From IMG/VR virus record IMGVR_UViG_3300028790_000006, positions 1 to 57,336 of that record: a DNA stretch of 57,336 nucleotides; one strand, given 5' to 3'. A model generated the notes under the pieces. That model did not search any database and had not been told where the DNA came from. It was given only the letters and a program-made list of their open reading frames with translations. The position numbers were made by a program, and so were the translations under genes. The DNA comes from a virus. Its lineage: Duplodnaviria > Caudoviricetes. The first letter of the stretch is position 1, and each line of letters starts with the position of its first letter. Below are positions 1 through 57,336 of the stretch, one piece after another.

Positions 1-143
1 CTGGGTAACCGCGTACTCCTGCCCCAACTCGGTCGGGGTGAGCGGTGGGCGCACGGGGCGCCGGGGCCTGGTGGCGGTGCTCATCGCTGGCGGGGCTGAG
101 CAGACTGCGGGGCGTCGGGGTGGCGGTCGATGGCACCGACCGC
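1..143. repeat. Terminal overlap, left copy (circularisation repeat)
   Basis: 1-126 is identical to 57194-57319; the last 17 nt carry 3 mismatches. The ORF that starts at 84 (-) continues across the junction. Confidence 0.95.
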
Positions 144-410
144 CACCAGCCAGTAAATGGCCGCGTTGACCTCGGGCACGGTGGTGCGCACGACGACCTG
201 CAGTACGCTCGGCGAGCCGTCCAGGCGCGCCTTGAGCGTGAGGTCGTCACCCTGGCGTGAGACGTTCAGGTGCCAGACGCCGCTCGGGCGGGTCCAGGTC
301 CAGGAGTGCTCCGACGAACGGAACGCGTGGTCGGGCAGGGCGCGCTCGACGAGGTGAAGTAGGGCGGCTTCGGGCATGGCGGGATGGTTGATGGATCCTG
401 GCATGGGCAT
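81..410 (-). CDS. Hypothetical protein, leaderless
   Basis: ORF 81..431; the ATG at 410 lies 6 nt after a TACCGT -10 box; its stop overlaps the next ATG (ATGA at 81-84). Confidence 0.7.
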   Translation of the reverse strand: MPMPGSINHPAMPEAALLHLVERALPDHAFRSSEHSWTWTRPSGVWHLNVSRQGDDLTLKARLDGSPSVLQVVVRTTVPEVNAAIYWLVAVGAIDRHPDAPQSAQPRQR

Positions 411-428
411 GGGCGGACGGTAGTTGAC

Positions 429-448
429 CACCTAGTGACACGTCAAGT
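429..448. promoter_or_regulatory. Operator/promoter motif copy 1 within overlapping divergent promoters
   Basis: CACCTAGTGACACGTCAAGT. Plus strand: TTGACC-18-TACCGT-7-ATG(461). Minus strand: TTGACG-18-TACCGT-6-ATG(410). Confidence 0.85.
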
Positions 449-460
449 ACCGTCGCGCCC

Positions 461-703
461 ATGGTAGTCAAGACAGAACGTGCCGGTCGCGGAGGTTCCG
501 CGCGAGCCGTGCGCGCGCCGGCCCGCTTCACCGAGCAGCTGGTTGCCCTGGTGGTGCCCACCGTCAAAGAGGGCGTCATGGCCCTGCACGACGAGTACGG
601 CGTCAGCCAGGCCTCGGTGATGCGCGCCATCATCAACGAGGGCCTCCCGCGCATCAAGGCCAAGCTGGCATCCGGTGCGCTGGACCCGTCCACGCTGGCC
701 TGA
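461..703 (+). CDS. Ribbon-helix-helix DNA-binding protein (candidate repressor)
   Basis: 80 aa; pattern FTEQLVALV (strand), PTVKEGVMALHDEYG (helix), VSQASVMRAIINEGL (helix) resembles CopG/Arc/MetJ proteins. Confidence 0.65.
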   Translation: MVVKTERAGRGGSARAVRAPARFTEQLVALVVPTVKEGVMALHDEYGVSQASVMRAIINEGLPRIKAKLASGALDPSTLA

Positions 704-766
704 GGCGTAGCCTTCGCTCGGGCGAGCGGGTCGGCCCAACTCCATACATGACGAAGCCCGGCGCTT

Positions 767-2977
767 GTGGCACCGGGCTCGACGTCGTCAACAGAAAGGT
801 CTGAACTTTCGGTGACGATTCACAATATCTCACAGTTCGCCGAGACGTACTGTGCGCGCGGCTGGGCCGTCATCCCGGTGCGGGCCGGCGCGAAGCTGCC
901 GATCGAGACTGACTGGCCTAACAAGGGTCGCAGGACGGCCGCCGAGGTCGCCGCCGCCTGGACGCTCTATCCGGACGCCAACGTGGGCATTCTGACCGGA
1001 CTGGTGTCCGGGCTCTGGGTGCTCGACGTCGACCCTCAGAACGGCGGCATGCAGGCTCTGGCCGGCCTGGTGGCCGCGTACGGACAGCTGCCGGAGACCT
1101 ACGTCGTGAAGACGCCGTCGGGCGGCCTGCACTACTACTTCCTGCTGCCCGAGGACTTCGAGCCGCGCAACGCCCAGCACGGGCGCAGGGCGGGCCGGCT
1201 GCCGGTGGGCATCGACGTGCGCGGCCGGGGTGGCCAGGTCGTCGCCCCGCCGTCGGTGCGACCCGAGGGTTCCTACCTGGTGCTGGCCGACTTCCCGCTG
1301 TCGCCAGCGCCCGAGTGGCTGCTGGACATGCTGCGCCCCATCGAGCCGGCACAGGCGGCTGGCGCCACCGCGGTGCCGGACGGGGCGGCGGTGCTGGCCC
1401 CGGTCAGCGTCAGTCACCTGTGGGACTCCTGGCTGACCCGCGTGTTCCAGGAAGAACTCGAGCGGCTGGCCCGGGCACCGGAAGGTGCGCGCGACGACGT
1501 GGCGTTCGGGGTGGCCATCCGCCTGGTCGAGATCTGCAACTCGGACTGGAACGTGGTCACCCTCGACGACGCCTATCCGCACTTCATGGCGGCGGCCGCG
1601 GTGGCCAGCGGCAACGGCTCGTCTCCGTTCACCGGGGCTGAGGCCGACCAGAAGTGGCGCAACGCGGTGGCGCGCAAAGGCGGGACCGGCGTGCCACCGC
1701 CGCCACCGCTGGGCATCACCGGCACCGCCTGGACGCCCCCGGTGATGCCGTCCGATTTTGATCAGGCCGGACAGGATCCGGCCAACCCGTTCACGTCACC
1801 GGGCGTTCCCGGGACATCGACCGATATTGCTGGCCAGTTGATCAACGGACCCATTGAGCAGTCAGAACTCTCGGCCTGGGACCACGCGGTGGCCGTCGCG
1901 GTCAGCAAGATCTACGTCAACGAGGAAGCCAAGCGCCAGGTCGAGCAGGCCAAGTTTCTGCGCTCGTGGCGGAAACCGATCACCTACGGAGACCTTGCTC
2001 TGGAGCTGACGCTGCCAGAGTCGGATGTCGTCTGGCGAATCGCGGGGTTGCTGCCGGCCGAGGGTAACGGCGTGGTGGTCGCCCCGCGCAAGACCGGTAA
2101 GACCACGCTCATCGGCGAGCTCATCCGGTCCCTGGCCGACGGCGTGCCGTTCCTGGGCCACGCCTGCACCCCGGTGACCGGCGGCGTAGCGCTGTTCAAC
2201 TACGAGAACACTGAGCGCCAACAGCGGGCCTGGCTGCGCGCCCTGGGCATTCAGAACCAGGAACGCGTCCACGTCCTGCACCTGCGCGGGTCGGCTCTGA
2301 GCCTGAACGTGTCGCAGGTGCGCGCCTACGTCACCGCGTGGCTGCGCGAGCGCCAGATCGAGGTCTGGGTGCCCGACCCGTATCTGCGGGCGGCGCAGGG
2401 CGTGGTGCTCAACGAGAACGACAACGGCCAGGCCAACATCTTCACCGGCGTCCTGGATGAGATTAAGCTCGAGGCCGGCGTCAAGGAAATCGTCATGCCG
2501 GCCCACTCGTCGAATAAGAATGAGATCGAGTCGGGGGCGGAATCAATGCGCGGGGCGGGCCGGGTCGAGGACTGGGCCGACGCCATCTGGTACCTGACCT
2601 CGATCGAGGGAAAGCGCTTTATCCGGGCCACCGGGCGCGATGTTGAATTGCCGGAGACGCAGCTGCAATTTGACCTGGCGACGCGGCATCTGAGCATTGG
2701 CCGGCCCGGGCACGGGCGGAAAGAGGCCGCCCTGGAGGGCGACGTGGCCCAGGTGTCGAAGGTGCTGCGCGAGTGGTCCGAGGCCACCCCTGCCACTCAG
2801 AACCAGCTCAGTGACGCGTGCGGCGGGTGGCGGGCGCAGCGGATCAGGGCTGCTGTCGTCTGGCTCGTTGATCGGAACCTGGCCTGGATCGAGAGTGGCC
2901 CAAATAACTCCAAATACCACCATCACGGCGCAAAGCCTCAAGAGGCAGAGTCAAGTGCTACCGGTGGTGCTACGTAA
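767..2977 (+). CDS. Bifunctional DNA primase/polymerase fused to RecA-type AAA helicase
   Basis: Prim-pol motifs ANVGILTG, VLDVD, TPSGGLHYYF, IDVRGRGGQVVAPPS; Walker A APRKTGKT; RGAGRVEDWAD. The true start may be GTG 812. Confidence 0.9.
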   Translation: MAPGSTSSTERSELSVTIHNISQFAETYCARGWAVIPVRAGAKLPIETDWPNKGRRTAAEVAAAWTLYPDANVGILTGLVSGLWVLDVDPQNGGMQALAGLVAAYGQLPETYVVKTPSGGLHYYFLLPEDFEPRNAQHGRRAGRLPVGIDVRGRGGQVVAPPSVRPEGSYLVLADFPLSPAPEWLLDMLRPIEPAQAAGATAVPDGAAVLAPVSVSHLWDSWLTRVFQEELERLARAPEGARDDVAFGVAIRLVEICNSDWNVVTLDDAYPHFMAAAAVASGNGSSPFTGAEADQKWRNAVARKGGTGVPPPPPLGITGTAWTPPVMPSDFDQAGQDPANPFTSPGVPGTSTDIAGQLINGPIEQSELSAWDHAVAVAVSKIYVNEEAKRQVEQAKFLRSWRKPITYGDLALELTLPESDVVWRIAGLLPAEGNGVVVAPRKTGKTTLIGELIRSLADGVPFLGHACTPVTGGVALFNYENTERQQRAWLRALGIQNQERVHVLHLRGSALSLNVSQVRAYVTAWLRERQIEVWVPDPYLRAAQGVVLNENDNGQANIFTGVLDEIKLEAGVKEIVMPAHSSNKNEIESGAESMRGAGRVEDWADAIWYLTSIEGKRFIRATGRDVELPETQLQFDLATRHLSIGRPGHGRKEAALEGDVAQVSKVLREWSEATPATQNQLSDACGGWRAQRIRAAVVWLVDRNLAWIESGPNNSKYHHHGAKPQEAESSATGGAT

Positions 2978-3069
2978 GTGCTACGGCGTAGTACTGAGAC
3001 GCAGCACCCACGGCTGAGTGGTGGTGCTGCGCCTATAAAGAGCGGCGCACCACACCACCACCGCTCAGG
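2955..3069. other. Putative replication origin (iterons plus inverted repeat)
   Basis: GTGCTAC at 2955, 2967 and 2978; variants GTAGTAC, GCAGCAC, GTGCTGC; CTGAGTGGTGGTG..CACCACCGCTCAG arms around CTATAAAG; lies at the end of the primase-helicase gene. Confidence 0.5.
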
Positions 3070-3124
3070 CCATGGGGGGCGGTCGAGTAACGAAGCGCAC
3101 ACAGAGAGTAAGGGGGCTTGAAAT

Positions 3125-3742
3125 ATGAATCCGATTCATGATTCAGAGCATGCGCTCTACCGCTTCTTTGATGATCAAGGGGCGCTGCTTTACATCGGGC
3201 TCACGGTCAACCTGCCGACCCGACTGCGCGACCACCACCACGGGAAGGCCTGGTGGCAGAGCGTCGCCCGCATGACCGTCCAGCGCTACCCGACCAGGGC
3301 CGAGGTCGTCGAGGCCGAGCGGCTGGCCATCATCGCCGAGCGGCCGATCCACAATGTGCAGCACAACCGACCGAAGAAAGGGGCCAACCCCGTGGGCGCC
3401 GCCGAGCAGGAAGATGTGATTTTTAGCAACGAGTTCGTCGGGTCATTCTTCCATTCCGACGTTACTCGCGGATGGCAGGGAAAAGTCATCGAGTCGCTCG
3501 GCGGTGGGTTCTACTTCGTTGTCACGTTCTCATGGATGAGTGGTGACGAGTGGACCCGCCATGTCGTCTCTTTGTCGGAGATGGGGGCGTGGCGGTTCTA
3601 CTCCTCCGATGAGGCCATGATCCGGGCTGCGCCTAGCGTGTCGAAGGTCTGGGAGCGTGAGCGCGGCCAGGTTTCGGACATGACCAACGAGCAGCTGATC
3701 GAAGCGCTCAAGGCTTCCGCCCCGAAGTCGACTGGCCGGTGA
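3125..3742 (+). CDS. GIY-YIG endonuclease
   Basis: ALYRFFDDQGALLYIGLT, conserved R..H, E..AI..E.P..N. Confidence 0.85.
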   Translation: MNPIHDSEHALYRFFDDQGALLYIGLTVNLPTRLRDHHHGKAWWQSVARMTVQRYPTRAEVVEAERLAIIAERPIHNVQHNRPKKGANPVGAAEQEDVIFSNEFVGSFFHSDVTRGWQGKVIESLGGGFYFVVTFSWMSGDEWTRHVVSLSEMGAWRFYSSDEAMIRAAPSVSKVWERERGQVSDMTNEQLIEALKASAPKSTGR

Positions 3743-3984
3743 CCTGGATCGGGGCGTCGAAGGTGGTCGGTCGCGACGTCCTGACGACCGAGACCTACCC
3801 GTGCCTGTGTTGGGCCCGCCCGCGGGACTGCGGGAAGGACGAGCCCTGGGGGTGCCCGTGCTGGGGGCGCTACGACCTGTCCGCGGTGCCGGAGGGCTGC
3901 TGCGCCCGGCGGAACCTGGCGACGCTGGAAGGCCTCCGTCGCCAGGCCGCGAGACTACTTGACGTGTCACTTGGTCGTGGGTAG
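3739..3984 (+). CDS. Cys-rich hypothetical protein
   Basis: GTGA overlap with the upstream stop; CLC, CPC and CC clusters. Confidence 0.6.
   Translation: MTWIGASKVVGRDVLTTETYPCLCWARPRDCGKDEPWGCPCWGRYDLSAVPEGCCARRNLATLEGLRRQAARLLDVSLGRG
3957..3976 (+). promoter_or_regulatory. Operator/promoter motif copy 2
   Basis: ACTTGACGTGTCACTTGGTC; TTGACG-17-TAGCGT-7-ATG(3995). Confidence 0.85.
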
Positions 3985-3994
3985 CGTCGTGGCC

Positions 3995-4204
3995 ATGGGA
4001 GACGAGAGCACCGAGCGGCTGTTGCTGGACGCCGAGATGACGCGGGCGCTGTCCGCTCTGGACCTGGCCCGGTACCGGTCGCGCCAGCAGCGGAAGGCCT
4101 TCGGCGGTGTTGATCGCGACGTGGCCCGCCGGCTCGAGGCGGCGCTGCGTCGGGTTTGGTGGCTGGAGTCGCAGGCCGTTGCGGCCGCGCTGGTGGCGGC
4201 GTGA
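3995..4204 (+). CDS. Hypothetical protein, leaderless (MGDESTERLL...)
   Basis: In-frame ATG of ORF 3959..4204 just after a -10 box; stop overlaps the methyltransferase GTG. Confidence 0.7.
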   Translation: MGDESTERLLLDAEMTRALSALDLARYRSRQQRKAFGGVDRDVARRLEAALRRVWWLESQAVAAALVAA

Positions 4205-6081
4205 GCGCCGGGGACGTGCGGGTGGTGCGCTACCACGGCGACGCGCTGGAGGCCCTGAGCGGGCTGGCCGATGACCTGGTCGACGCGATCGTCACCGATC
4301 CGCCCTACGAGCTGGGGTTCATGGGCCACACCTGGGACGCGTCGGGCATCGCGTACAACGTCGAGCTGTGGAAGCACTGCCTGCGCGTGCTCAAGCCTGG
4401 CGGACACCTGTTGGCGTTCGGCGGGACGCGGACGGCGCACCGGATGGCCTGCGCCATCGAGGACGCCGGTTTCGAGATCCGCGACTCGATCGCCTGGCTG
4501 TACGGGTCCGGCTTTCCGAAGTCGCTCGACGTCAGCAAGGCGATCGACAAACGCCGCGACGACGGTTCCGACGTCGCGCGTGTCGCGGCCTGGCTCGCAG
4601 ATCAAGCCGAGGCCGCCGCCGTCACCCGTGCCCATGTTGATGCTCACATGGGCACCTCCGACATGGCCGGCTGGTGGCTGTCCCGATTGCCGCACCGCGC
4701 GCAGGTCCCGCAGTGGGACCAATGGCTGCATCTGCGCGAACTGATCGGATTCAGCGACGAGATGGACATTGAGGTCTGGCGCCTCAATGGACGCAAGGGC
4801 ACGCCAGGTGAGCCATGGGCGAATGCCGAGGTGCTCGCCATAGATGAGCGATGGAACGAACCCGGCGTTGTCAACGCGGGCCAGGGCGATCGTGAGCGCG
4901 TCAGTCGAGCGATCAAGGCCCCCGCGACCGACGACGCGAAGCGCTGGGCGGGGTGGGGCACGGCGCTCAAGCCGGCCCATGAGCCGATCGTCGTTGCCCG
5001 CAAGCCGCTGGTCGGGACGGTGGCCGCGAACGTGCTGGCCCATGGGACCGGGGCACTCAACATCGACGCGTGCCGGGTGGGCGATGCCCCCATCACGCAG
5101 CATGGCCGCTCGGCCGGCCAGAGCGACAGCATGTCGGGGCCAAACTGCGCCGAGCCCGCAGGGCGAGCCTGGGTTGGCCGCTGGCCGGCCAATGTCGCCC
5201 TCGACGAGGTGGCCGCGGCCGAGCTCGACGAGCAGAGCGGGACGTTGAAGTCGGGCGCGAATCCGACCCGGCGCAGCAGTGACAAGTTCCGTGACGCCTA
5301 CGGCGAGTTCGCCGGCCAGGAGGAGTGCACGCCGGCCCGGGGTGCCGACGCCGGCGGGGCGTCGCGGTTCTTCCCGGTGTTCCGGTACCAGGCCAAGGCG
5401 CCCACGCGTGAGCGCCCGGAGTACTGGCGACCTTCGTGCAACTGTGAAACAGTTAAGCCATGGCCGGATCAATCACCGCAAAGGGCTATCGACGCATCAG
5501 AATCGGGCGTAGGCAAGTCATGGAGCACGTCTACGTCTGGGAGCGGGAGCACGGCCGAACAGTTCCCGACGGGCACGACGTCCATCACCGGAATGGCGAC
5601 AAGCTCGACAATGACCCCGGAAATCTTCAACTCGTCACAAAGCTTGAGCACAAGCGCATCCATTCCGGATGCGAACTCCGCGGCGATGTCTGGTGGAAGC
5701 CCTGCGGTGTCTGTCGACGACTCAAGCCGGTCGACGCCGAGTATTGGTATTTCTCGGCCGAAGGATGGCCGCTCTACGGTCGCTGCCGACCCTGCCACAT
5801 TGAGCGAGTGGTCAGAGACAAGCGTCTGCGTAAACTGCGGCGCACCGGCTAGGCGTGAAGCGCATGCGACCGTGAAGCCGCTCGACCTCATGCGCTGGCT
5901 CGTCCGGCTGGCCACGCCGCCCGACGGAATCGTGCTCGACCCGTTCGCGGGCAGCGGCACGACGCTCGAGGCCGCGGTGACCGAGGGCATGCGCTGCATC
6001 GGTATTGAGCAGAGCGCGGACTACCTGCCGCTGATCGATGCCCGGATGACCCGGGCCGGCCTGACGGCGGTGGCGGCGTGA
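4201..6081 (+). CDS. Beta-class N6-A/N4-C DNA methyltransferase with HTH-like and Ser/Thr-rich insertions
   Basis: DPPY near the N-terminus, ALKPAHEPI, HATVKP, C-terminal DPFAGSGTT; GTG start at 4201. Confidence 0.92.
   Translation: MSAGDVRVVRYHGDALEALSGLADDLVDAIVTDPPYELGFMGHTWDASGIAYNVELWKHCLRVLKPGGHLLAFGGTRTAHRMACAIEDAGFEIRDSIAWLYGSGFPKSLDVSKAIDKRRDDGSDVARVAAWLADQAEAAAVTRAHVDAHMGTSDMAGWWLSRLPHRAQVPQWDQWLHLRELIGFSDEMDIEVWRLNGRKGTPGEPWANAEVLAIDERWNEPGVVNAGQGDRERVSRAIKAPATDDAKRWAGWGTALKPAHEPIVVARKPLVGTVAANVLAHGTGALNIDACRVGDAPITQHGRSAGQSDSMSGPNCAEPAGRAWVGRWPANVALDEVAAAELDEQSGTLKSGANPTRRSSDKFRDAYGEFAGQEECTPARGADAGGASRFFPVFRYQAKAPTRERPEYWRPSCNCETVKPWPDQSPQRAIDASESGVGKSWSTSTSGSGSTAEQFPTGTTSITGMATSSTMTPEIFNSSQSLSTSASIPDANSAAMSGGSPAVSVDDSSRSTPSIGISRPKDGRSTVAADPATLSEWSETSVCVNCGAPARREAHATVKPLDLMRWLVRLATPPDGIVLDPFAGSGTTLEAAVTEGMRCIGIEQSADYLPLIDARMTRAGLTAVAA
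5460..5852 (+). CDS. HNH endonuclease overprinted in an alternate frame inside the methyltransferase
   Basis: EHVYVWE..VHHRNGDKLDNDPGNLQLV..EHKRIH plus a C-terminal CxxC..CxxC. Confidence 0.85.
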   Translation: MAGSITAKGYRRIRIGRRQVMEHVYVWEREHGRTVPDGHDVHHRNGDKLDNDPGNLQLVTKLEHKRIHSGCELRGDVWWKPCGVCRRLKPVDAEYWYFSAEGWPLYGRCRPCHIERVVRDKRLRKLRRTG

Positions 6082-6386
6082 AGTCGATTGTCGTGGGCTC
6101 GGGCGGTCTGGGGGTCGTGCAGCTGAGCGTGGCCGACCGGTTCGTCTCGCCGGAGCACGCCCGGATCGTGCGCCACGACGACGGGACGCTCTGGGTGGTG
6201 GACCTCGGGTCGACCAACGGCACCAGGCTGACCCGGGCGGGCCAGTCCGCGTACACGGGTGCAGGGGTGCAGGTTCGCGGCTCAGCGGAGCCCTGGCGGG
6301 CCGGATGGACCCTCTGGTTCGGCGCGCGGGTCGGCCTGACGTTGGACGCGCGGGGCTGGGTCAAGCCGGTCAGGCTCGACCTGTGA
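6078..6386 (+). CDS. FHA domain protein
   Basis: VSPEHARI and VVDLGSTNGT are FHA signature motifs. Confidence 0.85.
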   Translation: MKSIVVGSGGLGVVQLSVADRFVSPEHARIVRHDDGTLWVVDLGSTNGTRLTRAGQSAYTGAGVQVRGSAEPWRAGWTLWFGARVGLTLDARGWVKPVRLDL

Positions 6387-8125
6387 CCGCGCCGATGCTG
6401 GCGCTGCGCCCGTACCAGGCCGAAGGCGTCGAGGCGGTGTTCGGGGCGTGGTCGCGCGGCATGCGCCGGCCCGCCCTGGTCTGGGCCACTGGGCTGGGCA
6501 AGACCGTCGGGTTCGCCGCCATCGGGCGGCGGTTCGTCGCGGAGAACCCGGGCCGGCGGGTGCTGGCCATCGCGCACACCACCGAGCTGGTCGACCAGAT
6601 GATGCGCAAGTTCCGCGACGCCGCGCCGGACCTGCGGGTGGGCCGCGTCCAGGGCAACGCCAACGAGACCCTGGCCCAGATCGTCTGCGCGTCGGTGCAG
6701 ACCCTGCGCGGGGAGAACCGCCGGCGCATGATCCGCGACGTTGGGTTAGTAATTGTTGACGAATGTCACCATAGCGTTGCATCTACCTATATGTCCATAT
6801 TGACGCACTACGGGGCGTTGGGGCCGATCCGCCCGGACAGCGCGGTGGCCCTGGGGCTCACCGCCACCATGATGCGCGGCGACGAGCTGGCCCTGGGCGA
6901 GGTCTGGCAGAACGTCGTGCACACCCGCACCATCGCCGAGGGCATCGCCGACGGGTACCTGGTGCGGCCGCGGGGCCTGCACGTCCAGGTCGACGACTTG
7001 GACCTGACCCGCGTGCGGACGTCCGGCGGGGACTACCGCGAAGGCGACCTGGGGCAGGCCATCGAGGACTCGCTGGCGCCTGAGGCCATCGCGAAGGCGG
7101 TCGCCGAGCACGCGCACGATCGCAAGATCCTGCTGTTCGCCCCGACGGTCTCCAGCGCTGAGGTGATCGGCGACGCCCTGAGAGCGTCTGGGCGGACCGT
7201 GGGGCTCATCCACGGGGGATTGGGCGCCGGGCCGCGAAAGGCCGTCCTGGACGCGTACAGGGCTGGGGAAACGCAGATTCTGACGAACTGCATGGTGCTC
7301 ACGGAAGGCTTCGACCATCCGGCCGCGGACTGCGCGGTGATCGCGCGGCCCACCCGGTCGCGTGGGCTCTACATCCAGATCGCCGGCCGGGTGCTGCGCC
7401 CGTGGCCCGGTAAGACCGACGCGCTGCTGCTCGACGTGGTGGGCGCGACCACCCAGCATTCCCTGATTTCGGGCATCACGCTCTTCGGGGACAAGCCGGA
7501 GCGGGCGGACGACGACGAGCGTGGCGATGACGACTTGCGGGACGAGTCGGACATTGGCCTGGAAGATCCAGAAGAATTGGCCCCTGGCCAGCAGGACGCG
7601 CGCCAGGCGCTCGGGCTGCGCGACGGGGCGCTGGTCACCACGGAGGTTGACCTCTTCGCCGGGTCGTCGATGGCGTGGCTGCGGACCCGCGCCGGCGTGT
7701 TCTTCATCGAGGCCGGCGAGCGGTACATCATGATCGTGCCCGGAGCGCCGAAGCGGGCGGCCGACTGGCTGACGCATTTTGGTTTGTCGCAAAACAGTCG
7801 CGGTGAGCGCGCGTTCTGCGGCTACGACGTGGTGGCGGTGTCGAAAAAGGGCCCGCTGGTCCGCCAGGAGATCGTGGCCGGCGTCGAGGATCTGGCGTAC
7901 GCCATGGCCTGGGCTGAGGGTGCGGTCACGCCGGTCGAGAAGATGACGGCGACCCGGGAGCGTTCGTGGCGGGCCAAGCCGCCCAGCGCCGCCCTGTCCG
8001 CCCTGGCCGAACGGCTGCGCGTCTTCGTGCCGCCCGGGGCGCGCTCGGGCGAGGTCTCCAACATGGTGTCCCTGGTGCTGGCCAGCAAGCGCATTGACCC
8101 GCTGCTCGGCGCGTGGACACGCTGA
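6383..8125 (+). CDS. SF2 DExH helicase
   Basis: LRPYQ, ATGLGKT, DECH, TAT, LTEGFD, QIAGRVLR; GTGA start overlap. Confidence 0.93.
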   Translation: MTAPMLALRPYQAEGVEAVFGAWSRGMRRPALVWATGLGKTVGFAAIGRRFVAENPGRRVLAIAHTTELVDQMMRKFRDAAPDLRVGRVQGNANETLAQIVCASVQTLRGENRRRMIRDVGLVIVDECHHSVASTYMSILTHYGALGPIRPDSAVALGLTATMMRGDELALGEVWQNVVHTRTIAEGIADGYLVRPRGLHVQVDDLDLTRVRTSGGDYREGDLGQAIEDSLAPEAIAKAVAEHAHDRKILLFAPTVSSAEVIGDALRASGRTVGLIHGGLGAGPRKAVLDAYRAGETQILTNCMVLTEGFDHPAADCAVIARPTRSRGLYIQIAGRVLRPWPGKTDALLLDVVGATTQHSLISGITLFGDKPERADDDERGDDDLRDESDIGLEDPEELAPGQQDARQALGLRDGALVTTEVDLFAGSSMAWLRTRAGVFFIEAGERYIMIVPGAPKRAADWLTHFGLSQNSRGERAFCGYDVVAVSKKGPLVRQEIVAGVEDLAYAMAWAEGAVTPVEKMTATRERSWRAKPPSAALSALAERLRVFVPPGARSGEVSNMVSLVLASKRIDPLLGAWTR

Positions 8126-8127
8126 GC

Positions 8128-8147
8128 ACTTGACGTTTCACTAGGTC
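8128..8147 (+). promoter_or_regulatory. Operator/promoter motif copy 3
   Basis: ACTTGACGTTTCACTAGGTC; TTGACG-18-TAGGTT-6-ATG(8166). Confidence 0.85.
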
Positions 8148-8165
8148 TGGAAGTAGGTTTCCGTC

Positions 8166-8288
8166 ATGCCAAGCCACCCCGTGCAGCCGACCAAGCCGCC
8201 GCCCCCGATGCGTCCGCAGCCCAAGCCGCTGCCGCCGCAGCCCCGCCCCCAGCCGCATCCCGTCCAGCCCCGGCCCGGCAAGCGATGA
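8166..8288 (+). CDS. 40-aa proline-rich cationic peptide 1
   Basis: MPSHPVQPTKPPPPMRPQPKPLPPQPRPQPHPVQPRPGKR; leaderless start; ATGA overlap with the next gene; below the ORF-track cutoff. Confidence 0.7.
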   Translation: MPSHPVQPTKPPPPMRPQPKPLPPQPRPQPHPVQPRPGKR

Positions 8289-8419
8289 GCGCCCGGACGC
8301 GGCGGGCGCCGCGCTGGTACGACGTCAGCGAGACGACCGGCTACGTGGTCGCGGTGGCCGGCGTGGCGCTGATCGTGGTGTCGGCGGCGGCGTTGTGGGG
8401 GACGGTGCTCAATGGCTGA
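8285..8419 (+). CDS. Small single-pass membrane protein (44 aa)
   Basis: MSARTRRAPRWYDVSETTG followed by hydrophobic YVVAVAGVALIVVSAAALWGTVL; overlaps both neighbours. Confidence 0.65.
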   Translation: MSARTRRAPRWYDVSETTGYVVAVAGVALIVVSAAALWGTVLNG

Positions 8420-8726
8420 GGGTTTGGCCCAGTGCCATCTGCGGTCGGGCGGCGTGGTCGATCACGCTGACCCGTGCACGTGCGGCGGTCGAGTGGTGCC
8501 GCCCGGTGTGTCATCGACGGCGCGGCCCGCTCCTCGCCAGGGGGAAGCGGGCACGGCGTCGTGGCGGGCCGAGCACTGCCGCCTGGGCGACGCTGCGCTG
8601 TTCGAAGCGCAGATGATCGTCGATCGCGAGGTTGGCGATACCCTGGCGCTGTCGGCCGCAGCCCAGGCGTGGGCGGCCATCGCCGCAGCGCACTACGCGG
8701 CGGCGAACGTGCGGTACCGGGCGTGA
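8412..8726 (+). CDS. Hypothetical protein
   Basis: 104-aa ORF coupled to RusA by a GTGA overlap. Confidence 0.55.
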   Translation: MAEGLAQCHLRSGGVVDHADPCTCGGRVVPPGVSSTARPAPRQGEAGTASWRAEHCRLGDAALFEAQMIVDREVGDTLALSAAAQAWAAIAAAHYAAANVRYRA

Positions 8727-9127
8727 TCCAGGGCATCGAGGTGCTGAACTTCTGGGTGCCCGGCCCGCCGAAGACGAAGGGCTCGCTCGACGTCGTGAAC
8801 TCGGGGCGGGGCGGTGGCCGCCCGGTCCTGCAGGACTCGCCGGCGTCGAAGCGCTGGCGAAAGCTGGTGGCGTACCTGGCCGAGCAGGCGAAGCGCGATG
8901 CGACGCAGGGATTCCCGCTGGACTGCGCGGTGGCCGTCGACCTGGCGTTCGTGCTGTCCGGGGATCCGACCGCGCCGCGGTCGGGCGACCTGGACAAGCT
9001 CTATCGCAACGTGCTCGACGCGCTGACCGACGCCGGCGTCTACGAAGATGACGTGCAGGTGGTCCGGCTGTCCGGGTCGAAGGTGGGCGATGGCGACCCG
9101 GGCGTCCGGGTGCGAGTGGTGATCTAG
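8723..9127 (+). CDS. rusA: RusA-like Holliday junction resolvase
   Basis: VPGPPKTKGS and DLDKLYRNVLDALTDAGVYEDDVQV. Confidence 0.9.
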   Translation: MIQGIEVLNFWVPGPPKTKGSLDVVNSGRGGGRPVLQDSPASKRWRKLVAYLAEQAKRDATQGFPLDCAVAVDLAFVLSGDPTAPRSGDLDKLYRNVLDALTDAGVYEDDVQVVRLSGSKVGDGDPGVRVRVVI

Positions 9128-9349
9128 GTGGAGCGGGAAGAGCGCGAGATCCGCGTCCGAGCGGTGGTCGAGACTCTGCGGCAGTTGTCAGAGTGGGACG
9201 ACGAGGCTCGATCGGCGCCGGAACTGGAGATGTTGGCCACGACGGTGGAGACCTACGCGCTACATGATGACGGCCACCTGTGCTGTCTCATGTGCCAAGA
9301 GGTCCATTGCGATGAGGGCTGCCCGCTCGACGGCGTCCGGTTGCCATGA
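9128..9349 (+). CDS. Hypothetical protein, Cys-rich C-terminus
   Basis: Abuts the RusA stop; CCLMC..HC..GCP. Confidence 0.6.
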   Translation: MEREEREIRVRAVVETLRQLSEWDDEARSAPELEMLATTVETYALHDDGHLCCLMCQEVHCDEGCPLDGVRLP

Positions 9350-9504
9350 CGGGCGACATGGCCCAGTGCCCGTACCGCATGGGCACCGGGGACCGGAAGT
9401 GCGATCAGGGCTGCTGGGACTATCCGCGCTGTCTGGACCTGGGGAAGCCGGGCCGGGTCGAGCGTGCCGTGGCCCTGGTCCGAGCACGACTTCGGCGCCG
9501 CTGA
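9346..9504 (+). CDS. Small Cys-containing hypothetical protein (52 aa)
   Basis: MTGDMAQCPYRMGTGDRKCDQGCWDYPRC...; overlaps both neighbours. Confidence 0.5.
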   Translation: MTGDMAQCPYRMGTGDRKCDQGCWDYPRCLDLGKPGRVERAVALVRARLRRR

Positions 9505-10148
9505 TGGACGCGCAGGCGTGGCTGGCCGAGTTCGCGGCCCGGGCCGCGGCGGCTGAGGCGCGCTGGCGCGCTGAACGCGACGAGCTCTGGGCGCGGGTCG
9601 GCGGCGGGGCTGCGGTCGCGGTGGTGCGGGGCGGCGGGACGGTGGTGCTCGAGCCGGCTCGTGAGGTGACCGGGGACGTGCCCGCGGCGGCGTGCGGGCG
9701 ACTGCTGTCGGCCGCCCTGGCCGCGGGCTGGGATACGCGGGTCACGCGGGCGCTGGCCGCGGTGCCGAAGGTCGGGCTGCTGGAGTCGTACGCGGTCCGG
9801 GCCCGCCGCCACGATGAGCGGCTCTGGGCGTGCTGGTGGAACGGGTCATTCGAGGCCGCCCAGTATTTCCGGGCCGGCGGCCGCGTCGAGACGCTCGGCG
9901 CGCAGCGCATGGCCGAGACGGTGGCGGGGCCGCAGCCGGCGGACGGCATGAGCGTGGCGCAGATCAAGACCCTGGCCGCCGAGCGCGGCATCAAGATCCC
10001 CAGCAAGTACAACAAAGCGCAGGTCATCGACCATGTGAAGGCGCACGGCCTGGTGGCCGCACCGCCCCCGCCGGCCGTGCGTGGTGTCCTGGACGCGATC
10101 GAGGGCCTACACTTGGCGCGTCACTTGGTCAGTCCGATGGCGTCATGA
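9504..10148 (+). CDS. Hypothetical protein with a Rho-N/HeH-like nucleic-acid-binding motif
   Basis: TGATG start at 9504; MSVAQIKTLAAERGIKIPSKYNKAQVIDHV. Confidence 0.65.
   Translation: MDAQAWLAEFAARAAAAEARWRAERDELWARVGGGAAVAVVRGGGTVVLEPAREVTGDVPAAACGRLLSAALAAGWDTRVTRALAAVPKVGLLESYAVRARRHDERLWACWWNGSFEAAQYFRAGGRVETLGAQRMAETVAGPQPADGMSVAQIKTLAAERGIKIPSKYNKAQVIDHVKAHGLVAAPPPPAVRGVLDAIEGLHLARHLVSPMAS
10111..10130 (+). promoter_or_regulatory. Degenerate operator motif copy 4, upstream of the terminase genes
   Basis: ACTTGGCGCGTCACTTGGTC (2 changes from ACTTGACGCGTCACTAGGTC). Confidence 0.65.
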
Positions 10149-10172
10149 CACATGGGGAGGTAATGCCCGGTT

Positions 10173-10823
10173 ATGGCACGATCTGACACACTTCCCCGGC
10201 TCCGCGGCCCAGTGTTCTGCGGCGCGACCAGGCGCAACGGCTCGACCGACTGCCGCCGCCCATCGGGCTGGGGGACCGATCACCCCGGCTGGGGCCGGTG
10301 CAAGCTGCACGCTGGCTCGACCCAGGCGCACGGGGAGTCGGCCGCCCTCGCCCGGGCGCAGGCCACCGCGCAGCTGTTCGGCGTGCCGCGCGACGTCGAC
10401 CCGATTACCGGCATGCTCGAGACCTATCACCAGACCATGGGCCTGCTCGACGCCATCGAGGCCATGTGCCTGCAGCTGGTACCGGCCGAGGTGGTCTGGG
10501 GCGTGGTCAAGGAAAAGCGGGTCGGGGACGGCGAGCCCGGCGATGACGACGAGGGCCTGACGCCGGTGGAGCGCGAGTACGCGCCGGGCATCAACATCTG
10601 GGTGAAGCTGCTGGCCGAGTGGCACGATCGTGCGTTCAGCGAGGCCGAGCGCATCCTCAAGCTGGGTCTGGACTCGCGACGCGTCGAGCTGGCGCAGTCG
10701 CACGTGGCGGCCATCGTGGCCGTCCTGCTCAGTCCGGACCTGGCCCTGTCCGACGACCAGCGGCGGGCGGCGGCGCGCATCATGCGGACCATGGACCAGC
10801 GGGCCGCGATCGAGGCCACGTGA
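10173..10823 (+). CDS. terS: Terminase small subunit
   Basis: CGATRRNG..C....GWGTDHPGWGRCKLHAGST Zn/HGGxSTG-like N-terminus; position upstream of TerL. Confidence 0.7.
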   Translation: MARSDTLPRLRGPVFCGATRRNGSTDCRRPSGWGTDHPGWGRCKLHAGSTQAHGESAALARAQATAQLFGVPRDVDPITGMLETYHQTMGLLDAIEAMCLQLVPAEVVWGVVKEKRVGDGEPGDDDEGLTPVEREYAPGINIWVKLLAEWHDRAFSEAERILKLGLDSRRVELAQSHVAAIVAVLLSPDLALSDDQRRAAARIMRTMDQRAAIEAT

Positions 10824-10954
10824 CCTGGGATGAGTTCCTGGCCACGCCGCCCCGCGATCTGCCGTGGTGGGGCCAGGTCGCGGTGGCGCTGGTCGTCCTG
10901 GGCGCGGTGGCTGCCTGGACTCAGCCCTGGCGGCGGCGGTTACCGAGGACATGA
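10820..10954 (+). CDS. Small membrane protein
   Basis: GTGA start; WWGQVAVALVVLGAVAAW transmembrane stretch with a basic tail. Confidence 0.55.
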   Translation: MTWDEFLATPPRDLPWWGQVAVALVVLGAVAAWTQPWRRRLPRT

Positions 10955-11187
10955 GGCCACGTGTAAACGTCTGTGGGTGCCTGACACGCGAGTTTGAGCG
11001 GGTCCACGTTGGCCTGGGGTGCGCGTGTCGCCCACCTGCCGGCCGTGATCGCCAGGTCATCGGACTGCGGTGCGTGCACTGCCGCCGCGAGCCAGAGATT
11101 GGAAGCCGAAAGGCCTACGCGGAAGCCTGGTCGTCGTCGCCCTGGGGTGCGGACGACATCGAGTTCTGTCCCAGCAGCGGACCATGA
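10951..11187 (+). CDS. Cys-rich hypothetical protein
   Basis: ATGA overlaps at both ends; CGC, CAC and CVHC. Confidence 0.5.
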   Translation: MRPRVNVCGCLTREFERVHVGLGCACRPPAGRDRQVIGLRCVHCRREPEIGSRKAYAEAWSSSPWGADDIEFCPSSGP

Positions 11188-12701
11188 CCGGGGTTCTGAC
11201 CGCGGCGGCCGACCTGATCGACCCGGACGTCTCGGTCGAGCGGCCCGAACTGGCCACCCCGGCCACGCTGGCCGCCCACCTCGACCAGACCTACCAGCTG
11301 CGCGCGCACCTCGTGCTGATCGGCGAGGAGCTCGCCGAGTTGGAACGCGGCACCGCGTTCGACCGGCTCATCGTCAACACGCCGCCGCGGGTCGGCAAGA
11401 CGCGCCTGGCCGTCGAGTGGTTCGTCTTCTGGTGGCTGATCAAGCACCCGACGCACCGGGTGATCATCGCCTCGTATGACGACTCGCTCGCCCAGCGGGC
11501 CGGCAAGCACATCCGCCGGCTCATCGAGATGTACGGGGCCCGGTACGGGCTGGTGATGGAGCACGGGTCGGCCGCCGCGAAAGACTGGTCACTGACCACC
11601 GGCGGCGGTGTGCGGTCCGTCGGCATCGGGTCCGGCATCACCGGTCACGACGGCGACGTGCTGATCGTGGACGACCCGACCAAGTCCCGGGCCGAGGCTG
11701 AGAGCGCCCGTCGGCGTGACTCGGTGTACGACTGGTGGTCGTCGGAGTTCTCCACCCGCGTGGTGCCGGGCACCCGGATTTTGATGATCCAGACGCCCTG
11801 GCACCCGGACGACCTGCGTGTGCGCGTCGTGGCACAGGAAGGCCGGATCGAGAACGGCGGCCGCTGGCGCGAGGTCATCATGTCGGCCATCTGCGAAGAT
11901 CCGAAGACCGACCCGCTCGGTCGGGCGCCCGGCGAGCCGCTCCCGCACCCGCGCATCCCCGATGGCGAGACCGGCCGCCTGCTCAAGTGGTGGGAGCGGA
12001 TCCGCTCGGCCATCGCGGTGCGGGACTGGCGGGCGCTCTACCAGTGCGACCCGAAGGCGCCCGAAGGCCAGCTGATCACCGAGACGCTGCTGCGTGAGCG
12101 CCGCTGCCACGAGACCGGCACCTGCTCGACCCCGACCAGGACGGGGGTGGCCATCGACCCGAGCGGCGGCGGCCGGGACACGGCCGGCATCATCGGCGGG
12201 TACCTGGGCGAGGACGGCCGGTGCCACTTCACGCACGACGCGTCCGGGGTGATGCCGTCCGACGCGTGGGCCCGGGCGGCCTGTGTGATGGCCGCCGACA
12301 TCGGGGCCGAGTTCTTCGTGGCCGAGAAGAACTACGGCGGCGACATGATCAAGCTCATGTTGCGCACGTCGTGGGACGCGCTGCGGACGGCTCAGCCGGC
12401 GCGGTTCGGCTTCATGCCGCGGATCATCGAGGTCACCGCGAAGAAAGGGAAGGTGCTGCGCGCCGAGCCGATCGCGCAGCAGTGGACGGAGAACCGCATT
12501 GTCACCGCGGCCTACCTGCCCGACCTTGAGTCCGAATGGTCCACCTTCATGCCGGGTAGTACGGAGTCCCCGGGCCGCATCGACGCGTCGGTCTACCTGG
12601 CGTATGAGCTGCTGCCGCTGCCGTCGGCCGGTGTGCCGTCGAGCGCTGGCGTCTCGTCGTTCATCGACGCCACCCTGCTGGGCGGGACCTGGGGCCGGTG
12701 A
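11184..12701 (+). CDS. terL: Terminase large subunit
   Basis: PPRVGKT, LIVDDP, QTPWHPDDL, nuclease motifs AIDPSG, EKNYGG, SPGRIDA; ATG at 11184. Confidence 0.93.
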   Translation: MTGVLTAAADLIDPDVSVERPELATPATLAAHLDQTYQLRAHLVLIGEELAELERGTAFDRLIVNTPPRVGKTRLAVEWFVFWWLIKHPTHRVIIASYDDSLAQRAGKHIRRLIEMYGARYGLVMEHGSAAAKDWSLTTGGGVRSVGIGSGITGHDGDVLIVDDPTKSRAEAESARRRDSVYDWWSSEFSTRVVPGTRILMIQTPWHPDDLRVRVVAQEGRIENGGRWREVIMSAICEDPKTDPLGRAPGEPLPHPRIPDGETGRLLKWWERIRSAIAVRDWRALYQCDPKAPEGQLITETLLRERRCHETGTCSTPTRTGVAIDPSGGGRDTAGIIGGYLGEDGRCHFTHDASGVMPSDAWARAACVMAADIGAEFFVAEKNYGGDMIKLMLRTSWDALRTAQPARFGFMPRIIEVTAKKGKVLRAEPIAQQWTENRIVTAAYLPDLESEWSTFMPGSTESPGRIDASVYLAYELLPLPSAGVPSSAGVSSFIDATLLGGTWGR

Positions 12702-12718
12702 CGATCTAGGCTCAAGGC

Positions 12719-12895
12719 ATGTGGCCTTCCGTTCAGTCCATCGTCGCCGCCCGTGCCGCCGCGACGCCCCCCACTCCGCCAGCCCAGGGCGTGCCGGTCT
12801 GGCCGCAGGGCGTCGCGTCAAACATCGCGGCCACCACGCCGACCCCGTGGCCGACCGCGTCCAGCGTGACCGCCGCTCGCGCCGCGACACGCTGA
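12719..12895 (+). pseudogene. Small Ala/Pro/Thr-rich peptide with an apparent 1-nt deletion in a C-run
   Basis: TAGGCT-6-ATG; adding one C at ~12770 gives MWPSVQSIVAARAAATPPTPP...WPTASSVTAARAATR, which has an internal repeat. Confidence 0.4.
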
Positions 12896-12899
12896 CTCC

Positions 12900-12919
12900 A
12901 CTTGACGCGTCACTAGGTC
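12900..12919 (+). promoter_or_regulatory. Operator/promoter motif copy 5
   Basis: ACTTGACGCGTCACTAGGTC; TTGACG-18-TACGGT-7-ATG(12939). Confidence 0.88.
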
Positions 12920-12938
12920 GGGCGCTACGGTCGTCGGC

Positions 12939-13124
12939 ATGGGAGACGACGACCGTATGAAGGCTGCGCGCGAGCTGGCCGACCGTCGAGCGCGTGAGGC
13001 CGACGAGGCCACGCGCAAGAGCGACGAGGCCACGCAGCAGATCCTGGACGAGCAGCGCGTGGAGAACCAGAAACGCGCGCGCCTGGCCCAGGAAGAGGCC
13101 GACCGGACCAGGGGGAAGCGATGA
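12939..13124 (+). CDS. Highly charged helical microprotein (61 aa)
   Basis: E/R/D/A-rich; leaderless; ATGA overlap with the next gene. Confidence 0.75.
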   Translation: MGDDDRMKAARELADRRAREADEATRKSDEATQQILDEQRVENQKRARLAQEEADRTRGKR

Positions 13125-13384
13125 GCGACGAGCTGGCCGCCGTGGTGACGCCCACGGTTGAGATCGACGGCGAGACCTGGCGGGCCGGGGACGTCGGTAT
13201 CGACGCGTCCGGCCGCGAGGTCAAGCTGGTCCGGATCGGCAAATCGTCCTGGGCCTGGGTGGGCTTCGGCATCGACACCGATATCCCGCTGGACATGGTC
13301 ACGAGGCCGCTGGCCAAAGTGCACCTGGTCAAGCACGGCGAAGAGGCCGCGTTCTGCGCCACGTGGCACGCGGGCGGGTTCTAG
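13121..13384 (+). CDS. Hypothetical protein
   Basis: 87-aa ORF with RBS GGGGAAG, coupled to both neighbours. Confidence 0.65.
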   Translation: MSDELAAVVTPTVEIDGETWRAGDVGIDASGREVKLVRIGKSSWAWVGFGIDTDIPLDMVTRPLAKVHLVKHGEEAAFCATWHAGGF

Positions 13385-13749
13385 TGGCGACCGGTGCTGG
13401 CTGGCTGCCGGCCGAACTCACCCGCGCTCAGCCGTACTCGATGGGCCCGGTGCTGGGCTGTCCGACCCGCTGTCAGCGGCTCATGATCATGCCGGCGGCC
13501 GGGACGAGTCAGCGCCTGGACAACCCGGGCGTGTTCATCGCCGGGGCGTTCATCGCGCCGGCCGCGGTCCAGCGCGCTGCCCAGGCGACCGGTGAGCGTG
13601 CGCTGATCATGGAGTACCCGAAGGGCCTGCGCGAAGCGCTCGGCCTGGTGCCGCCAGAGGCCGAGCGGTCGCCGTCGCCGGCCGAGCGCGTGCTGACCGA
13701 GAACCAGCAGAGCTTCGTGGACGCGCTACTGGCGCTGGACGAGGACTGA
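13384..13749 (+). CDS. Hypothetical protein
   Basis: TAGTG overlap start; high GC at third codon positions. Confidence 0.6.
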   Translation: MATGAGWLPAELTRAQPYSMGPVLGCPTRCQRLMIMPAAGTSQRLDNPGVFIAGAFIAPAAVQRAAQATGERALIMEYPKGLREALGLVPPEAERSPSPAERVLTENQQSFVDALLALDED

Positions 13750-13750
13750 C

Positions 13751-13876
13751 GTGGAGACCGGGACCGAGGGCCAGCCGCCGCTGAGTGGATGGCCGCTGGC
13801 CATCACGCTGTCCGTATTCGCGCTGGCGGTCGCCGCCTGCTGCGTCGGGGTGACCTGGATTGTGGGGACCACGTGA
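13751..13876 (+). CDS. Small membrane protein (41 aa)
   Basis: GAGGA RBS; LAITLSVFALAVAACCVGVTWIV. Confidence 0.5.
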   Translation: METGTEGQPPLSGWPLAITLSVFALAVAACCVGVTWIVGTT

Positions 13877-14298
13877 GACTGCTCTTCGCTCTGGCACTGG
13901 TGGTCATCATCGCCAGGCTGACCAGGCTGGCGATCGTGGACGAGTGGCCGCCGGCCAAGGGTCTGCGGCACTGGTTCGTGCGCACCTTCGCCACCGTCGA
14001 CCGCCGCGGCAACGTGGTGCCGGACCCGGCGCGCTGGGGGCGGCTGGCCGGCCTGGCGCACGCGGTGGCCTACGTGTGGACCTGCCCGTGGTGCATGTCC
14101 ATCTGGGTCGGGTTCGCCGTCTGGGGCATCGCTGACTGGTCGTTCTGGGGCGCGAAGGCCGACATGAGCGTGTCGTGGCCCTGGGCCATTCTGGCCGCCG
14201 GGTCAATGCTGGCCGGCTGGGATGCCAACATGCAGGGCGAGCACGACAAGCGCTACGAGGTCATGGAGCGCAAACTGCTCGGACACGACGACTCGTAG
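13873..14298 (+). CDS. DUF1360-like membrane protein
   Basis: RLTRLAIVDEWPP and TCPWCMSIWV. Confidence 0.75.
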   Translation: MRLLFALALVVIIARLTRLAIVDEWPPAKGLRHWFVRTFATVDRRGNVVPDPARWGRLAGLAHAVAYVWTCPWCMSIWVGFAVWGIADWSFWGAKADMSVSWPWAILAAGSMLAGWDANMQGEHDKRYEVMERKLLGHDDS

Positions 14299-14311
14299 AT
14301 AGGATCAAGCC

Positions 14312-14917
14312 ATGCCTAACGATGTGACCCTGGTGGCCGACGGCCCGCAGAATGACCGGCTCGTCGCGCTCGCCACGGCGGCCAAGCTCATGGAGTCCTG
14401 TTTCTGCGGCGTGGCCGGCTGCACCACGGAGGGCGCGGTCGCCGCCGCGCAGCGGGTCACCGCAGTGGCCGACGTTTTCGTGCGGTACATCCGGGGCACG
14501 GTTAGGATCAAGTTCGGCCCTGCGGTCATCACCGAGCAGGATTCAGCAGACATCGTTCGAACCGTAGGAGGCAACATGGCAACCATCGACACCAGCCAGG
14601 TCGCGACGTGGACCGTCGACACCGAGGACGACCGGGGCTTTGACGTTGACGTCGCCCTAGACGTCACCAACTCCGACGACGCGGTGGCGACCGTCGAGTT
14701 CATCCCGGCCGCCGACGGCGAGCTGGCGAAGATCGTGGCCACCGCGGTGGGCCTCGGCTCGACCCTGATCACCGTGACCGCGCCGGGCAGCGACCCGCTG
14801 GTCACCGGCTCGCTCTCCCTGGACGTGGTCGCCGGTGGCGTCGCGACCATCGAGTTCGGCGAGGCCGAGGTCACCGAGCAGGTCACCACCCCGCCGCCGG
14901 CCGAGCCGGTCCTGTAG
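14312..14917 (+). CDS. Ig-like beta-sandwich protein (possible internal start at 14576)
   Basis: Beta-rich C-terminal half (ATAVGLGSTLITVTA); TAGGAT-6-ATG at 14312; AGGAGG-ATG at 14576. Confidence 0.6.
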   Translation: MPNDVTLVADGPQNDRLVALATAAKLMESCFCGVAGCTTEGAVAAAQRVTAVADVFVRYIRGTVRIKFGPAVITEQDSADIVRTVGGNMATIDTSQVATWTVDTEDDRGFDVDVALDVTNSDDAVATVEFIPAADGELAKIVATAVGLGSTLITVTAPGSDPLVTGSLSLDVVAGGVATIEFGEAEVTEQVTTPPPAEPVL

Positions 14918-15101
14918 TTCCCCCTAGCGCGACCGGGCCAGCCGTCCCGGATCTGCGCCGGATCAGCGCCGCCGCGTCTCCCCCGCCTGGTCGTATTCCC
15001 CGTTCGGCCAGGCGGTCGCGGTGGCGCTGTTCTGTGCCTGGCGGTGATCTCCGTCTACGATGGCGTCAACTGTCCGGCCACGGCGAACCACGGGGGTGAG
15101 C

Positions 15102-16709
15102 ATGCCGCAGAGCCTGCGTATGCCGGCCCTGATCGCCGCACCGACCCCGGCCGCCGACGTGGTGGTCGCCGCCGCCCAGGCGTACACCCCGACCGAGTGG
15201 CGTAACGCCCAGGTCTTCGGCGGCAACAACCCCTGGGAAAACGAGGCCTGGGGGTTCTGGGACACCCTCGGCGAGTTCTATCAGGCGGTCGACTGGCAGT
15301 CCCGGGCCATGTCCCGGATCCGGCTCGGCGCGGCCGAGGTGGTGCCCGGCGGCGACGAGCCGGAGATGCTGACCGAGGGCGCCGCGGCCGACCTCATGCA
15401 GTCGTTCTGCGGCGGCGCGCCCGGCCACTCGGCCTTCCTGCGCGCCATCACCCCGCAGATGCTCGTGCCCGGACAGGGCTGGCTGATCGCCGAACGCAAC
15501 GACCCGTTCGCCCCCCTGGCCACCGCGGACTGGGGCGTCTACTCCATGGACTGCGTACAGGGCCTCGGCTCGACCTTCCAGGTGCGGGTGGGCCCCGGCG
15601 CGTGGCGCTACCTGGCGCCAGACAACCTGCCCATGCGCATCTACAACCCACACCCGCGCTGGCCCTGGCTGGCCACCTCGTCCGCCCAGGCCGCCCTGCC
15701 GATCATGCGCCGCATTCACCTGATCGACTCACGCATCGTCGCCATGATGGTCAGCCGGCTGGCGATGAACGGGCTCATGCTCATCCCCGAAGAGGGCACG
15801 CTCGGGGTGCCCGACACGTACAAAGACGCGCCGGACCCGTTCGTCGCCATGTTGATCGACATCGCGTCGCGCAACATCGCCAACCCAGGGCAGGCGTCCG
15901 CCGGCATCCCGATCCCCGTGCGGTTCGCCGGCGAGCTGATCGACAAGTGGAAGATCCTCAAGCCCGATGACCCGCTCGACGAGTGGCTGCTCAAAGAGCG
16001 CACCGACGAGCTGGGCCGACTCGGCGACACGCTGGGCATCGCGCGGGAGCGCGTCACCGGCGGCATGGGCCAGCAGAATCACTGGAACGCGTGGCAGGTC
16101 AGCGAGGAAGAGGTCAACCTCGCGTTCTCTCCGCTGGCCGAAGTGATCTGCGGGGCGCTGACCAAGGCGTACCTGGTGCCGATGCTGACCGCGTCCGGCC
16201 AGTCCCTGGTGGGCCCGAACGGCGGCAAGCTCATCGCCTGGTACGACACCAGCGAGCTGGCCGCGCGCCCGGACAACAGCGCCAACGTGCGCCAGGCCTA
16301 CGTCGACGGCGTGGCCAACGAAGAGGCCTACCTGCGCGAGATCGGCCTGGGCGAGGCCGACGCGCTGCGCGACCCGGACGAGATCGAGACCTGGGCCTAC
16401 AAGCGCTTCATCGTCGGCGGCACCGCCGAGCTCGCCCCGGCGGGCCTGGCCGGTCTGACCGGCGTCCAGACTCCGGCGGCTGGGGCCGCGGCACCGCCGG
16501 CTGCATCCGGCGCACCGGCGACGGGGCCTTCGGTCTCGGCGTCAGAACCCGCGGCCCCAGCGGCCGGCCCCCCAGCCACGCGCGGCACACCCCCGCCGGC
16601 GCCGGTGACCGGTCCGCCGGCCATGGCCGCGTCCGGCGTGCTGCGCAAGGTGCTGGTCGAAGCCGGCGCGCTGAACGGGCACAACGGACACAATCCCCAG
16701 TCGGGGTAG
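15102..16709 (+). CDS. Portal protein
   Basis: Position and size; WENEAWGFWDTLGE, IYNPHP and NHWNAWQ motifs of actinophage portals. Confidence 0.85.
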   Translation: MPQSLRMPALIAAPTPAADVVVAAAQAYTPTEWRNAQVFGGNNPWENEAWGFWDTLGEFYQAVDWQSRAMSRIRLGAAEVVPGGDEPEMLTEGAAADLMQSFCGGAPGHSAFLRAITPQMLVPGQGWLIAERNDPFAPLATADWGVYSMDCVQGLGSTFQVRVGPGAWRYLAPDNLPMRIYNPHPRWPWLATSSAQAALPIMRRIHLIDSRIVAMMVSRLAMNGLMLIPEEGTLGVPDTYKDAPDPFVAMLIDIASRNIANPGQASAGIPIPVRFAGELIDKWKILKPDDPLDEWLLKERTDELGRLGDTLGIARERVTGGMGQQNHWNAWQVSEEEVNLAFSPLAEVICGALTKAYLVPMLTASGQSLVGPNGGKLIAWYDTSELAARPDNSANVRQAYVDGVANEEAYLREIGLGEADALRDPDEIETWAYKRFIVGGTAELAPAGLAGLTGVQTPAAGAAAPPAASGAPATGPSVSASEPAAPAAGPPATRGTPPPAPVTGPPAMAASGVLRKVLVEAGALNGHNGHNPQSG

Positions 16710-16712
16710 GCC

Positions 16713-19700
16713 GTGGTGCAGCGCGTTCAAGGCCTGCGCGATGACCAGATCATGGCCTGGGAGGCGCGTCTCGAGGCCCAGATGGTCGAGTCGTTGCAGG
16801 CCGTCATGGATAAGATCGCCGCCCGGATTGCGAAGATTCAGACGGCGTCAGCGCGCGTGCTCGTCGCGGTGGCGACCACCGGCCCGGACGGGGACGACGA
16901 CCCGCCGCCCATGACCGCCGAGCTGGAGATCCCGGCCCCGGTCCCGCAGCCCGAGACCATCCCGGCGACCCCGGACCTGCCGCCCGGCCAGCCCTACATC
17001 TCACCCGACGACCTGGCCTCCATCCCGCCGCTCTGGCAGCAGGCGGTGGCCGACCAGCTGCTGCCGCTGGCGGCCGAGGTCTTCGTGGACTCGGCGCTCA
17101 AGGTCCGGGCCGAGATGATCGACGCGCTGCCGCTGCGCAGCATCCCGGCCCTGGGCAGTCTGGCCGCCGAGCAGTACCTGGCCCAGGCGAAGAACACATT
17201 CGAGCAGGTCGGGGATCACCTGTGGGCCACCGCCCGGGCGCAGCTGTCGCAGGGCTTCGAGGCCGGCGAGTCCATCCCGCAGCTGGCCGACCGCCTGCGC
17301 CAGAGCGCCGGCCTGTCCGCCCGGACCGGCGTGCTGGTCGCCCGCACCCAGGTCATTGAGGCTTCAAACTCCGGCTCGATCGCCATGGCCCGGGTCAGCG
17401 GCATCGAGATGCTCAAAGAGTGGATCGCCACCCCCGACCTGCGCACCCGCCCCACCCACCTGGCGGCGGATGGCCAGCGGGTCGCGCTCTCGGCCCCGTT
17501 CCTGGTCGGCGGCTTCACCTGCGACTTTCCGGCCGCCCCGAACCTGCCGCCCTCCGAGCGGTATTCGTGCCGCTGCACCCAGGGCTACGTCATCCCGGAC
17601 CGGGAAAAGGCGCCGCCGCGTGCGGATCCGCTGACTGAACTGCCTGGCACCAGCGCGCCGGCCACGATCGACGACCTGGCGGCTGAGCAGTCCGCCCGCC
17701 TCGGCGAGATCATCGACGACCAGCACCAGCAGCTCGAAGCCGTCATCGACGACGTGCACGAGCGCTTTCAGCGTCGATTCCTGGCCAAGCCGGCCGGCCC
17801 GGGGTTCGACCAGCCCGCGTACGGCGACCATCCGCCCGGCTATGTCCGGCCGTCGCTGCAGGCCGCGAAGACGCCGCGCCAGCTGCGCAAGGTCTGGCAG
17901 GACGAGGTTCAGGCCGTCACCGGATACCCGTTTTTCGTGGACGCGATGCCGCGCGGGATCTCCATGGCCACGGCGCGCGAGTACGCCGAGGGCACGCTGC
18001 AGATGTTCGCCCAGTTCCCGGCGGCCAAAATGGATCGGATTCACTGGTTCGACGAACCGACCGGCCCCTACGCCCGGGTCCGGACCGGCGGCCACGCCAT
18101 CGAGATCAACATGCGCTACGCGGCCGAGTCGGCGCGGTCGCGGTTCCTGGCCTCGCGCAGGAAGGACGTGGTCGCGTGGGAGACGCGGCCCACCGCGTGG
18201 AGCGTGCGCAACGACGTCCCCGCGCAGGGCGTCATCTATCACGAGTTCGCCCACATCATCGACGAGGAGAACCTGCGCCGGGCCATCCATCCTCAACTGG
18301 TCCCGCTGATGATCCGCCACGCCCAGCGCGAGGGCGTCACCGACATCGACGACCTGATCAAGCGTCGGGTCTCGACGTACGCGACCGAGAGCCATCACGA
18401 GCTCATCGCCGAGGCCACCACCGATGTCATGGTGAACGGGTCGGCCGCGTCTGCCATGTCGCGCGAGATTTTCGACCTGATGCGGGCCGAGTACCGCCGG
18501 CGCGGCTACGAGATCCGCGACGCCGCGCCCGACCTCGACGCAGACCTGGCGGCCGAGGCCGAAGCGGCCGGCAACGTATTCCCGAAGGCGCCGAGCCTGG
18601 CCAGCCGCACCGTCGCCGACCTGCGGGCGCTGGCCAGGGAGCGCGGCATCACCGTGCCGGCCGGCACGCGCAAAGCCGACCTGGTGCGCCTGCTCGACGA
18701 GTCCCCGCCCGGTCCAGCGGTCTCGGCGCCTGCGGTTCGCAGCGCTCGGTCGATCACCGACCTAGCTAATGAGACCCCGATCCGCGTCACGCCACTTGAG
18801 GGCGGCGTCACGGCGAAGGTCGAGCGACTCGACTTCGCAGGAGGTGATTCGGCCGTCCGCAAGGACTACATGGGGTTGCGCTCCGGTGGAGCGGAAGCGC
18901 TGCGTGACGCTGACCACCGCGTGTCGTCCGAGGTGCTGGCCGCTGATGTACTCCGTGCCGTTGGCGTGCGGGCACCAGCCGTGGTCCGGCTCAACGATCA
19001 CACACTGCTCATGGACTTTGTCGCTGGAGATCAGGGCGGGGCTGACGGCGTTCTCAAGGCGCCGGCGGCCATCGTGCGTAGCGCGGAGGGACGTCGACTG
19101 GGGCTGGCCGACGCGATCATGGGCCACCGGGACCGGGCCGGCGGCAACTGGATGCGCGCGCCGGACGGCGGCATCGTGGCCATCGACAATGGCGGAGCCT
19201 TCGGCGGCGTCGGCGCGGACCGGGCCGCAGCGGGCAACCCTTTCACGTCCTTCCTGATGGGTCCATATGAGGAGTCCCCCTGGAAGGCCAGGATTGAGCT
19301 TCCGTCCGATATCGACCTGGCGGAGATCCGGCGGAAGCTGCTGGCCCTGCGGCCGAGATTTGACGATGCCGGATTCCAGCGCCAGTTCAAAGACATGCTG
19401 GGTCGTCTCGATGAGGTCGGGCGCCGCGCCGTCCGCGTTCCACCCGCGCCGCGTCTCGCCCCCGACGTCGACCTGATCCCCGGCGCCCCCGGGCCGGCAT
19501 CCGCGCCGGTCGCCGGTCCGCGTCTGGCCACCATGAAGGTCGGTGAGCTGCGCGACCTGGCCCGGGCCCGCGGCATTCCCGACGCGGCCAAGCTGCGCAA
19601 GGCCGACCTGGTCAAGGCGCTCGAGGCCTCGGGCGCCGGACCCGACCTCGCCGACGTGGCCCGGACCAGGCAGGCCGTGATCGACGACCGGCGCGCCGTC

Positions 19701-21380
19701 GCCACCGCCCTGTCCGAGGCGTCCGAGCTGCTGGCCAACGGGGCCAGCGAGCGTGCCCTGGGCGCCCGGTCCGGCCAGATCCTGGGACGCGTCTCGGGCC
19801 AGGTCGCTGACGATCTGGCGCCGCTGGCCACGGCCATGCGCGGCGGGGATGCGGCGGCCATCCGGACCGCGCTGGACGACCTGGCCACGCGGCGCGGCCT
19901 GCGGCCCGTCGTGCCCGACGGCGATGCGGTGCCGTTCGACGCCAAGACCATGGAGCTGCTGCCGGGCACCTCGCGCCCGCCCGCCGGCACGCTGGTGCGC
20001 GTCGTGCGACTCGGCTATGAGGTCGACATCAACGGCGAGACGGTGCAGCTCGGGAAGGCCGTCGTCGACCCGCTCAGCGCCGACGAGATCGCCGCCGTGC
20101 AGCGCCGGGCCACGCGGGCCGCGGCGCGGGAGCGCAACCGCCTGATCGAGTCGCGCGCCGCCACCGCGCGCCTGCTGGCCTCGGTCGACGAACTCGTGGC
20201 GAAAGGTGCCAGCCGCTCGGCCATTCGGGAGCGCCTCGACCCGGCCCTGCGCCAGGCCGAGCAGGAGTTCGCCGGCGCGGACGACGCGGTGGCCAAGGCG
20301 CTGCTCGACGCGCTCGAGACCGGCGACACGGCCAAGCTTAAGAGCGCGATCACGCGGTCCGGGACCAGCGTGAAGATCAAGGCGGTCAGCAAGGCCGGGG
20401 CGAAGGCGAAGTTCGACCCCGACACCATGGAGGCCGTCGGCGGCGTCGACATTCCGGCCGGCGCGGCCGTCCAGGTGGTGCGGCGCGGTTCGACCTTGAC
20501 CCTGCCTGACGGCGAGGTCATCACGCTGTCGAAGCCGCAGGTGACGGTCGTTGGGAAGCCGACGGCGCAGGCCGCCCCGGCTGCTCGACTCGCCCCCGGC
20601 GAGTCACTGGCTGAGCGGACGCAGGCGGTCGCACGCCTGCAGTCCCAGACTCCGACCGCCGAACGCCAGCTTGGCGGCGGCCTCGTCGGGGAGGTCGACA
20701 TGCTGACCTATCCCGACGGCATCAGGGCGGTACGAAAGCGCCTCTTCGGTCGCCGGGCCGAGGCGACGGCCGCCCAGCGCCAGTTTGAGATCGACGCCGA
20801 AGTCTTCGGCCCGTCGGTGCTCGACGCCGTGAGCGTGCGCGCGCCGGGCGTCGTCCGCAGCGGTGACGGCGAGATTCTCATGGAGTTCCTGGACGGCGAC
20901 ACCTTCGCTAGCAAGTATCCCGACTTCGGTTACGGCAACCCAGAGCACTGGGACGTGGTGGTGACGGCCAAGTACGCCGATACCGCGGACGGTCGGATGA
21001 TCGGGTTGGCCGACTACCTCATGGGCAACACGGACAGAAACGCGGGGAACTGGATCATCCAGGCGGATGGCTCATATGCCGGTATTGATCACGGTTACGC
21101 GTTCCTTGGTCAGCGCGGCACCGATGTGCCGTCCGGGTTCTTCACCCGCTACCTGCACGATGGCCCGTCGAAGGCCGGCCCCGGTTATGTCCTGCGGTCC
21201 CAGGTCGACTTGAATCCTGCCGACCTCGCGGTGGTGCGCTCGCGCCTGGCCGCCCAGCGCGCCCAGTACGTCGAGGCCGGTCGCAAAACCTGGCACGACG
21301 CGATCATGCGGCGGCTGCGCGAGGTCGAAAAGCGAGCCGATCCCGCCGCGCCCGTTCGCATCGCAGGGCTGGCCAAGTGA
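16713..21380 (+). CDS. Giant MuF-type minor head protein with multiple effector domains
   Basis: MuF motifs KEWIAT.D.RTRPTH..ADGQ and CRC; HEFAH..E metallopeptidase; two PI3K/HipA-like kinase domains; two Rho-N-like and two GrpE-like repeats. Confidence 0.85.
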   Translation: MVQRVQGLRDDQIMAWEARLEAQMVESLQAVMDKIAARIAKIQTASARVLVAVATTGPDGDDDPPPMTAELEIPAPVPQPETIPATPDLPPGQPYISPDDLASIPPLWQQAVADQLLPLAAEVFVDSALKVRAEMIDALPLRSIPALGSLAAEQYLAQAKNTFEQVGDHLWATARAQLSQGFEAGESIPQLADRLRQSAGLSARTGVLVARTQVIEASNSGSIAMARVSGIEMLKEWIATPDLRTRPTHLAADGQRVALSAPFLVGGFTCDFPAAPNLPPSERYSCRCTQGYVIPDREKAPPRADPLTELPGTSAPATIDDLAAEQSARLGEIIDDQHQQLEAVIDDVHERFQRRFLAKPAGPGFDQPAYGDHPPGYVRPSLQAAKTPRQLRKVWQDEVQAVTGYPFFVDAMPRGISMATAREYAEGTLQMFAQFPAAKMDRIHWFDEPTGPYARVRTGGHAIEINMRYAAESARSRFLASRRKDVVAWETRPTAWSVRNDVPAQGVIYHEFAHIIDEENLRRAIHPQLVPLMIRHAQREGVTDIDDLIKRRVSTYATESHHELIAEATTDVMVNGSAASAMSREIFDLMRAEYRRRGYEIRDAAPDLDADLAAEAEAAGNVFPKAPSLASRTVADLRALARERGITVPAGTRKADLVRLLDESPPGPAVSAPAVRSARSITDLANETPIRVTPLEGGVTAKVERLDFAGGDSAVRKDYMGLRSGGAEALRDADHRVSSEVLAADVLRAVGVRAPAVVRLNDHTLLMDFVAGDQGGADGVLKAPAAIVRSAEGRRLGLADAIMGHRDRAGGNWMRAPDGGIVAIDNGGAFGGVGADRAAAGNPFTSFLMGPYEESPWKARIELPSDIDLAEIRRKLLALRPRFDDAGFQRQFKDMLGRLDEVGRRAVRVPPAPRLAPDVDLIPGAPGPASAPVAGPRLATMKVGELRDLARARGIPDAAKLRKADLVKALEASGAGPDLADVARTRQAVIDDRRAVATALSEASELLANGASERALGARSGQILGRVSGQVADDLAPLATAMRGGDAAAIRTALDDLATRRGLRPVVPDGDAVPFDAKTMELLPGTSRPPAGTLVRVVRLGYEVDINGETVQLGKAVVDPLSADEIAAVQRRATRAAARERNRLIESRAATARLLASVDELVAKGASRSAIRERLDPALRQAEQEFAGADDAVAKALLDALETGDTAKLKSAITRSGTSVKIKAVSKAGAKAKFDPDTMEAVGGVDIPAGAAVQVVRRGSTLTLPDGEVITLSKPQVTVVGKPTAQAAPAARLAPGESLAERTQAVARLQSQTPTAERQLGGGLVGEVDMLTYPDGIRAVRKRLFGRRAEATAAQRQFEIDAEVFGPSVLDAVSVRAPGVVRSGDGEILMEFLDGDTFASKYPDFGYGNPEHWDVVVTAKYADTADGRMIGLADYLMGNTDRNAGNWIIQADGSYAGIDHGYAFLGQRGTDVPSGFFTRYLHDGPSKAGPGYVLRSQVDLNPADLAVVRSRLAAQRAQYVEAGRKTWHDAIMRRLREVEKRADPAAPVRIAGLAK

Positions 21381-21607
21381 CGTACCATGCGGTCATGAAG
21401 CGGGACCTGGTCTCAGTGCGGCATCCGCGCACCGCGCTCGGCGCGGTGGTCAGCGACGCCCGGGGCAGGCGCTTTGAGGGCCAGGCGGCCAACGTGCTGC
21501 GCGGCCCGATCAACGAGTTCGGCGAGGCAGCGGTGATCGCCGATGTCATGGAGCACGGCTGGGCCAACGCGGCGGGGCTCTACTTCGCCGAGCCGGTGCC
21601 ATCGTGA
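21377..21607 (+). CDS. Hypothetical protein (possible immunity or partner of the MuF effectors)
   Basis: Overlaps the MuF stop; alternative leaderless ATG at 21395 after TACCAT. Confidence 0.6.
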   Translation: MTYHAVMKRDLVSVRHPRTALGAVVSDARGRRFEGQAANVLRGPINEFGEAAVIADVMEHGWANAAGLYFAEPVPS

Positions 21608-21858
21608 CCGGCCCGCTGCCACACATCGGCCTCGGTACTGGTTTCGCCCGGTCGCTGTATCCCGACGGCAACACCCTCGACGAGGCCGCGGCCAGCGCGA
21701 CCGCCGCGTTCCAGATGCTGGCCAACATGCTCATGGGCCCGCCCGGTCGCCCCAGCGCCCGCGTGCCCGACGTCGAGCCTGAGGTCATCGACGAGCGCGG
21801 CCCGATCCGCGTGCGGGCCGCGGTCGGCCGACCCGTCCTCGAGATCGAGCAGGCATGA
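21604..21858 (+). CDS. Hypothetical protein
   Basis: GTGA and ATGA overlaps with neighbours. Confidence 0.6.
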   Translation: MTGPLPHIGLGTGFARSLYPDGNTLDEAAASATAAFQMLANMLMGPPGRPSARVPDVEPEVIDERGPIRVRAAVGRPVLEIEQA

Positions 21859-22823
21859 GCGCCCGCGCGCAGGCTCAGTGCGCCCCGTCGTGCGCCCGCT
21901 ACCGGTCACCGTTCAGCGAGGAGAACCTGACCGGGCTGACGCGCCCGTTCTGCGCCGCCTTCCCCGACGGCATCCCGGCGGCCATCTGGGACAACCAGGC
22001 TGACCACCGCGAGCCCTACGAGGGCGACCACGGTCTGCGGTGGGAGAGCCTCGACGGGCAGGCCTTCCCCACCTACGCGTTCGGCCCTGGCATACTCGAC
22101 CGCGTGACGGATCAAGCGGTGACGGCGGCGGCCGACGTGCTCGACGGCGCGATGATCGCGCTGGTTCCCAGCGCTCCAGATCTCGAGCGTCTCGCGATAT
22201 CCGGGGGCGAGACGCTCGACCAGCTCCACCTGACCGTGCTCTTTCTGGGCGACGCCGCCGCTATCGACGAGCCGACCCGCCAGGCCCTGCGCGACTGGGC
22301 GGCCGAGGTGGTCGGCCCGTGGGACAGCGTGGCTGGCGACGCGTTCGCCCCGGCCGTGTTCAACCCGGCCGGCGATGAGCCGTGCGTGGTCATGATCGTG
22401 GGCGGGGCTGAGGTGGCCGAGTTCCATGAGACCGCCCTCGCTGACGTGAGCGAGTTTTTCGCGCTGCCCGACCAGCACCAGCCCTACATCCCGCACGTCA
22501 CCCTGGCCTACGTGACGCCGGACGGGGCGCCCGGCGTCGGTGCGATCGACATTGACGAGCTCGGCCGCACTGGCCCCATCACCTTCGACCGCCTGCGTCT
22601 CGCCTTCGGGGGCGAGGTGTTCGACGTGCCGTTCGCTGAGCCCGGCGGCGCGTCGGATGAGCTGGCCACGGTTGCTGAGACGCAGGACGAGCCGTCGGAC
22701 GTCCGGCTTGAGCCAGCGCCGGCGACCGTGGCCAGCGCCAACCCGGACCGCGAACTCTTCGACGGGTGCCTGCGATGCTTCCGCCTCGCGCATCATGGAG
22801 AGTGCGCCCGGTCGGCGCTATGA
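21855..22823 (+). CDS. 2H phosphoesterase (2'-5' RNA ligase-like) with an N-terminal Cys domain
   Basis: Paired HxT motifs LHLTVLFLG and PHVTLAY; N-terminal C..C..CAAFPDGIP..DH..P..GDHG. Confidence 0.85.
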   Translation: MSARAQAQCAPSCARYRSPFSEENLTGLTRPFCAAFPDGIPAAIWDNQADHREPYEGDHGLRWESLDGQAFPTYAFGPGILDRVTDQAVTAAADVLDGAMIALVPSAPDLERLAISGGETLDQLHLTVLFLGDAAAIDEPTRQALRDWAAEVVGPWDSVAGDAFAPAVFNPAGDEPCVVMIVGGAEVAEFHETALADVSEFFALPDQHQPYIPHVTLAYVTPDGAPGVGAIDIDELGRTGPITFDRLRLAFGGEVFDVPFAEPGGASDELATVAETQDEPSDVRLEPAPATVASANPDRELFDGCLRCFRLAHHGECARSAL

Positions 22824-22841
22824 TCACGGCACCGACCGGGG

Positions 22842-24530
22842 GTGACCATGCAGCCAGACTTTCCGCCTGAGGATGACCCCCAGGTTCTACAGTCCGAGTT
22901 CGACGTGCCTGATGTCGACGGCCTCGCCGACGACGCGCTCAACGGTGACAGCGTCGAACTGTTTGACGTAACAACGATGCTGCCGGGCACGCCCTGCTAC
23001 GGGGTGGCCTGCGTCGAGGGCATCCCGGACGGCTCGACCCCGCAGCGCATGTGGGCGCCGGGCTCGCTGGTCTTCGCGCCGACCCCGTTCCCGCTCAAGT
23101 TCCAGCCGGCCGAAGATGACGGTCACAGCGGCTCGATGGTGTCCGGACGCGTCGACGCCATGTGGCGCGACGGCGCGCTGATCCGCTGGATCGGCGTCAT
23201 GGACTCGGCCGGCGTGGTCGGCCGCGAACATGAGCGGCTCATCGGCGGCAAGTTCATGACCGGCGTCTCGATCAAGGCCGACGACCTGGACGAAGCGGAC
23301 GTTGAGTACATCTACCCGGCCGGCCCGGACCCGTCCGACGAGGTCGAGGTGGACGGCGAGGTTGTCGAAGACGTCGAGGGTGAGGCCGATTTCCACTACC
23401 CCGGCCGGCACAACCAGGCCACTCACGGGCACGGCGCCAACGGCAAGGGCAAGGCCAGCAACCGCCAAAAGGCGGCGGCGGCCAAGCGCATCAAGGCCCG
23501 GGGTGACAAGTTCCTGAGCGGTGAGCGCTCGGTCGACGGCGCCGTAGTGGCCGACGGCGCCGAGATGATGGACATGCCGCGCCCCAGCATGATCATTTAC
23601 CACCACGGGCGGGTGCGAAGCCTGACCGGGGTGGCCGAGGCCGCGTTCATCGAGTGCACCGTTTCGCTGGGTGAGTCGCCGTTCAGTCCGCCGATGGTGC
23701 CCGAGGCATCCCCGCTGGCCGAGCTTGAGGCCCTGGCCATCGAGGCCGAGACGCCGGTGCCCGTGGCCGTTCCGCTGGTGGCGGCGGGCTACACCATCAC
23801 CATCCCGCAGCTGTGGCCCGAGTCGTGGTTCTCCGAGCCGAGCCCTGCCGAGATGGCCATGGTCGCCGGCGGCGCCATCCACATCACGCCCGAAGGCCGG
23901 GTCTGGGGCCTGCTGGCGCCGGACGGCGTCAACCACCGGGCCTACCGGGCCGGCCCGCGGGCACAGTACGCGCCGCGCGGCATCGACTACTCGGAGTGGC
24001 AAAACAAGGCCTGCATCGTGGCCGGCGCCGACGGCAACGCCTACAAAATCAACGCCGGCACGGTCACGTTCGGGTGCGGCCACGCCAGCCCGGTCGATCC
24101 GCGCCGGGCCAACCCAGCCTGGGCGGCCGAGCACTACGAGAACAGCTGCTCGGTGGCCATGCGCGCCCGGGTCGGCGAGAACCGGTTCGGCACCTGGTTC
24201 GCTGGCGGCCTCAACCACGGCCTGACCGCGTCGTCCCTTGAGGAGATCATGGGCTGCGCGCTGTCGGGTGACTGGCAGGGCGGCAAGCTCAAGGGCGCCC
24301 TGCTGGTGCCGGTGGAAGGCTTTCCGGTCGCGGTCACCGCGTCGGTGCGCGAAAAGATGGGCACGCTCGTCGCGTCGTCCGTCCCGATCCGCTTCGACGC
24401 CCCGCCGCCGCCGCCGAGTTACGACTGGGTCTTCGACCTGGTGGCCAGCGCCACCGGCCGCGGGCCGGCCGCCATCTTCGACGAGCTGGCGGCCGAGCGC
24501 TTCGACGAGCTCGCACGGGAACGGGGGTGA
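22842..24530 (+). CDS. Capsid maturation protease
   Basis: Position before the capsid gene; DGH..S...GRVD, GVSIKADD, ALSGDW motifs. Confidence 0.7.
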   Translation: MTMQPDFPPEDDPQVLQSEFDVPDVDGLADDALNGDSVELFDVTTMLPGTPCYGVACVEGIPDGSTPQRMWAPGSLVFAPTPFPLKFQPAEDDGHSGSMVSGRVDAMWRDGALIRWIGVMDSAGVVGREHERLIGGKFMTGVSIKADDLDEADVEYIYPAGPDPSDEVEVDGEVVEDVEGEADFHYPGRHNQATHGHGANGKGKASNRQKAAAAKRIKARGDKFLSGERSVDGAVVADGAEMMDMPRPSMIIYHHGRVRSLTGVAEAAFIECTVSLGESPFSPPMVPEASPLAELEALAIEAETPVPVAVPLVAAGYTITIPQLWPESWFSEPSPAEMAMVAGGAIHITPEGRVWGLLAPDGVNHRAYRAGPRAQYAPRGIDYSEWQNKACIVAGADGNAYKINAGTVTFGCGHASPVDPRRANPAWAAEHYENSCSVAMRARVGENRFGTWFAGGLNHGLTASSLEEIMGCALSGDWQGGKLKGALLVPVEGFPVAVTASVREKMGTLVASSVPIRFDAPPPPPSYDWVFDLVASATGRGPAAIFDELAAERFDELARERG

Positions 24531-24535
24531 TTCAG

Positions 24536-24631
24536 ATGGCATGTGGATGCGGCCAGGTACCCGTCGGTACTCCCCCTCCGCCCGCGCCGCCCACCACGGG
24601 TATCGAGGGCGAGACCGGCGCGGCACAGTAA
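24536..24631 (+). CDS. Small MACGC-type peptide (31 aa)
   Basis: GGGGGTG RBS; MACGCGQVPVGTPPPPAPPTTGIEGETGAAQ. Confidence 0.55.
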   Translation: MACGCGQVPVGTPPPPAPPTTGIEGETGAAQ

Positions 24632-24764
24632 GTAGTCAGCACACCTGATGGCGCATTTCGATCACGACCGTCTACCATGACCAGCAACGCGAACTCCGGG
24701 TGCAGCTGGAGAGACCGAACACGATCAGCGCAATGATCCTGTCGTTTCTCACACGGGGGCATCC

Positions 24765-26633
24765 ATGCCGAAGAACCCAGCCGCGGGCACCGGCAATGAC
24801 GGTGCCTCCTACAGCCTGCCCGAGCTGGACGGCCTGACCGCCGACCAGCTCGGCGAACACCTCGCCGACGTCAACGGGCGCCTTGACACCATCCTGGCCA
24901 AGCGCGACCCGGCCGACCTGCCGACTCTGGGCGAGCTGCGCACCGCGCGGCAGACCATCATGGCCCAGCAGGGCAAGGTCGCCGCCGCGCAGGCCGAGAT
25001 CGACGCCCAGTTCGACGAGATCGCCGCCGAGATGGCCGAGCCGGCCGCCGACGCTGACGCCGAGGTCGTCGAGGGCGAACTGATCGACGCCAACGGCACC
25101 GCGCAGGCCCCGGCCGCCGCGCCCGCCGCTGCCGCTCCGGCCACCCCGCAGCTCGTCACCGCTTCGGGCCGGCCCGCTGGCGGCGCCGTTACCGCGTCCC
25201 GCGAGACCGGCGGCCTGTCCGGCGGCGCGAACCGCCTCAACCCGAGCCTGTCCGGCGCCCGCGCCGCGGCCCCGGCCGTTGAGGCGCCGAGCCTCGACGA
25301 ACTGGTCATGACCGCATCGGCCCACTCGGGGGCGGCCAAGCTCAACATGGGCGACCGCATCGGCGGCATCCGCCAGCTCGGCGACCTCGTCGAGGACCGG
25401 GCACGCGGGATGGCCGACGCGCAGGGCTTCCGCCAGGCGGCCCCGGGCAACACGGCCTTCCAGCACCAGGCCCGCCGCCATGACGCCCCGTACGGCGGCA
25501 CCATGGTGGCCTCGATCCAGAACAAATTCGACACCGTGCTGCACGACAAGTCGAGCACCGAGGCCGTGCAGGCCTACGTCGACAAGCTGTCCGCCCAGCG
25601 CTCCGGCTCGGCCTTCGAGTCGCTGGTGGCGGCCGGCGGCTGGTGTGCCCCGAGCCAGATCCGGTACGACTTCTTCAACATCGCCGGCCAGTCCGGGATG
25701 ATCGACCTGCCGACGTTCGGCGTCGAGCGGGGCGGCATCCAGTACCCGATCTCGCCGAGCCTGGCCGACACGTTCAGCCCGGCCCTGCCCTGGTACACCG
25801 CGTTCAGCAACGCCACCGTGCCGTGGCTCTGGACCGAGGGCGACGACATCCTGGCCGTGACCGGCTCCCCGACGAAGCCGTGCATCCGGGTGCCATGTTC
25901 GACCATGGATAACCGTCGGCTGGAGTGCTACGGCATCTGCCTGACCGCCGGCAACCTGGCCGACAACGCGTGGCCGGAGTCGACCGCCAACTTCATCAAG
26001 CTCCTGATGTCGGCGCACTACCACGCCAGCAACGCGCGCTACATCTCGACGATCGCCGGGATGGCCGTCGCAAACGCCGGCTGCACCGCCACCGGTTCGG
26101 GTGCGGCGGCGCCGCTGCTGTCCACCGCCGAGCTCTCCGCGATCGACTACCGGGCCAAGTACGGCATGGCCCGCACCGATGTCATCGAGTGGGTTCTGCC
26201 CGAGTGGGCGCTGGGCCTGGTCCGAGCCGACCTGGCCAAGCGCACCGGCGTGGGCGACTTCATGAGAATCCCGGACTCCGAGATCGCGGCCTGGTTCGAC
26301 GTGCGCGGCATCCGCGCCCAGTTCGTCCAGGACTACCAGGTGCGCGCGGCCGGCCAGCCGGGTGCGAGCACGACGGGCGGCATCACCCAGTACCCGAGCA
26401 CGCTCAAGGGCCTGATGTACGCGGCCGGCACGGTGGCCCGCGGCAACGGCATGAACCTGGACCTGGGCGTGGTCCGCGACTCCACCCTGAACGCGCGGAA
26501 CGACTTCACCGCGCTCTGGATGGAGGAGTGCCACCTCATCGCCAAGTTCGGCCACGAGGTGCGCGAATACACCGTCAACGTCTGCCCCGACGGCACCACC
26601 GGCGCGGCCGACCTGACCAGCTGCTGCCCGTAA
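24765..26633 (+). CDS. Major capsid protein with N-terminal scaffold
   Basis: Coiled-coil N-terminus; LVAAGGWCAPSQIRYD, KPCIRVPC, RDSTLNARND. Confidence 0.9.
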   Translation: MPKNPAAGTGNDGASYSLPELDGLTADQLGEHLADVNGRLDTILAKRDPADLPTLGELRTARQTIMAQQGKVAAAQAEIDAQFDEIAAEMAEPAADADAEVVEGELIDANGTAQAPAAAPAAAAPATPQLVTASGRPAGGAVTASRETGGLSGGANRLNPSLSGARAAAPAVEAPSLDELVMTASAHSGAAKLNMGDRIGGIRQLGDLVEDRARGMADAQGFRQAAPGNTAFQHQARRHDAPYGGTMVASIQNKFDTVLHDKSSTEAVQAYVDKLSAQRSGSAFESLVAAGGWCAPSQIRYDFFNIAGQSGMIDLPTFGVERGGIQYPISPSLADTFSPALPWYTAFSNATVPWLWTEGDDILAVTGSPTKPCIRVPCSTMDNRRLECYGICLTAGNLADNAWPESTANFIKLLMSAHYHASNARYISTIAGMAVANAGCTATGSGAAAPLLSTAELSAIDYRAKYGMARTDVIEWVLPEWALGLVRADLAKRTGVGDFMRIPDSEIAAWFDVRGIRAQFVQDYQVRAAGQPGASTTGGITQYPSTLKGLMYAAGTVARGNGMNLDLGVVRDSTLNARNDFTALWMEECHLIAKFGHEVREYTVNVCPDGTTGAADLTSCCP

Positions 26634-26704
26634 GGGCAGGGCGGCGCGAGTCCGCCGATAGAAAGTCGCAGTCACGTGAAGCGAACGAAAGGGGGTGGGA
26701 CGAC

Positions 26705-27640
26705 ATGGCCGGTCCACGCATGCTGATTCCGCCCCCCTCGTTTGACCCGCGCAACTTCGGGCTGCTGTCGGTGGTGCAGGCCCGCTACGACGAGCCGGAC
26801 GCGCACTGGCGCAACGGCGGCACGTGGCAGGACATCTGCGGGCTGGGCGGCTCAACGTTCGACCCGAACTGTCTGACCGCCACTTCCATTCCGGTGTCGG
26901 GCGCTCCGGCTCCGGCCAAGGTCGACAACATCGACTGGAACACGTACGGCGCGACCCCGTTCACGGTCGTGGCCGAGGTCGACTGCTCGCCGGTGGGCTA
27001 CAGCCAGGAAGAGCAGCGGGCCCGCGCCGTTGACGCCCTGACGCGCACCGAGGCCTACCAGGTTGAGTACGCGTTCTGGACCGGCACGGCCGGTGGGGTG
27101 ACCAACCGCGTCTATCCGCACCTGGCCGCGACCGAAGCCGTCTACGACGGCGGGCTCTACCCGATCGTCCAGATGCAGTGCGCGGCGCTGCAGGTCACCG
27201 GTACGACCATACTCGACATCATCGAAGGTCTCGGCCGCATCGAGGCCGCCCTGGCCGCCTGCTACCAGGGCAAGGGCGTCATTCACGTGCCCGTGCTGCT
27301 GGCGACGCAGATGTTCCAGTGGAACCTCGTCAAGGCCGACGGTGCGCAGCTGCGCACCCAGTCCGGCAACCTGGTGGCCATCGGCGGCGGCTATCCCGGC
27401 ACCGGACCGACCGGGGCGGCCATCTCCAACGCCCTGTGGATCTACGCCACCGGCCCGATCTTCGCCTACCGGTCAGCGGCCGAGACGTTCAAGTTCTCGG
27501 AGATGCTCGACCGCACCACCAACACGCTCAAGACCATCGTCGAGCGCACCTACCTGCTGGGCTACAGCTGCTGCTGTCTCCCCGCGGTCCCGATCAGTGT
27601 CGGCGGCGACGTCACCGGCCAGCCCCTCTCGGCGTTCTAG
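26705..27640 (+). CDS. Minor capsid/head structural protein
   Basis: ATG 26705 after a GGGGGTGG RBS; follows the capsid gene. Confidence 0.75.
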   Translation: MAGPRMLIPPPSFDPRNFGLLSVVQARYDEPDAHWRNGGTWQDICGLGGSTFDPNCLTATSIPVSGAPAPAKVDNIDWNTYGATPFTVVAEVDCSPVGYSQEEQRARAVDALTRTEAYQVEYAFWTGTAGGVTNRVYPHLAATEAVYDGGLYPIVQMQCAALQVTGTTILDIIEGLGRIEAALAACYQGKGVIHVPVLLATQMFQWNLVKADGAQLRTQSGNLVAIGGGYPGTGPTGAAISNALWIYATGPIFAYRSAAETFKFSEMLDRTTNTLKTIVERTYLLGYSCCCLPAVPISVGGDVTGQPLSAF

Positions 27641-27649
27641 GAGTAGCCA

Positions 27650-28312
27650 GTGGCAACCGCCCTTGTCTGCGCCAGCCCCATCGAGGGACTGGTCATGCGG
27701 ATCACGAAGCTCAACGCCTGCGGCGTGGTCGTCACCGGCGCCACCGCAGCACAGTTGATCCTGGACGGCTTCACCGAGGTCACCCCATCGCCGCAGTACG
27801 ACACCGGCGACCGGGTCATCACGCGCAAGGCCAACGGCACGATCTGCCAGAACTACAAGCAGCCCGACCAGTACACCAACGACGAACTGACGATGAACTT
27901 CTGCGTCTGGAACCCGGCGTTGATCCCGCTCGCCATCGCGGGCCGGCTGCTCACCTCGACGCAGTCTCCGACCGGCACCGGCTTCGCCCGGGGTACCTGG
28001 TCGAATGCTGCGATCCTGGCCGCGCACTGGTCGCTGGAGATCTGGCAGGCCCCGCCGCAGTCGTGCGACGCGTCCGGCACGGTGCTCTACCCGTACCACG
28101 CATGGCCGCACATCGCGAACGGCAAGATCGGCGACTTCAACATCAACCTGGACGCCAACATTCTGCAGATCATGGGCGACACGATGGACGCGTCGCCGCT
28201 GTGGACGCTGGGCGACTCCTACCTGGGCACCGGCCAGGTCGTGCAGGGCGACCACCACCTGTACAACCTGTCCTCGACCGCACCGCCCACGGCGGCCTGC
28301 TACCTGTACTAA
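27650..28312 (+). CDS. Major tail protein
   Basis: MRITKLNACG, RKANGTIC; AGGAG RBS; downstream hairpin. Confidence 0.8.
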   Translation: MATALVCASPIEGLVMRITKLNACGVVVTGATAAQLILDGFTEVTPSPQYDTGDRVITRKANGTICQNYKQPDQYTNDELTMNFCVWNPALIPLAIAGRLLTSTQSPTGTGFARGTWSNAAILAAHWSLEIWQAPPQSCDASGTVLYPYHAWPHIANGKIGDFNINLDANILQIMGDTMDASPLWTLGDSYLGTGQVVQGDHHLYNLSSTAPPTAACYLY

Positions 28313-28342
28313 GATCGGCTCGCAAGGAACCGCGCAGGGACA

Positions 28343-28379
28343 ATCAGGGCAGGCTGGCCACGGGGCGGCCTGCCCTGAT
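28343..28379 (+). terminator. Stem-loop after the major tail gene
   Basis: ATCAGGGCAGGCTG..CGGCCTGCCCTGAT. Confidence 0.6.
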
Positions 28380-28409
28380 CCGCACCAGGGGGAAGGCTGA
28401 GGTGCTGCG

Positions 28410-29240
28410 ATGACGAGCCCCACCCCGACCCGCGGGCCCTGCCTGGCGTGGGACCCGATCTGGTGCTGCGACCTGACCAGCGACGGCGCGGCCGCGCTGA
28501 CCGGGACGGCCGTCATGGCCGCGACGGAGATCCTGTACAACCGCAGCGCCCAGCAGTTCGGGCTCTGCGAGTTCACCGTGCGCCCATGTCGGGCCAACTG
28601 CAACGACTTCGCGGGCTGGGCCGGCGGCTGGGGCCTGGGCGGCGGCGGATTCTGGTCGGGAGGGTTCTCGTCCTGGCCGCAGCCCGCCCTGATCGGCGGC
28701 AACTGGTACAACCTGACCTGCGGCTCGTGCTCGGGCACCTGCTCGTGCACGCCCATCTCCGAGGCCTACCTGCCATCCCCGGTCGCCTCAATCACGCAGG
28801 TCAAGCTCAACGGCGAGGTGCTGGCCGCGTCCGGCTACCGCGTCGACGACTACCGCAAGCTGGTGCGGCTGGGCGGCTTCACCTGGCCCGAGTGCCAGGA
28901 TCTGACGCTGGCCGACACCGAGGACAACACGTGGTCCGTCACGCTGCAGGTCGGCCAGGAAGTGCCCACGATCGGACGAATGGCCGTCGGCGAGCTCGCC
29001 TGCATGATCATGTCTTCGTGCCTCGGTGAGGCCTGCGCCATCCCGTTCAACGCCACAAGCGTCACCCGCCAGGGTCTCACCATCGACTTCCCCACGATCT
29101 ATGACCTGCTCGACCGCAAGCTGCTCGGTCTGTGGGCCTGCGACCTCTTCGTCTCGACGTACAACCCGCGCGGCCTGACCACCCGGCCGCAGGTCTACGA
29201 CGTCGACGGCGAGATCAACCGCCGGACGACCTGGCCATGA
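28410..29240 (+). CDS. Head-to-tail adaptor
   Basis: Cys-rich; ATEILY, TVRPC, AVGELA, SVTRQGLT. Confidence 0.75.
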   Translation: MTSPTPTRGPCLAWDPIWCCDLTSDGAAALTGTAVMAATEILYNRSAQQFGLCEFTVRPCRANCNDFAGWAGGWGLGGGGFWSGGFSSWPQPALIGGNWYNLTCGSCSGTCSCTPISEAYLPSPVASITQVKLNGEVLAASGYRVDDYRKLVRLGGFTWPECQDLTLADTEDNTWSVTLQVGQEVPTIGRMAVGELACMIMSSCLGEACAIPFNATSVTRQGLTIDFPTIYDLLDRKLLGLWACDLFVSTYNPRGLTTRPQVYDVDGEINRRTTWP

Positions 29241-30301
29241 GCACGATCTTCGCCGGCGCCATCCCGCCCAACGAAGGCAACTTCGGCGGCGTGACCGGCC
29301 TGGACTTCACGGTCAACCACACCGGCGACGTCGACGGCATCTGGTGGTACCAGCCCACCGGCTCGGCCGCCGCCGTCACGCCCGGGCTCTACGACACGCA
29401 GACCCAGGCCCTGCTCGCCACCGCGCCCGCCGCGGTCGGCCTGGCCGCCGGCGCCTGGTCGCTGATCCCGCTGACCACGCCGGTGGCGCTGACGCCGGGC
29501 ACCGTCTACACCGCAGCCTGCTACCAGAACAATCGCATCGCCTGGTACCCGAGCGCGGTCGACGACCTCTACATCTTCAACTCCCCATTCACCGTCATGA
29601 ACCAGGGCGGCCGGGTCCAGGCCGGCGGGGCGCTGGCCTTCCCCGGCAATTTCTTCCGGGACGCGTACGCGGTGGACGTCAATTTCACCGCCACCGAGCC
29701 CTGCGAGCCGTGCCCGCCCTGCCCGCCGACCAACGGGTTCTTCATCAACCTGACCGCGCCGGGCTTCATCAACGTGGTGACCGGGGTGGGCGCCTGCGTC
29801 ATCGAGGCCTTGGGCCAGACACCCGCTGGTGCCCCATGCCGCCAGTGCCTGCTGCTGCCCACCCAGACGATCCCGTGGGACAACTGCGGCCCGTGCGACA
29901 ACGCCAGCTGTAACGGGCAGATCGCGCTGGCCATCCGCGAGGTCTACGGCAGCGGCCAGTTCCCGCAGCCACTCAACGGGGCGTCGTGGCGCAAGTGCCA
30001 GCACCGCTACGAGATCGTCCGGGCAACGGTGTCAGTGACGCGCTGCGTGCCGACCATGGACAGCAAGGGCAGGCCACCGACCTGCGCCGCCGAGCTGGCC
30101 GCCGCGGTCACCCTCGAGAATGACCGTACCGCGGTCCGCCAGGCCATCGCCTGCTGCCTGAGCGCGGCCAACCTGGCCACCCCGTACTGGGTCTCCGAGT
30201 GGATGCTGGGCGGCAGCGTCACGGTGGGCGAGCTCGGCGGGTGCTCGGGCGTCGAAACAGAGTTCTTCGTCGGCGTGCAGTCCTGCCTCTGCCCGAACTG
30301 A
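29237..30301 (+). CDS. DUF4082-like domain fused to a tail terminator-like domain
   Basis: GLDFTV..G.V.GIWWY..W...PL.TPVALTPGTVY..YAVDV, then a Cys-rich VSVTRC domain. Confidence 0.65.
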   Translation: MSTIFAGAIPPNEGNFGGVTGLDFTVNHTGDVDGIWWYQPTGSAAAVTPGLYDTQTQALLATAPAAVGLAAGAWSLIPLTTPVALTPGTVYTAACYQNNRIAWYPSAVDDLYIFNSPFTVMNQGGRVQAGGALAFPGNFFRDAYAVDVNFTATEPCEPCPPCPPTNGFFINLTAPGFINVVTGVGACVIEALGQTPAGAPCRQCLLLPTQTIPWDNCGPCDNASCNGQIALAIREVYGSGQFPQPLNGASWRKCQHRYEIVRATVSVTRCVPTMDSKGRPPTCAAELAAAVTLENDRTAVRQAIACCLSAANLATPYWVSEWMLGGSVTVGELGGCSGVETEFFVGVQSCLCPN

Positions 30302-30308
30302 GGCCGTT

Positions 30309-30743
30309 GTGGCCCAGGTCAACATCACGCACCGACTGAACATGACGGCCGTTCACGCCCTGCTGACCGGCCCGCGCGGCGGGGTGGCCCAGGACATGCT
30401 GCGCCGCGGTCTGCTGGTCGAGACGCAGGCCAAGCGCAACCTGGGCGGCATCGGCGGGCCCAAGCGCGTCGACACCGGGCGGCTGCGCGCATCGGTGAAT
30501 ACGCAGCTGGTGACGCGTGACGGCAAGCCGGTGGCCGTGGTCGGAACCAACGTCTACTACGCCCGGTGGGTGCACGACGGTACCGGCCTGTACGGGCCGG
30601 CCCACCGAGTGATCAAGCCCAAACGCGGCAAGTACCTGCGGTTCCGCCCGGGCGGCCGGGGGCGCTACGTCTACGCCAGGTCGGTCAAGGGCATGGTGGC
30701 CAACCCGTTTCTGCGCAACGCGCTCCCAGCCGCCCGCGGCTGA
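30309..30743 (+). CDS. HK97 gp10-like tail completion protein
   Basis: VDTGRLRAS, VGTNVYYARWVHDGTG, NPFLRNAL. Confidence 0.85.
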   Translation: MAQVNITHRLNMTAVHALLTGPRGGVAQDMLRRGLLVETQAKRNLGGIGGPKRVDTGRLRASVNTQLVTRDGKPVAVVGTNVYYARWVHDGTGLYGPAHRVIKPKRGKYLRFRPGGRGRYVYARSVKGMVANPFLRNALPAARG

Positions 30744-30748
30744 CCTAC

Positions 30749-30880
30749 TTACTCCCCGTCCCCCTTGTTGCGCTCGGCTTCCTGGCGCGCGGCCTCTTCG
30801 CGCTGGATCCGCTCACGGGCCTCGGTCTGCTCTCTGAGTCGCTTCAACATCTCTTCGGAACTCTCGTCAGCCATGGTCAT
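30749..30880 (-). CDS. Charged microprotein C (43 aa)
   Basis: MTMADESSEEMLKRLREQTEARERIQREEAARQEAERNKGDGE; GAAAGGA RBS; ATGA overlap. Confidence 0.7.
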   Translation of the reverse strand: MTMADESSEEMLKRLREQTEARERIQREEAARQEAERNKGDGE

Positions 30881-31014
30881 TTTCCTTTCTTCGTGTTGTT
30901 GTCTGCGGCGTCCTCGGCCGCCCGGCGTGCATCGCGTTCGCTCTGGCGCTGGGCCAGCGCGTCGCGCTCCCGCTGCAGTTCTGCGCGGCGGGCCTCTTCG
31001 TCGGCGCGGCTCAT
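30877..31014 (-). CDS. Charged microprotein B (45 aa)
   Basis: MSRADEEARRAELQRERDALAQRQSERDARRAAEDAADNNTKKGK; ATGA overlaps at both ends. Confidence 0.7.
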   Translation of the reverse strand: MSRADEEARRAELQRERDALAQRQSERDARRAAEDAADNNTKKGK

Positions 31015-31148
31015 CGGCCGTTGTTGCGCCGGTCGAAGTCTTCCTGTCGCGCCCTCTCGGCGGCGCGCTGTTCGGCCACACGGTCGGCGGCGCGCTGCAC
31101 CTCGGGGTCGGGCTGCGGCCTGGGCTTGTCTGCCACGTCGATTCCCAT
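31011..31148 (-). CDS. Charged microprotein A (45 aa)
   Basis: MGIDVADKPRPQPDPEVQRAADRVAEQRAAERARQEDFDRRNNGR. Confidence 0.65.
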   Translation of the reverse strand: MGIDVADKPRPQPDPEVQRAADRVAEQRAAERARQEDFDRRNNGR

Positions 31149-31213
31149 CTGAGCGTCGGTCTCGGTCGGGTGACCGAAAAGGTTTGTTTATAGCATGAAC
31201 GGTCGTTTAGGTG

Positions 31214-31435
31214 CTATGACGCCACGAGTCGCAGCGCCGGCCGCGTGGTCGGTGGGATGAGTGGCCACGTCGGCAGGGTCACCGGTCTGAACGTGTCGGT
31301 CTCGGGGTCGCCGGTCCAGGACGCCATGCAGCCCGGCACGCCGCACGCGTGGACCTGGAACGGTAGGTGCCCGCCCGGCAGGCCGCAGTGACAGTCGTAG
31401 GCGCGTGCGGCGCACTGGGCCACTTCGGCGGTCAT
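31214..31435 (-). CDS. Cys/His-rich small protein
   Basis: C..CHC....H....HAC...C; ATGA overlap. Confidence 0.6.
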   Translation of the reverse strand: MTAEVAQCAARAYDCHCGLPGGHLPFQVHACGVPGCMASWTGDPETDTFRPVTLPTWPLIPPTTRPALRLVAS

Positions 31436-31611
31436 CTGCCCCGGCCGCCCACGCTGTAGCCGTCGGTGTCCGGGTCGTCGTTGCTGCGCGACGTCTTGTC
31501 GTTGCCGGGGCTCTGTGCCGCGCCTTTGCTCGGTCGGCCGCTGATGCCGCGGCCCCGCTTGTTGTCGTCGGTGTTGCCAGCGGGGCCGCTCGTCGGCTTG
31601 TCTTTCGCCAT
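31432..31611 (-). CDS. Disordered hydrophilic microprotein (59 aa)
   Basis: MAKDKPTSGPAGNTDDNKRGRG...YSVGGRGR; AGGAAG RBS. Confidence 0.65.
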   Translation of the reverse strand: MAKDKPTSGPAGNTDDNKRGRGISGRPSKGAAQSPGNDKTSRSNDDPDTDGYSVGGRGR

Positions 31612-31628
31612 GTCTTCCTGCTCTCCGG

Positions 31629-31751
31629 TCAGCGGGGCTTGGTCGGTACGGGCCCCGGCACCTTGCCGGGGTTCGGTCCGGGCCAGGGGCGAGAACCAGG
31701 CTTCGGGTTGGGCTTCGGGTTCGGGGGCGGTGGCGGTCTGTCTTTCGGCAT
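31629..31751 (-). CDS. 40-aa proline-rich cationic peptide 2
   Basis: MPKDRPPPPPNPKPNPKPGSRPWPGPNPGKVPGPVPTKPR; ATG 7 nt after a TACCAT -10 box. Confidence 0.7.
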   Translation of the reverse strand: MPKDRPPPPPNPKPNPKPGSRPWPGPNPGKVPGPVPTKPR

Positions 31752-31771
31752 GTGGCCCATGGTAGCGGCGA

Positions 31772-31791
31772 GACCTAGTGACGTGTCAAGT
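31772..31791 (-). promoter_or_regulatory. Operator/promoter motif copy 6
   Basis: Minus strand ACTTGACACGTCACTAGGTC; TTGACA-19-TACCAT-7-ATG(31751); divergent TATCGT-6-ATG(31809). Confidence 0.85.
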
Positions 31792-31808
31792 GGTGTTATC
31801 GTGTGGGC

Positions 31809-31988
31809 ATGGGACAAGCCGTCAATGCCTTCACGCGTGAATACGCCTTCGCGTACCGCTGGCTGATCCAGCACTGCCCGCCCTGGGGCTGGCTGGCTGG
31901 CGCTCTCCTGCTGCCCGGCACGCCTGCACGCGCCGCCGTCATGGCCCTGCCCACGGCGGCGCTATCTGTCGAGGTCACAACGATCTAG
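31809..31988 (+). CDS. Small hydrophobic protein
   Basis: MGQAVNAFTREYAFAYRWL...; leaderless. Confidence 0.45.
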   Translation: MGQAVNAFTREYAFAYRWLIQHCPPWGWLAGALLLPGTPARAAVMALPTAALSVEVTTI

Positions 31989-31997
31989 ACTCACCGC

Positions 31998-32477
31998 ATG
32001 ACCCAACCCGATGCAGCGGTGCCCGACTTCACTATCCCCAGGCCGCCCCACCAGTTCACCATCGACAGCGACCTGTTTCTGGCGCCGGGCTTCCTGGCCC
32101 CGTTCACGCTCAAGAAGTTGGCCAGAGAGGTCGGCCTGCTCGGTGACCTCAACAACCTGAGCGGCGATGTCGAGGCCGTCGTCAAGGCCATCGACGCGGC
32201 CGGCGCGGTCATGGCCACCCTGATGCCCGGCCCGTCCGGCCAGCTTTTCCGCGCACGACTGTTCAGCGAGGGCGGGCCCGACGACCCGCTGCCGATCGAC
32301 CTCATGAAACAGGCCATCCCGGCGCTCTACTACCTGCTGGAGTGCTACGGCCTGCGCCCTACGGTGCCGTCCTCGCCCTCTTCGGATGGGTCGACGGACG
32401 GGCAGACGAGCACCCCGAGCGAGGCCACCTCTTCAACGGCTGGTGTATCGCCAGTGGCATTGACCAGCGAGGGTTAG
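31998..32477 (+). CDS. Tail assembly chaperone
   Basis: Upstream of the tape measure gene; Ser/Thr-rich tail after GLRPT, overlapping a -1 frame ORF. Confidence 0.8.
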   Translation: MTQPDAAVPDFTIPRPPHQFTIDSDLFLAPGFLAPFTLKKLAREVGLLGDLNNLSGDVEAVVKAIDAAGAVMATLMPGPSGQLFRARLFSEGGPDDPLPIDLMKQAIPALYYLLECYGLRPTVPSSPSSDGSTDGQTSTPSEATSSTAGVSPVALTSEG

Positions 32478-32722
32478 CCTTCGCCGACTGGCTCGACCTG
32501 ATCCACCACTACCTGCTAATGCACGCCGAGACGGAGAAACATGTCGCGATCACCAGGCTCCTGACCGGAGAGCTCGGCACCTGGCGCCAACTCATGCCAG
32601 CGGCCGTACCGCTCAAACCGTCCCCACTGCCCCGTCCGCCGCCCTGGTCGCGGCTGCGGCGGTCCGACATCGAACGCATGGAGCGCGCCCGCGCCGCGAG
32701 TGCCGCAGCAGCACCACAGTAG
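32355..32722 (+). CDS. Tail assembly chaperone -1 frameshift extension
   Basis: -1 frame ORF (PYGAVLALFGWV...) open from CGCCCTAC at 32355, with no obvious start or RBS of its own. Confidence 0.65.
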
Positions 32723-32740
32723 TCAGCCACGGGGGTGGCC

Positions 32741-34789
32741 ATGGGTCAGCCGATCGATACCGCCGAAGTCGAGATCGTCCCCGACTTCGGCGACTTCGCG
32801 CGCCAACTCAAGGCCGGTATCGACCAGGCGCTGCGGGGCGTACAGACCGCGGTCACCCAGGCCTTCGCCCGGGTCGAGGACGCCGCGGGCCGAGCCGGTA
32901 CCGACGTCGGACAGGAATTCCAGCGCGGCGGGGAGCGGGCTGAGGCCGCGTTCGGCGAGGTGTCGCGGACCGCCCGCAAGGAGTTCGCCGAGGTCGAGGC
33001 CGCCGCCGCGGCCACCAGCTCGGGCATGTCCGGCAAGTTCGGCGGCGCGCTGGGCATCATTAAGACCGGCCTGCTCGGCATCGGCATCGCGGCCGGCGCG
33101 GGGCTGGCCGCCGTTACCGCTTTCGGGCTCAAGTCCGCGGCCGACCTAGAGCAGACCACGGTCGGCATGACCGCGCTGACCGGCTCGACCGAGACCGCGC
33201 TGGCGTTCCTGGGCGAGCTGCAGACCTTCGCGGCGTCCACGCCGTTCGAGTTCGCTGGCGTGGCCGACGCGTCGCGGCGCATCCTGGCCTTTGGGCAGAG
33301 CGTCGGCATCGCGCGCAACGAGGTCATCCCGACGCTGACCACTATCGGCGACCTGGTCAGCGTGCTCGGTGGCACGCAGGAGTCCGTCGACTCGGTGGTC
33401 CGGGCGCTGTCTCAGATGGCCAGCAAGGGAAAGCTCTCCCAAGAGGAGATCATGCAGCTGGCCGAAGCCCTGCCGGGCTTCAACGCCAATGCTGCGATTG
33501 CGGCCCAACTCGGCCTGTCCGTCGGCGACACCCTGGAACTGATCAGCGCCGGCGGGGTCGACGCGACCACCGGCATCAACGCCCTGCTGTCCGGGATGGC
33601 GCAGTTCCCCGGCGCGGCCGGGGCCATGGCCGCCCAGGCACAGACCCTGTCCGGTGTGTTCTCGACCTTCAAAGACACGGCCTCGATCGCGCTGACCAAC
33701 GCTTTCCAGCCGGTCATCCCCGAGATCAAGAGCGCTCTGGCCGACCTCACCCCCATCCTGGGGTCGGCCATCGGCCAGCTGGCGCCGAGCCTCGGCGGCG
33801 CGCTGTCGGCGATTCTGCCCATCGTCGGCAAGCTCATCACGGCCATAGTCCCGATCTTGACGCCGCTACTCGACGCCCTGGGCCCGGTGCTCGACGCCAT
33901 CGGCCCGGCCCTGATCCCGCTGGGCGAGGCCCTGGGCCAGCTCATCGTGGCGCTGGCCCCGGTCCTGCCGGTCCTGGCCCAATTCATCGCCGTCTTGGCG
34001 CTGCTGGCCATCCCGATTATCAAGCTGCTCGCCGCGGTGCTCATCCCGCTGACGCCGGTCCTGAATTACATGGCCCTTGCCATCGGCGAGGTGGCAAGGG
34101 CCCTCGGCATGATCAACTGGACCGAGGTCGGCGAGGCCATCTCCGGCGCGTTCGCGAAGGCCTGGCACGCGGTCTCGGACTTCGTCGTTGGGGTGGCCAA
34201 AGCGATCTTCGGGTTCGGCGAGATGCTCGGCACGAAGCTGCGCGAGTTCATCGCCAACATCGCCCTCTTCGTGGCCAACCTGGTGCTATGGGTCCAGTCC
34301 ATCCCCGATCGCATCCTTGAGGCTCTGGGCAACTTCGGTAACCTGCTGTACTCCAAAGGCCGTGACCTGATCGTCGGTCTATGGAACGGCATCAAAGACA
34401 TGGGCTCATGGCTCTGGGGCAAGATCACCGGCTTTGTCGGGTCGTACGTCACCGGCCCCATCAAGGCCGCCCTGGGCATCGCGTCGCCGTCCACGGTCAT
34501 GCGGGACGAGGTCGGCAAGATGCTGCCCGCTGGCATCGAAGAGGGCGTCCGAGCCGGCATCCCGTCGCTGGCCGGCCTCATTGGCGGCATCGTGCCCAGC
34601 GGGGCCGGCGGGGCGGGTGGCGGTGGAGCGGGCGCCATGGCGTTCGGGGGCATTACGATCAACCTAGTCTTCAACGGCGGCGTGCCATCCGAGGGCGAGG
34701 CCCGCTCGCTGGGGTCGGCCGCGGGGGACGCACTCATGGCCCGGATCACCGCTCAGCGCAACATCATGCTCGCCGGGCGCACCGCGTGA
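32741..34789 (+). CDS. Tape measure protein
   Basis: FAASTPFEF, ALSQMASKGKLSQEEIMQLAE, amphipathic repeats, LGIASPS. Confidence 0.93.
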   Translation: MGQPIDTAEVEIVPDFGDFARQLKAGIDQALRGVQTAVTQAFARVEDAAGRAGTDVGQEFQRGGERAEAAFGEVSRTARKEFAEVEAAAAATSSGMSGKFGGALGIIKTGLLGIGIAAGAGLAAVTAFGLKSAADLEQTTVGMTALTGSTETALAFLGELQTFAASTPFEFAGVADASRRILAFGQSVGIARNEVIPTLTTIGDLVSVLGGTQESVDSVVRALSQMASKGKLSQEEIMQLAEALPGFNANAAIAAQLGLSVGDTLELISAGGVDATTGINALLSGMAQFPGAAGAMAAQAQTLSGVFSTFKDTASIALTNAFQPVIPEIKSALADLTPILGSAIGQLAPSLGGALSAILPIVGKLITAIVPILTPLLDALGPVLDAIGPALIPLGEALGQLIVALAPVLPVLAQFIAVLALLAIPIIKLLAAVLIPLTPVLNYMALAIGEVARALGMINWTEVGEAISGAFAKAWHAVSDFVVGVAKAIFGFGEMLGTKLREFIANIALFVANLVLWVQSIPDRILEALGNFGNLLYSKGRDLIVGLWNGIKDMGSWLWGKITGFVGSYVTGPIKAALGIASPSTVMRDEVGKMLPAGIEEGVRAGIPSLAGLIGGIVPSGAGGAGGGGAGAMAFGGITINLVFNGGVPSEGEARSLGSAAGDALMARITAQRNIMLAGRTA

Positions 34790-34822
34790 GCGCCGACCGG
34801 ACGATGACGGAAGGAGTTACTC

Positions 34823-37800
34823 ATGGGTAACTACAACCCGCACTCCCCGGTCATCCTGGGCGAGCAGTGGGTGCCGATCCGCGACGAGTCGCTGGTTTTC
34901 TCGCCGGTCGTAAACTCGGTCGAACGCGGGACGGCCTATCTGCAGACGGCCACCCGCCAGATCCGCGACGCACGGTTCTACGTCCACCAGGGCCCCAGCG
35001 ACTTCGTGTCCTTCCAGGTCGCTCAGGTCAACCTGTATCCGTTCGGCGCCGAGGCCGACACCGGCCCCATTCAGCGGGTGCTCATCCCCTGCAAATCGGT
35101 CACGGTGACCGGCAACAACATCTCACTGCAGAACTCGTCCAGCTACGCCGACGCGCTCTACCAGCCAGGTGACGACAAGTACGCCACCTTCAACTACAAC
35201 AGCGGCTCATCGCAGCTCATGAGTCTGTTCTTCGACGTGAGCGCATTCCCCGTGCTGGCCAACAAGCGCATTCTGAACGTGTCCCTGGCCTACGCGGGCA
35301 GCGTCCAGGACACCGGATCTGACGCCCTGGCCATCGACTACATCAACCCACCGGGCACGAGCCTCACGGTGCTGTCCCAGCTCAACGACTTGGGCTCCGG
35401 CCAGCAGTTCACCGCCCTGTCCATCACCAGCAACACCGGCACTCTGGGCGATCTGTCTACCGTGGTCGGCCGCACCGGATCGTCCAGGGCGGACATGGAG
35501 GTCGCCTACGTCGACCTGGGCGACATCAACAACTGCTGGAACACGGCCAGCCTGGGCGGCACCGAGAAACTGCCCTGGCGCTACGCCGACCTGCTGCGCT
35601 TCGAACCCGGTTTCGGCGCCGGCCGCCAGCAGTTGCAGCTCTCGGTGGCCATCCCGCTCACCACCAACGGCTTCCCCGCGGGCACGGGCAATGACGTGCG
35701 GCTGACGCTGGAGTATGCGGCGCTGCGGGTCCTGTACTGCGAAGAGCGCCGGGTCGCCTACGGCGGCCAGCAGTTCGGCTACTCCTACGGCATGAACCGC
35801 GTGGTCATGCGCGACCTGAACCAGGCCGCCGACCCGATCATCGCCGCCGGCGCCTATACCCCGACCCTGTCGTTCGTCTCCATCGGTCAGGTCGGCTTCG
35901 GCGGCAACCTCACCTCGGACTTCCCGGACCTGCACGCGACGCGCCAGCTCTACGAGATCCCGCCGCACCCCGGCGTCGAGGTCGACATTCCGTTCCCACC
36001 GGCCGAGCGCCTGGGTGAGACCTTCGGCCGCGTCGCGTCGGCCATCCTGCCCCAGCTCACCCTGCACGCGTCGGGCGGGCCGCTGACCGAGCCGCACGTC
36101 TACGGGCGCCAGGCCGCGGCCCAGGTCTGGGGGTCGATCACCGCCACCCAGGAGATCTACGACGACATCTCCGGTTCGGCCGCGTCATACCCCCAGGTGC
36201 GTTACTACGCGCGCCGCTTCGGCGATACCACCGTTCCGCTGACGCTGACCGGCACGGGCGTCTTCACCGGCTCGACCGCATCCATCTCGGTCTCGAGCTT
36301 CGACCAGCTGCCCGAGATCCTGGACGGCTGGCGCGAGGTCACACTTCGGTTCACCGTGGCGCCGAGCATGGGCGCCGCCACCGGCACGCCCGGCTGGACC
36401 TGGTCGGCCCTGGGCGAAAAGGCCGGCAACCGGTGGGAGGTGCTCGGGGCGTCCGCGCCGGCCATCTCCGGCGTCCCCGGGTCGTTCTTCACGCAGGTGC
36501 CATCCCCGAACCAGCTCGGTGTCAGCACGTACCAGCCGCCGGCCGGCTCGACGGTAGAGCTCACGTGGATGCCGCAGGGCGTGGCCTCGACCTGGGTTAC
36601 CGGTTCGACCATCGATGCCGCCACCGACGCCGCCCTGATGTTCAGCCAGGACCCGGCCACCGTGACCGGCGTGAGCCTGGCGCAGCTCACCCAGTCCGTG
36701 TCTGGCATCGGGGCGCTCTGCGGCGGCCTGCCCTGCTGCATCCCCAGCGGGATCGGCTACCACCAGGTCTCATGGGCGCTGCCCGTCAATACCATCAACC
36801 TGTCCGACGACTTCGCGCGGACCGTCGTGGCGGGGATGGGGTCGGCCACCGTCGGCGGCGCGTACGCCACGACCGGCGCCGCGTCGCAGTACGCGGTCAA
36901 CGGTGTCGAGGCCGTAATCACGCCCGGAGTCTCGAATACGGCGGCCACCGCGACCCTGGCCGGAGCCAGGAATTTCGAGGCCACCGCGGTGGTCGGCCTG
37001 TCCGGCGTTACGCCGACCACGTCCGGCCGTGCCGCGCTGATCGGGCGCTACGTCTCGGACTCCGACCACTTCCAGGTGCTAGTGCAGTCCGACTCCACGG
37101 GCGTGACCATCTTCCAGATTCTGAATGCCTCGGTCGGGTCGATGATCTCGGAGAACGTGACGCTGCCATTCACCATCGCGGGCGGCGCGCTGGTGAATCT
37201 CAAGATGCTGGTGGCCGACGTGCCCGGCGGGACGCAGGTCAAAGGCAAGGCATGGCCGCTCGGAGACGAAGAGCCAGCCATGTGGCTGGGGGAAGGCTTC
37301 ACCGCGACGCCGCCGGCCGGTACCGGCATCGGCATCCTGGCCCAGACCGTCCCCGCGGCCGGCACGACCGTGCGGTTCCAGAGCCTGAGCGTCGGCCCGC
37401 CCGCGTACTGGTTCGGCGCCTACGAGCTGCAGCGTTACGACAGCGTGGCCGCCGACTTCCAGACCATCATGCTGGCCACGAACCCCGGCCTGACCTCATA
37501 CAACGACTTTGAGGCCAGGGTGGGCACGACCGCGGTCTACCGGATCCGGGCGCTGAACGCCTACAACTTCGCCGGCGCCTGGTCCCTGTACGTGTCCGGC
37601 GCGCCGCCGGCCCCGGGCGTCACCGGCGGCTGCAACGGGGACACCTCCGGCGCGCTGATCTTCACCAGCAACGCGGACCAGACCGGCGCGCACAACGCGG
37701 CCTACGTCATGCAGTGGGACAACACGCCAAACGAGACGTTCGACCTGCCAGAGGGCGACATGGTCACCTTCCAGCCCATGTACGGGCGGGACGGTCGCGT

Positions 37801-38077
37801 GGCCTTCCACGGCACCGAACGTGGGCTGGAAGAGTTCAGTCGCAACGTCCTGCTGCAGGCCGGTGCCATCGCACTGCCCAGCCTGGCCGACGCCACCACC
37901 ATCCGGGACCTGGCCTGGGCCCAACTCCCCTACGTCTGCGTCCGGGACGGCCGAGGCAACCGCTGGTTCGCCAACGTGCGCGTTCCCACCACCAGCGCCC
38001 GCAACGACGCCCAGAACTACATGGCCCGCCTGGACATCACCGAGACCACCCGCACCCCGTATCCGGTCGACCCGTGA
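34823..38077 (+). CDS. Minor tail protein (large, beta-rich)
   Basis: 1084 aa after the tape measure gene; lectin-like and FN3-like segments; C-terminal VCVRDGRG. Confidence 0.75.
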   Translation: MGNYNPHSPVILGEQWVPIRDESLVFSPVVNSVERGTAYLQTATRQIRDARFYVHQGPSDFVSFQVAQVNLYPFGAEADTGPIQRVLIPCKSVTVTGNNISLQNSSSYADALYQPGDDKYATFNYNSGSSQLMSLFFDVSAFPVLANKRILNVSLAYAGSVQDTGSDALAIDYINPPGTSLTVLSQLNDLGSGQQFTALSITSNTGTLGDLSTVVGRTGSSRADMEVAYVDLGDINNCWNTASLGGTEKLPWRYADLLRFEPGFGAGRQQLQLSVAIPLTTNGFPAGTGNDVRLTLEYAALRVLYCEERRVAYGGQQFGYSYGMNRVVMRDLNQAADPIIAAGAYTPTLSFVSIGQVGFGGNLTSDFPDLHATRQLYEIPPHPGVEVDIPFPPAERLGETFGRVASAILPQLTLHASGGPLTEPHVYGRQAAAQVWGSITATQEIYDDISGSAASYPQVRYYARRFGDTTVPLTLTGTGVFTGSTASISVSSFDQLPEILDGWREVTLRFTVAPSMGAATGTPGWTWSALGEKAGNRWEVLGASAPAISGVPGSFFTQVPSPNQLGVSTYQPPAGSTVELTWMPQGVASTWVTGSTIDAATDAALMFSQDPATVTGVSLAQLTQSVSGIGALCGGLPCCIPSGIGYHQVSWALPVNTINLSDDFARTVVAGMGSATVGGAYATTGAASQYAVNGVEAVITPGVSNTAATATLAGARNFEATAVVGLSGVTPTTSGRAALIGRYVSDSDHFQVLVQSDSTGVTIFQILNASVGSMISENVTLPFTIAGGALVNLKMLVADVPGGTQVKGKAWPLGDEEPAMWLGEGFTATPPAGTGIGILAQTVPAAGTTVRFQSLSVGPPAYWFGAYELQRYDSVAADFQTIMLATNPGLTSYNDFEARVGTTAVYRIRALNAYNFAGAWSLYVSGAPPAPGVTGGCNGDTSGALIFTSNADQTGAHNAAYVMQWDNTPNETFDLPEGDMVTFQPMYGRDGRVAFHGTERGLEEFSRNVLLQAGAIALPSLADATTIRDLAWAQLPYVCVRDGRGNRWFANVRVPTTSARNDAQNYMARLDITETTRTPYPVDP

Positions 38078-39207
38078 CCGCGCCGCCGGGGATCGGGTCG
38101 GCGTGGCCAGGCGGCCGGCTGCTCGTCACCGACCAGCGCGCCCCCGAACTCGACCTCTCGGCTGCCGTCGGCCAGATGCAAGCCACCTACCGCTTCGAGC
38201 TCATCAACGGTGTGACCGGTGAGCACCTGGACGACATCACGCCCATTCGCGGGGCCAGCCTGACTCACGACACCTCGATGACCACCAAGCGCACCCTCAA
38301 CATGTCGCTCGGGAAGAGCGACACCGCCGCGGTGAACGCCCTGGTCGACCGGGTCCTGCTCTTCATGACCATCCCCGGGGCGCCCAACCCGGACCGGGCG
38401 GATGGGGACTGGCCACTCGGGCGCTACATGTGGTCGGACAACCCGCGTCGCCTGTCCACCGGCGGGCGCCTGGCGCAGCCCGTGCTTACCGACGAGATGC
38501 TGCTGGTCGACCAGGAGATCCAGGCCGGCATCTCCGGCATTGGTGTGCCGGTTTCCAGCGTGCTGACCGCGGTCCTGTCCGGCCTGCCCATCGTGTTCGA
38601 CGTCGAGCAGTCGTCGTTTGAGTCGGCGAACTCGTGGGCTCGGGGCGCCGGCCGCGGGCAGGTGCTCGAGACCCTGTCCCAGGTCGGTGACTACTGGTCG
38701 CCGTGGTTCGACAACCACGGCGTGCTGCGCTTCCGGCGCACGTTCGATCCTGCCGCCCGAGTGCCCGACCTCGACTTCGACCGCGGTTACCGGGTCCTGC
38801 GCCAGGACATCGTCGAGACCGACGAGTTGCTGACCGCCCCGAACCGCTTCGTCGTGATCAGCAACGCGGCCAAATCTGGCGCGTCGCCGGTGGTCGGGGT
38901 GGCCGACGTGGCCGTCAACGCGCCCAACTCCATCCCCAACATTGGCTTCATCAGGTCGAAAACCCTGGACTTGCAGCTGTCCGACGCAGGGCAGGCCGCC
39001 GCGGTGGCGCAGGGCCTGGTGCAGCGGCAGGCCATCTTTGAGCAGGTCGTGCTGTCTACGCCGGCCGACCCGCGCCACGACGGGTACAGCGTGATCCGTT
39101 GGCAGGGTGAGAACTGGCTCGAGCTGGGCTGGACCATGCCGCTGGTCATGGGCGAGGCCATGGTGCACACGCTGCGCCGGTCCTACGGTCCAGGGAGCGT
39201 GGCCTGA
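38074..39207 (+). CDS. Minor tail (hub) protein
   Basis: GTG 38074; WPLGRY, WSPWFDNHG, DPRHDGYSV. Confidence 0.75.
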   Translation: MTAPPGIGSAWPGGRLLVTDQRAPELDLSAAVGQMQATYRFELINGVTGEHLDDITPIRGASLTHDTSMTTKRTLNMSLGKSDTAAVNALVDRVLLFMTIPGAPNPDRADGDWPLGRYMWSDNPRRLSTGGRLAQPVLTDEMLLVDQEIQAGISGIGVPVSSVLTAVLSGLPIVFDVEQSSFESANSWARGAGRGQVLETLSQVGDYWSPWFDNHGVLRFRRTFDPAARVPDLDFDRGYRVLRQDIVETDELLTAPNRFVVISNAAKSGASPVVGVADVAVNAPNSIPNIGFIRSKTLDLQLSDAGQAAAVAQGLVQRQAIFEQVVLSTPADPRHDGYSVIRWQGENWLELGWTMPLVMGEAMVHTLRRSYGPGSVA

Positions 39208-39914
39208 TGGGGCAGCCAGGGGGCGGCGAAGAGGTCGCGCGCATCAAGGCCCTCCAAGACAATGCCGAGCGCCTCGGCCTGACCTGGGGGATCCGCCCAG
39301 CCGAGATCACCAGCACCGACCCGGTGCAGGCGCTGGTCGACGCCGACACTGAGCCCATCGGCGTGATCCCGATGATCGGCAGCCTGTACGTCGGTCAGCG
39401 GGTCTACATCATGCGCGTACCGCCCTCGGCCAACTACGTGGTCGGCCTGGTCGTGGGCGACGACACGCCGCCACCGATCGGCACCACGGTCGGATGGACC
39501 GCGGCATCAGGAGACAGCGCAGCCATTGGTGGTGAAACCTCGATACTCGGGACCGGACTGGTCAACTTCCTGAACGGCTGCGCTTACGAGATCGACTACG
39601 AAGCGGATGTCGGGGGCAGCGTCGGGGGCAACTTCGCCAACTTTCAGATCAGACGCACCAGCGTCGCCGGCACGGTGGTGCGGGCCAACTCCGGCCATCC
39701 CATGTCTTCGGTGGCCGGCTTCGGCTCCACATGCAAGGGCTCGGCCATCGTCAAAAATACCAGTGGCGCAAGTATCGCCTTTGTCGCCGTGCTGACCCTG
39801 TCCTCGCCGCTCGCGGGTACCGTGGCGATTGCCGGCGCGTCCAATCGGCTCGCTTTCCTGCGCGTTCGATACATTGGTGAGGCCGCAGACTTCCTGAACG
39901 CGACGGCGCTCTGA
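39207..39914 (+). CDS. Minor tail / receptor-binding protein
   Basis: OB-like N-terminus, beta-rich C-terminus, last gene of the tail module. Confidence 0.65.
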   Translation: MGQPGGGEEVARIKALQDNAERLGLTWGIRPAEITSTDPVQALVDADTEPIGVIPMIGSLYVGQRVYIMRVPPSANYVVGLVVGDDTPPPIGTTVGWTAASGDSAAIGGETSILGTGLVNFLNGCAYEIDYEADVGGSVGGNFANFQIRRTSVAGTVVRANSGHPMSSVAGFGSTCKGSAIVKNTSGASIAFVAVLTLSSPLAGTVAIAGASNRLAFLRVRYIGEAADFLNATAL

Positions 39915-39932
39915 CCTAGTGACACGTCAAGT
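39913..39932. promoter_or_regulatory. Operator/promoter motif copy 7, at the start of the glycan cluster
   Basis: GACCTAGTGACACGTCAAGT; plus strand GTGACA-17-TACGGT-6-ATG(39954). Confidence 0.85.
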
Positions 39933-39953
39933 GCTCGCTGGTACGGTCAGCGC

Positions 39954-40676
39954 ATGAACCGCTTTGCCGTCATCCTGACTCACGACCGGCCGGAGCACCT
40001 GCGCGAGACGTGGTGCGCAATCGGTCCGCAGGTCGACATGGTCATCATCATCGACAACGCCAGCTCACCGCCGGTCGACTTCCGCGACTACCACTCCGGC
40101 GCGTCTGAGCAGGGCTGCGACTGGGTCACCGCGGTGGTCCGGGACGAGCAGCAACCGCCCAACATCTCGAGGCTCTGGAACCTGGGCATCGAGATGTCGC
40201 TGACCGCGTTCGGCAACGGCGGGTGGCCCGGCCCGGGGAGGCCCAACCTCTCTACCGGGCCGCTGGTCGCCGTGCTCTGCGACGACGCGCCGCCGCCTCC
40301 CGGCTGGTTCGACGCGGTGGCCACGGCCATGCGCGAGACCGGCGCGGTGGTCGGCTGCTCGGCTCCGACGCCGTTCGGGTTCGGTGGGCCGCCCCGGGTC
40401 AAGACCGCGCCCGACTCGCTGGTGTCCGAGCGCATGCCGGGGTGGGCCTGGATCCTGGACCCAGTCAGCCCGGTCCGGCCCGACGTCCGATTCGAGTACT
40501 GGTGGGGGGACACCGACCTTGACCTGCAGGCCCGGGCGGCCGGCGGAATGGTGCAGATCGGCGACCACCCCGTTCCCAATCGCGTGCCGGACGGCTGGAC
40601 CGGACGCATGGCCGGCCAGGTCGCTGTCGACTCGCAGCGGTTCGTCGACAAGTACAACGGTTGGCGGCCGTGGTGA
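39954..40676 (+). CDS. Glycosyltransferase, GT-A/GT2-like
   Basis: AVILTHDRP, IIDNAS, WNLGI, VLCDD, WWGDTDL. Confidence 0.85.
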   Translation: MNRFAVILTHDRPEHLRETWCAIGPQVDMVIIIDNASSPPVDFRDYHSGASEQGCDWVTAVVRDEQQPPNISRLWNLGIEMSLTAFGNGGWPGPGRPNLSTGPLVAVLCDDAPPPPGWFDAVATAMRETGAVVGCSAPTPFGFGGPPRVKTAPDSLVSERMPGWAWILDPVSPVRPDVRFEYWWGDTDLDLQARAAGGMVQIGDHPVPNRVPDGWTGRMAGQVAVDSQRFVDKYNGWRPW

Positions 40677-41032
40677 GCGGGGTTCGGTCGTGCGCGTTCT
40701 GTGCCATCGTGCGCGGCGACGCGCCGGCGCTGGTCGTAGCGCAGTGGCCTGACGCCATCGCGATCGAGCCTCACCACCCCGTAGTGGCCGGCCACCGGCT
40801 CGTGATCCCCGTGGCTCACGTCCGCGACGCTGCCGAGGATCCGATCGTCACCGGCGCGGTCATGGCGCGGGCCGCAGCGATGGGAGACGGAATGAGCCTG
40901 AGCGCGTTCAATCTGATCACGTCGAAAGGTGCAGCGGCCACGCAGACCGTTTTCCATCTCCACGTGCACGTGGTGCCGCGCCGCGAAGGTGACGGGCTGG
41001 CGCTGCCCTGGGCCGAGCGGGTCATGTCATGA
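40673..41032 (+). CDS. HIT family nucleotide hydrolase
   Basis: CAFCAI, GHRLVIP, QTVFHLHVHVVPR. Confidence 0.92.
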   Translation: MSGVRSCAFCAIVRGDAPALVVAQWPDAIAIEPHHPVVAGHRLVIPVAHVRDAAEDPIVTGAVMARAAAMGDGMSLSAFNLITSKGAAATQTVFHLHVHVVPRREGDGLALPWAERVMS

Positions 41033-41340
41033 CCCGCCGGGCGGTACTCACCGAGGCTGCGGTGCTGGCCATCCGGGCCAGCCGAGAGACGACCAAGGCG
41101 CTTGCGGCTCGATACGAGGTGACCCAGGAGACGCTGCAGTTAGCCCGCGATTCGCTGACCTGGCGGCACCTCCCACCGGCCGCGCACGCGGTATGCGACG
41201 GGTCTCGGCGGCTGCGCTCGGACGGGCCGGTGCTGTGTGGAACGTGCCGCGAGAACCTGAGCGCCCCGCATGTGATGGGGGCGCATCTGCCAGGCTGCGC
41301 TGAGGTGCGGCGCATGGTGACGTGTCACGTGGTCATCTGA
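41029..41340 (+). CDS. Hypothetical protein (HTH-like N-terminus, Cys C-terminus)
   Basis: LTEAAVLAIR..KALAARYEVT..TWRH. Confidence 0.55.
   Translation: MTRRAVLTEAAVLAIRASRETTKALAARYEVTQETLQLARDSLTWRHLPPAAHAVCDGSRRLRSDGPVLCGTCRENLSAPHVMGAHLPGCAEVRRMVTCHVVI
41315..41334 (+). promoter_or_regulatory. Degenerate operator/promoter motif copy 8
   Basis: TGGTGACGTGTCACGTGGTC; GTGACG-18-TACCGT-8-ATG(41355). Confidence 0.6.
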
Positions 41341-41354
41341 TACCGTCACCGACC

Positions 41355-42053
41355 ATGGGGCCTCTTGTCGCACCGCCGCAGCTCACCCGCCACCAGTTCC
41401 TGGCCCGACTGCACGAGATCGTCAAGCCGCAGACCTACCTCGAGGTCGGCGTGCAGACCGGCGGGTCGCTGGCCCTGGCCGAGGCAGCGGGGGTGGCCAT
41501 CGGCATTGACCCCCACCTTGACCACTTCGCCCAGCAGTTCCGCCGACCAAATCAGCGTCTCTTCGAGCAGACCGCCGACGATTACTTCGGCTGCATGTCG
41601 TGCGAGCGGCCGACCATCGACCTGGCGTTCATCGACGGATCGCACCTCTTCGAGGACGCGCTGCGGGACTTCATCTACGTCCAGCGCCACTCCGGTCCGG
41701 ACACCATCGTGGTGTTCGACGACGTGCTGCCCTATAGCCAGGACATCGCGTGGCGCGTTCAGCCGCCGGGCGACTGGACCGGCGACGTTTTCAAGATCCC
41801 GGCCGTCCTGGCCGAGTACCAGCCCGATCTCGACCTGCGCCTGGTCGACGTGGCTCCGACCGGTGCGCTGGTCGTGACCGGCCTGAACGTCAACGACGTG
41901 ACCCTTGGGAAGAAATACGACCGGATCGCCGCCGACTGGCACGCGCGCCACTACGTGCCCGACGAGATCCTGGCCCGCACCAACGCGGCCCAGCCCGACA
42001 AGGTGCTGGCCGACATCGCGGCCGAACTGGCCCAGACCCGTAAGGGGAAGTAG
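41355..42053 (+). CDS. Class I SAM-dependent methyltransferase (Methyltransf_24-like)
   Basis: YLEVGVQTGGS, IGIDP, IDLAFIDGSH, VFDDV. Confidence 0.88.
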   Translation: MGPLVAPPQLTRHQFLARLHEIVKPQTYLEVGVQTGGSLALAEAAGVAIGIDPHLDHFAQQFRRPNQRLFEQTADDYFGCMSCERPTIDLAFIDGSHLFEDALRDFIYVQRHSGPDTIVVFDDVLPYSQDIAWRVQPPGDWTGDVFKIPAVLAEYQPDLDLRLVDVAPTGALVVTGLNVNDVTLGKKYDRIAADWHARHYVPDEILARTNAAQPDKVLADIAAELAQTRKGK

Positions 42054-42056
42054 CAC

Positions 42057-42647
42057 ATGGCCACGGCGGTCGAGGTGACCTGCCAGTGCGGCAGCGCTTT
42101 CGCCACAACCGTCGAGCGGATCGCGGAAGGGCGTGGCCGGTACTGCGGTCGCCCCTGCATGTATCGGTTCAGGGTGCGCCCGACTGGACTCACGTACCAG
42201 AAGCACCGGGAGAACCCCACGAGCTTCAAACGTGGCCATGTGCCATGGAGCGCGGGAATGAAGGGCCTGCGACTGTCGCTGGCCACGGAATTCAAGCCTG
42301 GACAGCGACCGTCGCCCGAGACTGAGTTCCAGCCGGGCGCGCGCCCCTGGAACGCGGGCACCGTTGGAGTGATGCCAACCGGCGGCGATCACCACGCCTT
42401 CAAGGGCGACGATGTCGGATACGGCGCGCTCCACCTCTGGGTGCTCTACCACCGGGGCGCACCCGGGCGGTGCGAACATTGCGGCGTGCCCGAGCGAACC
42501 TGCGACGGAAAGCGGCGAATCGAGTGGGCCAATCGCAGTCGCCAGTACCAGCGCGACCTAGACGACTGGATCGCGCTGTGCTCGTCGTGTCACCATGAGT
42601 ACGACAAAAACGACTTAGGGGCCATAGCCCGGAAATGGGGAAAATAG
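42057..42647 (+). CDS. HNH-like endonuclease with NUMOD3-like repeats
   Basis: Repeats TSFKRGHVPW, TEFKPGQRP, TEFQPGARPW; CEHCG..EWAN..LCSSCH. Confidence 0.75.
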   Translation: MATAVEVTCQCGSAFATTVERIAEGRGRYCGRPCMYRFRVRPTGLTYQKHRENPTSFKRGHVPWSAGMKGLRLSLATEFKPGQRPSPETEFQPGARPWNAGTVGVMPTGGDHHAFKGDDVGYGALHLWVLYHRGAPGRCEHCGVPERTCDGKRRIEWANRSRQYQRDLDDWIALCSSCHHEYDKNDLGAIARKWGK

Positions 42648-42648
42648 A

Positions 42649-43536
42649 ATGAAAGTTCTCATCACCGGCGGCGCCGGCTTCATCGGGTCCCACGTCCGCG
42701 ACTGGGCGGAGCGGGCCGGCCACGAGGTCGCGTTCTTCGACAAGCGCGAGGGCAACGACATCCTCGGCCCGCTCGACGCGATGGACGCGTTCGCGCCCGA
42801 CGCCGTGATTCACCTGGCCGGCGTGCTCGGCACGATGGAGCTGTTCGAGACCATCCCCGACGCGATCGAGAAGAACGTGCTCGGGTCGTACCGGGTCGCG
42901 GAGTGGTGCTCGCGCAACAACGCGAACTACGTCGGCATCCTGGTGCCCGACGTGTTCCCCTCGATCTACTGCGCCACGAAGGTGGCCGCCCACCGCATCA
43001 CCTCGGCCATGACCGCGGCCGGCCGGCTGCGCAGCTCGCACGTGATCGCCTACAACGCCCACGGGCCAGGCCAGGCGTACGGGCCCGGCCACCCGCGCAA
43101 GTTCGGCCCGACGTTCTCGATCGCGGCCTGGAACGGCGAGCCCATCCCGATCTGGGGCGACGGGTCGGCCCTGGTGGACCCGGTGCCGGTCAGCGTCGTG
43201 GCGCGCATGCTGGTCGACGCGGTGAATTTCGGCAACGACGAGGTCTTCGACGGCGGCCTGGGCATCGAGGTCACCGTGCGGGAGATCGCCGAAGAGGTCT
43301 TGAAGATCACCGGTTCGTCCGCTGGCATCGCCTACGAGCCCATGCGCATCGGCGAGACGCCGACCAACGTGGCGGCCACCGGCCTGGGCTGGGACCTGCT
43401 CGACTGGCACCCGCGCGACATGGTCCGGGCGCAGCACGACGGGAACCTGTGGACCGAGGCGCTGCGCGAGACCGTCGAGTCGTACCGCGGCGTGCCGTTC
43501 GTCGGCGAGTACCAGTCCGGCTTCCCACGCCGGTGA
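42649..43536 (+). CDS. NAD-dependent nucleotide-sugar epimerase/dehydratase
   Basis: TGGAGFIG, HLAG, YCATK (YxxxK), IWGDG. Confidence 0.92.
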   Translation: MKVLITGGAGFIGSHVRDWAERAGHEVAFFDKREGNDILGPLDAMDAFAPDAVIHLAGVLGTMELFETIPDAIEKNVLGSYRVAEWCSRNNANYVGILVPDVFPSIYCATKVAAHRITSAMTAAGRLRSSHVIAYNAHGPGQAYGPGHPRKFGPTFSIAAWNGEPIPIWGDGSALVDPVPVSVVARMLVDAVNFGNDEVFDGGLGIEVTVREIAEEVLKITGSSAGIAYEPMRIGETPTNVAATGLGWDLLDWHPRDMVRAQHDGNLWTEALRETVESYRGVPFVGEYQSGFPRR

Positions 43537-43757
43537 ACACGCCCATCGACATCGACCAGGAGATCCCTCGGCGCGGTCGCAACGGCGGCTGGGGGGTGCT
43601 CCTGGTACTGGTGGGTGCACTGGCGCTCGGCTCTGGCGCCACCCTGGGTTGGGCGTGGTCGGCCGACCGCTTCGTCTTCTGGCTCGTCCTGGCTGCGACC
43701 ATCGTTGTGGCCTGCATCCTCGCTGGCATCATCGCGCCATGGCGGCGTGAACTGTGA
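43533..43757 (+). CDS. Small two-TM membrane protein
   Basis: GTGA overlaps at both ends; two hydrophobic stretches. Confidence 0.65.
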   Translation: MNTPIDIDQEIPRRGRNGGWGVLLVLVGALALGSGATLGWAWSADRFVFWLVLAATIVVACILAGIIAPWRREL

Positions 43758-44479
43758 AGATCGCACTGGTCAGTGCGATCTACGGCACGTACGAGGCCAC
43801 CGTCAAGCCGCTGCCGCTCGACCTGGGCATTCCGGCCATCATGTTCACCGACCAGGAGTCCATCGCCCAGCAGTGCGACGCAGCCGGCTGGCGGGCCGTG
43901 TTCGACGACTCGGTCTATCAGCGGTTCACGGCCGACCCCGCCAACGGGGACCTGGCCGTGACCGTGCCAATGCTGGCCCACAAGTTCTGGAAGACGCACC
44001 CATTCGAAGCGGTCGCCGAGGCCGGCCTGGACGACATCGACGCGTCCATCTGGATCGACGGCAACATGCGGCTGATCGGTTCCGGCGCGGAGTGGGTGGC
44101 CAAGAATGTCGCAGCCCTGGGCGATGATGAGTGGTCGCTTATGCGCCATCCGTGGCGGGACTGCGTGTACACCGAAGAGGCCTACACCTCGGCCGTCTGC
44201 TGGGGCCGGTACTCGGTCGAGGCGATGAAGCGCCAGATCGCAGCCATCGAGGCCAGCGGTCACCCGCGCGGTTGGGGCCTCTTCGCGACCGGCCACATGG
44301 TGCGGCGGCACACTTCAGCCGTGCTTGGCGTTTGCGATGCATGGTGGTGCGACAACGTGCGCTGGTCGCACCAGGACCAGCTGTCTCTGCCGCCGATCAT
44401 CCGCACCTACGCCGAGTCGCTGCGCTGGAACGCCAACCTGCCCTGGGCCACCTGGGCGCTGGACCCGCACGGCACCTGA
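43754..44479 (+). CDS. Glycosyltransferase, DUF616-like
   Basis: SAIYGTYE, MFTD, SIWIDG, HPWRDCVYTE, DQLSLP. Confidence 0.8.
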   Translation: MKIALVSAIYGTYEATVKPLPLDLGIPAIMFTDQESIAQQCDAAGWRAVFDDSVYQRFTADPANGDLAVTVPMLAHKFWKTHPFEAVAEAGLDDIDASIWIDGNMRLIGSGAEWVAKNVAALGDDEWSLMRHPWRDCVYTEEAYTSAVCWGRYSVEAMKRQIAAIEASGHPRGWGLFATGHMVRRHTSAVLGVCDAWWCDNVRWSHQDQLSLPPIIRTYAESLRWNANLPWATWALDPHGT

Positions 44480-44581
44480 ACGTGGCGGTCGGAGCGCTGG
44501 GCTGGAGATCCGGCGAGGCCACTTAGAGGCACGACCACCGGCGGCGCCGACCACGCCGGTGCAAACCGAGAGAGGTACGCG

Positions 44582-45220
44582 ATGCAGCGCCCCACGATCT
44601 CCGTCATCACCCCCGTTCACCCTGCCCGACTGACCAACGGCCTCTTCGCCGAGTGCCTGCAGTCGGTCCACATCCAGACCCTGTTGCCTGACGCGCACTG
44701 CATCGCCATCGACCGGGACGGCGACGGGGCGGCCGCCACGCGCCAGCGGGCGCTCATGATGGCCCGCACCGACTGGGTGGCCTTCCTGGACTCCGACGAC
44801 GTGTTCCTGCCCCGGCACCTGCGCCAGCTGCTCACGCACGCCGAAGACACCGGGGCCGACTTCGTCTACTCCTGGTTCAAGATCATGCAGGACTTCGGCG
44901 GCGGTCGGCGCCAGGTGCTCGAGGTCGACCCGATCTTCCCGGTGACGCACTACCTGTCCCCGTGGGATCCAGACAACCCGATCGAGACCACCGTCACCAC
45001 CCTGGTCCGCACCGAGCTGGCGCAGCAGGTCGGCTTCCGCCCGCTGGAACGCGGCGAGGAGAACGGCGGCGAGGACTTCGCGTTCACGCTCGGCTGCCGC
45101 GACGCCGGCGCGAAGATCTCGCACCTGGTCCGTAAGACGTGGCTCTGGCGCCACCGCTCGATCAACGGGGTGGCCCAGAACACCAGTGGCCTGCCGACGA
45201 AGGGTGATGCTGTCGCATGA
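44582..45220 (+). CDS. Glycosyltransferase family 2
   Basis: ISVITP, GAAATRQRAL, AFLDSDD, GEDFAF. Confidence 0.9.
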   Translation: MQRPTISVITPVHPARLTNGLFAECLQSVHIQTLLPDAHCIAIDRDGDGAAATRQRALMMARTDWVAFLDSDDVFLPRHLRQLLTHAEDTGADFVYSWFKIMQDFGGGRRQVLEVDPIFPVTHYLSPWDPDNPIETTVTTLVRTELAQQVGFRPLERGEENGGEDFAFTLGCRDAGAKISHLVRKTWLWRHRSINGVAQNTSGLPTKGDAVA

Positions 45221-45514
45221 GCGTTCAGGAGTGGGACATCCACGGGCCGGCCGACGTCAGCTACACCCCCGACGAGGTGGCCCAGATTGCCCGGGCCGAG
45301 CAGCCGCACCAGGTGAACGGCGCTCGGCGCGCCGAGCGCCGTTCACCTGGTGCGGCTGCTCGGCGTCGGCGTCATGCCGACCGTGCTTCCGAAGTGTCGG
45401 GCCGAGCCGGACCCTTCGATCGACGAGATGGTGCGCGTCGGGGGCACGCTCACCCGCGAGGGCATCGCCTTCAATCAGGCGACCGGCCGGGACGAGTCAG
45501 GCCGAGGACGCTGA
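45217..45514 (+). pseudogene. Hypothetical protein with an apparent +1 frameshift near 45318
   Basis: The frame with high third-position GC switches after HQV to ALGAPSAVHLVRLLG...GRGR-stop. Confidence 0.45.
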
Positions 45515-45520
45515 CATTCC

Positions 45521-45589
45521 ATGATCGTCTACGTCTACCCAGCCGACGCCTACGGGTGCGGGTGTACTCGCGGTAGTATTGCCGGATGA
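45521..45589 (+). pseudogene. Orphaned duplicate 5' end of the downstream glycosyltransferase
   Basis: MIVYVYPADAYGCG then stop; near-identical to 46101-46145 (MTVVYVYPADAYGCG). Confidence 0.8.
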
Positions 45590-46104
45590 ACGTGGCTCGC
45601 ATTCCGGTCTACCGAGGCGGCGAGGTCGCAGCCGTGGCCATCGTTGACAAGGCGGATGAGGCGCTGGTGTCGGCATGGCGCTGGCGCTTGCTTGGGAATG
45701 GCTACGTCATGGCTCAGCGGGGTGAGCTCCACATGTACTTACATCGGTTGATCGCAGGCGCAGGACCAGAAACGAGCGTGGATCACTGGAATCAGGACAA
45801 GCTAGACAATCGCTCGGTCAATCTGAGGCTCTGCTCTCGCAGTCAGAACGGCGGTAATCGTCAGCCTGACCGCAGGCGAGAGGGCACCAGCTCGCGCCAC
45901 AAGGGGGTCTGCTGGGACAGGTCGCGCGATCGCTGGGCCGCGTACATCCACGTCAACGGAAAGACGCGCGGGCTCGGCCGCTTCGACAGCGAGGACAGCG
46001 CCGCCGCAGCCTACAACGCGGCTGCGCTTGAAGCGTGGGGCGAGTTCGCGCGTCTCAATGATCTGAACGGGGGACCATTGCGCTCTGCATCTGAGCAGCC
46101 ATGA
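45586..46104 (+). CDS. HNH-AP2 homing endonuclease
   Basis: LHRLI..VDHWNQDKLDNRSVNLR..SQN; AP2 domain KGVCW..RWAAYI..LGRF..AAAAYN. Confidence 0.92.
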   Translation: MNVARIPVYRGGEVAAVAIVDKADEALVSAWRWRLLGNGYVMAQRGELHMYLHRLIAGAGPETSVDHWNQDKLDNRSVNLRLCSRSQNGGNRQPDRRREGTSSRHKGVCWDRSRDRWAAYIHVNGKTRGLGRFDSEDSAAAAYNAAALEAWGEFARLNDLNGGPLRSASEQP

Positions 46105-47196
46105 CCGTCGTCTACGTCTACCCAGCCGACGCGTATGGCTGCGGGTTTCTACCGACTCGGGTTCCCCGCCCGGGCTGCGCGGGCGGCGGGCGCTGACGTC
46201 CGGCTGGTGATGCCCGCCGACCGGACCGGCATCGGCGGAGAGGTGGACAGTCGGACCGGCAAACTGGTCAATCTTTCCTACCCGCCCGACGCCGACGTCA
46301 TCGTGCTGCAGCGCGTCGCCATGGGCACCCTGGCCCAGGCCATCCCGCAGATGCGCGCGCGGGGGGTGGCCGTGGTCATCGACATGGACGATGACCTGAC
46401 GAAGATCGACCCCAACAACCCGGCGTTCTGGGGCTTCCACGCCAAGACCGGATCGCCGCTGCACAACTCGCGCAACGCCATGCAGGCCTGCCTCGACGCC
46501 ACCCTGGTGACCGTGTCGTCGCCGGCCCTGCTGCGTACCTACGCCCCGCACGGGCGCGGCCTGGTGCTGGAGAACCGCGTGCCGGCCGCCTACCTCGACG
46601 TGAAGCGGCCGCCGGCCGCCGGCGTCGCCTCGGTGGGCTGGGGCGGGTCGATCCACTCCCATCCGACCGACCTGGCCGAGCTGGGCCCGGCGGTGCAGCG
46701 GCTGGTGCGCGACGGCATCGAGTACTGGGGGGCGGGGCCCGACTACCACCTGCGCCCGGGCGACGACGGCCTGCGGCGGGCGCTGGGCGTCGAAGACGCG
46801 CTGGCCGACCAGGTGGCCACTACTGGCGACCTGGCCTTCGAAGAGTGGCCGATCGGCGTGGCCACGCTCGGGGTGGGCCTCGCACCGCTGGCCGACACCG
46901 GCTTCAACGCGGCGAAGTCCTGGCTCAAGCCGCTGGAGTACATGGCCCTGGGCGTGCCGTGGATCGGCTCGCCGCGCGCCGAGTACCGCCGCCTGCAGCA
47001 GCTGACCAAGGTGGGCCTGCTGGCCAAGGGGCCCGGCGACTGGTACCGCCAGGCCAAGGCGTTGGCGCTGTCACCGCACGCGCGAGAAGAGCAGGCCGAG
47101 CGCGGACGGGCCGCGGTGCGCGATCACCAGCTCACGTACGAGGCCTCGATCTGGCACTGGATCCACGCGTGGGAGCAGGCGGCCGCCGCTCGTTGA
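46101..47196 (+). CDS. GT-B fold glycosyltransferase (1-nt frameshift at ~46146)
   Basis: VLQR, IDMDDDL, VTVSS, VGWGGS, APL..FNAAKSWLKPLEY; the N-terminal ADAYGCG and FYRL are out of frame by 1 nt. Confidence 0.85.
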
Positions 47197-47210
47197 CCGG
47201 CGCGCTCATT

Positions 47211-47226
47211 GCTTGATACGTCAAGT
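47211..47226 (+). promoter_or_regulatory. Operator motif variant copy 9, upstream of the lysis cassette
   Basis: GCTTGATACGTCAAGT in the spacer of TTGCTT-18-TACCGT-6-ATG(47245). Confidence 0.65.
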
Positions 47227-47244
47227 GCTTGATACCGTGCGCTC

Positions 47245-47985
47245 ATGCCGATCACCAGGGACGAGGTCGTGGCCCGGTCCTACGAGTGGGCACCTGACGC
47301 CACGGTCGACTACAGCCAGGCGGGCCCGCCTCACAAGGGCGCCCGCCCCGACTGCTCGGGCTACATCGCGTACTGTCTCGGCCTGCCCGGCTACGGGTTC
47401 AGTACCGTCAATCTGCCAACCGTGTGCCATCGGTTGGGGTCGGCCAGCGAGCTGCGACCCGGCGACCTGATCGGCAATCTGGGCCCTGGCACCGGCGGCA
47501 ACGCGGGCCACGTCCAGCTGTTCATCGAGTGGACGGCAACCGGGCTGTTCATCGCAGAGCAGGCCGGGGGCCGGAAAGGCCCATGGCACCACGCCATCAA
47601 GGCGATCAGCTCGGGCTACGCGCCATGGCGGTTCAACGACATTGTCGACGTCCTGCCACCACCACAATTCGAGGGGGACCCCATGCACAGAGTCCGTTCT
47701 GGCGCCGGCGACGGCTCGATCTACCTGGTTCCCGGCTACTCGGCCCCGGACGGACGGATGGCCGCGTTCGGGCTCGATGGACCCAACGACGTGGCCTATT
47801 CGGCCGTCCCGCTCGTGCAGCTGCCGGACGGCGTCAGCGTGCCGGCGTCGGGCAAGTACAACGTCGGCGCGCCGGTGGCGTGGCCGACCGGCGGTGGCTC
47901 GGGCGGCGGGACCGGGGCCAGCCCGGCCGAGGTCCGCACGATCGTCAGGTCCGAGCTGGACAAGACCAAACTGGGTACCAGCTGA
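47245..47985 (+). CDS. Endolysin, NlpC/P60-type peptidase
   Basis: RPDCSGY, LRPGDLI, GHVQLF; upstream of the holin. Confidence 0.8.
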   Translation: MPITRDEVVARSYEWAPDATVDYSQAGPPHKGARPDCSGYIAYCLGLPGYGFSTVNLPTVCHRLGSASELRPGDLIGNLGPGTGGNAGHVQLFIEWTATGLFIAEQAGGRKGPWHHAIKAISSGYAPWRFNDIVDVLPPPQFEGDPMHRVRSGAGDGSIYLVPGYSAPDGRMAAFGLDGPNDVAYSAVPLVQLPDGVSVPASGKYNVGAPVAWPTGGGSGGGTGASPAEVRTIVRSELDKTKLGTS

Positions 47986-47988
47986 GTT

Positions 47989-48378
47989 ATGGAGATCACC
48001 GTTGACGCGTCCGTCCTGGCCGCGGGCCTGGGCGCGCTCGGCGGCGTCATCACCACGGCATCGCTGGCCTGGACAAAAGTGGTCAAGCCGTTGCGCACCA
48101 CCATGGAGCGGTTCCGACTCTTCGCCGAAGACTGGTCTGGCGAGCCTGGCCGCCCTGGCGTGGCCGAGCGCCCGGGCATGATGGTGCGCATGGCCGCGGT
48201 CGAGGCCGAGTTCAAGCCCAACCATGGCGGCTCGATGCGCGACTCGCTGAACCGCCTTGAGGCCAGCATGGCCAGCCACCTGGCCAGCCACGCCGTGGTG
48301 CTCGCCGCTCCGTCGCCGCCCTCGCTACTGTCCGATGGCACACATCACTCCGACAACAACTCTGGGGGCATGCCGTGA
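47989..48378 (+). CDS. Membrane protein of the lysis cassette
   Basis: N-terminal TM; PNHGGSMRD motif common in actinophage lysis cassettes. Confidence 0.75.
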   Translation: MEITVDASVLAAGLGALGGVITTASLAWTKVVKPLRTTMERFRLFAEDWSGEPGRPGVAERPGMMVRMAAVEAEFKPNHGGSMRDSLNRLEASMASHLASHAVVLAAPSPPSLLSDGTHHSDNNSGGMP

Positions 48379-48611
48379 TCTGGTCGAAGGCGTTCTGGAA
48401 GGCCACCGCCGAGCGGGCGCTGAGCACCGGCGCCCAGGCGGCGCTGCTGGCCTGGGGCGGCGGCACGCTGCCGGCGGTCAGCCTGCCGTGGTGGACGGTG
48501 CCGGCCGCGTTCGGCGGCGGCGCGGTGCTGGGCGTGCTCAAGGGCCTGGCCGTCAACGCGGTGACCGGGGACGGGCCGGGCCTCACCGATGCCGAAGGTC
48601 TGACCGAGTGA
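48375..48611 (+). CDS. Holin (r1t-like)
   Basis: FWKATAERALSTGAQAALL; two TM segments. Confidence 0.85.
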   Translation: MIWSKAFWKATAERALSTGAQAALLAWGGGTLPAVSLPWWTVPAAFGGGAVLGVLKGLAVNAVTGDGPGLTDAEGLTE

Positions 48612-48785
48612 AGTGGATCCGGGGCGGACTGCGAGTCGAACGCCTGCGTCGAGGTGGCCGCCATCGGCACGGGCACGGTGGCGCTGCGCTCCAGCGAGTT
48701 GCCGCTGGACAAGCTGCGCGTCACCCGCGAGGAGTGGGTGGCCTTCGTGGCCGCGGTCAAGGCCGGCACGTTCGACGAGGTCTGA
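48608..48785 (+). CDS. DUF397 protein (apparent extra G in the G4 run at 48621-48624)
   Basis: MKWIR then ADCESNACVEVA..VALRSS..TREEWVAFVAAVKAGTFD; not in the ORF track. Confidence 0.75.
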
Positions 48786-48792
48786 GTGCGAC

Positions 48793-48814
48793 GCCACTTG
48801 ACGCGTCAAGTGGC
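48793..48814 (+). promoter_or_regulatory. Operator/promoter motif copy 10, perfect 22-bp palindrome
   Basis: GCCACTTGACGCGTCAAGTGGC; TTGACG-17-TACCGT-7-ATG(48834). Confidence 0.85.
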
Positions 48815-48833
48815 CGGCCGTACCGTCGGGCAG

Positions 48834-49923
48834 ATGAATGCTCCAACGATGTACCGCTGGAAGTTCGCCGCGGCTCTGGTCGCGTTCGTTGTCCTGCTGG
48901 CGCTGGCCGGCGTGGCCGTGCTCTCGACCGGCGCCAACGCGTCCGCCGCGCAGCAGCTCGCAGCCCGCGGGCTGAACTGCACGCAGACCGACAAGGCCAA
49001 CGGCGGCTTCGTCCTCGACTGCGACCCCCCGGGAGGCACCCCATCATCACCGGCAAGCTCCTCCGCATCACCCAGCTCGACGCCGACGGCCAGCCCCTCG
49101 GCGAGTCCGTCTTCATCGACTGCCAGCCCGAGCTCGAGCGCTTCGACTTCGCCATCCTCGACGCCCGTACCGACGGCCTCGCCAACTGGGCCGCAGACGA
49201 ACTGTCAGGCGGCGCCGGGGCGCTGCGGGTACCCGGACGCGATGTCGACCGGGGCGAGCTCGGCGGCCGCGGGGACAGTACTGAGCGGTAACCGGACCTT
49301 CACGGTGGCCGGCCAGGTCGTCGCCAACACCACGATCAACGGCTGCGTTCCGAAATGTCGTGTTCAACGCGGGCGGCTGTTTCTGGGGCGTGCGCAACTT
49401 CGCGACCGGGCTGGCCGTAATCGACTCGACGCTGACCTGCGCGGGCACCAACGGCACCGGCTTCGGGTCGACCGACCTGTCCCTGCTGCGGGTGGAGATC
49501 ACGCGCTGCGAGAACGGTCTGAACGTGGCCGGCCGGGTGTCGGTGGTCGACTCCTGGATCCACGACATGAACGGCGGCCAGGGCGGCGCTCACACCGACG
49601 GCGCCCAGTTCAACGAGGGCGCCAGCGACATCGTGTTTCAGCACAACACGATCAACGTCGGTCCGGCCAACGGCGCGACCTCGGCCATCATCATGTGGGA
49701 TGAGGGCGGCTCGCAGAACGCGCGGGTGACGATCTCGGGCAACCTGCTCGCCGGCGGGACCTATGTGTTGTACTGCGGGCGCGAGGGGACGATCGACCGG
49801 GTCCGGGTGACCGGGAACCGGTTCGGCACCTTCGAGTACGGCTACGCCAACGCCTGCAACAACGGGGAGACCTGGTCGGGCAACGTGAGCGACCGGACCG
49901 GGTTGGCCCTGGCCGCCGCGTAG
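48834..49923 (+). pseudogene. Secreted right-handed beta-helix (pectin lyase-like) protein, frame break at ~49349
   Basis: Signal peptide, S/P/T linker, CGYPD; continuation frame has HTDGAQ, HNTI, SAI, ISGNLLAGGTYVLYC. Confidence 0.7.
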
Positions 49924-49962
49924 GCTCGAGGTCTCTTGCCAAAGAGACCTCGGTGAGGCAAC

Positions 49963-50005
49963 AAAAAAGCCCCGCAGGACGCCGGGTGACCGGGCCTGCG
50001 GGGCT
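49963..50005 (-). terminator. Intrinsic terminator of the leftward operon
   Basis: AGCCCCGCAGG/CCTGCGGGGCT stem followed by a T-run on the minus strand; a second hairpin at 49927-49952. Confidence 0.8.
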
Positions 50006-50023
50006 CCTTCGTGGTTGGCTGAA

Positions 50024-50620
50024 CTACGCGGCTTCGACGTGCGCGGGGACCTCGACCGGCTTCCCGTTCAGCGCCGCCACCTTCGACTCCCGGGCCAGCA
50101 CCGCGGCGGCCTCCCTGAACCGCTGCCCGTCCATCTCGGCCTTGATGACCGCCGGAGTCACCGGCACCTGCTGGACCGGCGCAGGATCGGCCTGGGCCAT
50201 CACCAGCGGGCGCAGCTGCCGGACCTTGCGGGAGACCTCGACCAGCGACAGGGCGCAAACCGCCATCGCTCCATCAATGATGATGGGATACAGCCGTGCG
50301 TGGTCGGCCTCGAACCCAAGGTCGAGGATGAACGCGCGCTGCTGACCGTACGAGACCCAACCCGCGAGGCCGACCACGACGACCGTGGCAGCGACTCGAC
50401 CGATCGAGACCGACCAGTGGGTGCTGGGGATCCGGCTGACCAGCTCAAGGCAGATCAGCACGAACAGAGGGGGGGTGCCGCCAACGATCTGGGCACCGAG
50501 ATTCGCGGGGGCGTGCATCACGTTCAGGGTCATGGTGATACCCAGGCCAATCAGGGTGGCGACCGTGACGACGATCCACATGCGCGTGAAGTAGCGCAGC
50601 TCGAGCTTTTCCTTGGTCAT
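50024..50620 (-). CDS. DUF2637-like multi-pass membrane protein
   Basis: LNVMHA, PPLFVLICLEL, VSY, YPIIIDG; four hydrophobic stretches. Confidence 0.75.
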   Translation of the reverse strand: MTKEKLELRYFTRMWIVVTVATLIGLGITMTLNVMHAPANLGAQIVGGTPPLFVLICLELVSRIPSTHWSVSIGRVAATVVVVGLAGWVSYGQQRAFILDLGFEADHARLYPIIIDGAMAVCALSLVEVSRKVRQLRPLVMAQADPAPVQQVPVTPAVIKAEMDGQRFREAAAVLARESKVAALNGKPVEVPAHVEAA

Positions 50621-50708
50621 GGTGTCTCCCAACACTCGTGACCGACAACTGCGACCAGCGGCCGCATGGCGCCGGCCGGGCCCACGATGAGGTGCCCGGC
50701 CGGCCTGA

Positions 50709-50996
50709 TCAGATCATCCGTACTGCGTAGGTGCTCTCGCCGAAGCACGACTGGAGCTTGCACTCCCGGTCGCACCCCAGCCAGACGTCCCAGCCCTGGG
50801 CGGGGCTTTCCGAGATCCAGAGCAGCTTTCCCCACGCGTCGGGCTCGACCGCACTGCCGTGGCAGTGGGCAATCTCGATTTCGTTGAGGTACAGCCACAG
50901 CTGGTCGGTCGGGATCTGGCCCTGCCAGGTGCCGTTCTGCGGCACGCGGCGCGGCGAGCTGAACAGCAGCGGATAGGTCTTTTCGGTCTCACTCAT
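50709..50996 (-). CDS. Hypothetical protein
   Basis: MSETEKTYPLL...; GGGAG RBS. Confidence 0.65.
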   Translation of the reverse strand: MSETEKTYPLLFSSPRRVPQNGTWQGQIPTDQLWLYLNEIEIAHCHGSAVEPDAWGKLLWISESPAQGWDVWLGCDRECKLQSCFGESTYAVRMI

Positions 50997-51282
50997 TCGC
51001 GTCTCCCAACGCTCATGGCGGATAGTTCCGCGTGTCACGTCGGGGCTCGCTCCCGATTGCCGCTAGTCCGTAACCCGGGCCGTGGGCCCTGCACCATCCC
51101 CTACTCACTTGGCGGGATCGGTTTCCCTTAGGCAGTTGTCGTACGCCCCTGGCAACGCCCGTCGTTACGCCTCGGGTGGCGGGCAGTTTGCCCGGGGCCG
51201 GAGCCCCTTGGTCTGCCAACAACGTGGAGCGCCAGGGCTTGAACCTCGGTGCCGGGGCCGGGCCCCCTCTCGCTCCCTCCGA
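50997..51282 (-). ncRNA. Putative structured non-coding leader/RNA B
   Basis: About 285 nt without a credible ORF; many hairpins, including a tRNA-like acceptor/T-arm module at 51225-51276. Confidence 0.45.
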
Positions 51283-51420
51283 TCAGAGCTGCGTCATGAC
51301 ACCGTGCGCGTGCGCGTGGTGCTTTTCGGCTGGCGCCTTGTCGTGCTTCCAGCTCGCACCACCGTTGTTGGTGGTGATCCGCTGGTCGCACGTGGCGCAC
51401 TTGCTCTCGAATCGGTGCAT
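51283..51420 (-). CDS. Small Cys/His metal-binding protein (45 aa)
   Basis: MHRFESKCATCDQRI..WKH..HHAHAH; GGGAGG RBS. Confidence 0.7.
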   Translation of the reverse strand: MHRFESKCATCDQRITTNNGGASWKHDKAPAEKHHAHAHGVMTQL

Positions 51421-51703
51421 GGCTACCTCCCAGTAGCTATGGCGGCGTGTTCCGCGTGCCCGGTGGAGCGGGTTTGGGAGAACCACAGGTGCTCCACCGG
51501 GCTGGCCACGTTTCGCTGCTGCGTCGCGCCGGTGTCGCTGGCGTTCGCGCTGCTCGCCCGTGGCCGGGCGCTTCGACTGTTTGCGTCGGATTCAATGTCT
51601 CCCCGGGCTGGTTCTCTGGCTTGCCGACCGCGTGCCCGGGTTGATCTCCCTGGCCTTCGATCGGGGCGGAGCCCCGGTTCGTCTGTAGTTCTCCCTTGCT
51701 CTA
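51421..51703 (-). ncRNA. Putative structured non-coding leader/RNA A
   Basis: About 280 nt after a strong promoter; stems GCCCGGTGGAGC/GCTCCACCGGGC, CGCCCG/CGGGCG, CGGGGC/GCCCCG. Confidence 0.45.
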
Positions 51704-51708
51704 CCTCA

Positions 51709-51737
51709 AGTATAACGCGTGGCGCCACGCGTAGCAA
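51709..51737 (-). promoter_or_regulatory. Strong SigA/HrdB-type promoter with a palindromic spacer
   Basis: TTGCTA-17-TATACT; perfect palindrome ACGCGTGGCGCCACGCGT at 51715-51732. Confidence 0.75.
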
Positions 51738-51843
51738 CCTGTCAAGGGGGTCCGGGGCCGAGTTCTTCTGTCAGGTTCCCGACACTCGTGGTTTCTCGCG
51801 TGGCTGCTGGCGCGGTGACGCGCGTAGCGCTACGGTGGCAGCC

Positions 51844-52122
51844 ATGACAACGACACTGACCGAACACGAAGAGGCGGCCGTCCAGGCCGCGCGCAACGCG
51901 CGGCTGCTGGGCGAAGAGCGGCGGGCCCTGCTCGCGCAGCTGGCCGAGGTCGAGGACGAGCTGGCCGGCCAGATGCAGGCCATGCGGACCGGTGGAGCGA
52001 CCTGGGTTGAGATCATGCTGGCCAGCGGCTATACCTCGCACGAAGGCGTCAAGAAGATCTGTGACCCGGTGCGCCGTGAGGCCCGCAACCGTGCCGAGCG
52101 CGCCCGGCGAGCTCGGGCATGA
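51844..52122 (+). CDS. HTH DNA-binding protein
   Basis: GATWVEIMLASGYTSHEGVKK; TACGGT-7-ATG. Confidence 0.7.
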   Translation: MTTTLTEHEEAAVQAARNARLLGEERRALLAQLAEVEDELAGQMQAMRTGGATWVEIMLASGYTSHEGVKKICDPVRREARNRAERARRARA

Positions 52123-52349
52123 CAAGGCTGAGCGGAATGCAGATGCTCGCCCTCATCGAGATCCGCGAGACCGGACGTTCGAGCGCGGCGACGCGAACGC
52201 TGCGGTCGCTGCAGTGGGGGCACCGGCTCATCGAGCCGGTCTGCGATGGGGACGCCTGGGCGCTGACCGAGGCCGGCCGGGAGGAGTCCGTGCTCCGCGA
52301 CGGCACCGTGCTGGCCGCGGCGTCGGCGCGCTCCGCGCTGGACCGCTGA
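52119..52349 (+). CDS. Small winged-helix-like protein
   Basis: LSGMQMLAL..TLRSL..LIE..WALTEAGRE. Confidence 0.6.
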   Translation: MTRLSGMQMLALIEIRETGRSSAATRTLRSLQWGHRLIEPVCDGDAWALTEAGREESVLRDGTVLAAASARSALDR

Positions 52350-52366
52350 CGGGGTAACGGACTGCG

Positions 52367-52400
52367 GGCGCCGCCCAGCTTGTGACTGGGCGGCGCCTTT
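52367..52400. terminator. Terminator between convergent genes
   Basis: GGCGCCGCCCAG/CTGGGCGGCGCC followed by TTT. Confidence 0.75.
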
Positions 52401-52437
52401 GTCGTGCCGGTCTGGATCGGGCGACACGGGACCCAGG

Positions 52438-52623
52438 TTAGGTGCTCGATGTGGCGGGGTAGGGGTTGGCCATGAGCACACTGGACATGATCTTGTGGAT
52501 CTTCGCCACCCTCTGCTGGGGCGTGGCCGCGTTCGCCGGAGCGCCTGCCGCGACACCACGCCCGATCGTCGGCTGGTTCGGCTGGGGGTGGCTGGGCCTG
52601 GTGCTGGTCGGCCTGTCCGTCAT
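52438..52623 (-). CDS. Hypothetical microprotein
   Basis: ATGA overlap with the upstream gene. Confidence 0.5.
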   Translation of the reverse strand: MTDRPTSTRPSHPQPNQPTIGRGVAAGAPANAATPQQRVAKIHKIMSSVLMANPYPATSST

Positions 52624-53078
52624 CCTGCCTGGCTAAGCCTCGGGCGCTGGCGGGTGACCTGGACGCCGGCCGTGCGCTTGGCCCACGCCATGAGGTCGAC
52701 GAACTGGCGGTGCTCCTGGACCCGGCGGGCCCGGTCGGTAGCCAGCTGCGCCACCGCGTCGGCCAGCCCCATCGTTACCAGGGACGGGCGGGGCTTGGTC
52801 GCGACGGCCGGCTGCACCGCGGTGAGCGCCACGATGGACCGGGCGCCCTGCGGCCGCCGGTGGCGACCGGGCATCGTGGCGGCCTCGCCGGTGAGCGGCG
52901 CAGGCACGAGCTGGTCGGCCCGCAGGTCCAGGAACATCTCGTGCGTGTCGAGCAGGTGCTTGCGGAACTCGAGCGCCTTAGCTCGCCCGCGCAGGGTTAC
53001 CAGGGTCATGCCGATGCCGCAGGCGAACACGGCCAGGTGCGTGATGATCAGGACTATCAGTCGCAACATGTCGGTCAT
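52620..53078 (-). CDS. Membrane-anchored hypothetical protein
   Basis: N-terminal TM; GAGAGG RBS. Confidence 0.65.
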   Translation of the reverse strand: MTDMLRLIVLIITHLAVFACGIGMTLVTLRGRAKALEFRKHLLDTHEMFLDLRADQLVPAPLTGEAATMPGRHRRPQGARSIVALTAVQPAVATKPRPSLVTMGLADAVAQLATDRARRVQEHRQFVDLMAWAKRTAGVQVTRQRPRLSQAG

Positions 53079-53124
53079 CCTCTCGCCGTGATGCCTTCCC
53101 CGTTGAGATCTGTCGCTGTGAGCG

Positions 53125-53214
53125 TGGCCACGGTGGGATTCGAACCCACGCGCACCGAACGCACCGCCTTCACGGTCCCAGGTGTCGGCGCTCTACCAGC
53201 TGAGCTACATGGCC
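53125..53214 (-). tRNA. tRNA-like RNA with an enlarged, non-canonical anticodon arm (isotype undetermined)
   Basis: GGCCATG/CGTGGCC acceptor, GCTC-AGCTGGTA-GAGC D-arm, GTGGG-TTCGAAT-CCCAC T-arm; 17 extra nt in the anticodon region; no encoded CCA. Confidence 0.75.
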
Positions 53215-53219
53215 AGTGT

Positions 53220-53253
53220 CGCGCCGGCCCGCACGGGAGTACGGGCCGGCGCG
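53220..53253 (-). terminator. 12-bp stem-loop after the SSB-like gene
   Basis: CGCGCCGGCCCG/CGGGCCGGCGCG. Confidence 0.65.
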
Positions 53254-53263
53254 GGTCAGAGGG

Positions 53264-54160
53264 CTAGAACGGCGGCAGGCCGACGGACACCCGCACCTGC
53301 GACTTCTGGTCCGGGTTGAGCTGGGCCCAGTTGTCGGGCGTCCAGCCGGACGCGACCAGCTGGGGCTCGAGGGCGGGCGCCTGCGGCATGACAGGGAGAG
53401 CGGCAGGGACCGGCGTGAAGCCGACGTTGACCAGAGCAGCCTGCGACTGCTGGGCCTGCCAGGCCGCGAACGCGTCGGCCGCCGGCGGGGCCGTGGGAAC
53501 TGGCGGCGCGGTCGGCATGGGCGGCATGACCGGCGCCGGAGCGGCCGGGGGCATGGGTGGGGTTGCGGTCGGGGTGTAGCCGTAGTTCACCTGAGGGGGC
53601 ATCGGGGCGCCGGGTGCCGCGGTGGCCTTGACCGGCTGCGGCACGCCCGGGATGGGTGCCGGCGCGTTGTAGGCGATCGCGCCGGCCGCCAGGGCGGTAT
53701 AGATCTGGATGGCCCGGTCCATGAGCGGCGTGCCGGCCACCGCCACCAGGTTGAACGGCTTGCGGCCGAAGTCGCTGCGCTCGATGCGGCCCAGGATGAG
53801 CTGGCCGACCAGCGGCTGGCCGCCGGGCGCCAGGGCGTTGACGATGGTCTGGTTGCTGACCCAGCAGCCGTCGAACTTGGCCGGGCCGGCCACCTGCAGG
53901 TAGTGCGGCTTCGGGTCCTGCTCCCACTCGGGGCTGCCGCCGAACGCGATGGGCGCGCCGCCCGGCGTCTCCAGCAGGATCAGGTCGGTGGTGACCCGAT
54001 CGCGCGGGTCGCTGCCGCCCACGCCTTTCTCGTTGCCGGGCGCTCCGGCCTTCGTGAACTCGCGCGGCGAGTAGGCCACCAGGCAGCCGACCAAGTCCCG
54101 CGGGCGCGGTGCCGGATCGGGGGCGCCTGGCGCGGCCGGGCTGCTGAACGGGTTGGTCAT
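53264..54160 (-). CDS. Probable ssDNA-binding/recombination protein with a Pro-rich tail
   Basis: OB-like beta core, long Pro/Ala tail ending PPF; GAAAGG RBS; near the exonuclease. Confidence 0.55.
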   Translation of the reverse strand: MTNPFSSPAAPGAPDPAPRPRDLVGCLVAYSPREFTKAGAPGNEKGVGGSDPRDRVTTDLILLETPGGAPIAFGGSPEWEQDPKPHYLQVAGPAKFDGCWVSNQTIVNALAPGGQPLVGQLILGRIERSDFGRKPFNLVAVAGTPLMDRAIQIYTALAAGAIAYNAPAPIPGVPQPVKATAAPGAPMPPQVNYGYTPTATPPMPPAAPAPVMPPMPTAPPVPTAPPAADAFAAWQAQQSQAALVNVGFTPVPAALPVMPQAPALEPQLVASGWTPDNWAQLNPDQKSQVRVSVGLPPF

Positions 54161-54215
54161 GATGGAGCCTTTCGTCTGTGTGTTCGATGTCTGTGTGCGG
54201 TCGACGCTACTGCGA

Positions 54216-54235
54216 GACCTAGTGACGTGTCAAGT
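54216..54235 (-). promoter_or_regulatory. Operator/promoter motif copy 11
   Basis: Minus strand ACTTGACACGTCACTAGGTC; TTGACA-18-TAGCGT. Confidence 0.88.
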
Positions 54236-54265
54236 GGTCAGGTGGTCGGCGCCGGCGGCACCGCA

Positions 54266-54388
54266 TCACTTACCTGGTTTCGGTTTCGGCGCGGCTGGAT
54301 GGCGCGGTGGGATCGGCGGCGGCTTGCGCTGCGGGAGCGGCTTGGGCGGCGGGCGCGGACGGCGCGGGTCGGGGCGGTGCTCGGCCAC
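54266..54388 (-). CDS. 40-aa proline-rich cationic peptide 3
   Basis: MAEHRPDPRRPRPPPKPLPQRKPPPIPPRHPAAPKPKPGK; TAGTG overlap with the upstream stop. Confidence 0.65.
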   Translation of the reverse strand: MAEHRPDPRRPRPPPKPLPQRKPPPIPPRHPAAPKPKPGK

Positions 54389-54513
54389 TAGCGGCGCTTG
54401 CGGGAGCGGACGAGCAGGAAGATCGCCCCGGTCAGCAGGAGCGCGAAGATCAGCGCCGCCGGTCCGGGCAGGCCACTCTGGGGCGCGTTGGGGTCCAGCG
54501 CGGCGGGGATCAC
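54388..54513 (-). CDS. Small membrane peptide with a basic tail (41 aa)
   Basis: ALIFALLLTGAIFLLVRSRKRR; GTGA overlap. Confidence 0.6.
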   Translation of the reverse strand: MIPAALDPNAPQSGLPGPAALIFALLLTGAIFLLVRSRKRR

Positions 54514-54725
54514 GTTGAGCTCACCGCCCTGAAGACTTCGGCGAAGCGCTTGGCGTCGTAGTCGCCGGCGCAGATGACCAGCCACGCGGCCAGCCGAATG
54601 GCCTGCTCGCTGGGGATGGGGCCGACCGGCGGCAGGACCATACCCACAGAATCGCCATTGGACCCGACGAAATGATCATTCTTGACGCTGATCTCGGACT
54701 CGGTCGATTCAGACGTTTCGGTCAC
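54510..54725 (-). CDS. Hypothetical protein
   Basis: In-frame GTG of ORF 54510..54890; EQAIRLAAWLV. Confidence 0.55.
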   Translation of the reverse strand: MTETSESTESEISVKNDHFVGSNGDSVGMVLPPVGPIPSEQAIRLAAWLVICAGDYDAKRFAEVFRAVSST

Positions 54726-55047
54726 GACGACGCTCCCATTCGGATTCTTCGACCAGGACCAGGGTGGCCTCGGACGTGTCGGTGGTCTCCAGGCCTGCGA
54801 CCACCCAGATACCGTCCGGGCCGACCAGGCGGTACAGGCCGTGCGGCCCGATGGTGGCGACTGTGACAGCGCGTTGGCCTGCGCGGCCAACGTTGATGCC
54901 GTCCACGTAGGCGAAGATCAGGGCGGCCAGCATCGGCAGGCCAGCCAGGAGTGACAGCCACCAGGGCTGGACGGCGAACCCGATGGCGATGAAGCTGGCC
55001 GGCGCCAGCACGTTGGCCGCGAGAGTGACCGCGCGCACCCGAGTCAC
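54709..55047 (-). CDS. Two-TM membrane protein
   Basis: Hydrophobic N-terminal half; GTGA overlap with the exonuclease stop. Confidence 0.65.
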   Translation of the reverse strand: MTRVRAVTLAANVLAPASFIAIGFAVQPWWLSLLAGLPMLAALIFAYVDGINVGRAGQRAVTVATIGPHGLYRLVGPDGIWVVAGLETTDTSEATLVLVEESEWERRRDRNV

Positions 55048-56930
55048 GACGCACCGCCGGTACGCGGCGCCTGGGTCGGGCAGTAGTCGACGCTGCTACA
55101 GCTGCCGCAGAACGTCGAGGGGCGCGGGGCGAAGACGGCGTTGCGCATCGCCCGGTCAGCAGTCCGGTAGCGATAGTCGATCTCGTCGCGGGCCGCGTCG
55201 GCGTCCAGCGCGATCGGGTCGGTGTAGATGCCTTTCCGGGCCAGCCAGTACCGGCCGACCACCGGCAGAGCGAAGTTGGGCGGCAGGTGCTTGCGCAGGA
55301 TGTCGCCGTACTCGACCAACTGGAAGTGCTCGCTCGGGGCGCTCTTGCCGGTCTTGAAGTCCACCACCTCGAGCGTGGCCGTGGGGTACTGCGGGCCGGT
55401 GGCCATCCACGCCGCGTCGATGAAGCCGGTGGTGGTGATGGCCGTCGAGCCGGCTGCCATGGTGAACGGGAACTCCAGCACCGGGATGCGCGGCGAGTCC
55501 GGGTTGGCCAGGTCCGCGGGGACCTGCAGCAGGACGTGCGCCGCCCGCCACTCGTTGTCGTGGAAGGCCAGGTAGCGCTCGAGCATGGCGTGACCCTCGA
55601 CGCGCCACCAGTCGTAGCCTTCAAGGCCGCGGTTGGCGACGTGCCACGTCGAGGTGAGCGCGTAGGCGGTGCCGGCCAGGGCGTCGGTCGTCTCGTCGAT
55701 CTGGGCGCTCAGGCAGGTCTCCCAGAATTCGCGCCAGTCGCCGAGTTCACCGGAAGGCGACGCGCCGCCCAGCGCCAGCGCGGCCAGCTCGATCTGCTCG
55801 ATGGCGTGGTGGAACGCGCTGCCGCCGACCAGCGACCAGGACGGGCGCCGCGGCCCGATCTCGCCGGTCTTGCTGGCGTCGGACAGCAGGGCGGACAGGC
55901 CGCAGCCCTCCAGCGACTCAACGTAGGAGTGCGACAGGTGCGGTCGGGGGATCGGGTAGGTGGCCGCGATCAGCGGGCCCAGCTCGGGATAGGTCAGACG
56001 TTTGACGTCGCGTCGCTGCGCGCCGGGGCTCGAGAAAGGGTTGGCCAGCAGGTCAGCGGGGGTGATGGGCTGCGGGCTGGTGAACGGGCTGGGCTGCACG
56101 GCCTCACCTTCGATCGTCGTCGGCTCAAGCGGAAAATCGAAGTGGATCGAGTGGATGTCCGGATGCTTCGGGCAACCGCGGGTCTTCGTGCACAGGATGA
56201 GTACCTCAGTCGAGGTGGCGCGGGGCTTCGGGTCGTAGACGTCGGTCTTACCGGTCAGGTAGTCCATGGTCGGGTCCCCGGTCGGTGCGGGCAGCGGCCC
56301 GTTGGTCGCCCGGTCCCAGGCGGGGCTGGCGGCGATCTCGGTCTGGCACAGGGTGCACAGTGACGCGCCCGACTTGAGCGTCGAGACGGCGCTGGCCGGG
56401 TGGCTGCAGCCTTCCTTCATGGCCTCGGTCGCCGCAGCTTCCTGGACCGCGGCGAAGTCGATGCCCGCCGGGTCGGGCGCGCTCAGGCTCAACGCCGCGC
56501 AGTTCGGATGGCCGCAGTCGCACTGTGGCTCATGGTCGAGCGGCTCAAGCTCCGCTTTCGCTGCGGCCAGGCTCTCGTATCCGGCGGCCTGAGCGCCGAT
56601 CTCTGCGTAGTCCGGGGCGAGGACCGGGCGGGAGGTGAGGCCGACCGCGAAGCCGGCCAGCCGGGCCGCCGCCTGGGTGTACTCCTTCGCGATGCCCACG
56701 TGCCCCTTGCGCTTGGCCTGCGTGACGTGGGCGGCCTCTTCGCGCCAGATCGCGACCAGCTCCATCATGGCGGCCTGAACGATGCCCGGAATCTCGCCGG
56801 GCAGGAACTCATGGCCTGGTTCGCCTGTGGCGTCGAATCCAGATTTGATGACGCGGCCGCGGGCCTGGGCGTTGCGGTCCTGAATTTCCTTCACGTCCTG
56901 GCTGGTGGACGTTGCCGTTGATGTGGTCAC
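55044..56930 (-). CDS. PD-(D/E)xK RecB/Cas4-like exonuclease with a long N-terminal extension
   Basis: LSHS..C, GSAFH, GFID, DFKTGK, QL..Y, CGSC..C; GTG at 56930 lies 8 nt after a -10 box. Confidence 0.88.
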   Translation of the reverse strand: MTTSTATSTSQDVKEIQDRNAQARGRVIKSGFDATGEPGHEFLPGEIPGIVQAAMMELVAIWREEAAHVTQAKRKGHVGIAKEYTQAAARLAGFAVGLTSRPVLAPDYAEIGAQAAGYESLAAAKAELEPLDHEPQCDCGHPNCAALSLSAPDPAGIDFAAVQEAAATEAMKEGCSHPASAVSTLKSGASLCTLCQTEIAASPAWDRATNGPLPAPTGDPTMDYLTGKTDVYDPKPRATSTEVLILCTKTRGCPKHPDIHSIHFDFPLEPTTIEGEAVQPSPFTSPQPITPADLLANPFSSPGAQRRDVKRLTYPELGPLIAATYPIPRPHLSHSYVESLEGCGLSALLSDASKTGEIGPRRPSWSLVGGSAFHHAIEQIELAALALGGASPSGELGDWREFWETCLSAQIDETTDALAGTAYALTSTWHVANRGLEGYDWWRVEGHAMLERYLAFHDNEWRAAHVLLQVPADLANPDSPRIPVLEFPFTMAAGSTAITTTGFIDAAWMATGPQYPTATLEVVDFKTGKSAPSEHFQLVEYGDILRKHLPPNFALPVVGRYWLARKGIYTDPIALDADAARDEIDYRYRTADRAMRNAVFAPRPSTFCGSCSSVDYCPTQAPRTGGAS

Positions 56931-56950
56931 GGGAGACGACGCTAGCGGCT

Positions 56951-56970
56951 GACCTAGTGACACGTCAAGT
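56951..56970 (-). promoter_or_regulatory. Operator/promoter motif copy 12
   Basis: Minus strand ACTTGACGTGTCACTAGGTC; TTGACG-18-TAGCGT-8-GTG(56930). Confidence 0.88.
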
Positions 56971-57277
56971 GGTGAGATTGGTTCGGGCGGGGACGACGTG
57001 GGTCGGCAGGGAGGCAGCGTCGGGGTGGGCGAGGTCGATGGGGGTGTAGTGGCGCCAGTCCCGTCGTATGGTCGATCCAGCCCCAGCAGGTGCGGCACTG
57101 GATCGACCATACGACGGGACTGGCGCCCATCTCTTCGCGTGTGAACGGGATGATCGGCGGGGACGGCGGGGTCGGGTTGTAGAAGTGGATCCGCTGGGTA
57201 ACCGCGTACTCCTGCCCCAACTCGGTCGGGGTGAGCGGTGGGCGCACGGGGCGCCGGGGCCTGGTGGCGGTGCTCAT
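56954..57277 (-). CDS. Hypothetical protein with CxxC; 3' part possibly frameshifted
   Basis: Start coupled to the gene ending at 81 across the circular junction. Confidence 0.55.
   Translation of the reverse strand: MSTATRPRRPVRPPLTPTELGQEYAVTQRIHFYNPTPPSPPIIPFTREEMGASPVVWSIQCRTCWGWIDHTTGLAPLHPHRPRPPRRCLPADPRRPRPNQSHHLTCH
57051..57127. repeat. Perfect 30-bp inverted repeat with a 17-nt loop
   Basis: GGCGCCAGTCCCGTCGTATGGTCGATCCAG (57051-57080) and its reverse complement (57098-57127). Confidence 0.95.
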
Positions 57278-57336
57278 CGCTGGCGGGGCTGAGCAGACTG
57301 CGGGGCGTCGGGGTGGCGGGCGATTGCACCGACCCC
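57194..57336. repeat. Terminal overlap, right copy
   Basis: Matches 1-143. Confidence 0.95.

Follow-up and report, generated by a model that had tools for sequence, protein, structure and literature searches.

The 57,336-nt stretch of DNA analysed here (the window, from the Caudoviricetes virus record IMGVR_UViG_3300028790_000006, a soil phage) carries an HNH endonuclease gene overprinted on a DNA methyltransferase gene, whose own reading frame stays open from one end of the insertion to the other. We are fairly confident that the best explanation is a read-through homing-type element with an overprinted HNH and a loop that is probably zinc-clasped. In the usual view, a homing endonuclease gene spares the gene it invades by lodging in an intron or an intein. 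The family-level data presented below provide quantitative support for a third route, dual coding combined with straight translation, which was described only qualitatively in 2025.

Anatomy of the insertion

The methyltransferase ORF comprises 641 residues when counted from a TTG codon (626 aa in the public gene call P0001) and matched the Pfam family PF01555 (N6_N4_Mtase) with an E-value of 1.5e-30 and a score of 107.3 bits. The TDPPYEL and DPFAGSGTT motifs were both readable in its translation, with the DPPY motif first and the FxGxG SAM motif last, which is the order of the beta class. The parts matched by the methyltransferase HMM stop at position 5418 (RERP) and restart at 5863 (HATVKP). 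This gap holds 148 codons in the window versus 6-11 residues in 12 empty-site homologues, a comparison with insert-free methyltransferases having been proposed in the initial annotation. The GC content dips across 5400-5850 from 0.72-0.73 to 0.57-0.63, the insert itself being at about 0.6. The coordinates of all features are collected in Table 1.

Table 1. Features of the nested methyltransferase/HNH locus, in positions of the window.
Feature	Position	Strand	Remarks
N6_N4_Mtase DNA methyltransferase ORF	4156..6081	+	stop-free through the insert; beta-class order
Inserted element, 444 nt = 148 host-frame codons	5419..5862	+	defined by HMM limits, GC drop and empty-site homologues
Host-frame CxC (C428, C430), 5' half of the proposed zinc clasp	5437..5445	+	
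Ser/Thr-rich stretch, predicted loop, host-frame residues 433-549	5452..5800	+	pLDDT about 31
HNH_3 homing-type endonuclease ORF, 130 aa	5460..5852	+	-1 frame of the methyltransferase; PF13392
Host-frame CxxC (C558, C561), 3' half of the proposed clasp	5827..5838	+	overlaps the HNH tail LRKLR
Methyltransferase C-terminal part (HATVKP...DPFAGSGTT)	5863..6078	+	in frame with the N-terminal part

The HNH ORF begins with ATG and ends with TAG, and its codons start one base ahead of the methyltransferase codons, as (5460-4156) mod 3 = 2. Its translation matched PF13392 (HNH_3) with an E-value of 4.4e-17 and 61.9 bits against a cut-off of 24.8, and consists of the HNH core followed by a C-terminal Cys-rich module (CxxC...CxxC). 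Analysis of ORFs, frames and Pfam matches confirmed the intact 130-aa HNH ORF nested in the -1 frame of an open methyltransferase, as first described in the initial annotation. The methyltransferase-frame stretch reported there was likewise found to be open and bracketed by cysteines, while its length had to be corrected from about 125 aa to the 148 codons given by the HMM limits.

A total of 239 HNH relatives were retrieved, and a 33-row alignment of HNH sequences showed 31 invariant columns, all 31 of which are kept in the window; residues H42, H43, N51, N55, H64 and H68 are invariant across the 33 sequences. This pattern of conservation indicates that the HNH is under purifying selection. 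A sequence search for a structural relative among solved structures returned chance-level matches only (E 0.48-0.75, flavivirus prM). The phage HNH_3 matches found in this work carry a homing endonuclease annotation.

The host frame is kept open across the family

Since DNA of 70% GC shows long ORFs in all six frames, a lone open frame means little. For the window alone, the probability of an open host frame came to 0.096 when flank codon usage was applied and to 0.55 when synonymous codons were permuted within the ORF; taken by itself, the open frame falls short of significance (P about 0.1). Family loci were fetched by the HNH alone, resulting in 122 full-length tblastn hits, window included. 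Before the counts, tblastn hits aligned over less than 90 residues of the query were left out, namely secondary hits of ShiLan type and the partial L081 and L127, as were L001-L004. Methyltransferase HMM parts flank the HNH in 85 of the 122 loci and are absent from 37, L024 being classed as free solely because its locus stops at the HNH. Where both parts occur, the N-terminal one lies in frame +1 relative to the HNH in 58/58 loci and the C-terminal one is in frame in 54/58.

Dereplication at 90% nucleotide identity left 63 nested elements and 21 free-standing copies. The host frame was open across the HNH in 62 of the 63 nested elements and the third frame in 2 of 63, and the frame matching the host frame was open in 2 of the 21 free-standing copies. 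The expected probability of an open frame, calculated per locus from its own flank codon usage, had a median of 0.0068 (n=62). These family-level counts exclude chance as the source of the open frame, thus bearing out the stop-codon depletion put forward as a check in the first reading, and the host reading is under selection to stay open and in frame. Several hosts of nested elements have a GC content of 32-45%, with P<=0.001 in many of them. Followed from 50 codons upstream through the first 20 codons of the C-terminal part, the host frame was unbroken in 57/63 elements. In the other 6/63, either the C-terminal part was frameshifted or the 3' junction carried a stop, so that read-through is not kept always. 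In the window, all four Leu/Val codons before an A-starting codon are NTC; NTG usage in the flanks is about 50%.

These counts also weigh on the possibility that the methyltransferase is inactivated or dispensable, with a frame left open by high GC and an ordinary gene-disrupting endonuclease insertion. Such a reading would be in line with the P of about 0.1 and the long ORFs in all frames of the window, with the six broken relatives, and with a methylase reported as non-essential in related phages (PMC11855218). However, the stop depletion extends to the low-GC hosts, the C-terminal part is in frame in nearly all loci where it can be read, the downstream methyltransferase motifs are conserved and even shortened inserts remain in frame, which makes a dead methyltransferase improbable.

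As for expression of the nuclease, no Shine-Dalgarno tetramer was found upstream of the ATG at 5460. Such a tetramer occurs in 18/63 nested elements versus 19/21 free-standing copies. A scan of 5100-6200 returned no sigma-70-like promoters and no terminators.

The insert compared with introns, inteins and transposon-like elements

A search of Rfam over 4000-7000 gave no matches at E<=1, a result that a divergent ribozyme core could escape, and the insert translated in the methyltransferase frame matched no Pfam families at E<=1, with no Hint and no Intein_splicing domain. The original observation that no intein termini or group I intron core could be recognised was upheld. A repeat search detected neither terminal inverted or direct repeats nor a target duplication at 5419/5862; terminal inverted repeats and target-site duplication are features of transposon-like small mobile elements, e.g., the mycobacteriophage MPME.

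An unrecognised self-splicing intron carrying the HNH ORF, with the open host frame being incidental, was considered because phage group I introns often carry HNH ORFs (textbook knowledge, also discussed in PMC11855218). In addition, the insert starts in the host frame with ETVKP, similar to the post-site ATVKP, in parallel with the intron-like resemblance between insert start and post-site sequence remarked on for ShiLan in the same paper. Yet neither frame openness nor a length in multiples of three is demanded of an intron, and 62/63 frames are open against a median expectation of 0.007; moreover, the 41 nt before and 10 nt after the HNH ORF leave little room for a ribozyme core, and Rfam returned nothing. 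RNA-library contigs hold the insert (5506-5656) and bridge its 5' junction (5343-5493) with 0 mismatches, at a depth of about 2 and with DNA carry-over possible. No insert-free joint was seen across four sequencing runs, at a depth of about 2 and with incomplete cover. On these grounds an intron appears very unlikely. An empty allele was also suspected in DNA runs that shared about 0.68 of the sequence words, where cover proved patchy and no joint was seen. The runs listed were soil or sediment metagenomes in 24/24 cases, and two of them may be where the window came from.

Removal at the protein level by a degenerate or atypical intein has about as small a chance. True inteins that occupy the same site of the methyltransferase do harbour related HNHs, placed out of frame: L035 scored 41.3 bits on Intein_splicing, over the cut-off of 35.8, L028 and L087 fell under this cut-off with E-values of 2.6e-5 and 4.3e-6, respectively, and all three inteins terminate in ...SHN directly before TMKP. 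Furthermore, the insert of the window begins near a Cys, ends in VN before a Cys, and with 148 aa falls in the mini-intein range. Against this, the host-frame insert matched no Pfam family, Asn is not conserved directly ahead of the last Cys, a position taken by N, S, A, E, V, R, K and other residues, the Ser/Thr-rich stretch of low confidence is not a Hint fold, and remnants of 32-94 aa stay in frame while being incapable of splicing.

The predicted read-through loop and its cysteine pairs

The structure of the methyltransferase was predicted by AlphaFold2 from a 65-sequence alignment. The core showed pLDDT values mostly above 90 and the Cys-bearing ends of the loop 79 (residues 421-430) and 81-83 (551-570), and residues 433-549 (about 117) fell below 50. 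The insert is therefore apparently a disordered loop with ordered cysteine-bearing ends, bearing in mind that low pLDDT is not proof of disorder. The Ser/Thr richness was evaluated as a selected property of the loop and this idea was discarded. Relative to a composition model, Ser+Thr enrichment and hydrophobic depletion had median z values of 1.50 and -0.81 in nested elements (n=55) and of 1.82 and -1.22 when free-standing HNH genes were read in their +1 frame (n=20). As the enrichment is just as strong in the free-standing genes, the abundance of Ser and Thr in the loop simply follows from the HNH coding.

Both Cys pairs were present in 47/48 full inserts in alignment A3, and in 5/5 shortened inserts (94, 87, 54, 32 and 32 aa) in which most or all of the HNH is gone and the host frame is kept. 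Cysteines were found at 0/12 empty sites, and the methyltransferase backbones closest to the window have an empty site reading KVDGVA, with no Cys. As judged from these alignments, the Cys pairs travel with the insert and are not native to the methyltransferase of the window. The proposal of a tolerated loop within a Zn ribbon consequently stands for the predicted loop and has to be amended as regards a ribbon native to the methyltransferase. The CxC codons precede the HNH ATG by 15-23 nt, which places them outside the HNH ORF. The codons of the 3' pair remain TGY, and the overlapping HNH residues vary (L/V/M, then R/Q/P/L/S); in L006 and L085 the HNH stop comes before the second Cys of this pair.

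Across nested elements both pairs occurred in 11, the 5' pair only in 3, the 3' pair only in 0 and neither in 39, the Cys pairs being lacking in 39/59 classified elements. Being absent from most nested elements, the clasp is dispensable to the strategy. We tentatively propose, at somewhat less than even chance, that a CxC...CxxC zinc knuckle brought in by the element acts as a substitute for splicing and is left as a 32-aa scar after decay of the endonuclease. If so, homing elements would supply the proteins of their hosts with new metal-binding motifs.

Mobility and distribution

In its flanks, the window most resembles methyltransferases with an empty site (73.6, 71.9 and 71.5% identity), and the most similar inserts (63%) occur in methyltransferases just 52-56% identical in their flanks. 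By these identities, the similarity of inserts and that of hosts are discordant, which is the pattern anticipated for a homing element. The HNH is missing from most of the methyltransferase family. The HNH clade of the window was found in contigs assigned to Pseudomonadota, Actinomycetota, Bacillota, Planctomycetota, Bacteroidota and Cloacimonadota. In an HNH tree built by a quick method (83 rows, 127 columns), the free-standing Planctomycetota rows formed one clade (17 rows, support 98) and the intein rows two clades (support 99 and 100), the resolution being too low to tell a single from a repeated origin of the clasp or of the nested state.

A nested restriction-modification pair, also suggested initially, or another cooperative (domesticated) unit would fit the physical nesting and the HNH nucleases known in restriction enzymes (textbook). 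Such a unit is not supported and is very improbable, because the HNH clade is also free-standing (37/122 loci) and found in inteins, the nearest backbones and most of the family do without it, the distributions are discordant, the HNH_3 family match points to homing enzymes through its annotated phage members, and the decay remnants have lost the HNH and still retain the methyltransferase.

Proposed mechanism and implications

In the proposed scheme, a homing-type mobile element places its HNH gene in the -1 frame of a stop-free stretch, a multiple of three in length, of the invaded methyltransferase. The insert would be spliced neither from RNA nor from protein; ribosomes would pass through it, producing a disordered loop of about 117 residues just before the HxTVKP/SAM-binding part. 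The CxC and CxxC at the loop ends would most likely form a small zinc knuckle, letting the host fold close. The HNH would be produced separately from its own ATG at 5460 and would cut empty methyltransferase alleles at the conserved ERP...HxTVKP during co-infection, whereupon repair would copy the element into the cut allele. Translation through the insert, binding of zinc by the clasp, and both the production and the cutting activity of the HNH are steps deduced from sequence. The splicing-free overprinting envisaged in the initial annotation is the best-supported reading, on the strength of the stop depletion in the family, the lack of an intron or intein signature and the predicted disordered loop; its zinc-ribbon component is amended as described above.

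The putative clasp, a decay series running from 148 through 32 down to 6 residues, and the same-site intein relatives offer a system for studying the tolerance of large insertions, and for asking how selfish elements switch vehicle. Should the HNH clade indeed move among free-standing, intein and read-through forms at one site, these vehicles would interconvert. There is also a consequence for annotation, as such methylases are called as a single long ORF and the nuclease is missed.

Comparison with known systems

I-HmuI-like phage HNH homing endonucleases are free-standing or intron-borne, share the HNH core and are presumed to home at conserved sites in phage genes; they lie between genes or in introns, whereas the HNH of the window is overprinted on the host frame, and the sequence search of solved structures did not match I-HmuI. 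Rickettsia palindromic elements are in-frame selfish DNA tolerated as an extra peptide in a host protein and, unlike the element of the window, have no protein of their own and no dual coding.

Out-of-frame homing endonucleases have been described within actinophage EndoVII-like inteins (bioRxiv 10.1101/2025.01.02.630785) and a cyanobacterial dnaX intein (bioRxiv 10.64898/2026.09.14.751524). As in the window, the endonuclease ORF is overprinted on a host-frame stretch that has to remain open; in those inteins, however, this stretch is lost by protein splicing, while the window has no Hint domain. Pacc40 gp60 (PMC11855218, section 3.6) is similar to the window in that a phage methylase reads through an out-of-frame nuclease-like ORF, of 160 aa, whose HNH assignment is less certain according to its authors. 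By its description there, it differs in belonging to a helicase-methylase fusion family and in its site.

The closest system is the ShiLan domain, an out-of-frame HNH insertion hidden in mycobacteriophage DNA methylases (Gosselin et al. 2023, PMC9957025; PMC11855218). The layout was published under this name in 2025 (Arsenault, Gosselin and Gogarten, PMC11855218), in a paper whose main sections present the openness of the frame without a statistical test. The arrangement, initially treated as new, is thus of a kind already in print: the element of the window is a version of that layout, and its site may be in the lists of that survey. We found the ShiLan element in Bipolar, MISSy and Pollywog, with 99.3% identity to ShiLan gp65. 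The methyltransferases of ShiLan and of the window belong to a common family (PopTart gp63, P0082, is homologous to that of the window), the HNH frame offset of the window recurs in these three, and the two systems share, as far as the published description extends, a stop-free host frame, no intron or intein signature, a predicted loop and a disjunct distribution.

The differences concern the site, which lies between ALKPxxEP and IVVARKP in ShiLan versus ERP and HxTVKP in the window, the HNH length (184-195 aa versus 130 aa), and the Cys pairs at the insert ends, which set the subfamily of the window against ShiLan. The two HNHs show 43% identity limited to HNH residues 5-70 (66 residues). 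With no whole-insert homology, another site and another HNH clade, the element of the window, on these comparisons, is not the ShiLan domain proper. Lastly, ShiLan is reported only from Mycobacterium phages, whereas the clade of the window spans several phyla; as the route is common outside mycobacteriophages, the published idea that it is permitted by a Mycobacterium-specific leaderless translation is weakened.

Anatomy of the Overprinted Element

The methyltransferase of the window is a N6/N4 DNA methyltransferase (Pfam PF01555 match, 1.5e-30) whose translation shows the motifs TDPPYEL toward the N-terminus and DPFAGSGTT toward the C-terminus. The initial annotation had placed a HNH endonuclease gene inside this intact gene and in its -1 frame; both points were confirmed, as the HNH ORF lies within the uninterrupted methyltransferase ORF and (5460-4156) mod 3 equals 2. 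The insert limits were set by HMMs made from the methyltransferase alignment, and the insert therefore measures 444 nt, corresponding to 148 codons of the methyltransferase (host) frame. The insert has only 41 nt to the 5' side of the HNH ORF and 10 nt to its 3' side, and GC across the insert is 0.57-0.63, down from 0.72-0.73. The host frame reads EYWRPSCNCETVKPW, a Ser/Thr-rich stretch and SETSVCVNCGAPARRE, with cysteines at residues 428, 430, 558 and 561. Directly 5' of the HNH ATG lies the palindrome AACTGT-GAA-ACAGTT, which encodes NCETV in the host frame, is nearly conserved in three other elements with cysteine pairs (loci L005, L008, L013) and could be an RNA hairpin or protein site as well.

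Genes for a GIY-YIG protein, a FHA protein, a ResIII/DEAD helicase and RusA are found nearby. The window sequence is present in soil metagenome runs, at the DNA level the methyltransferase best matches Mycobacterium and Arthrobacter phages, and the region has the look of a replication module from an uncultured, actinophage-like virus. The GIY-YIG domain (2.7e-05), about 400 nt 5' of the methyltransferase gene, may belong to a second homing-type nuclease or to a repair nuclease. Within the 72%-GC helicase gene, a patch of about 64 nt and 39% GC spans the DEAH box (VGLVIVDECHHSVASTYMSILT). The patch resembles a tract that was recoded or co-converted, and is possibly the footprint of an earlier homing/intein event or of site immunity.

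Coordinates of the features in the window and in the homologous contig loci (L-numbers)
Feature	Position	Strand	Remarks
Methyltransferase ORF	4156-6081	+	single uninterrupted ORF, 641 aa from TTG; public gene call (P0001) 626 aa
HNH ORF	5460-5852	+	130 aa; HNH_3 PF13392, 4.4e-17, 61.9 bits (cut-off 24.8)
End of N-terminal methyltransferase part	5418		RERP
Start of C-terminal methyltransferase part	5863		HATVKP
Palindrome	5440-5454
GIY-YIG ORF	3125-3742	+	205 aa
Helicase ORF	6305-8125
Low-GC patch	6740-6803
Junction stops	L023 ~3413; L025 ~2837; L067 ~3398
Intein-bearing ORFs	L028 1679-3751; L035 1580-3688; L087 1676-3733		site between HxT and xKP; also L029, L037, L088, L089, L094
Double HNH genes	L085 1033-1284 and 1981-2337; L120 1126-1314 and 2236-2610; L022 531-701 and 1099-1455

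Conservation of the Open Host Frame

Long ORFs occur in all six frames of the window DNA (70% GC). For the window alone, the probability of an open host frame was 0.096 when the HNH protein was encoded with flank codon usage and 0.55 when its own synonymous codons were permuted, and this sequence by itself is therefore weak evidence. The concrete signal in the window HNH is that all four Leu/Val codons before an A-starting codon are NTC, about half of the flank Leu/Val codons being NTG; CTG is used for Leu only twice, each time making a host-frame Cys codon.

The analysis was extended to the family. Among 242 candidates, 239 HNH relatives were found at E<=1e-3, the best 120 listed showing 57-90% identity, and the window HNH has the conserved residue at each of the 31 columns that do not vary in an alignment of 33 sequences. 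Loci were ascertained by HNH alignment only (80 from viral contigs and 43 from genome contigs), and tblastn returned 122 matches, counting the window, in which 90 or more residues were aligned; shorter matches and L001-L004 were excluded. Methyltransferase parts flanked the HNH on both sides in 58 of the 122 loci, while 26 had only the C-terminal part (divergent N-termini or locus edges), one only the N-terminal part and 37, mostly from Planctomycetota, neither. Where both parts are present (58 loci), the N-terminal one is always in the +1 frame with respect to the HNH, and in 54 of these loci the C-terminal part shares its frame.

Dereplication at 90% nt left 63 nested and 21 free-standing elements. 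The host frame was open across the HNH in 62 of the 63 nested elements and the other frame in two; the +1 frame was open in 2/21 free-standing copies. With each locus's flank codon usage, the median probability of an open frame was 0.0068 (n=62, maximum 0.35), with values <=0.001 in the many hosts of 32-45% GC. In 57/63 the host frame was continuous over a stretch starting 50 codons upstream and reaching 20 codons inside the C-terminal part, the others showing a frameshifted C-terminal part (4/63) or a stop exactly at the 3' junction (2/63). Independently of the HNH-ascertained loci, the top 120 listed methyltransferase matches include 53, the window's own among them, that span at least 92% of residues 400-641; gene calls in about 50 further protein clusters therefore run straight across this insert. 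Selection keeping the host reading open and in frame is well supported.

In L023, L025 and L067 the host frame reads HPT-stop-TVKP or HPT-stop-IVKP, and the methyltransferase appears to be split, not read through.

Cysteine Pairs and Predicted Loop

Cysteine pairs (CxC and CxxC) were counted in the segment between ERP and HxTVKP of a 65-row alignment. Both pairs occurred in 47 of 48 rows with a full insert (142-168 aa), in all five with a shortened insert (94, 87, 54, 32 and 32 aa) that has largely or wholly lost the HNH, and in none of 12 empty sites (6-11 aa), which are without any Cys; the pairs are a property of the insert. The HNH start is preceded by the 5' pair. The 3' Cys codons stay TGY while the overlapping HNH residues vary (L/V/M, then R/Q/P/L/S), and in L006 and L085 the HNH stop is 5' of the second Cys codon. 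The 59 classified nested elements comprised 11 with both pairs, three with the 5' pair only, none with the 3' pair only, 39 with neither and six of intein type, so that the pairs act as one host-frame unit, in one subfamily only and with counts inflated by relatedness.

AlphaFold2, run with the 65-sequence alignment, predicted the methyltransferase core confidently (many blocks >90), while residues 433-549 scored <50 (blocks 28-44). The Cys-bearing segments scored 79 (421-430) and 81-83 (551-570), with short strands. The pairs may form a putative zinc knuckle tying the loop ends together, a reading whose chances we place slightly below even; a native knuckle of some ancestral methyltransferase, now co-converting with the HNH, would also fit the data. 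The Ser/Thr-rich composition was rejected as a selected trait, being a by-product of HNH coding. In homologues P0051 and P0052 the segment has 32 aa (CDC, 13 residues, CETCG) and represents either the element's minimal scar or the ancestral knuckle.

Splicing and Expression

The initial annotation had proposed a splicing-free strategy, a reading with inferential support. As for an intron, Rfam returned no match at E<=1 in window 4000-7000, and an open host frame would be needless. Soil-metatranscriptome RNA-library contigs match the window exactly within the insert (5506-5656) and over the 5' junction (5343-5493), without showing any joint; with a depth of about 2 and possible DNA carry-over, they hint weakly, at most, that the RNA is unspliced. 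As for an intein, the host-frame insert had no Pfam match at E<=1 and no conserved Asn stands before the last Cys. A transposon was dismissed, terminal repeats being absent, and the suggested nested restriction-modification pair was not supported.

No Shine-Dalgarno tetramer was found within 20 nt 5' of ATG 5460, nor any promoter-like site in a scan of 5100-6200. Such a tetramer precedes 18/63 nested HNH genes, some with canonical AGGAGG, versus 19/21 free-standing copies.

Mobility and Other Vehicles

The window flanks are closest to empty-site methyltransferases (P0068 73.6%, P0055 71.9%, P0053 71.5%), and the inserts most like its own (63%) lie in methyltransferases with 52-56% flank identity. 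The series from full to shortened to empty sites fits a homing cycle in which an element invades, decays and is lost. An intein ending in SHN before TMKP occupies the same site in ParB_N-methyltransferase ORFs of betaproteobacterial type (L028, L035, L087 and others). Intein_splicing scored 41.3 bits in L035 (cut-off 35.8) and below cut-off in L028 (E 2.6e-5) and L087 (E 4.3e-6), and each intein holds an out-of-frame relative of the window's HNH. The free-standing Planctomycetota copies form a supported clade in an HNH tree too poorly resolved to order the vehicle states.

Single methyltransferase ORFs of 578-931 aa in L085, L120 and L022 each conceal a pair of separate HNH genes, which lie at two sites; in L085 and L120 both are in the +1-frame relation. 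The Mycobacteroides chelonae methyltransferase P0025 (647 aa) bears an N-terminal LAGLIDADG-type insertion (PF00961 precomputed, visible in the alignment) and a window-type read-through insert with both Cys pairs, hence two selfish insertions in one protein.

Comparison with the ShiLan Domain

As published, the ShiLan domain inserts 202 aa into a methylase of the same family, with no host-frame stop, a 195-aa HNH concealed in the third frame, no intron/intein signature and a predicted loop, and its authors suggested leaderless translation in Mycobacterium (Gosselin et al. 2023, PMC9957025; Arsenault, Gosselin and Gogarten 2025, PMC11855218). The ShiLan element is present in Bipolar, MISSy and Pollywog between ALKPxxEP and IVVARKP, 99.3% identical to ShiLan gp65. 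In contrast, the window HNH shows only 43% identity to it over 66 residues and its element occupies another site, between ERP and HxTVKP. This site and the cysteine pairs found no mention in the main-text passages covered. The layout is already published, its kind first described in 2025, and what is new here is the site, the HNH clade, the putative cysteine clasp and the wide host range.

Follow-up and report, generated by a model that had tools for sequence, protein, structure and literature searches.

Among the proteins that phages carry in their heads, those with many enzymatic modules are regarded as the earliest weapons used, although few of the modules have known activities. MuF-fused toxins of prophages were reportedly described by Jamet et al. 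in 2017. The closest described systems are the polyvalent proteins of phage type (Iyer, Burroughs, Anand, de Souza and Aravind 2017, PMC5512222), for which the main text of that paper already gives the picture of an anchor with shuffled modules. As described there, unrelated enzymatic and nucleic-acid-binding domains stand in one polypeptide among virion genes; a MuF or portal anchor, a zincin-like HExxH...E hub domain and Rho-N type DNA-binding domains recur, and ADP-ribosyltransferase (ART) is a frequent partner. In the MuF-fused prophage toxins (Zhang et al. 2012, PMC3482391), as far as considered here, the N-terminal MuF is joined to a C-terminal effector that varies, and a small gene comes next.

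The window, that is, the whole stretch of 57,336 nt that was analysed, belongs to an uncultured, high-GC, siphovirus-like contig. It carries replication, head and tail genes and looks like a complete working phage, not a prophage remnant; the phage is probably an uncultured phage of Actinomycetota. The initial annotation had claimed an ORF of 1555 aa at 16713-21380, and our ORF list contains it at exactly these coordinates. It begins with GTG, 3 nt past the stop codon of the portal gene, and has a GC3 of 88%; the gene order on the contig is terminase, portal, this ORF and capsid protein. The database holds an identical protein of 1554 aa. The features of the locus are as follows.

16713..21380, +, polyvalent MuF-fused head protein (P0001), 1555 aa, from the ORF list and translation
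17235..17579, +, MuF (SPP1 gp7-like) head/portal-associated domain, aa 175-289 (Pfam PF04233)
17865..18557, +, predicted zincin-like metallopeptidase domain, aa 385-615, with HEFAH and the third ligand E563
18609..18701, +, HeH/Rho_N/SAP DNA-binding motif 1, aa 633-663 (Pfam HeH, Rho_N and SAP)
18753..19430, +, predicted atypical kinase K1, internal subtype; K717, E740, D807, N812, D825 (A2 profile, E 1e-72)
19524..19622, +, HeH/Rho_N/SAP motif 2, aa 938-970 (Pfam; 55% identity to motif 1)
19665..20102, +, GrpE-like unit R1 (33% identity to R2; in alignment A3; aligns to an actinobacterial GrpE profile)
20115..20582, +, GrpE-like unit R2 (helical bundle and small beta domain)
20628..21338, +, predicted atypical kinase K2, C-terminal subtype; K1342, E1363, D1441, N1446, D1459
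21377..21607, +, s1, 76 aa, candidate partner of the terminal kinase; overlaps the stop of the large ORF through GTGA and has 'GW(S/A)N' as a C-terminal motif
21604..21858, +, s2, 84 aa; probably outside the kinase cassette

P0001 comprises MuF, a peptidase domain, two HeH motifs, two GrpE-like units and two kinases. At least two unrelated effector-type domains are thus joined in one polypeptide, which is both encoded among packaging and virion genes and fused to a virion domain, MuF. The kinase, R-unit and HeH pairs are internal duplications far above chance in a self-comparison. The features listed above for the polyvalent proteins (PMC5512222, main text), with the exception of ART, recur in P0001, in which the hub domain would be the putative peptidase; ART is a frequent partner in its relatives. 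The MuF N-terminus, the variable C-terminal effector part and s1 as a small gene directly downstream are shared with the MuF-fused prophage toxins as far as the consulted part of PMC3482391 describes them; unlike these, P0001 carries eight modules beyond MuF, not one toxin, includes a putative internal processing peptidase, and lies in an apparently complete phage genome.

Anchor, peptidase domain and DNA-binding motifs

The presence of a MuF domain, proposed on inspection of the translation, was borne out by Pfam Phage_Mu_F (PF04233), which matched P0001 above its gathering score (E 5e-14; 53.4 bits against a cut-off of 29.6) over profile positions 4-110 of 112. The same region also matched PHROG head-morphogenesis and portal families with E-values down to 2e-30. 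Both Rho-N/HeH-like motifs were recovered as well, and three Pfam models exceeded their gathering scores with two copies each: Rho_N (45.6 bits against 24.9), HeH (35.2 against 28.9) and SAP (29.9 against 23.9). The similarity between the two copies is itself significant (E 1e-10).

The zincin-like pair of motifs was found as originally described, with HEFAH at aa 510-514 (nt 18240), followed at aa 563 (nt 18399) by ELIAE. H510, E511, H514 and the putative third zinc ligand E563 are invariant in all six aligned sequences; this arrangement, HExxH with a downstream Glu, is the layout given in the main text of PMC5512222 for the MPTases of polyvalent proteins. The sole family match was to Pfam Peptidase_M90, which stayed below threshold (20.8 bits against 26.2) and matched two of the six members. 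An Atlas search (0.94) gave viral zinc metallopeptidase clusters, which serve as leads only, and the peptidase profile returned chance-level matches from PDB sequences (E of at least 0.05).

We found 31 metagenomic relatives of P0001, in which the same modules occur in differing orders and numbers. Their C-terminal modules are exchanged with ART, NUDIX and DUF3626 modules, and some relatives have a VG15 or a portal domain at the N-terminus in place of MuF. One phage whose portal and capsid proteins are 81% and 72% identical, respectively, to those encoded here has a different set of C-terminal modules. A Micromonospora prophage encodes a giant protein with three kinases, located downstream of the terminase gene after one unassigned ORF, and its MuF is a separate gene.

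Two atypical kinases and their occurrence

Both kinases were detected where they had been placed by the initial annotation, with Pfam PI3_PI4_kinase (PF00454) above its cut-off (46.5 bits against 27.1, summed over two stretches) and with their catalytic residues intact. The match in P0001 spans profile positions 136-175 of 241 only, that is, about 40 positions rather than the whole domain; the relative P0028 reaches 101 bits with the same profile. The predicted fold is two-lobed and protein-kinase-like, with the Lys, Glu, catalytic Asp/Asn and metal-binding Asp of the group formed by CtkA, PI4K-II and actin-fragmin kinase. The catalytic columns of the kinase alignment are invariant in 14 of 14 sequences, and the possibility that the kinases are dead was rejected on this ground. 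K1 is 60-68% identical to the internal kinases of P0003, P0005, P0006 and P0030 and falls in the same tree group as these, and K1 and K2 belong to different clades of the tree (FastTree, midpoint-rooted and read without support values). A recent tandem duplication of the two was ruled out, because each is 59-68% identical to kinases of other phages and the two are only 35% identical to each other (E 9e-32). K1 and K2 are paralogous and apparently active atypical kinases of the CtkA/PI4K-II/actin-fragmin kinase type.

The sequence identity to Helicobacter pylori CtkA (PDB 3akk/3akl) and to type II PI 4-kinase (PDB 4hnd/4hne) is just 13-14%, and the kinase profile reached an E-value of 0.11 at best among PDB sequences. 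Unlike these enzymes, K2 is located inside a phage head protein, represents one of two subtypes and belongs to a kinase that a GrpE-like unit often precedes. The kinase clade in the main text of PMC5512222 also differs from K1 and K2, being a truncated Ser/Thr/Tyr kinase found in prophages of Verrucomicrobia-Chlamydia and Bacteroidetes. PI3K, CtkA, HipA, GrpE and DnaK do not occur in that main text, supplementary domain lists aside; an unnamed 'LPD' domain of the same paper might correspond to the kinase or to the R unit.

At E<=1e-3, the kinase module was found in 4894 protein clusters, of which 568 remained at E<=1e-30; it is often present several times within a giant protein, the largest of which has 6274 residues. 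Among the 50,697 deposited phage records, it was found in only two distinct phages, Microbacterium phage Pumpernickel and Micromonospora phage pMLP1 (28% identity). Pumpernickel gp82 (YP_010755113.1, annotated as a hypothetical protein) has 2235 aa and ends, at the very C-terminus, in this kinase (A2 profile, E 8e-25; 25% identity); in contrast to P0001, no R unit, peptidase or s1 was found in the stretch of this 186-kb genome that was read. A scan of a genome collection with the kinase alignment A1 gave no confirmed locus, and a scan with P0028 returned its own Micromonospora record.

Searches with the whole protein gave a similar distribution. The ORF had no match by megablast in the 50,697 phage records, in which tblastn with P0001 recovered the MuF part only, plus Pumpernickel gp82, and phmmer with whole P0001 returned nothing from PDB sequences at E<=1. 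The domain combination was absent from the literature searched. The initial annotation had called this combination unusual; that holds for deposited phage genomes, from which it is nearly absent, but not for metagenomes, in which the relatives and the kinase clusters show it to be recurrent. An apparently active atypical kinase module is widespread and yet almost unrepresented among cultured phages. If the kinases act on host proteins, they would constitute a novel class of kinases injected by phages of Actinomycetota, a phylum that includes the main antibiotic producers and mycobacteria.

GrpE-like units

The claim of two GrpE-like units was upheld by hhalign, in which the R-unit alignment matched a GrpE alignment with 96.4% and E 1.2e-9; the match spans 79 columns and lies within columns 51-136 of the 149 in the template, whereas five reversed or unrelated alignments used as controls gave at most 0.6% and E-values of at least 0.1. 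Pfam GrpE (PF01025) was blind to both units, with no match at E<=10 in the six frames of the window and none in 13 single R units. R1 and R2 are clearly related to each other (E 6e-11), and R1 aligns with the actinobacterial GrpE profile across 'GL..G..FD...ME' and 'V.VVR.GY'. More generally, the segments 'GL..G..(P)FDP..(H/M)E' and 'V.V.RPGY' are shared by R units and GrpE (PF01025; PDB 8gb3, 1dkg and 4ani). The matched part of GrpE is C-terminal and includes the beta domain as well as the end of the helical bundle; the match leaves out the long N-terminal dimerisation helix, and the GrpE alignment used begins past that helix region. On this sequence evidence, the R units are genuinely, if distantly, homologous to the C-terminal half of GrpE. 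Unlike GrpE, they are internal repeats of a phage polyprotein, and their helical bundle is predicted to form inside one chain.

Among the structure matches listed, GrpE was the only family whose chains covered the model in both of its subdomains; taken by itself, the fold match was middling. Foldseek with an R unit gave no match at E<=0.001 in BFVD or PDB, the R-unit profile gave chance-level matches only among PDB sequences (E of at least 0.05), and tblastn with an R unit found no match in the 50,697 phage records. A search of proteins of 57-273 aa with the profile yielded a single relative, a fragment. A GrpE relative within a phage polyprotein connects this type of protein with the Hsp70 system; phages have long been known to rely on that system.

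R units often directly precede kinases; in 34 of 105 cases, neither a kinase nor another known module comes next. This fraction would suit the idea that R units are structural spacers of GrpE descent that have lost any chaperone-related function, as would the failure of Pfam GrpE to recognise them and the presence of Met in most R units in place of the GrpE-invariant His of 'FDPxxHEA'. We regard this as a possible but not a favoured explanation: the two R subtypes are each kept at 53-75% identity across phages as against 33% between them, and the GL..G..FD and VVRPGY segments are retained, which together suggest a maintained surface and not a mere linker. A more specific role appears unlikely at present, in which the R units, mimicking GrpE as single chains, would dock host DnaK (Hsp70) when the polyprotein enters and provide each enzymatic module with a co-chaperone handle, either for refolding after unfolded passage through the tail or for delivering the adjoining CtkA/PI4K-II-like kinase to DnaK and its clients, and s1 would silence the terminal kinase in the producing cell. 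Were it correct, the phage would be injecting the means to hijack the Hsp70 cycle and to couple it to phosphorylation. A complex prediction, run without controls, for R2 (A3) and the nucleotide-binding domain of Micromonospora DnaK (A6) gave 0.01 and 0.00 against a mark of 0.32, and speaks neither for nor against binding.

Proposed function and the small downstream genes

As judged from its sequence, P0001 is rather likely to be a virion-delivered polyvalent effector, a variant of the known type. The initial reading, a MuF protein with an effector extension, fits because the gene lies between those for the portal and the capsid protein, the anchors are swapped among relatives, and the C-terminal modules are shuffled with ART, NUDIX and DUF3626. 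In the proposed mechanism, MuF would put P0001 inside the capsid at the portal, and the HeH motifs would hold it on the packaged DNA, along with which it would exit the capsid. The peptidase would cut it into separate modules, and the two kinase subtypes would phosphorylate different host targets early in infection. The GrpE-like units may act as chaperone-related handles or targeting modules, and s1 may pair with the terminal kinase in the producing cell as its cognate inhibitor or chaperone.

The linkage of s1 to the terminal kinase is supported by the GTGA overlap and by its occurrence directly after the terminal kinase in 6 of the 11 loci with a kinase-ended open frame; it is missing in the other five. 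Its five relatives in the database have 70-76 aa and 49-69% identity, and no family was found for it in Pfam, PHROG or NCBIfam. The homologues directly 3' of terminal kinases are at L005, L011, L007, L014 and L017; s1 is absent at three loci whose proteins end otherwise (L002, L004 and L006), and twice it lies away from a kinase (L012 and L025). This conserved small gene offers a directly testable kinase-partner pair.

Other explanations would give P0001 a different site or target of action. It may act in the producing cell only, with MuF as a head-assembly factor and an extension that acts on host chaperones and phage head proteins during morphogenesis, by recruiting or modifying them, and is removed before, or without, ejection. 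The position of the gene among head-assembly genes agrees with this, GrpE-like modules would suit chaperone-assisted assembly, and phage P1 DdrB provides a precedent for cleavage before packaging, as given in the main text of PMC5512222. We nevertheless find a role confined to assembly improbable, in that the variable partners of the relatives (ADP-ribosyltransferase and NUDIX) are typical of host-directed effectors, and the differing C-terminal sets of phages with 81% identical portals are better explained by conflict-driven turnover. Still less probable is a MuF-type polymorphic toxin in which the terminal kinase is the toxin and s1 its immunity protein, directed against competing bacteria or serving to exclude other phages instead of taking over the phage's own host. 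The complete-looking phage genome, the several effector modules with a processing peptidase in place of one terminal toxin, the absence of s1 from five of the 11 loci and its lack of resemblance to any known immunity family all speak against such a toxin. For the virion-delivered effector that we prefer, protein substrates of the kinases are likelier than lipid ones, given that the structure closest to them is that of a protein kinase. Phosphatidylinositol and its mannosides are present in Actinomycetota, unusually among bacteria, and it is conceivable, though with a low probability, that the kinases phosphorylate these lipids and thereby remodel the host membrane at entry.

Both small ORFs had been put forward as possible immunity proteins; this idea found half support, in that a link to the kinase is suggested for s1 but not for s2. 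The only relative of s2 (43% identity) is at L002, where the protein does not end in a kinase, and s2 is probably not part of the kinase cassette. In both of its loci, s2 adjoins, directly upstream, a 2H-phosphoesterase gene.

Domain layout and genomic setting of the MuF-fused protein

Our analysis confirmed in full the domain layout claimed for the 1555-residue MuF-fused head protein, whose start lies 3 nt past the portal stop, and every motif quoted in the initial annotation was found at its claimed position. Pfam matched the protein as follows.

aa 175-289: Phage_Mu_F, 53.4 bits (cut-off 29.6)
two stretches: PI3_PI4_kinase, 46.5 bits (cut-off 27.1)
aa 633-663 and 938-970: Rho_N, 45.6 bits (cut-off 24.9)
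aa 633-663 and 938-970: HeH, 35.2 bits (cut-off 28.9)
aa 633-663 and 938-970: SAP, 29.9 bits (cut-off 23.9)
within the protein: Peptidase_M90, 16.4 bits (cut-off 26.2), a weak match (E 0.007)

Self-comparison revealed three duplications: the kinase domains K1 and K2 (35% identity, E 9e-32), the GrpE-like repeat units R1 and R2 (33%, E 6e-11) and the DNA-binding motifs HeH1 and HeH2 (55%). The gene lies in the head module of a 57,336-base record (estimated completeness 82%, G+C 69.5%).

11070-12701: large terminase
13789-14298 (+): DUF1360 membrane-type protein (E 4e-6, above the cut-off)
15060-16709: portal
16713-21380 (+): MuF-fused protein
21377-21607: small ORF s1
21604-21858: small ORF s2
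21855-22823 (+): 2H phosphoesterase/LigT-like protein
22842-24530 (+): 562-aa protein
24765-26633: major capsid protein
32735-34789: tape measure

Further genes encode a primase/polymerase, a DNA methyltransferase, a helicase, tail functions and an exonuclease. The best cultured matches to the capsid protein were approximately 32% identical, and the 877 matching records (Mycobacterium, 496; Gordonia, 198; Microbacterium, 131) were nearly all from Actinomycetota phages, which makes an actinobacterial host probable.

The DUF1360 gene, between the terminase and portal genes, is also kept in the related loci L002 and L004. The 2H gene, which follows s1 and s2, encodes two HxT motifs (HLTVLF and HVTLAY), and its match to Pfam 2_5_RNA_ligase2 (E 2e-5, 25.1 bits) was slightly below the cut-off of 27; in L005, L006 and L011, the first 78 residues of its product are encoded by a small frame of their own. 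Since passages of PMC5512222 list 2H domains among the modules of phage-type polyvalent proteins, this gene may provide a second effector of the head module. The 562-aa product encoded between the 2H and capsid genes matched no family in Pfam or NCBIfam; PHROG matches to portal-fusion and head maturation protease proteins suggest that it is probably a prohead protease or scaffold.

Kinase, GrpE-like and peptidase modules

The active-kinase columns were invariant in all 14 aligned domains (K1, K2 and 12 from 10 IMG/VR loci), including the conserved Lys (K717 in K1, K1342 in K2) and Glu (E740, E1363), the D-R-x-x-x-N loop (D807/N812, D1441/N1446) and the metal-binding I-D motif (D825, D1459). 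The AlphaFold model of K2 was confident (pLDDT 85.4, pTM 0.87), and the best Foldseek E-value (4e-7) went to PI3-kinase gamma, at TM-scores that were modest (0.36-0.44). Weaker evidence came from the Pfam PI3_PI4_kinase match, which covers the catalytic loop only (positions 136-175 of 241), from a kinase-profile search of PDB sequences (best E 0.11), from NCBIfam kinase rows that were all sub-threshold (SCO1664 family, Bud32 and RIO1-like), and from Atlas leads (PI3_PI4_kinase clusters, HipA_2, LepB_N and actin-fragmin kinase). On these data we class K1 and K2 as CtkA/PI4K-II-like atypical kinases that are probably active. In a midpoint-rooted FastTree phylogeny of 34 domains from this protein and its relatives, K1 clustered with internal kinases of the related proteins P0003, P0005, P0006 and P0030, and K2 fell in a clade of 18 kinases, 15 of which are C-terminal.

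Thirteen R units from six sources aligned over approximately 150 residues, each with a helical portion that leads into a small beta portion, and the R2 model had a pLDDT of 88.1. Pfam scans of all 13 units, one sequence each, and an R-unit profile search of PDB sequences returned nothing meaningful, and the Pfam GrpE model had no match in the window; the units thus lie outside the GrpE family as Pfam defines it. GrpE structures topped the Foldseek list for R2 against the PDB (3a6m, 9a81, 1dkg, 4ani and 8gb3), all at E >=0.065. The decisive test was profile-profile comparison: hhalign matched the R alignment to a set of 21 actinobacterial GrpE sequences, each restricted to its C-terminal half, with a probability of 96.4% (E 1.2e-9, 79 columns; 96.1% and E 3.3e-9 in a repeat run), whereas controls with reversed alignments and with kinase and peptidase alignments gave 0.1-0.6% (E 0.1-0.6). 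The common segments are 'GL..G..G.(P)FDP..(H/M)E' and 'V.V.RPGY', and the long N-terminal helix region of GrpE falls outside the match. By this comparison, the units first described as GrpE-like are true, although distant, relatives of the GrpE C-terminal half.

Residues H510, E511, H514 and E563 were invariant in all six aligned peptidase sequences. This HExxH-plus-Glu arrangement is shared with the zincin-like peptidases of polyvalent proteins described in passages of Iyer et al. (PMC5512222), who propose there that such peptidases cut polyvalent proteins into working units. Family evidence is weak: Peptidase_M90 reached 20.8 bits, short of its 26.2-bit cut-off, and matched two of the six aligned members; the domain had no match among PDB sequences, and the Atlas leads (0.94) were viral zinc metallopeptidase clusters.

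Small ORFs and a proposed mode of action

The GTG start of s1 overlaps the TGA stop of the MuF-fused gene. Its five relatives have 70-76 residues and 49-69% identity, and no known family was found in PHROG, Pfam or NCBIfam. A profile built from six loci detected an s1-type frame that starts no more than ~30 nt from the stop codon of a kinase-ending frame in 6 of 11 loci (the window, L005, the near-identical L011, L007, L014 and L017; L020, cut by a contig end, was not counted). No such frame follows the terminal kinase in L012, L013, L015, L016 or L018, and none was found in three loci with proteins ending in another module (L002, L004 and L006); s1-type frames also lie away from a kinase in L012 (E 1.7e-9) and a Micromonospora prophage. 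Both small ORFs had been proposed as possible immunity proteins. For s1 the linkage to terminal kinases is suggestive, and it is a candidate inhibitor, immunity protein or chaperone; s2 has one relative, in L002, lies directly upstream of the next gene in both loci, and gives no reason for a tie with the kinases.

Following the model of polyvalent and MuF-fused proteins in portions of PMC5512222 and PMC3482391, MuF would put the protein at the portal within the capsid, the HeH motifs would keep it on the DNA, and it would exit together with the DNA; the peptidase would then split the modules apart, after which the two kinase subtypes would phosphorylate distinct host targets. The domain identities, the preserved catalytic residues, the position in the head module and the modular make-up of the family are shown directly; the initial interpretation as an injected effector is partly supported, and delivery itself stays a prediction from that published model.

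Against this chain of events, action solely in the producer cell appears improbable, and a toxin-immunity system used in competition, with an immunity protein among the candidate roles of s1, very improbable. Protein substrates are favoured over lipids, since the closest experimental structure belongs to a protein kinase, and we consider it highly unlikely that K1 and K2 are lipid kinases. What the GrpE-like units would do is the least certain element of the proposed mechanism: it is rather doubtful that they are mere spacers, and engagement of host DnaK seems unlikely.

Module shuffling, distribution and novelty

Residues 330-1555 retrieved 32 proteins of 1037-2454 residues, including the window's own, nearly all of them unnamed metagenome proteins, and these relatives combine the window's modules in different orders and numbers of copies. 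Extra Pfam modules in the five relatives scanned were ADP-ribosyltransferase, NUDIX, DUF3626 and an intein; a VG15 domain replaces MuF in one, and another has a portal domain. In the 2160-aa relative P0008, residues 279-529, inserted directly after the MuF domain, contain a weak intein-splicing match (E 2e-4, below the cut-off) and a collagen-like repeat.

L002 comes from the nearest phage, with 81% identity in the portal and 72% in the capsid protein; it is collinear with the window's protein from MuF through the peptidase to HeH1, a stretch that is 68-80% identical. Past HeH1, L002 continues with R, kinase, R and a DUF3626-type end, whereas the window has K1, HeH2, R1, R2 and K2, a difference that at the sequence level is cassette-like variation.

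Among 1.84 billion cluster representatives, the kinase profile matched 4894 at E <=1e-3, 1452 at <=1e-10 and 568 at <=1e-30; the 150 matches listed ranged from 181 to 6274 residues. In a set of 171 proteins, 46 contained two to four full kinase copies, and 59 contained 105 R units in all, followed within 80 residues by a kinase (36), another R unit (29), HeH (5), the protein end (1) or none of these (34). The MuF count for this set, 37, is a lower bound because a single query sequence was used.

A polyvalent MuF protein is of a known kind; new here are a unit derived from GrpE, the coupled small gene and a CtkA/PI4K-II-like kinase module that comes in two subtypes. Open-access and bioRxiv searches for MuF polyvalent proteins with kinases returned only PMC5512222 as relevant; its main text mentions none of PI3K, CtkA, HipA, GrpE and DnaK, and an unnamed domain in its supplements may be one of these modules. 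In the excerpts returned by the same sources, PI3_PI4_kinase with bacteriophage gave only a general treatment of host-derived viral domains, the phage-related matches for GrpE-like concerned Pseudomonas phage tail fibres and an inovirus, and combinations of MuF, phosphatidylinositol, actinobacteriophage, CtkA and polyvalent gave nothing pertinent.

The R unit was not found in 50,697 deposited phage records, and the kinase occurred in three, representing two distinct phages: Micromonospora phage pMLP1 and Microbacterium phage Pumpernickel, in which it ends the 2235-residue hypothetical protein gp82. A prophage of Micromonospora sp. NPDC049366 encodes a three-kinase protein of 2454 residues. Genes for a methylase and the large terminase and a single unassigned ORF precede it, and MuF is encoded on its own farther along. 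In Pumpernickel (L075, record 33383-45315), gp82 is adjacent to a second giant hypothetical protein, gp84 (~1534 aa), with a 205-aa gene between them that overlaps the gp82 end. In L013 (5735-8675) and L015 (5852-8675), three frames that each encode a kinase domain are arranged head to tail and overlap one another in different reading frames, which points to individual kinase genes in tandem or to a single long gene with frameshifts.

Follow-up and report, generated by a model that had tools for sequence, protein, structure and literature searches.

The closest described counterparts of the hairpins reported here are the start-associated sequences (SAS) of Cluster K mycobacteriophages, which Pope et al. 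recognize by at most two mismatches to GGGATAGGAGCCC (2011, PMC3203893; criterion reused in PMC12699233) and which precede ATG in 80 of 93 cases. The associated ESAS, a 17-bp imperfect inverted repeat, is now read as promoter plus operator (PMC11373665); Pope et al. saw nothing in it to support RNA pairing (PMC3203893). The repeated start-associated motifs of actinobacteriophages have stood without explanation since 2011. Our own scan of phage Anaya returned 16 SAS matches with at most two mismatches, among which an outward extension of the pairing was absent in 14 and no stem variation was seen.

Several other known systems also resemble this arrangement. T4 RegA, MS2 coat protein and Mu Com act as translational regulators by way of known protein readers with one or few targets; RegA sites are loosely defined and unstructured, and in Mu a helper site lies beside the start-occluding hairpin. 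CsrA/RsmA targets present GGA in a hairpin loop overlapping the SD, and CsrA is not known in high-G+C Gram-positives (actinobacteria). The UCCC-loop sRNAs of staphylococci and the 6C RNA of actinobacteria pair C-rich loops with SD sequences, and in synthetic hairpin-insulated sites the local fold makes expression context-independent.

The window, by which we mean the whole 57,336-nt stretch analysed here, is a 57-kb virus sequence of an uncultured soil phage with 70% G+C, whose host may be actinobacterial, a label drawn solely from the G+C content and DUF2637. On its minus strand, hairpins that we term H2 lie 0-2 nt 5' of the ATGs of three consecutive small genes, and predicted folds extend all three outward into the start codon:

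51283-51420, minus strand: gene A, 45 aa, Cys/His-rich, of no family, with homologues in contigs L001, L002 and L023
50709-50996, minus strand: gene B, 95 aa, the operon's most conserved gene, of no family
50024-50620, minus strand: gene C, 198 aa, a DUF2637 membrane protein
51418-51441, minus strand: SD hairpin H2 of gene A, 6-bp stem and GGGA loop, with predicted CAU-AUG pairing (core GCTACT-GGGA-GGTAGC at 51437-51422, ATG at 51420)
50994-51017, minus strand: SD hairpin H2 of gene B, 5-bp stem, GGGA loop and GA/GA internal loop, with predicted CAU-AUG pairing (core GCGTT-GGGA-GACGC at 51012-50999, ATG at 50996)
50615-50643, minus strand: SD hairpin H2 of gene C, 5-bp stem and GGGA loop, with predicted GGUCA-UGACC pairing across the start codon (core GTGTT-GGGA-GACAC at 50635-50622, ATG at 50620)

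The three core sequences agreed letter for letter with those of the initial annotation, at the same coordinates. All three sites belong to one operon with one promoter, and among the 13 GGGA-loop hairpins with stems of at least 4 bp on both strands of the window (6 with at least 5 bp) only these three precede a start codon. A covariance model, whose training set included the three window hairpins, likewise matched these three only (28, 24.9 and 24.8 bits), the next best match scoring 14 bits (E 0.24). The U-G closing pair and loop said to be common to them are present, although a UGGGAG hexaloop that includes the two bases of the pair is an equally good reading. Opening the ribosome site (-14 to +4) would cost 10.4, 9.4 and 13.1 kcal/mol, against 9.7 ± 3.0 at 33 other roughly called gene starts of the window; because these costs are ordinary for this genome, the three sites are not unusually closed, and a strong ribosome-site block is not supported. 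No terminator-like minus-strand site was found in 49900-52400, and an ATG rather than a U tract lies 3' of the hairpins.

The same structure recurs in about 20 uncultured phage contigs, so that the three copies first reported, each of them confirmed, belong to a family of 50 non-identical instances (at least one being a likely chance match), the loop being U[GGGA]G in 20 and AGGGAGA in 30. In 46 of the 50, GGGAG stands 5-6 nt ahead of the start codon; the stem ends 0-2 nt before that codon, which is ATG in 48. The genes behind are small and fall into 30 BLAST clusters with no relation to one another; in three of these (gene B, gene C and a family of 72-75 aa) both loop classes occur, according to the phage. 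In L003, gene B has the leader and hairpin that gene A has in the window. Covariation was found in both classes. In the GGGA-loop class (13 distinct rows) 91.0% of cells are paired compared with 64.9 ± 3.2 after shuffling, and in the AGGGAGA-loop class (16 rows) 88.5% compared with 73.2 ± 2.3; no shuffle out of 500 reached the observed value in either, and slid registers gave 33-60% and 13-45%, respectively. Two-sided changes affect five of six pairs in both classes, which bears out the early remark that the stems differ and nevertheless pair; a lack of covariation among homologues, named in advance as part of what would speak against it, was seen in neither class. Loop sequence does not vary at all (18 of 18 and 16 of 16), nor does the neighbouring base, while the stems drift, and a 17-mer, GTCGG-AGGGAGA-CCGAC, accounts for 20 of the 30 AGGGAGA-class copies across contigs. 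Since relatives keep the hairpin while altering its stem, it is, on comparative sequence grounds, a real and uncatalogued start signal and not chance.

The suggestion that it is undescribed agrees with the searches made. At the gathering threshold, Rfam yielded a tRNA at 53125-53214 as the sole match in the window; at E 10 or better, 50500-51900 gave three matches at chance level. Ten related loci yielded no Rfam match, so no family matched the hairpins, and no description was found in the literature searched. A 40-nt module query against cultured phages returned only chance-level matches inside coding regions (E 2 or worse), DNA and protein searches found no cultured-phage relatives of the region, and a gene B profile had no match in 185,579 species genomes searched for prophages and hosts. 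Furthermore, an 18-mer of the gene C hairpin and a 21-mer of the leader start recurred solely in contigs already known.

Around H2 we found further structured elements:

51709-51737, minus strand: sigma-70-like promoter of the operon, TTGCTA, 17 nt, TATACT
51421-51700, minus strand: non-coding leader of about 280 nt, starting AGCAAGGGAGAAC and nearly invariant in relatives (6-sequence alignment)
51684-51695, minus strand: leader 5' segment GGGAGAACUACA, a 12-bp complement of 51487-51476
51460-51500, minus strand: leader hairpin in the minimum-energy fold, with a 10-bp outer stem and a 21-nt loop containing CUCCCA (51480-51475)
51439-51458, minus strand: helper hairpin H1 of gene A, GCGG-AACACG-CCGC inside CAC...CAT
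51015-51034, minus strand: helper hairpin H1 of gene B, GCGG-AACTAT-CCGC
50650-50666, minus strand: helper hairpin H1 of gene C, UGCGGCC-GCU-GGUCGCA, with a longer linker
50671-50704, minus strand: long, G+C-rich hairpin H0 directly after the gene B stop, with a CUCAUCG loop and no U tract
51225-51276, minus strand: tRNA-like element after gene A, with a 6-bp acceptor-like stem, a central hairpin and a T-arm with a UUCAAGC loop

The leader, its CUCCCA loop, H1 and the start-codon pairing, which predicted folds often show, are points that the initial annotation missed. It had registered upstream of two genes a shared pattern, CACGCGGAAC-NNN-CCGCCAT, which does occur exactly twice (51458-51439 and 51034-51015), but gene C has an upstream hairpin too. 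The further match at 21794, with three mismatches, is no more than chance would give (0.71 expected), and the 16 stretches of IMG/VR with the exact pattern comprise four relatives, in contigs already known, and 12 chance occurrences. As for the placement of H1, a hairpin of at least 5 bp ending 0-5 nt 5' of H2 accompanies 36 of 49 modules compared with 27.1% of 5000 random windows, and one of at least 6 bp 28 of 49 compared with 12.8%. Its 4-8 bp stems are mutually unrelated and its loop is often A/C-rich; in L006 and L005 the gene B H1 stem reads GCAGC/GCTGC, and relatives carry GCGG-CCAACCA-CCGC or GCACC-GUCU-GGUGC at the gene C position. H0-type hairpins also stand 3' of stop codons in related units. 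The tRNA-like element has 15 consensus pairs, five with compensatory changes; as a tRNA it was rejected, being called neither by ARAGORN nor by Rfam RF00005 and having no cloverleaf with D arm and anticodon arm. The promoter is the one promoter-like site in 49900-52400 (51737-51709), and its TAnnnT hexamer keeps an equal distance from the conserved leader start in four aligned genomes; the sequence 5' of the leader is unalignable among relatives. A leader peptide was rejected because the frame of the TTG ORF differs between the window and L003.

With SAS several features are shared: a repeated element with an SD core precedes, by a few bases (3-9 in the SAS definition), the start codons of numerous non-structural genes unrelated to one another, in one orientation, with a preference for ATG (48 of 50 instances here, 80 of 93 there) and with outer symmetry around a 7-nt purine-rich centre (GGG-AUAGGAG-CCC for SAS, GUCGG-AGGGAGA-CCGAC here). 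About half of the cases have a further element immediately 5' of it. However, SAS is described as a fixed 13-mer with three symmetric bases per side, whereas the stems here span 4-6 bp and co-vary. To judge from their sequence, the hairpins are no members of SAS: the window holds no match with two or fewer mismatches and, at three mismatches, eight matches where 23.4 are expected, and the consensus has no exact match in 43 related loci. H1 is likewise distinct from ESAS, being a short hairpin of unrelated stem sequences with no promoter-like hexamers at any copy (scan of 49900-52400), which also led us to reject H1 as a promoter.

The remaining systems share single features. As at CsrA/RsmA targets, a short hairpin overlaps the SD and has GGA in its loop, and further GGGAG motifs occur in the leader, but the loop is GGGA or AGGGAGA and not the ANGGA context alone. 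As with the MS2 coat/replicase hairpin, T4 RegA and Mu Com/mom, phage genes have a hairpin at, or next to, their ribosome site and start codon; here, in contrast, the SD itself forms the loop and a reader is only putative. Synthetic toehold switches and hairpin-insulated sites also have the ribosome site looped out, with the start codon placed inside the stem or at its base, whereas the hairpins here are natural, much shorter (4-9 bp) and different in stem from copy to copy, and because of that difference no one trigger RNA could open every copy. The C-rich loop complementary to G-rich ribosome sites is reminiscent of UCCC-loop sRNAs and 6C RNA, except that it is situated inside the operon's own leader and has no Rfam match.

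Our preferred explanation, held tentatively and with somewhat less than even confidence, is that each of the three hairpins represents one copy of a portable start cassette, which would work in the mRNA by displaying the SD. Such a cassette combines H1, a helper hairpin of free stem sequence and often A/C-rich loop, a short linker and H2, which carries the GGGAG SD core at its tip, ends 0-2 nt before the ATG and, in predicted folds, often reaches the start codon with its outer pairs. As long, strongly folded spacers separate them, cassette-headed genes cannot use translational coupling, and the cassette would be a self-contained ribosome-entry unit: with the SD flanks locked together, the local fold would be fixed and the SD displayed and shielded from the C-rich stretches of a 70% G+C transcript. 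Expression would then be independent of the upstream gene, as would suit genes swapped between phages. The borders of each unit, and its protection, would come from H1 and from whichever element, long hairpin or tRNA-like, follows the stop codon of the gene before. The cassette would act in RNA, help rather than hinder initiation, and insulate and protect its gene; the ordinary opening cost fits display of the SD rather than a strong block. Action at the RNA level is argued mainly by placement and orientation, since the sense strand folds more stably than the antisense one in 19 of 49 modules, that is, without strand asymmetry, and AGGGAGA-class stems are Watson-Crick throughout. Against display, a 4-nt loop cannot pair with the ribosome unless the stem melts, and in the predicted minimum-energy fold of 8 of 27 modules the 5' strand of H2 pairs instead with an upstream C-rich stretch. 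Furthermore, insulation alone leaves the invariant loops and the recurrent 17-mer unexplained, a pattern that suggests a specific reader.

Such a reader could be RNA. One anti-SD element on the operon RNA might pair with all SD loops, loop against loop, and gate translation jointly, namely CUCCCA of the leader hairpin in the window, the mirror image of the UGGGAG SD loop, and UCUCCCC before the DUF2637 gene in AGGGAGA-class phages. Here, UCUCCCAA (51481-51474) complements UUGGGAGA of the gene B and C hairpins without a mismatch and pairs over seven positions with the gene A counterpart, and it lies in the loop of a hairpin conserved in six sequences, whose outer stem changes two-sidedly (GGTGGAGC/GCTCCACC versus GGTAGAGC/GCTCTACC, with a G-U in L001). 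Moreover, in five AGGGAGA-class contigs a two-level hairpin, conserved and with double changes at 4 of 11 consensus pairs, has UCUCCCC on its unpaired side, 63-66 nt 5' of the SD of a DUF2637-like gene, and joint pairing would account for invariant loops next to drifting stems. However, the leader anti-SD has a longer partner in the leader 5' end, the 12 bp being paired by RNAalifold in all six sequences (both sides are invariant, which leaves covariation nothing to test); a single element would have to serve three to five or more SD loops; the loops show no mutual covariation, and for the AGGGAGA class the match is limited to 6 nt; resemblance to an anti-SD is to be expected of any C-rich loop; and in L004 and L028 the hairpin before gene B is a different one or missing. 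We regard such gating as unlikely, while the earlier proposal of an RNA switch does draw some support from the complementary leader loop and from the competing fold. A more far-reaching reading, which we consider improbable, would have the operon run by protein-free RNA punctuation, with restart and joint gating: host tRNA-processing enzymes would cut the tRNA-like elements and long hairpins after each stop, H1 would cap the new 5' end, H2 would offer a standard SD loop, and one leader anti-SD loop would pair with every one of these identical loops and so turn the whole gene set on or off jointly.

Alternatively, a phage or host RNA-binding protein might read the H1-H2 pair and repress or activate the gene set, as would be consistent with the invariant loops and adjacent base beside drifting stems, the fixed two-hairpin geometry, the limitation to one gene class and the small Cys/His-rich proteins without known family in the operon (gene A, gene B and a 69-aa protein). 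No candidate reader is common to all contigs, however: gene B was not seen among the module-preceded genes of the nine new contigs that a 20-mer search had brought up, and the IMG/VR scan with gene B returned none of the nine. Genes A and B match nothing in Pfam or PHROGs, and the gene B model (pLDDT 72.8, a small all-beta domain) has no PDB match at E 0.001 or better. A six-frame search of the record with PF02599 found nothing at E 1 or better, which speaks against a CsrA/Rsm reader encoded there, supply by the host being a separate matter; of the conserved translational operator initially proposed, the conserved, co-varying structure at ribosome-binding sites stands, and CsrA/Rsm-like recognition is unsupported. 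A protein operator is in our view slightly less likely than RNA gating. Highly improbable is a DNA-level element, either a stoperator- or ESAS-like repressor operator or a recombination hot spot marking cassette joints, even if the AGGGAGA-class stems form perfect palindromes, sense and antisense folds are equally stable, the sites stand at joints where the phages' genes differ, and in Adephagia ESAS is read as a promoter with an inverted repeat (PMC11373665). Half-sites differ within one genome (GTCGG, TGTGGG, TGGTGG and GCGAT in L005), which one DNA-binding protein would not tolerate; only complementarity is kept; the orientation is always sense, and the loop puts the SD at a ribosomal distance from the ATG; H1 has no promoter-like hexamers; and G-U pairs occur on the coding strand, as the closing pair of 18 of 18 GGGA hairpins, as one internal pair in L001 and in several H1 stems. 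Chance, or a neutral relic of duplicated sequence, might be argued from shared ancestry of copies within a genome and from GGGA-loop hairpins not being over-represented genome-wide, yet the compensatory changes in both classes, the fixed position before ATG and the presence in some 20 contigs make it hardly credible.

Should the cassette reading hold, this would be a candidate for a compact, context-independent ribosome-entry part for high-G+C hosts. The covariation is the first clear case showing such a start motif to be selected as a hairpin and not as a word, and it makes the hairpin question testable by compensatory mutants. The operon layout is unusual for a phage, each small gene being wrapped in its own set of RNA structures, and it offers candidate partners in the mirror-image loop, the tRNA-like elements and the conserved 280-nt leader. 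If joint RNA gating were true, mycobacteriophage SAS may represent the degenerate end of that principle.

As regards expression, the spacers and leader had no contig in three metatranscriptome runs (contigs at depth 2-3), and the short contigs of these runs covered parts of genes B and C at that depth, a coverage insufficient to establish transcription, ends or processing. No relatives of gene C were found in IMG/VR. Gene C matches PF10935 (E 4.8e-06, 27 bits, cut-off 22.8), as does its L005 counterpart, and when nine other module-headed genes and one neighbour were compared with Pfam, DUF2637 alone passed the cut-off.

Three consecutive minus-strand genes of the window, A (51283-51420), B (50709-50996) and C (50024-50620), are each preceded by a hairpin (H2) that holds the Shine-Dalgarno (SD) sequence in its loop. 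The positions and ATGs proved exactly as the initial annotation had claimed, and the upstream word it had described as common to two of the hairpins was found exactly twice.

H2 hairpins of the window
51437-51422, minus strand: H2 of gene A, followed by the ATG of a 45-aa Cys/His-rich ORF
51012-50999, minus strand: H2 of gene B, followed by the ATG of a 95-aa ORF
50635-50622, minus strand: H2 of gene C, followed by the ATG of a 198-aa DUF2637 protein (Pfam, E 4.8e-06)

GGGA-loop hairpins with stems of at least 4 bp number 13 genome-wide on both strands, about the number expected by chance, and the three that lie before start codons are those of genes A-C. A hairpin covariance model found no fourth copy in the window (next best match 14 bits, E 0.24). 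Taken on its own, the window offers a case of three out of three consecutive genes, and it is the relatives that supply the decisive evidence.

Gene B, which is 82-92% identical among relatives, led to six loci in IMG/VR and nine in metagenomes, one of the latter on an already-known contig. There the same genes carry GGGA hairpins with other stems (TCTGAT/GTCGGA, CGTT/GACG, GCGAT/GTCGC, GAGGTT/GACCTC), along with a second hairpin class having a 7-nt AGGGAGA loop (stems GTCGG/CCGAC, TGTGGG/CCCACA, TGGTGG/CCACCA). A 20-mer comprising the commonest AGGGAGA hairpin and ATG retrieved 12 stretches on 11 IMG/VR contigs, nine of them new, where it again stands ahead of small genes, at least 10 times in one contig. 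Altogether 50 non-identical H2 instances were collected (20 GGGA and 30 AGGGAGA), at least one of which, a plus-strand hit in the window ahead of a TTG start codon, is probably due to chance; the start codon is ATG in 48/50, and GGGAG lies 5-6 nt before it in 46/50.

A lack of covariation in homologues had been named as counter-evidence; both classes covary, with two-sided changes in five of six stem pairs each. Of the cells of the GGGA class, whose 18 sequences give 13 distinct rows, 91.0% are paired versus 64.9 ± 3.2 in shuffles, with U, GGGA and G unvarying; the AGGGAGA class, with 16 distinct rows, has 88.5% versus 73.2 ± 2.3. The observed values were reached by 0/500 shuffles in either class, counts that are not probabilities because the alignment rows are related to one another. 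The argument is carried by the slid-register controls, with 33-60% paired in the GGGA and 13-45% in the AGGGAGA class, and by the number of independent stem types (nine and eight, respectively). The structure is real and under selection; the proposed translational operator or RNA switch finds partial support, the function being inferred.

In predicted folds H2 extends outward to the start codon: for genes A and B, CAU would pair with AUG, with an A/C mismatch or GA/GA internal loop in between, and for gene C, UGACC across the start would pair with GGUCA. The minimum-energy fold contains H2 in 19/27 modules, each comprising H2 and a helper hairpin (H1) just upstream; in the other eight, a C-rich stretch lying upstream of H1 is the partner of the 5' strand of H2, as before gene B, where CCCGACGU pairs with GCGUUGGG, a pairing retained in the related contig L006 via two G-U pairs. 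The upstream hairpin noted earlier was confirmed at its two copies but is not limited to them, as all modules carry H1. Its stems are mutually unrelated (GCGG/CCGC, GCAGC/GCUGC, CCGUCC/GGACGG, CCCGC/GCGGG, GCCGAG/CUCGGC and CCACCC/GGGUGG, among many others), and A/C-rich loops are frequent in it. A hairpin of at least 5 bp ends 0-5 nt before H2 in 36/49 modules versus 27.1% of random windows, and one of at least 6 bp in 28/49 versus 12.8%. In AGGGAGA-class units, after the preceding stop codon come an 11-13-bp G+C-rich hairpin, a short word (e.g. CACUCAG), H1 and H2, a layout shared by the B-C spacer of the window.

The operon starts at the sole sigma-70-like promoter in the region. Behind it, a 280-nt leader (51421-51700, minus strand) is almost invariant in six genomes, whereas the DNA immediately upstream is not alignable. 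The leader holds three further GGGAG words, has no match in Rfam, and could act as a sensor or antitermination RNA.

BLAST sorts the proteins headed by the modules into 30 clusters; most are orphans of 45-100 aa, and the DUF2637 gene alone has a family. Since gene B, gene C and a 72-75-aa family are headed by a GGGA hairpin or by an AGGGAGA one depending on the phage, the two classes appear interchangeable. Furthermore, in the related locus L003 the leader and hairpin that in the window serve gene A are immediately followed by gene B; the device is therefore tied to the position or cassette joint, not to the gene. Within gene C, a metatranscriptome contig from run X14 skips 85 nt, running from 50305 straight to 50391; it may represent a variant or a relative, or be an artefact of assembly.

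That the hairpins act as a DNA-level element has low plausibility, because a single genome has four different half-sites, which a DNA-binding protein would not accept. Their constant orientation and ATG distance, the identity of the loop with the SD core, the G-U pairs on the coding strand, and the fact that copies within one genome keep only complementarity, not sequence, all point to RNA, although the AGGGAGA stems are wholly Watson-Crick and the sense fold is not stabler than the antisense (stabler in 19/49 modules), which calls for caution. Neither are the hairpins a special block on the ribosome site, as the opening cost lies in the usual range of this genome (10.4, 9.4 and 13.1 kcal/mol at the three window sites versus 9.7 ± 3.0 for 33 roughly called starts); what is special is their defined, conserved fold. 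We tentatively prefer to see them as a portable start cassette, in which the SD flanks, locked together, would keep the SD displayed irrespective of the upstream sequence, and H1 and the preceding hairpin would bound the unit. Such a cassette would suit widely spaced genes in a highly structured transcript, exchanged among phages. It leaves unexplained the invariant loops and the dominance of one 17-mer in the AGGGAGA class, both of which would follow if the loops were recognized by a mirror-image RNA or by a protein.

Pairing of the SD loops with a mirror-image RNA loop seems rather unlikely to us, even though the leader hairpin at 51500-51460, whose stem covaries, contains UCUCCCAA, which is perfectly complementary to the UUGGGAGA present in the gene B and gene C hairpins, and five AGGGAGA-class contigs have UCUCCCC within a conserved element located 63-66 nt ahead of the SD of the DUF2637 gene.

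Two-level hairpins with UCUCCCC in an unpaired side, before a DUF2637-like SD loop (related contigs)
L005:5585-5644
L032:14383-14442, minus strand
L034:2263-2322
L038:5157-5216, minus strand
L042:6893-6952, minus strand

The mirror-image segment has, however, another partner, as the leader's own 5' end (51695-51684, GGGAGAACUACA) shows 12-bp complementarity to the loop of the last leader hairpin (51487-51476); this could be part of a three-part switch, or merely occupy the segment. A protein reader we consider improbable, as there is no candidate: CsrA was not found in the record, leaving the suggested CsrA-like reading unsupported, no family was found for genes A and B, the predicted fold of gene B is uninformative, and gene B was not found in the contigs recovered by the 20-mer.

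The closest described systems are the start-associated sequences (SAS), together with extended SAS, of Cluster K mycobacteriophages. SAS is a 13-mer holding AGGAG, found at many non-structural genes unrelated to one another, 3-7 bp before their ATG, with an upstream inverted repeat beside about half of the copies; no function was known for it in 2011, nor in 2024-2025 (PMC3203893, PMC11373665, PMC12699233). The SAS word is absent from the window and related loci, and the 16 copies in phage Anaya form an unvarying word, with symmetric ends (GGG/CCC) that lack a pairing extension in 14/16. The hairpin cassettes, in contrast, are structure-defined with free stems; they therefore resemble SAS in placement and are akin to them, but are not members. 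No description of such an SD-loop hairpin family was found in the literature searched, supplements lying outside the search. Words like CAACAAC, rich in A and C, stand ahead of several of the SAS copies in Anaya (L044, record 25000-60835) and are reminiscent of the AAC-rich loops of H1.

Directly 3' of gene A lies a tRNA-like element, also seen in relatives.

tRNA-like elements
Window 51225-51276, minus strand
L001:2287-2343
L003:4579-4635 and about 4680
L006:3709-3765
L024:324-380
L025:1061-1117

The element combines an acceptor-like stem of 6 bp (GGAGCG/CGCUCC; in L001 GCGGCG/CGCCGC) with a hairpin in the centre and a T-arm whose loop reads UUCAAGC, with compensatory changes in 5/15 consensus pairs. 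ARAGORN and Rfam made no call on it; it may serve tRNA-maturing enzymes as a signal for processing. In L004, L005, L024, L027 and L040, other elements with a T-arm immediately precede the gene B cassette.

The window spans the entire virus record, a single contig of 57,336 bases classed as linear in IMG/VR (CheckV completeness 82). PHROGs profiles on the plus strand (primase, helicase, large terminase, portal, major head protein, tape measure) and a G+C content of 65-73% along the whole window mark it, by gene content and composition, as a tailed phage of a high-G+C host. The gene B profile had no match in species genomes, and no relative was found in the cultured-phage collection.

Two further elements of the window deserve mention. 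The 15-bp word TTGACRYRYCACTAG has 10 copies with at most two mismatches (six exact) versus 0.44 expected, which are probably phage promoters or operators separate from the hairpin cassettes.

Copies of TTGACRYRYCACTAG, both strands
432-446, 3959-3973, 8130-8144, 10113-10127, 12902-12916, 31775-31789, 39916-39930, 54219-54233, 55597-55611, 56954-56968

The copies mostly appear intergenic (context viewed for some), and a similar word lies near a divergent region of L005. In a 91-nt tRNA gene (53124-53214, minus strand; Rfam 53.5 bits), the acceptor, D and T arms are normal and the anticodon region is irregular and over-long; ARAGORN calls it an undetermined tRNA with the four-base anticodon GGGA.
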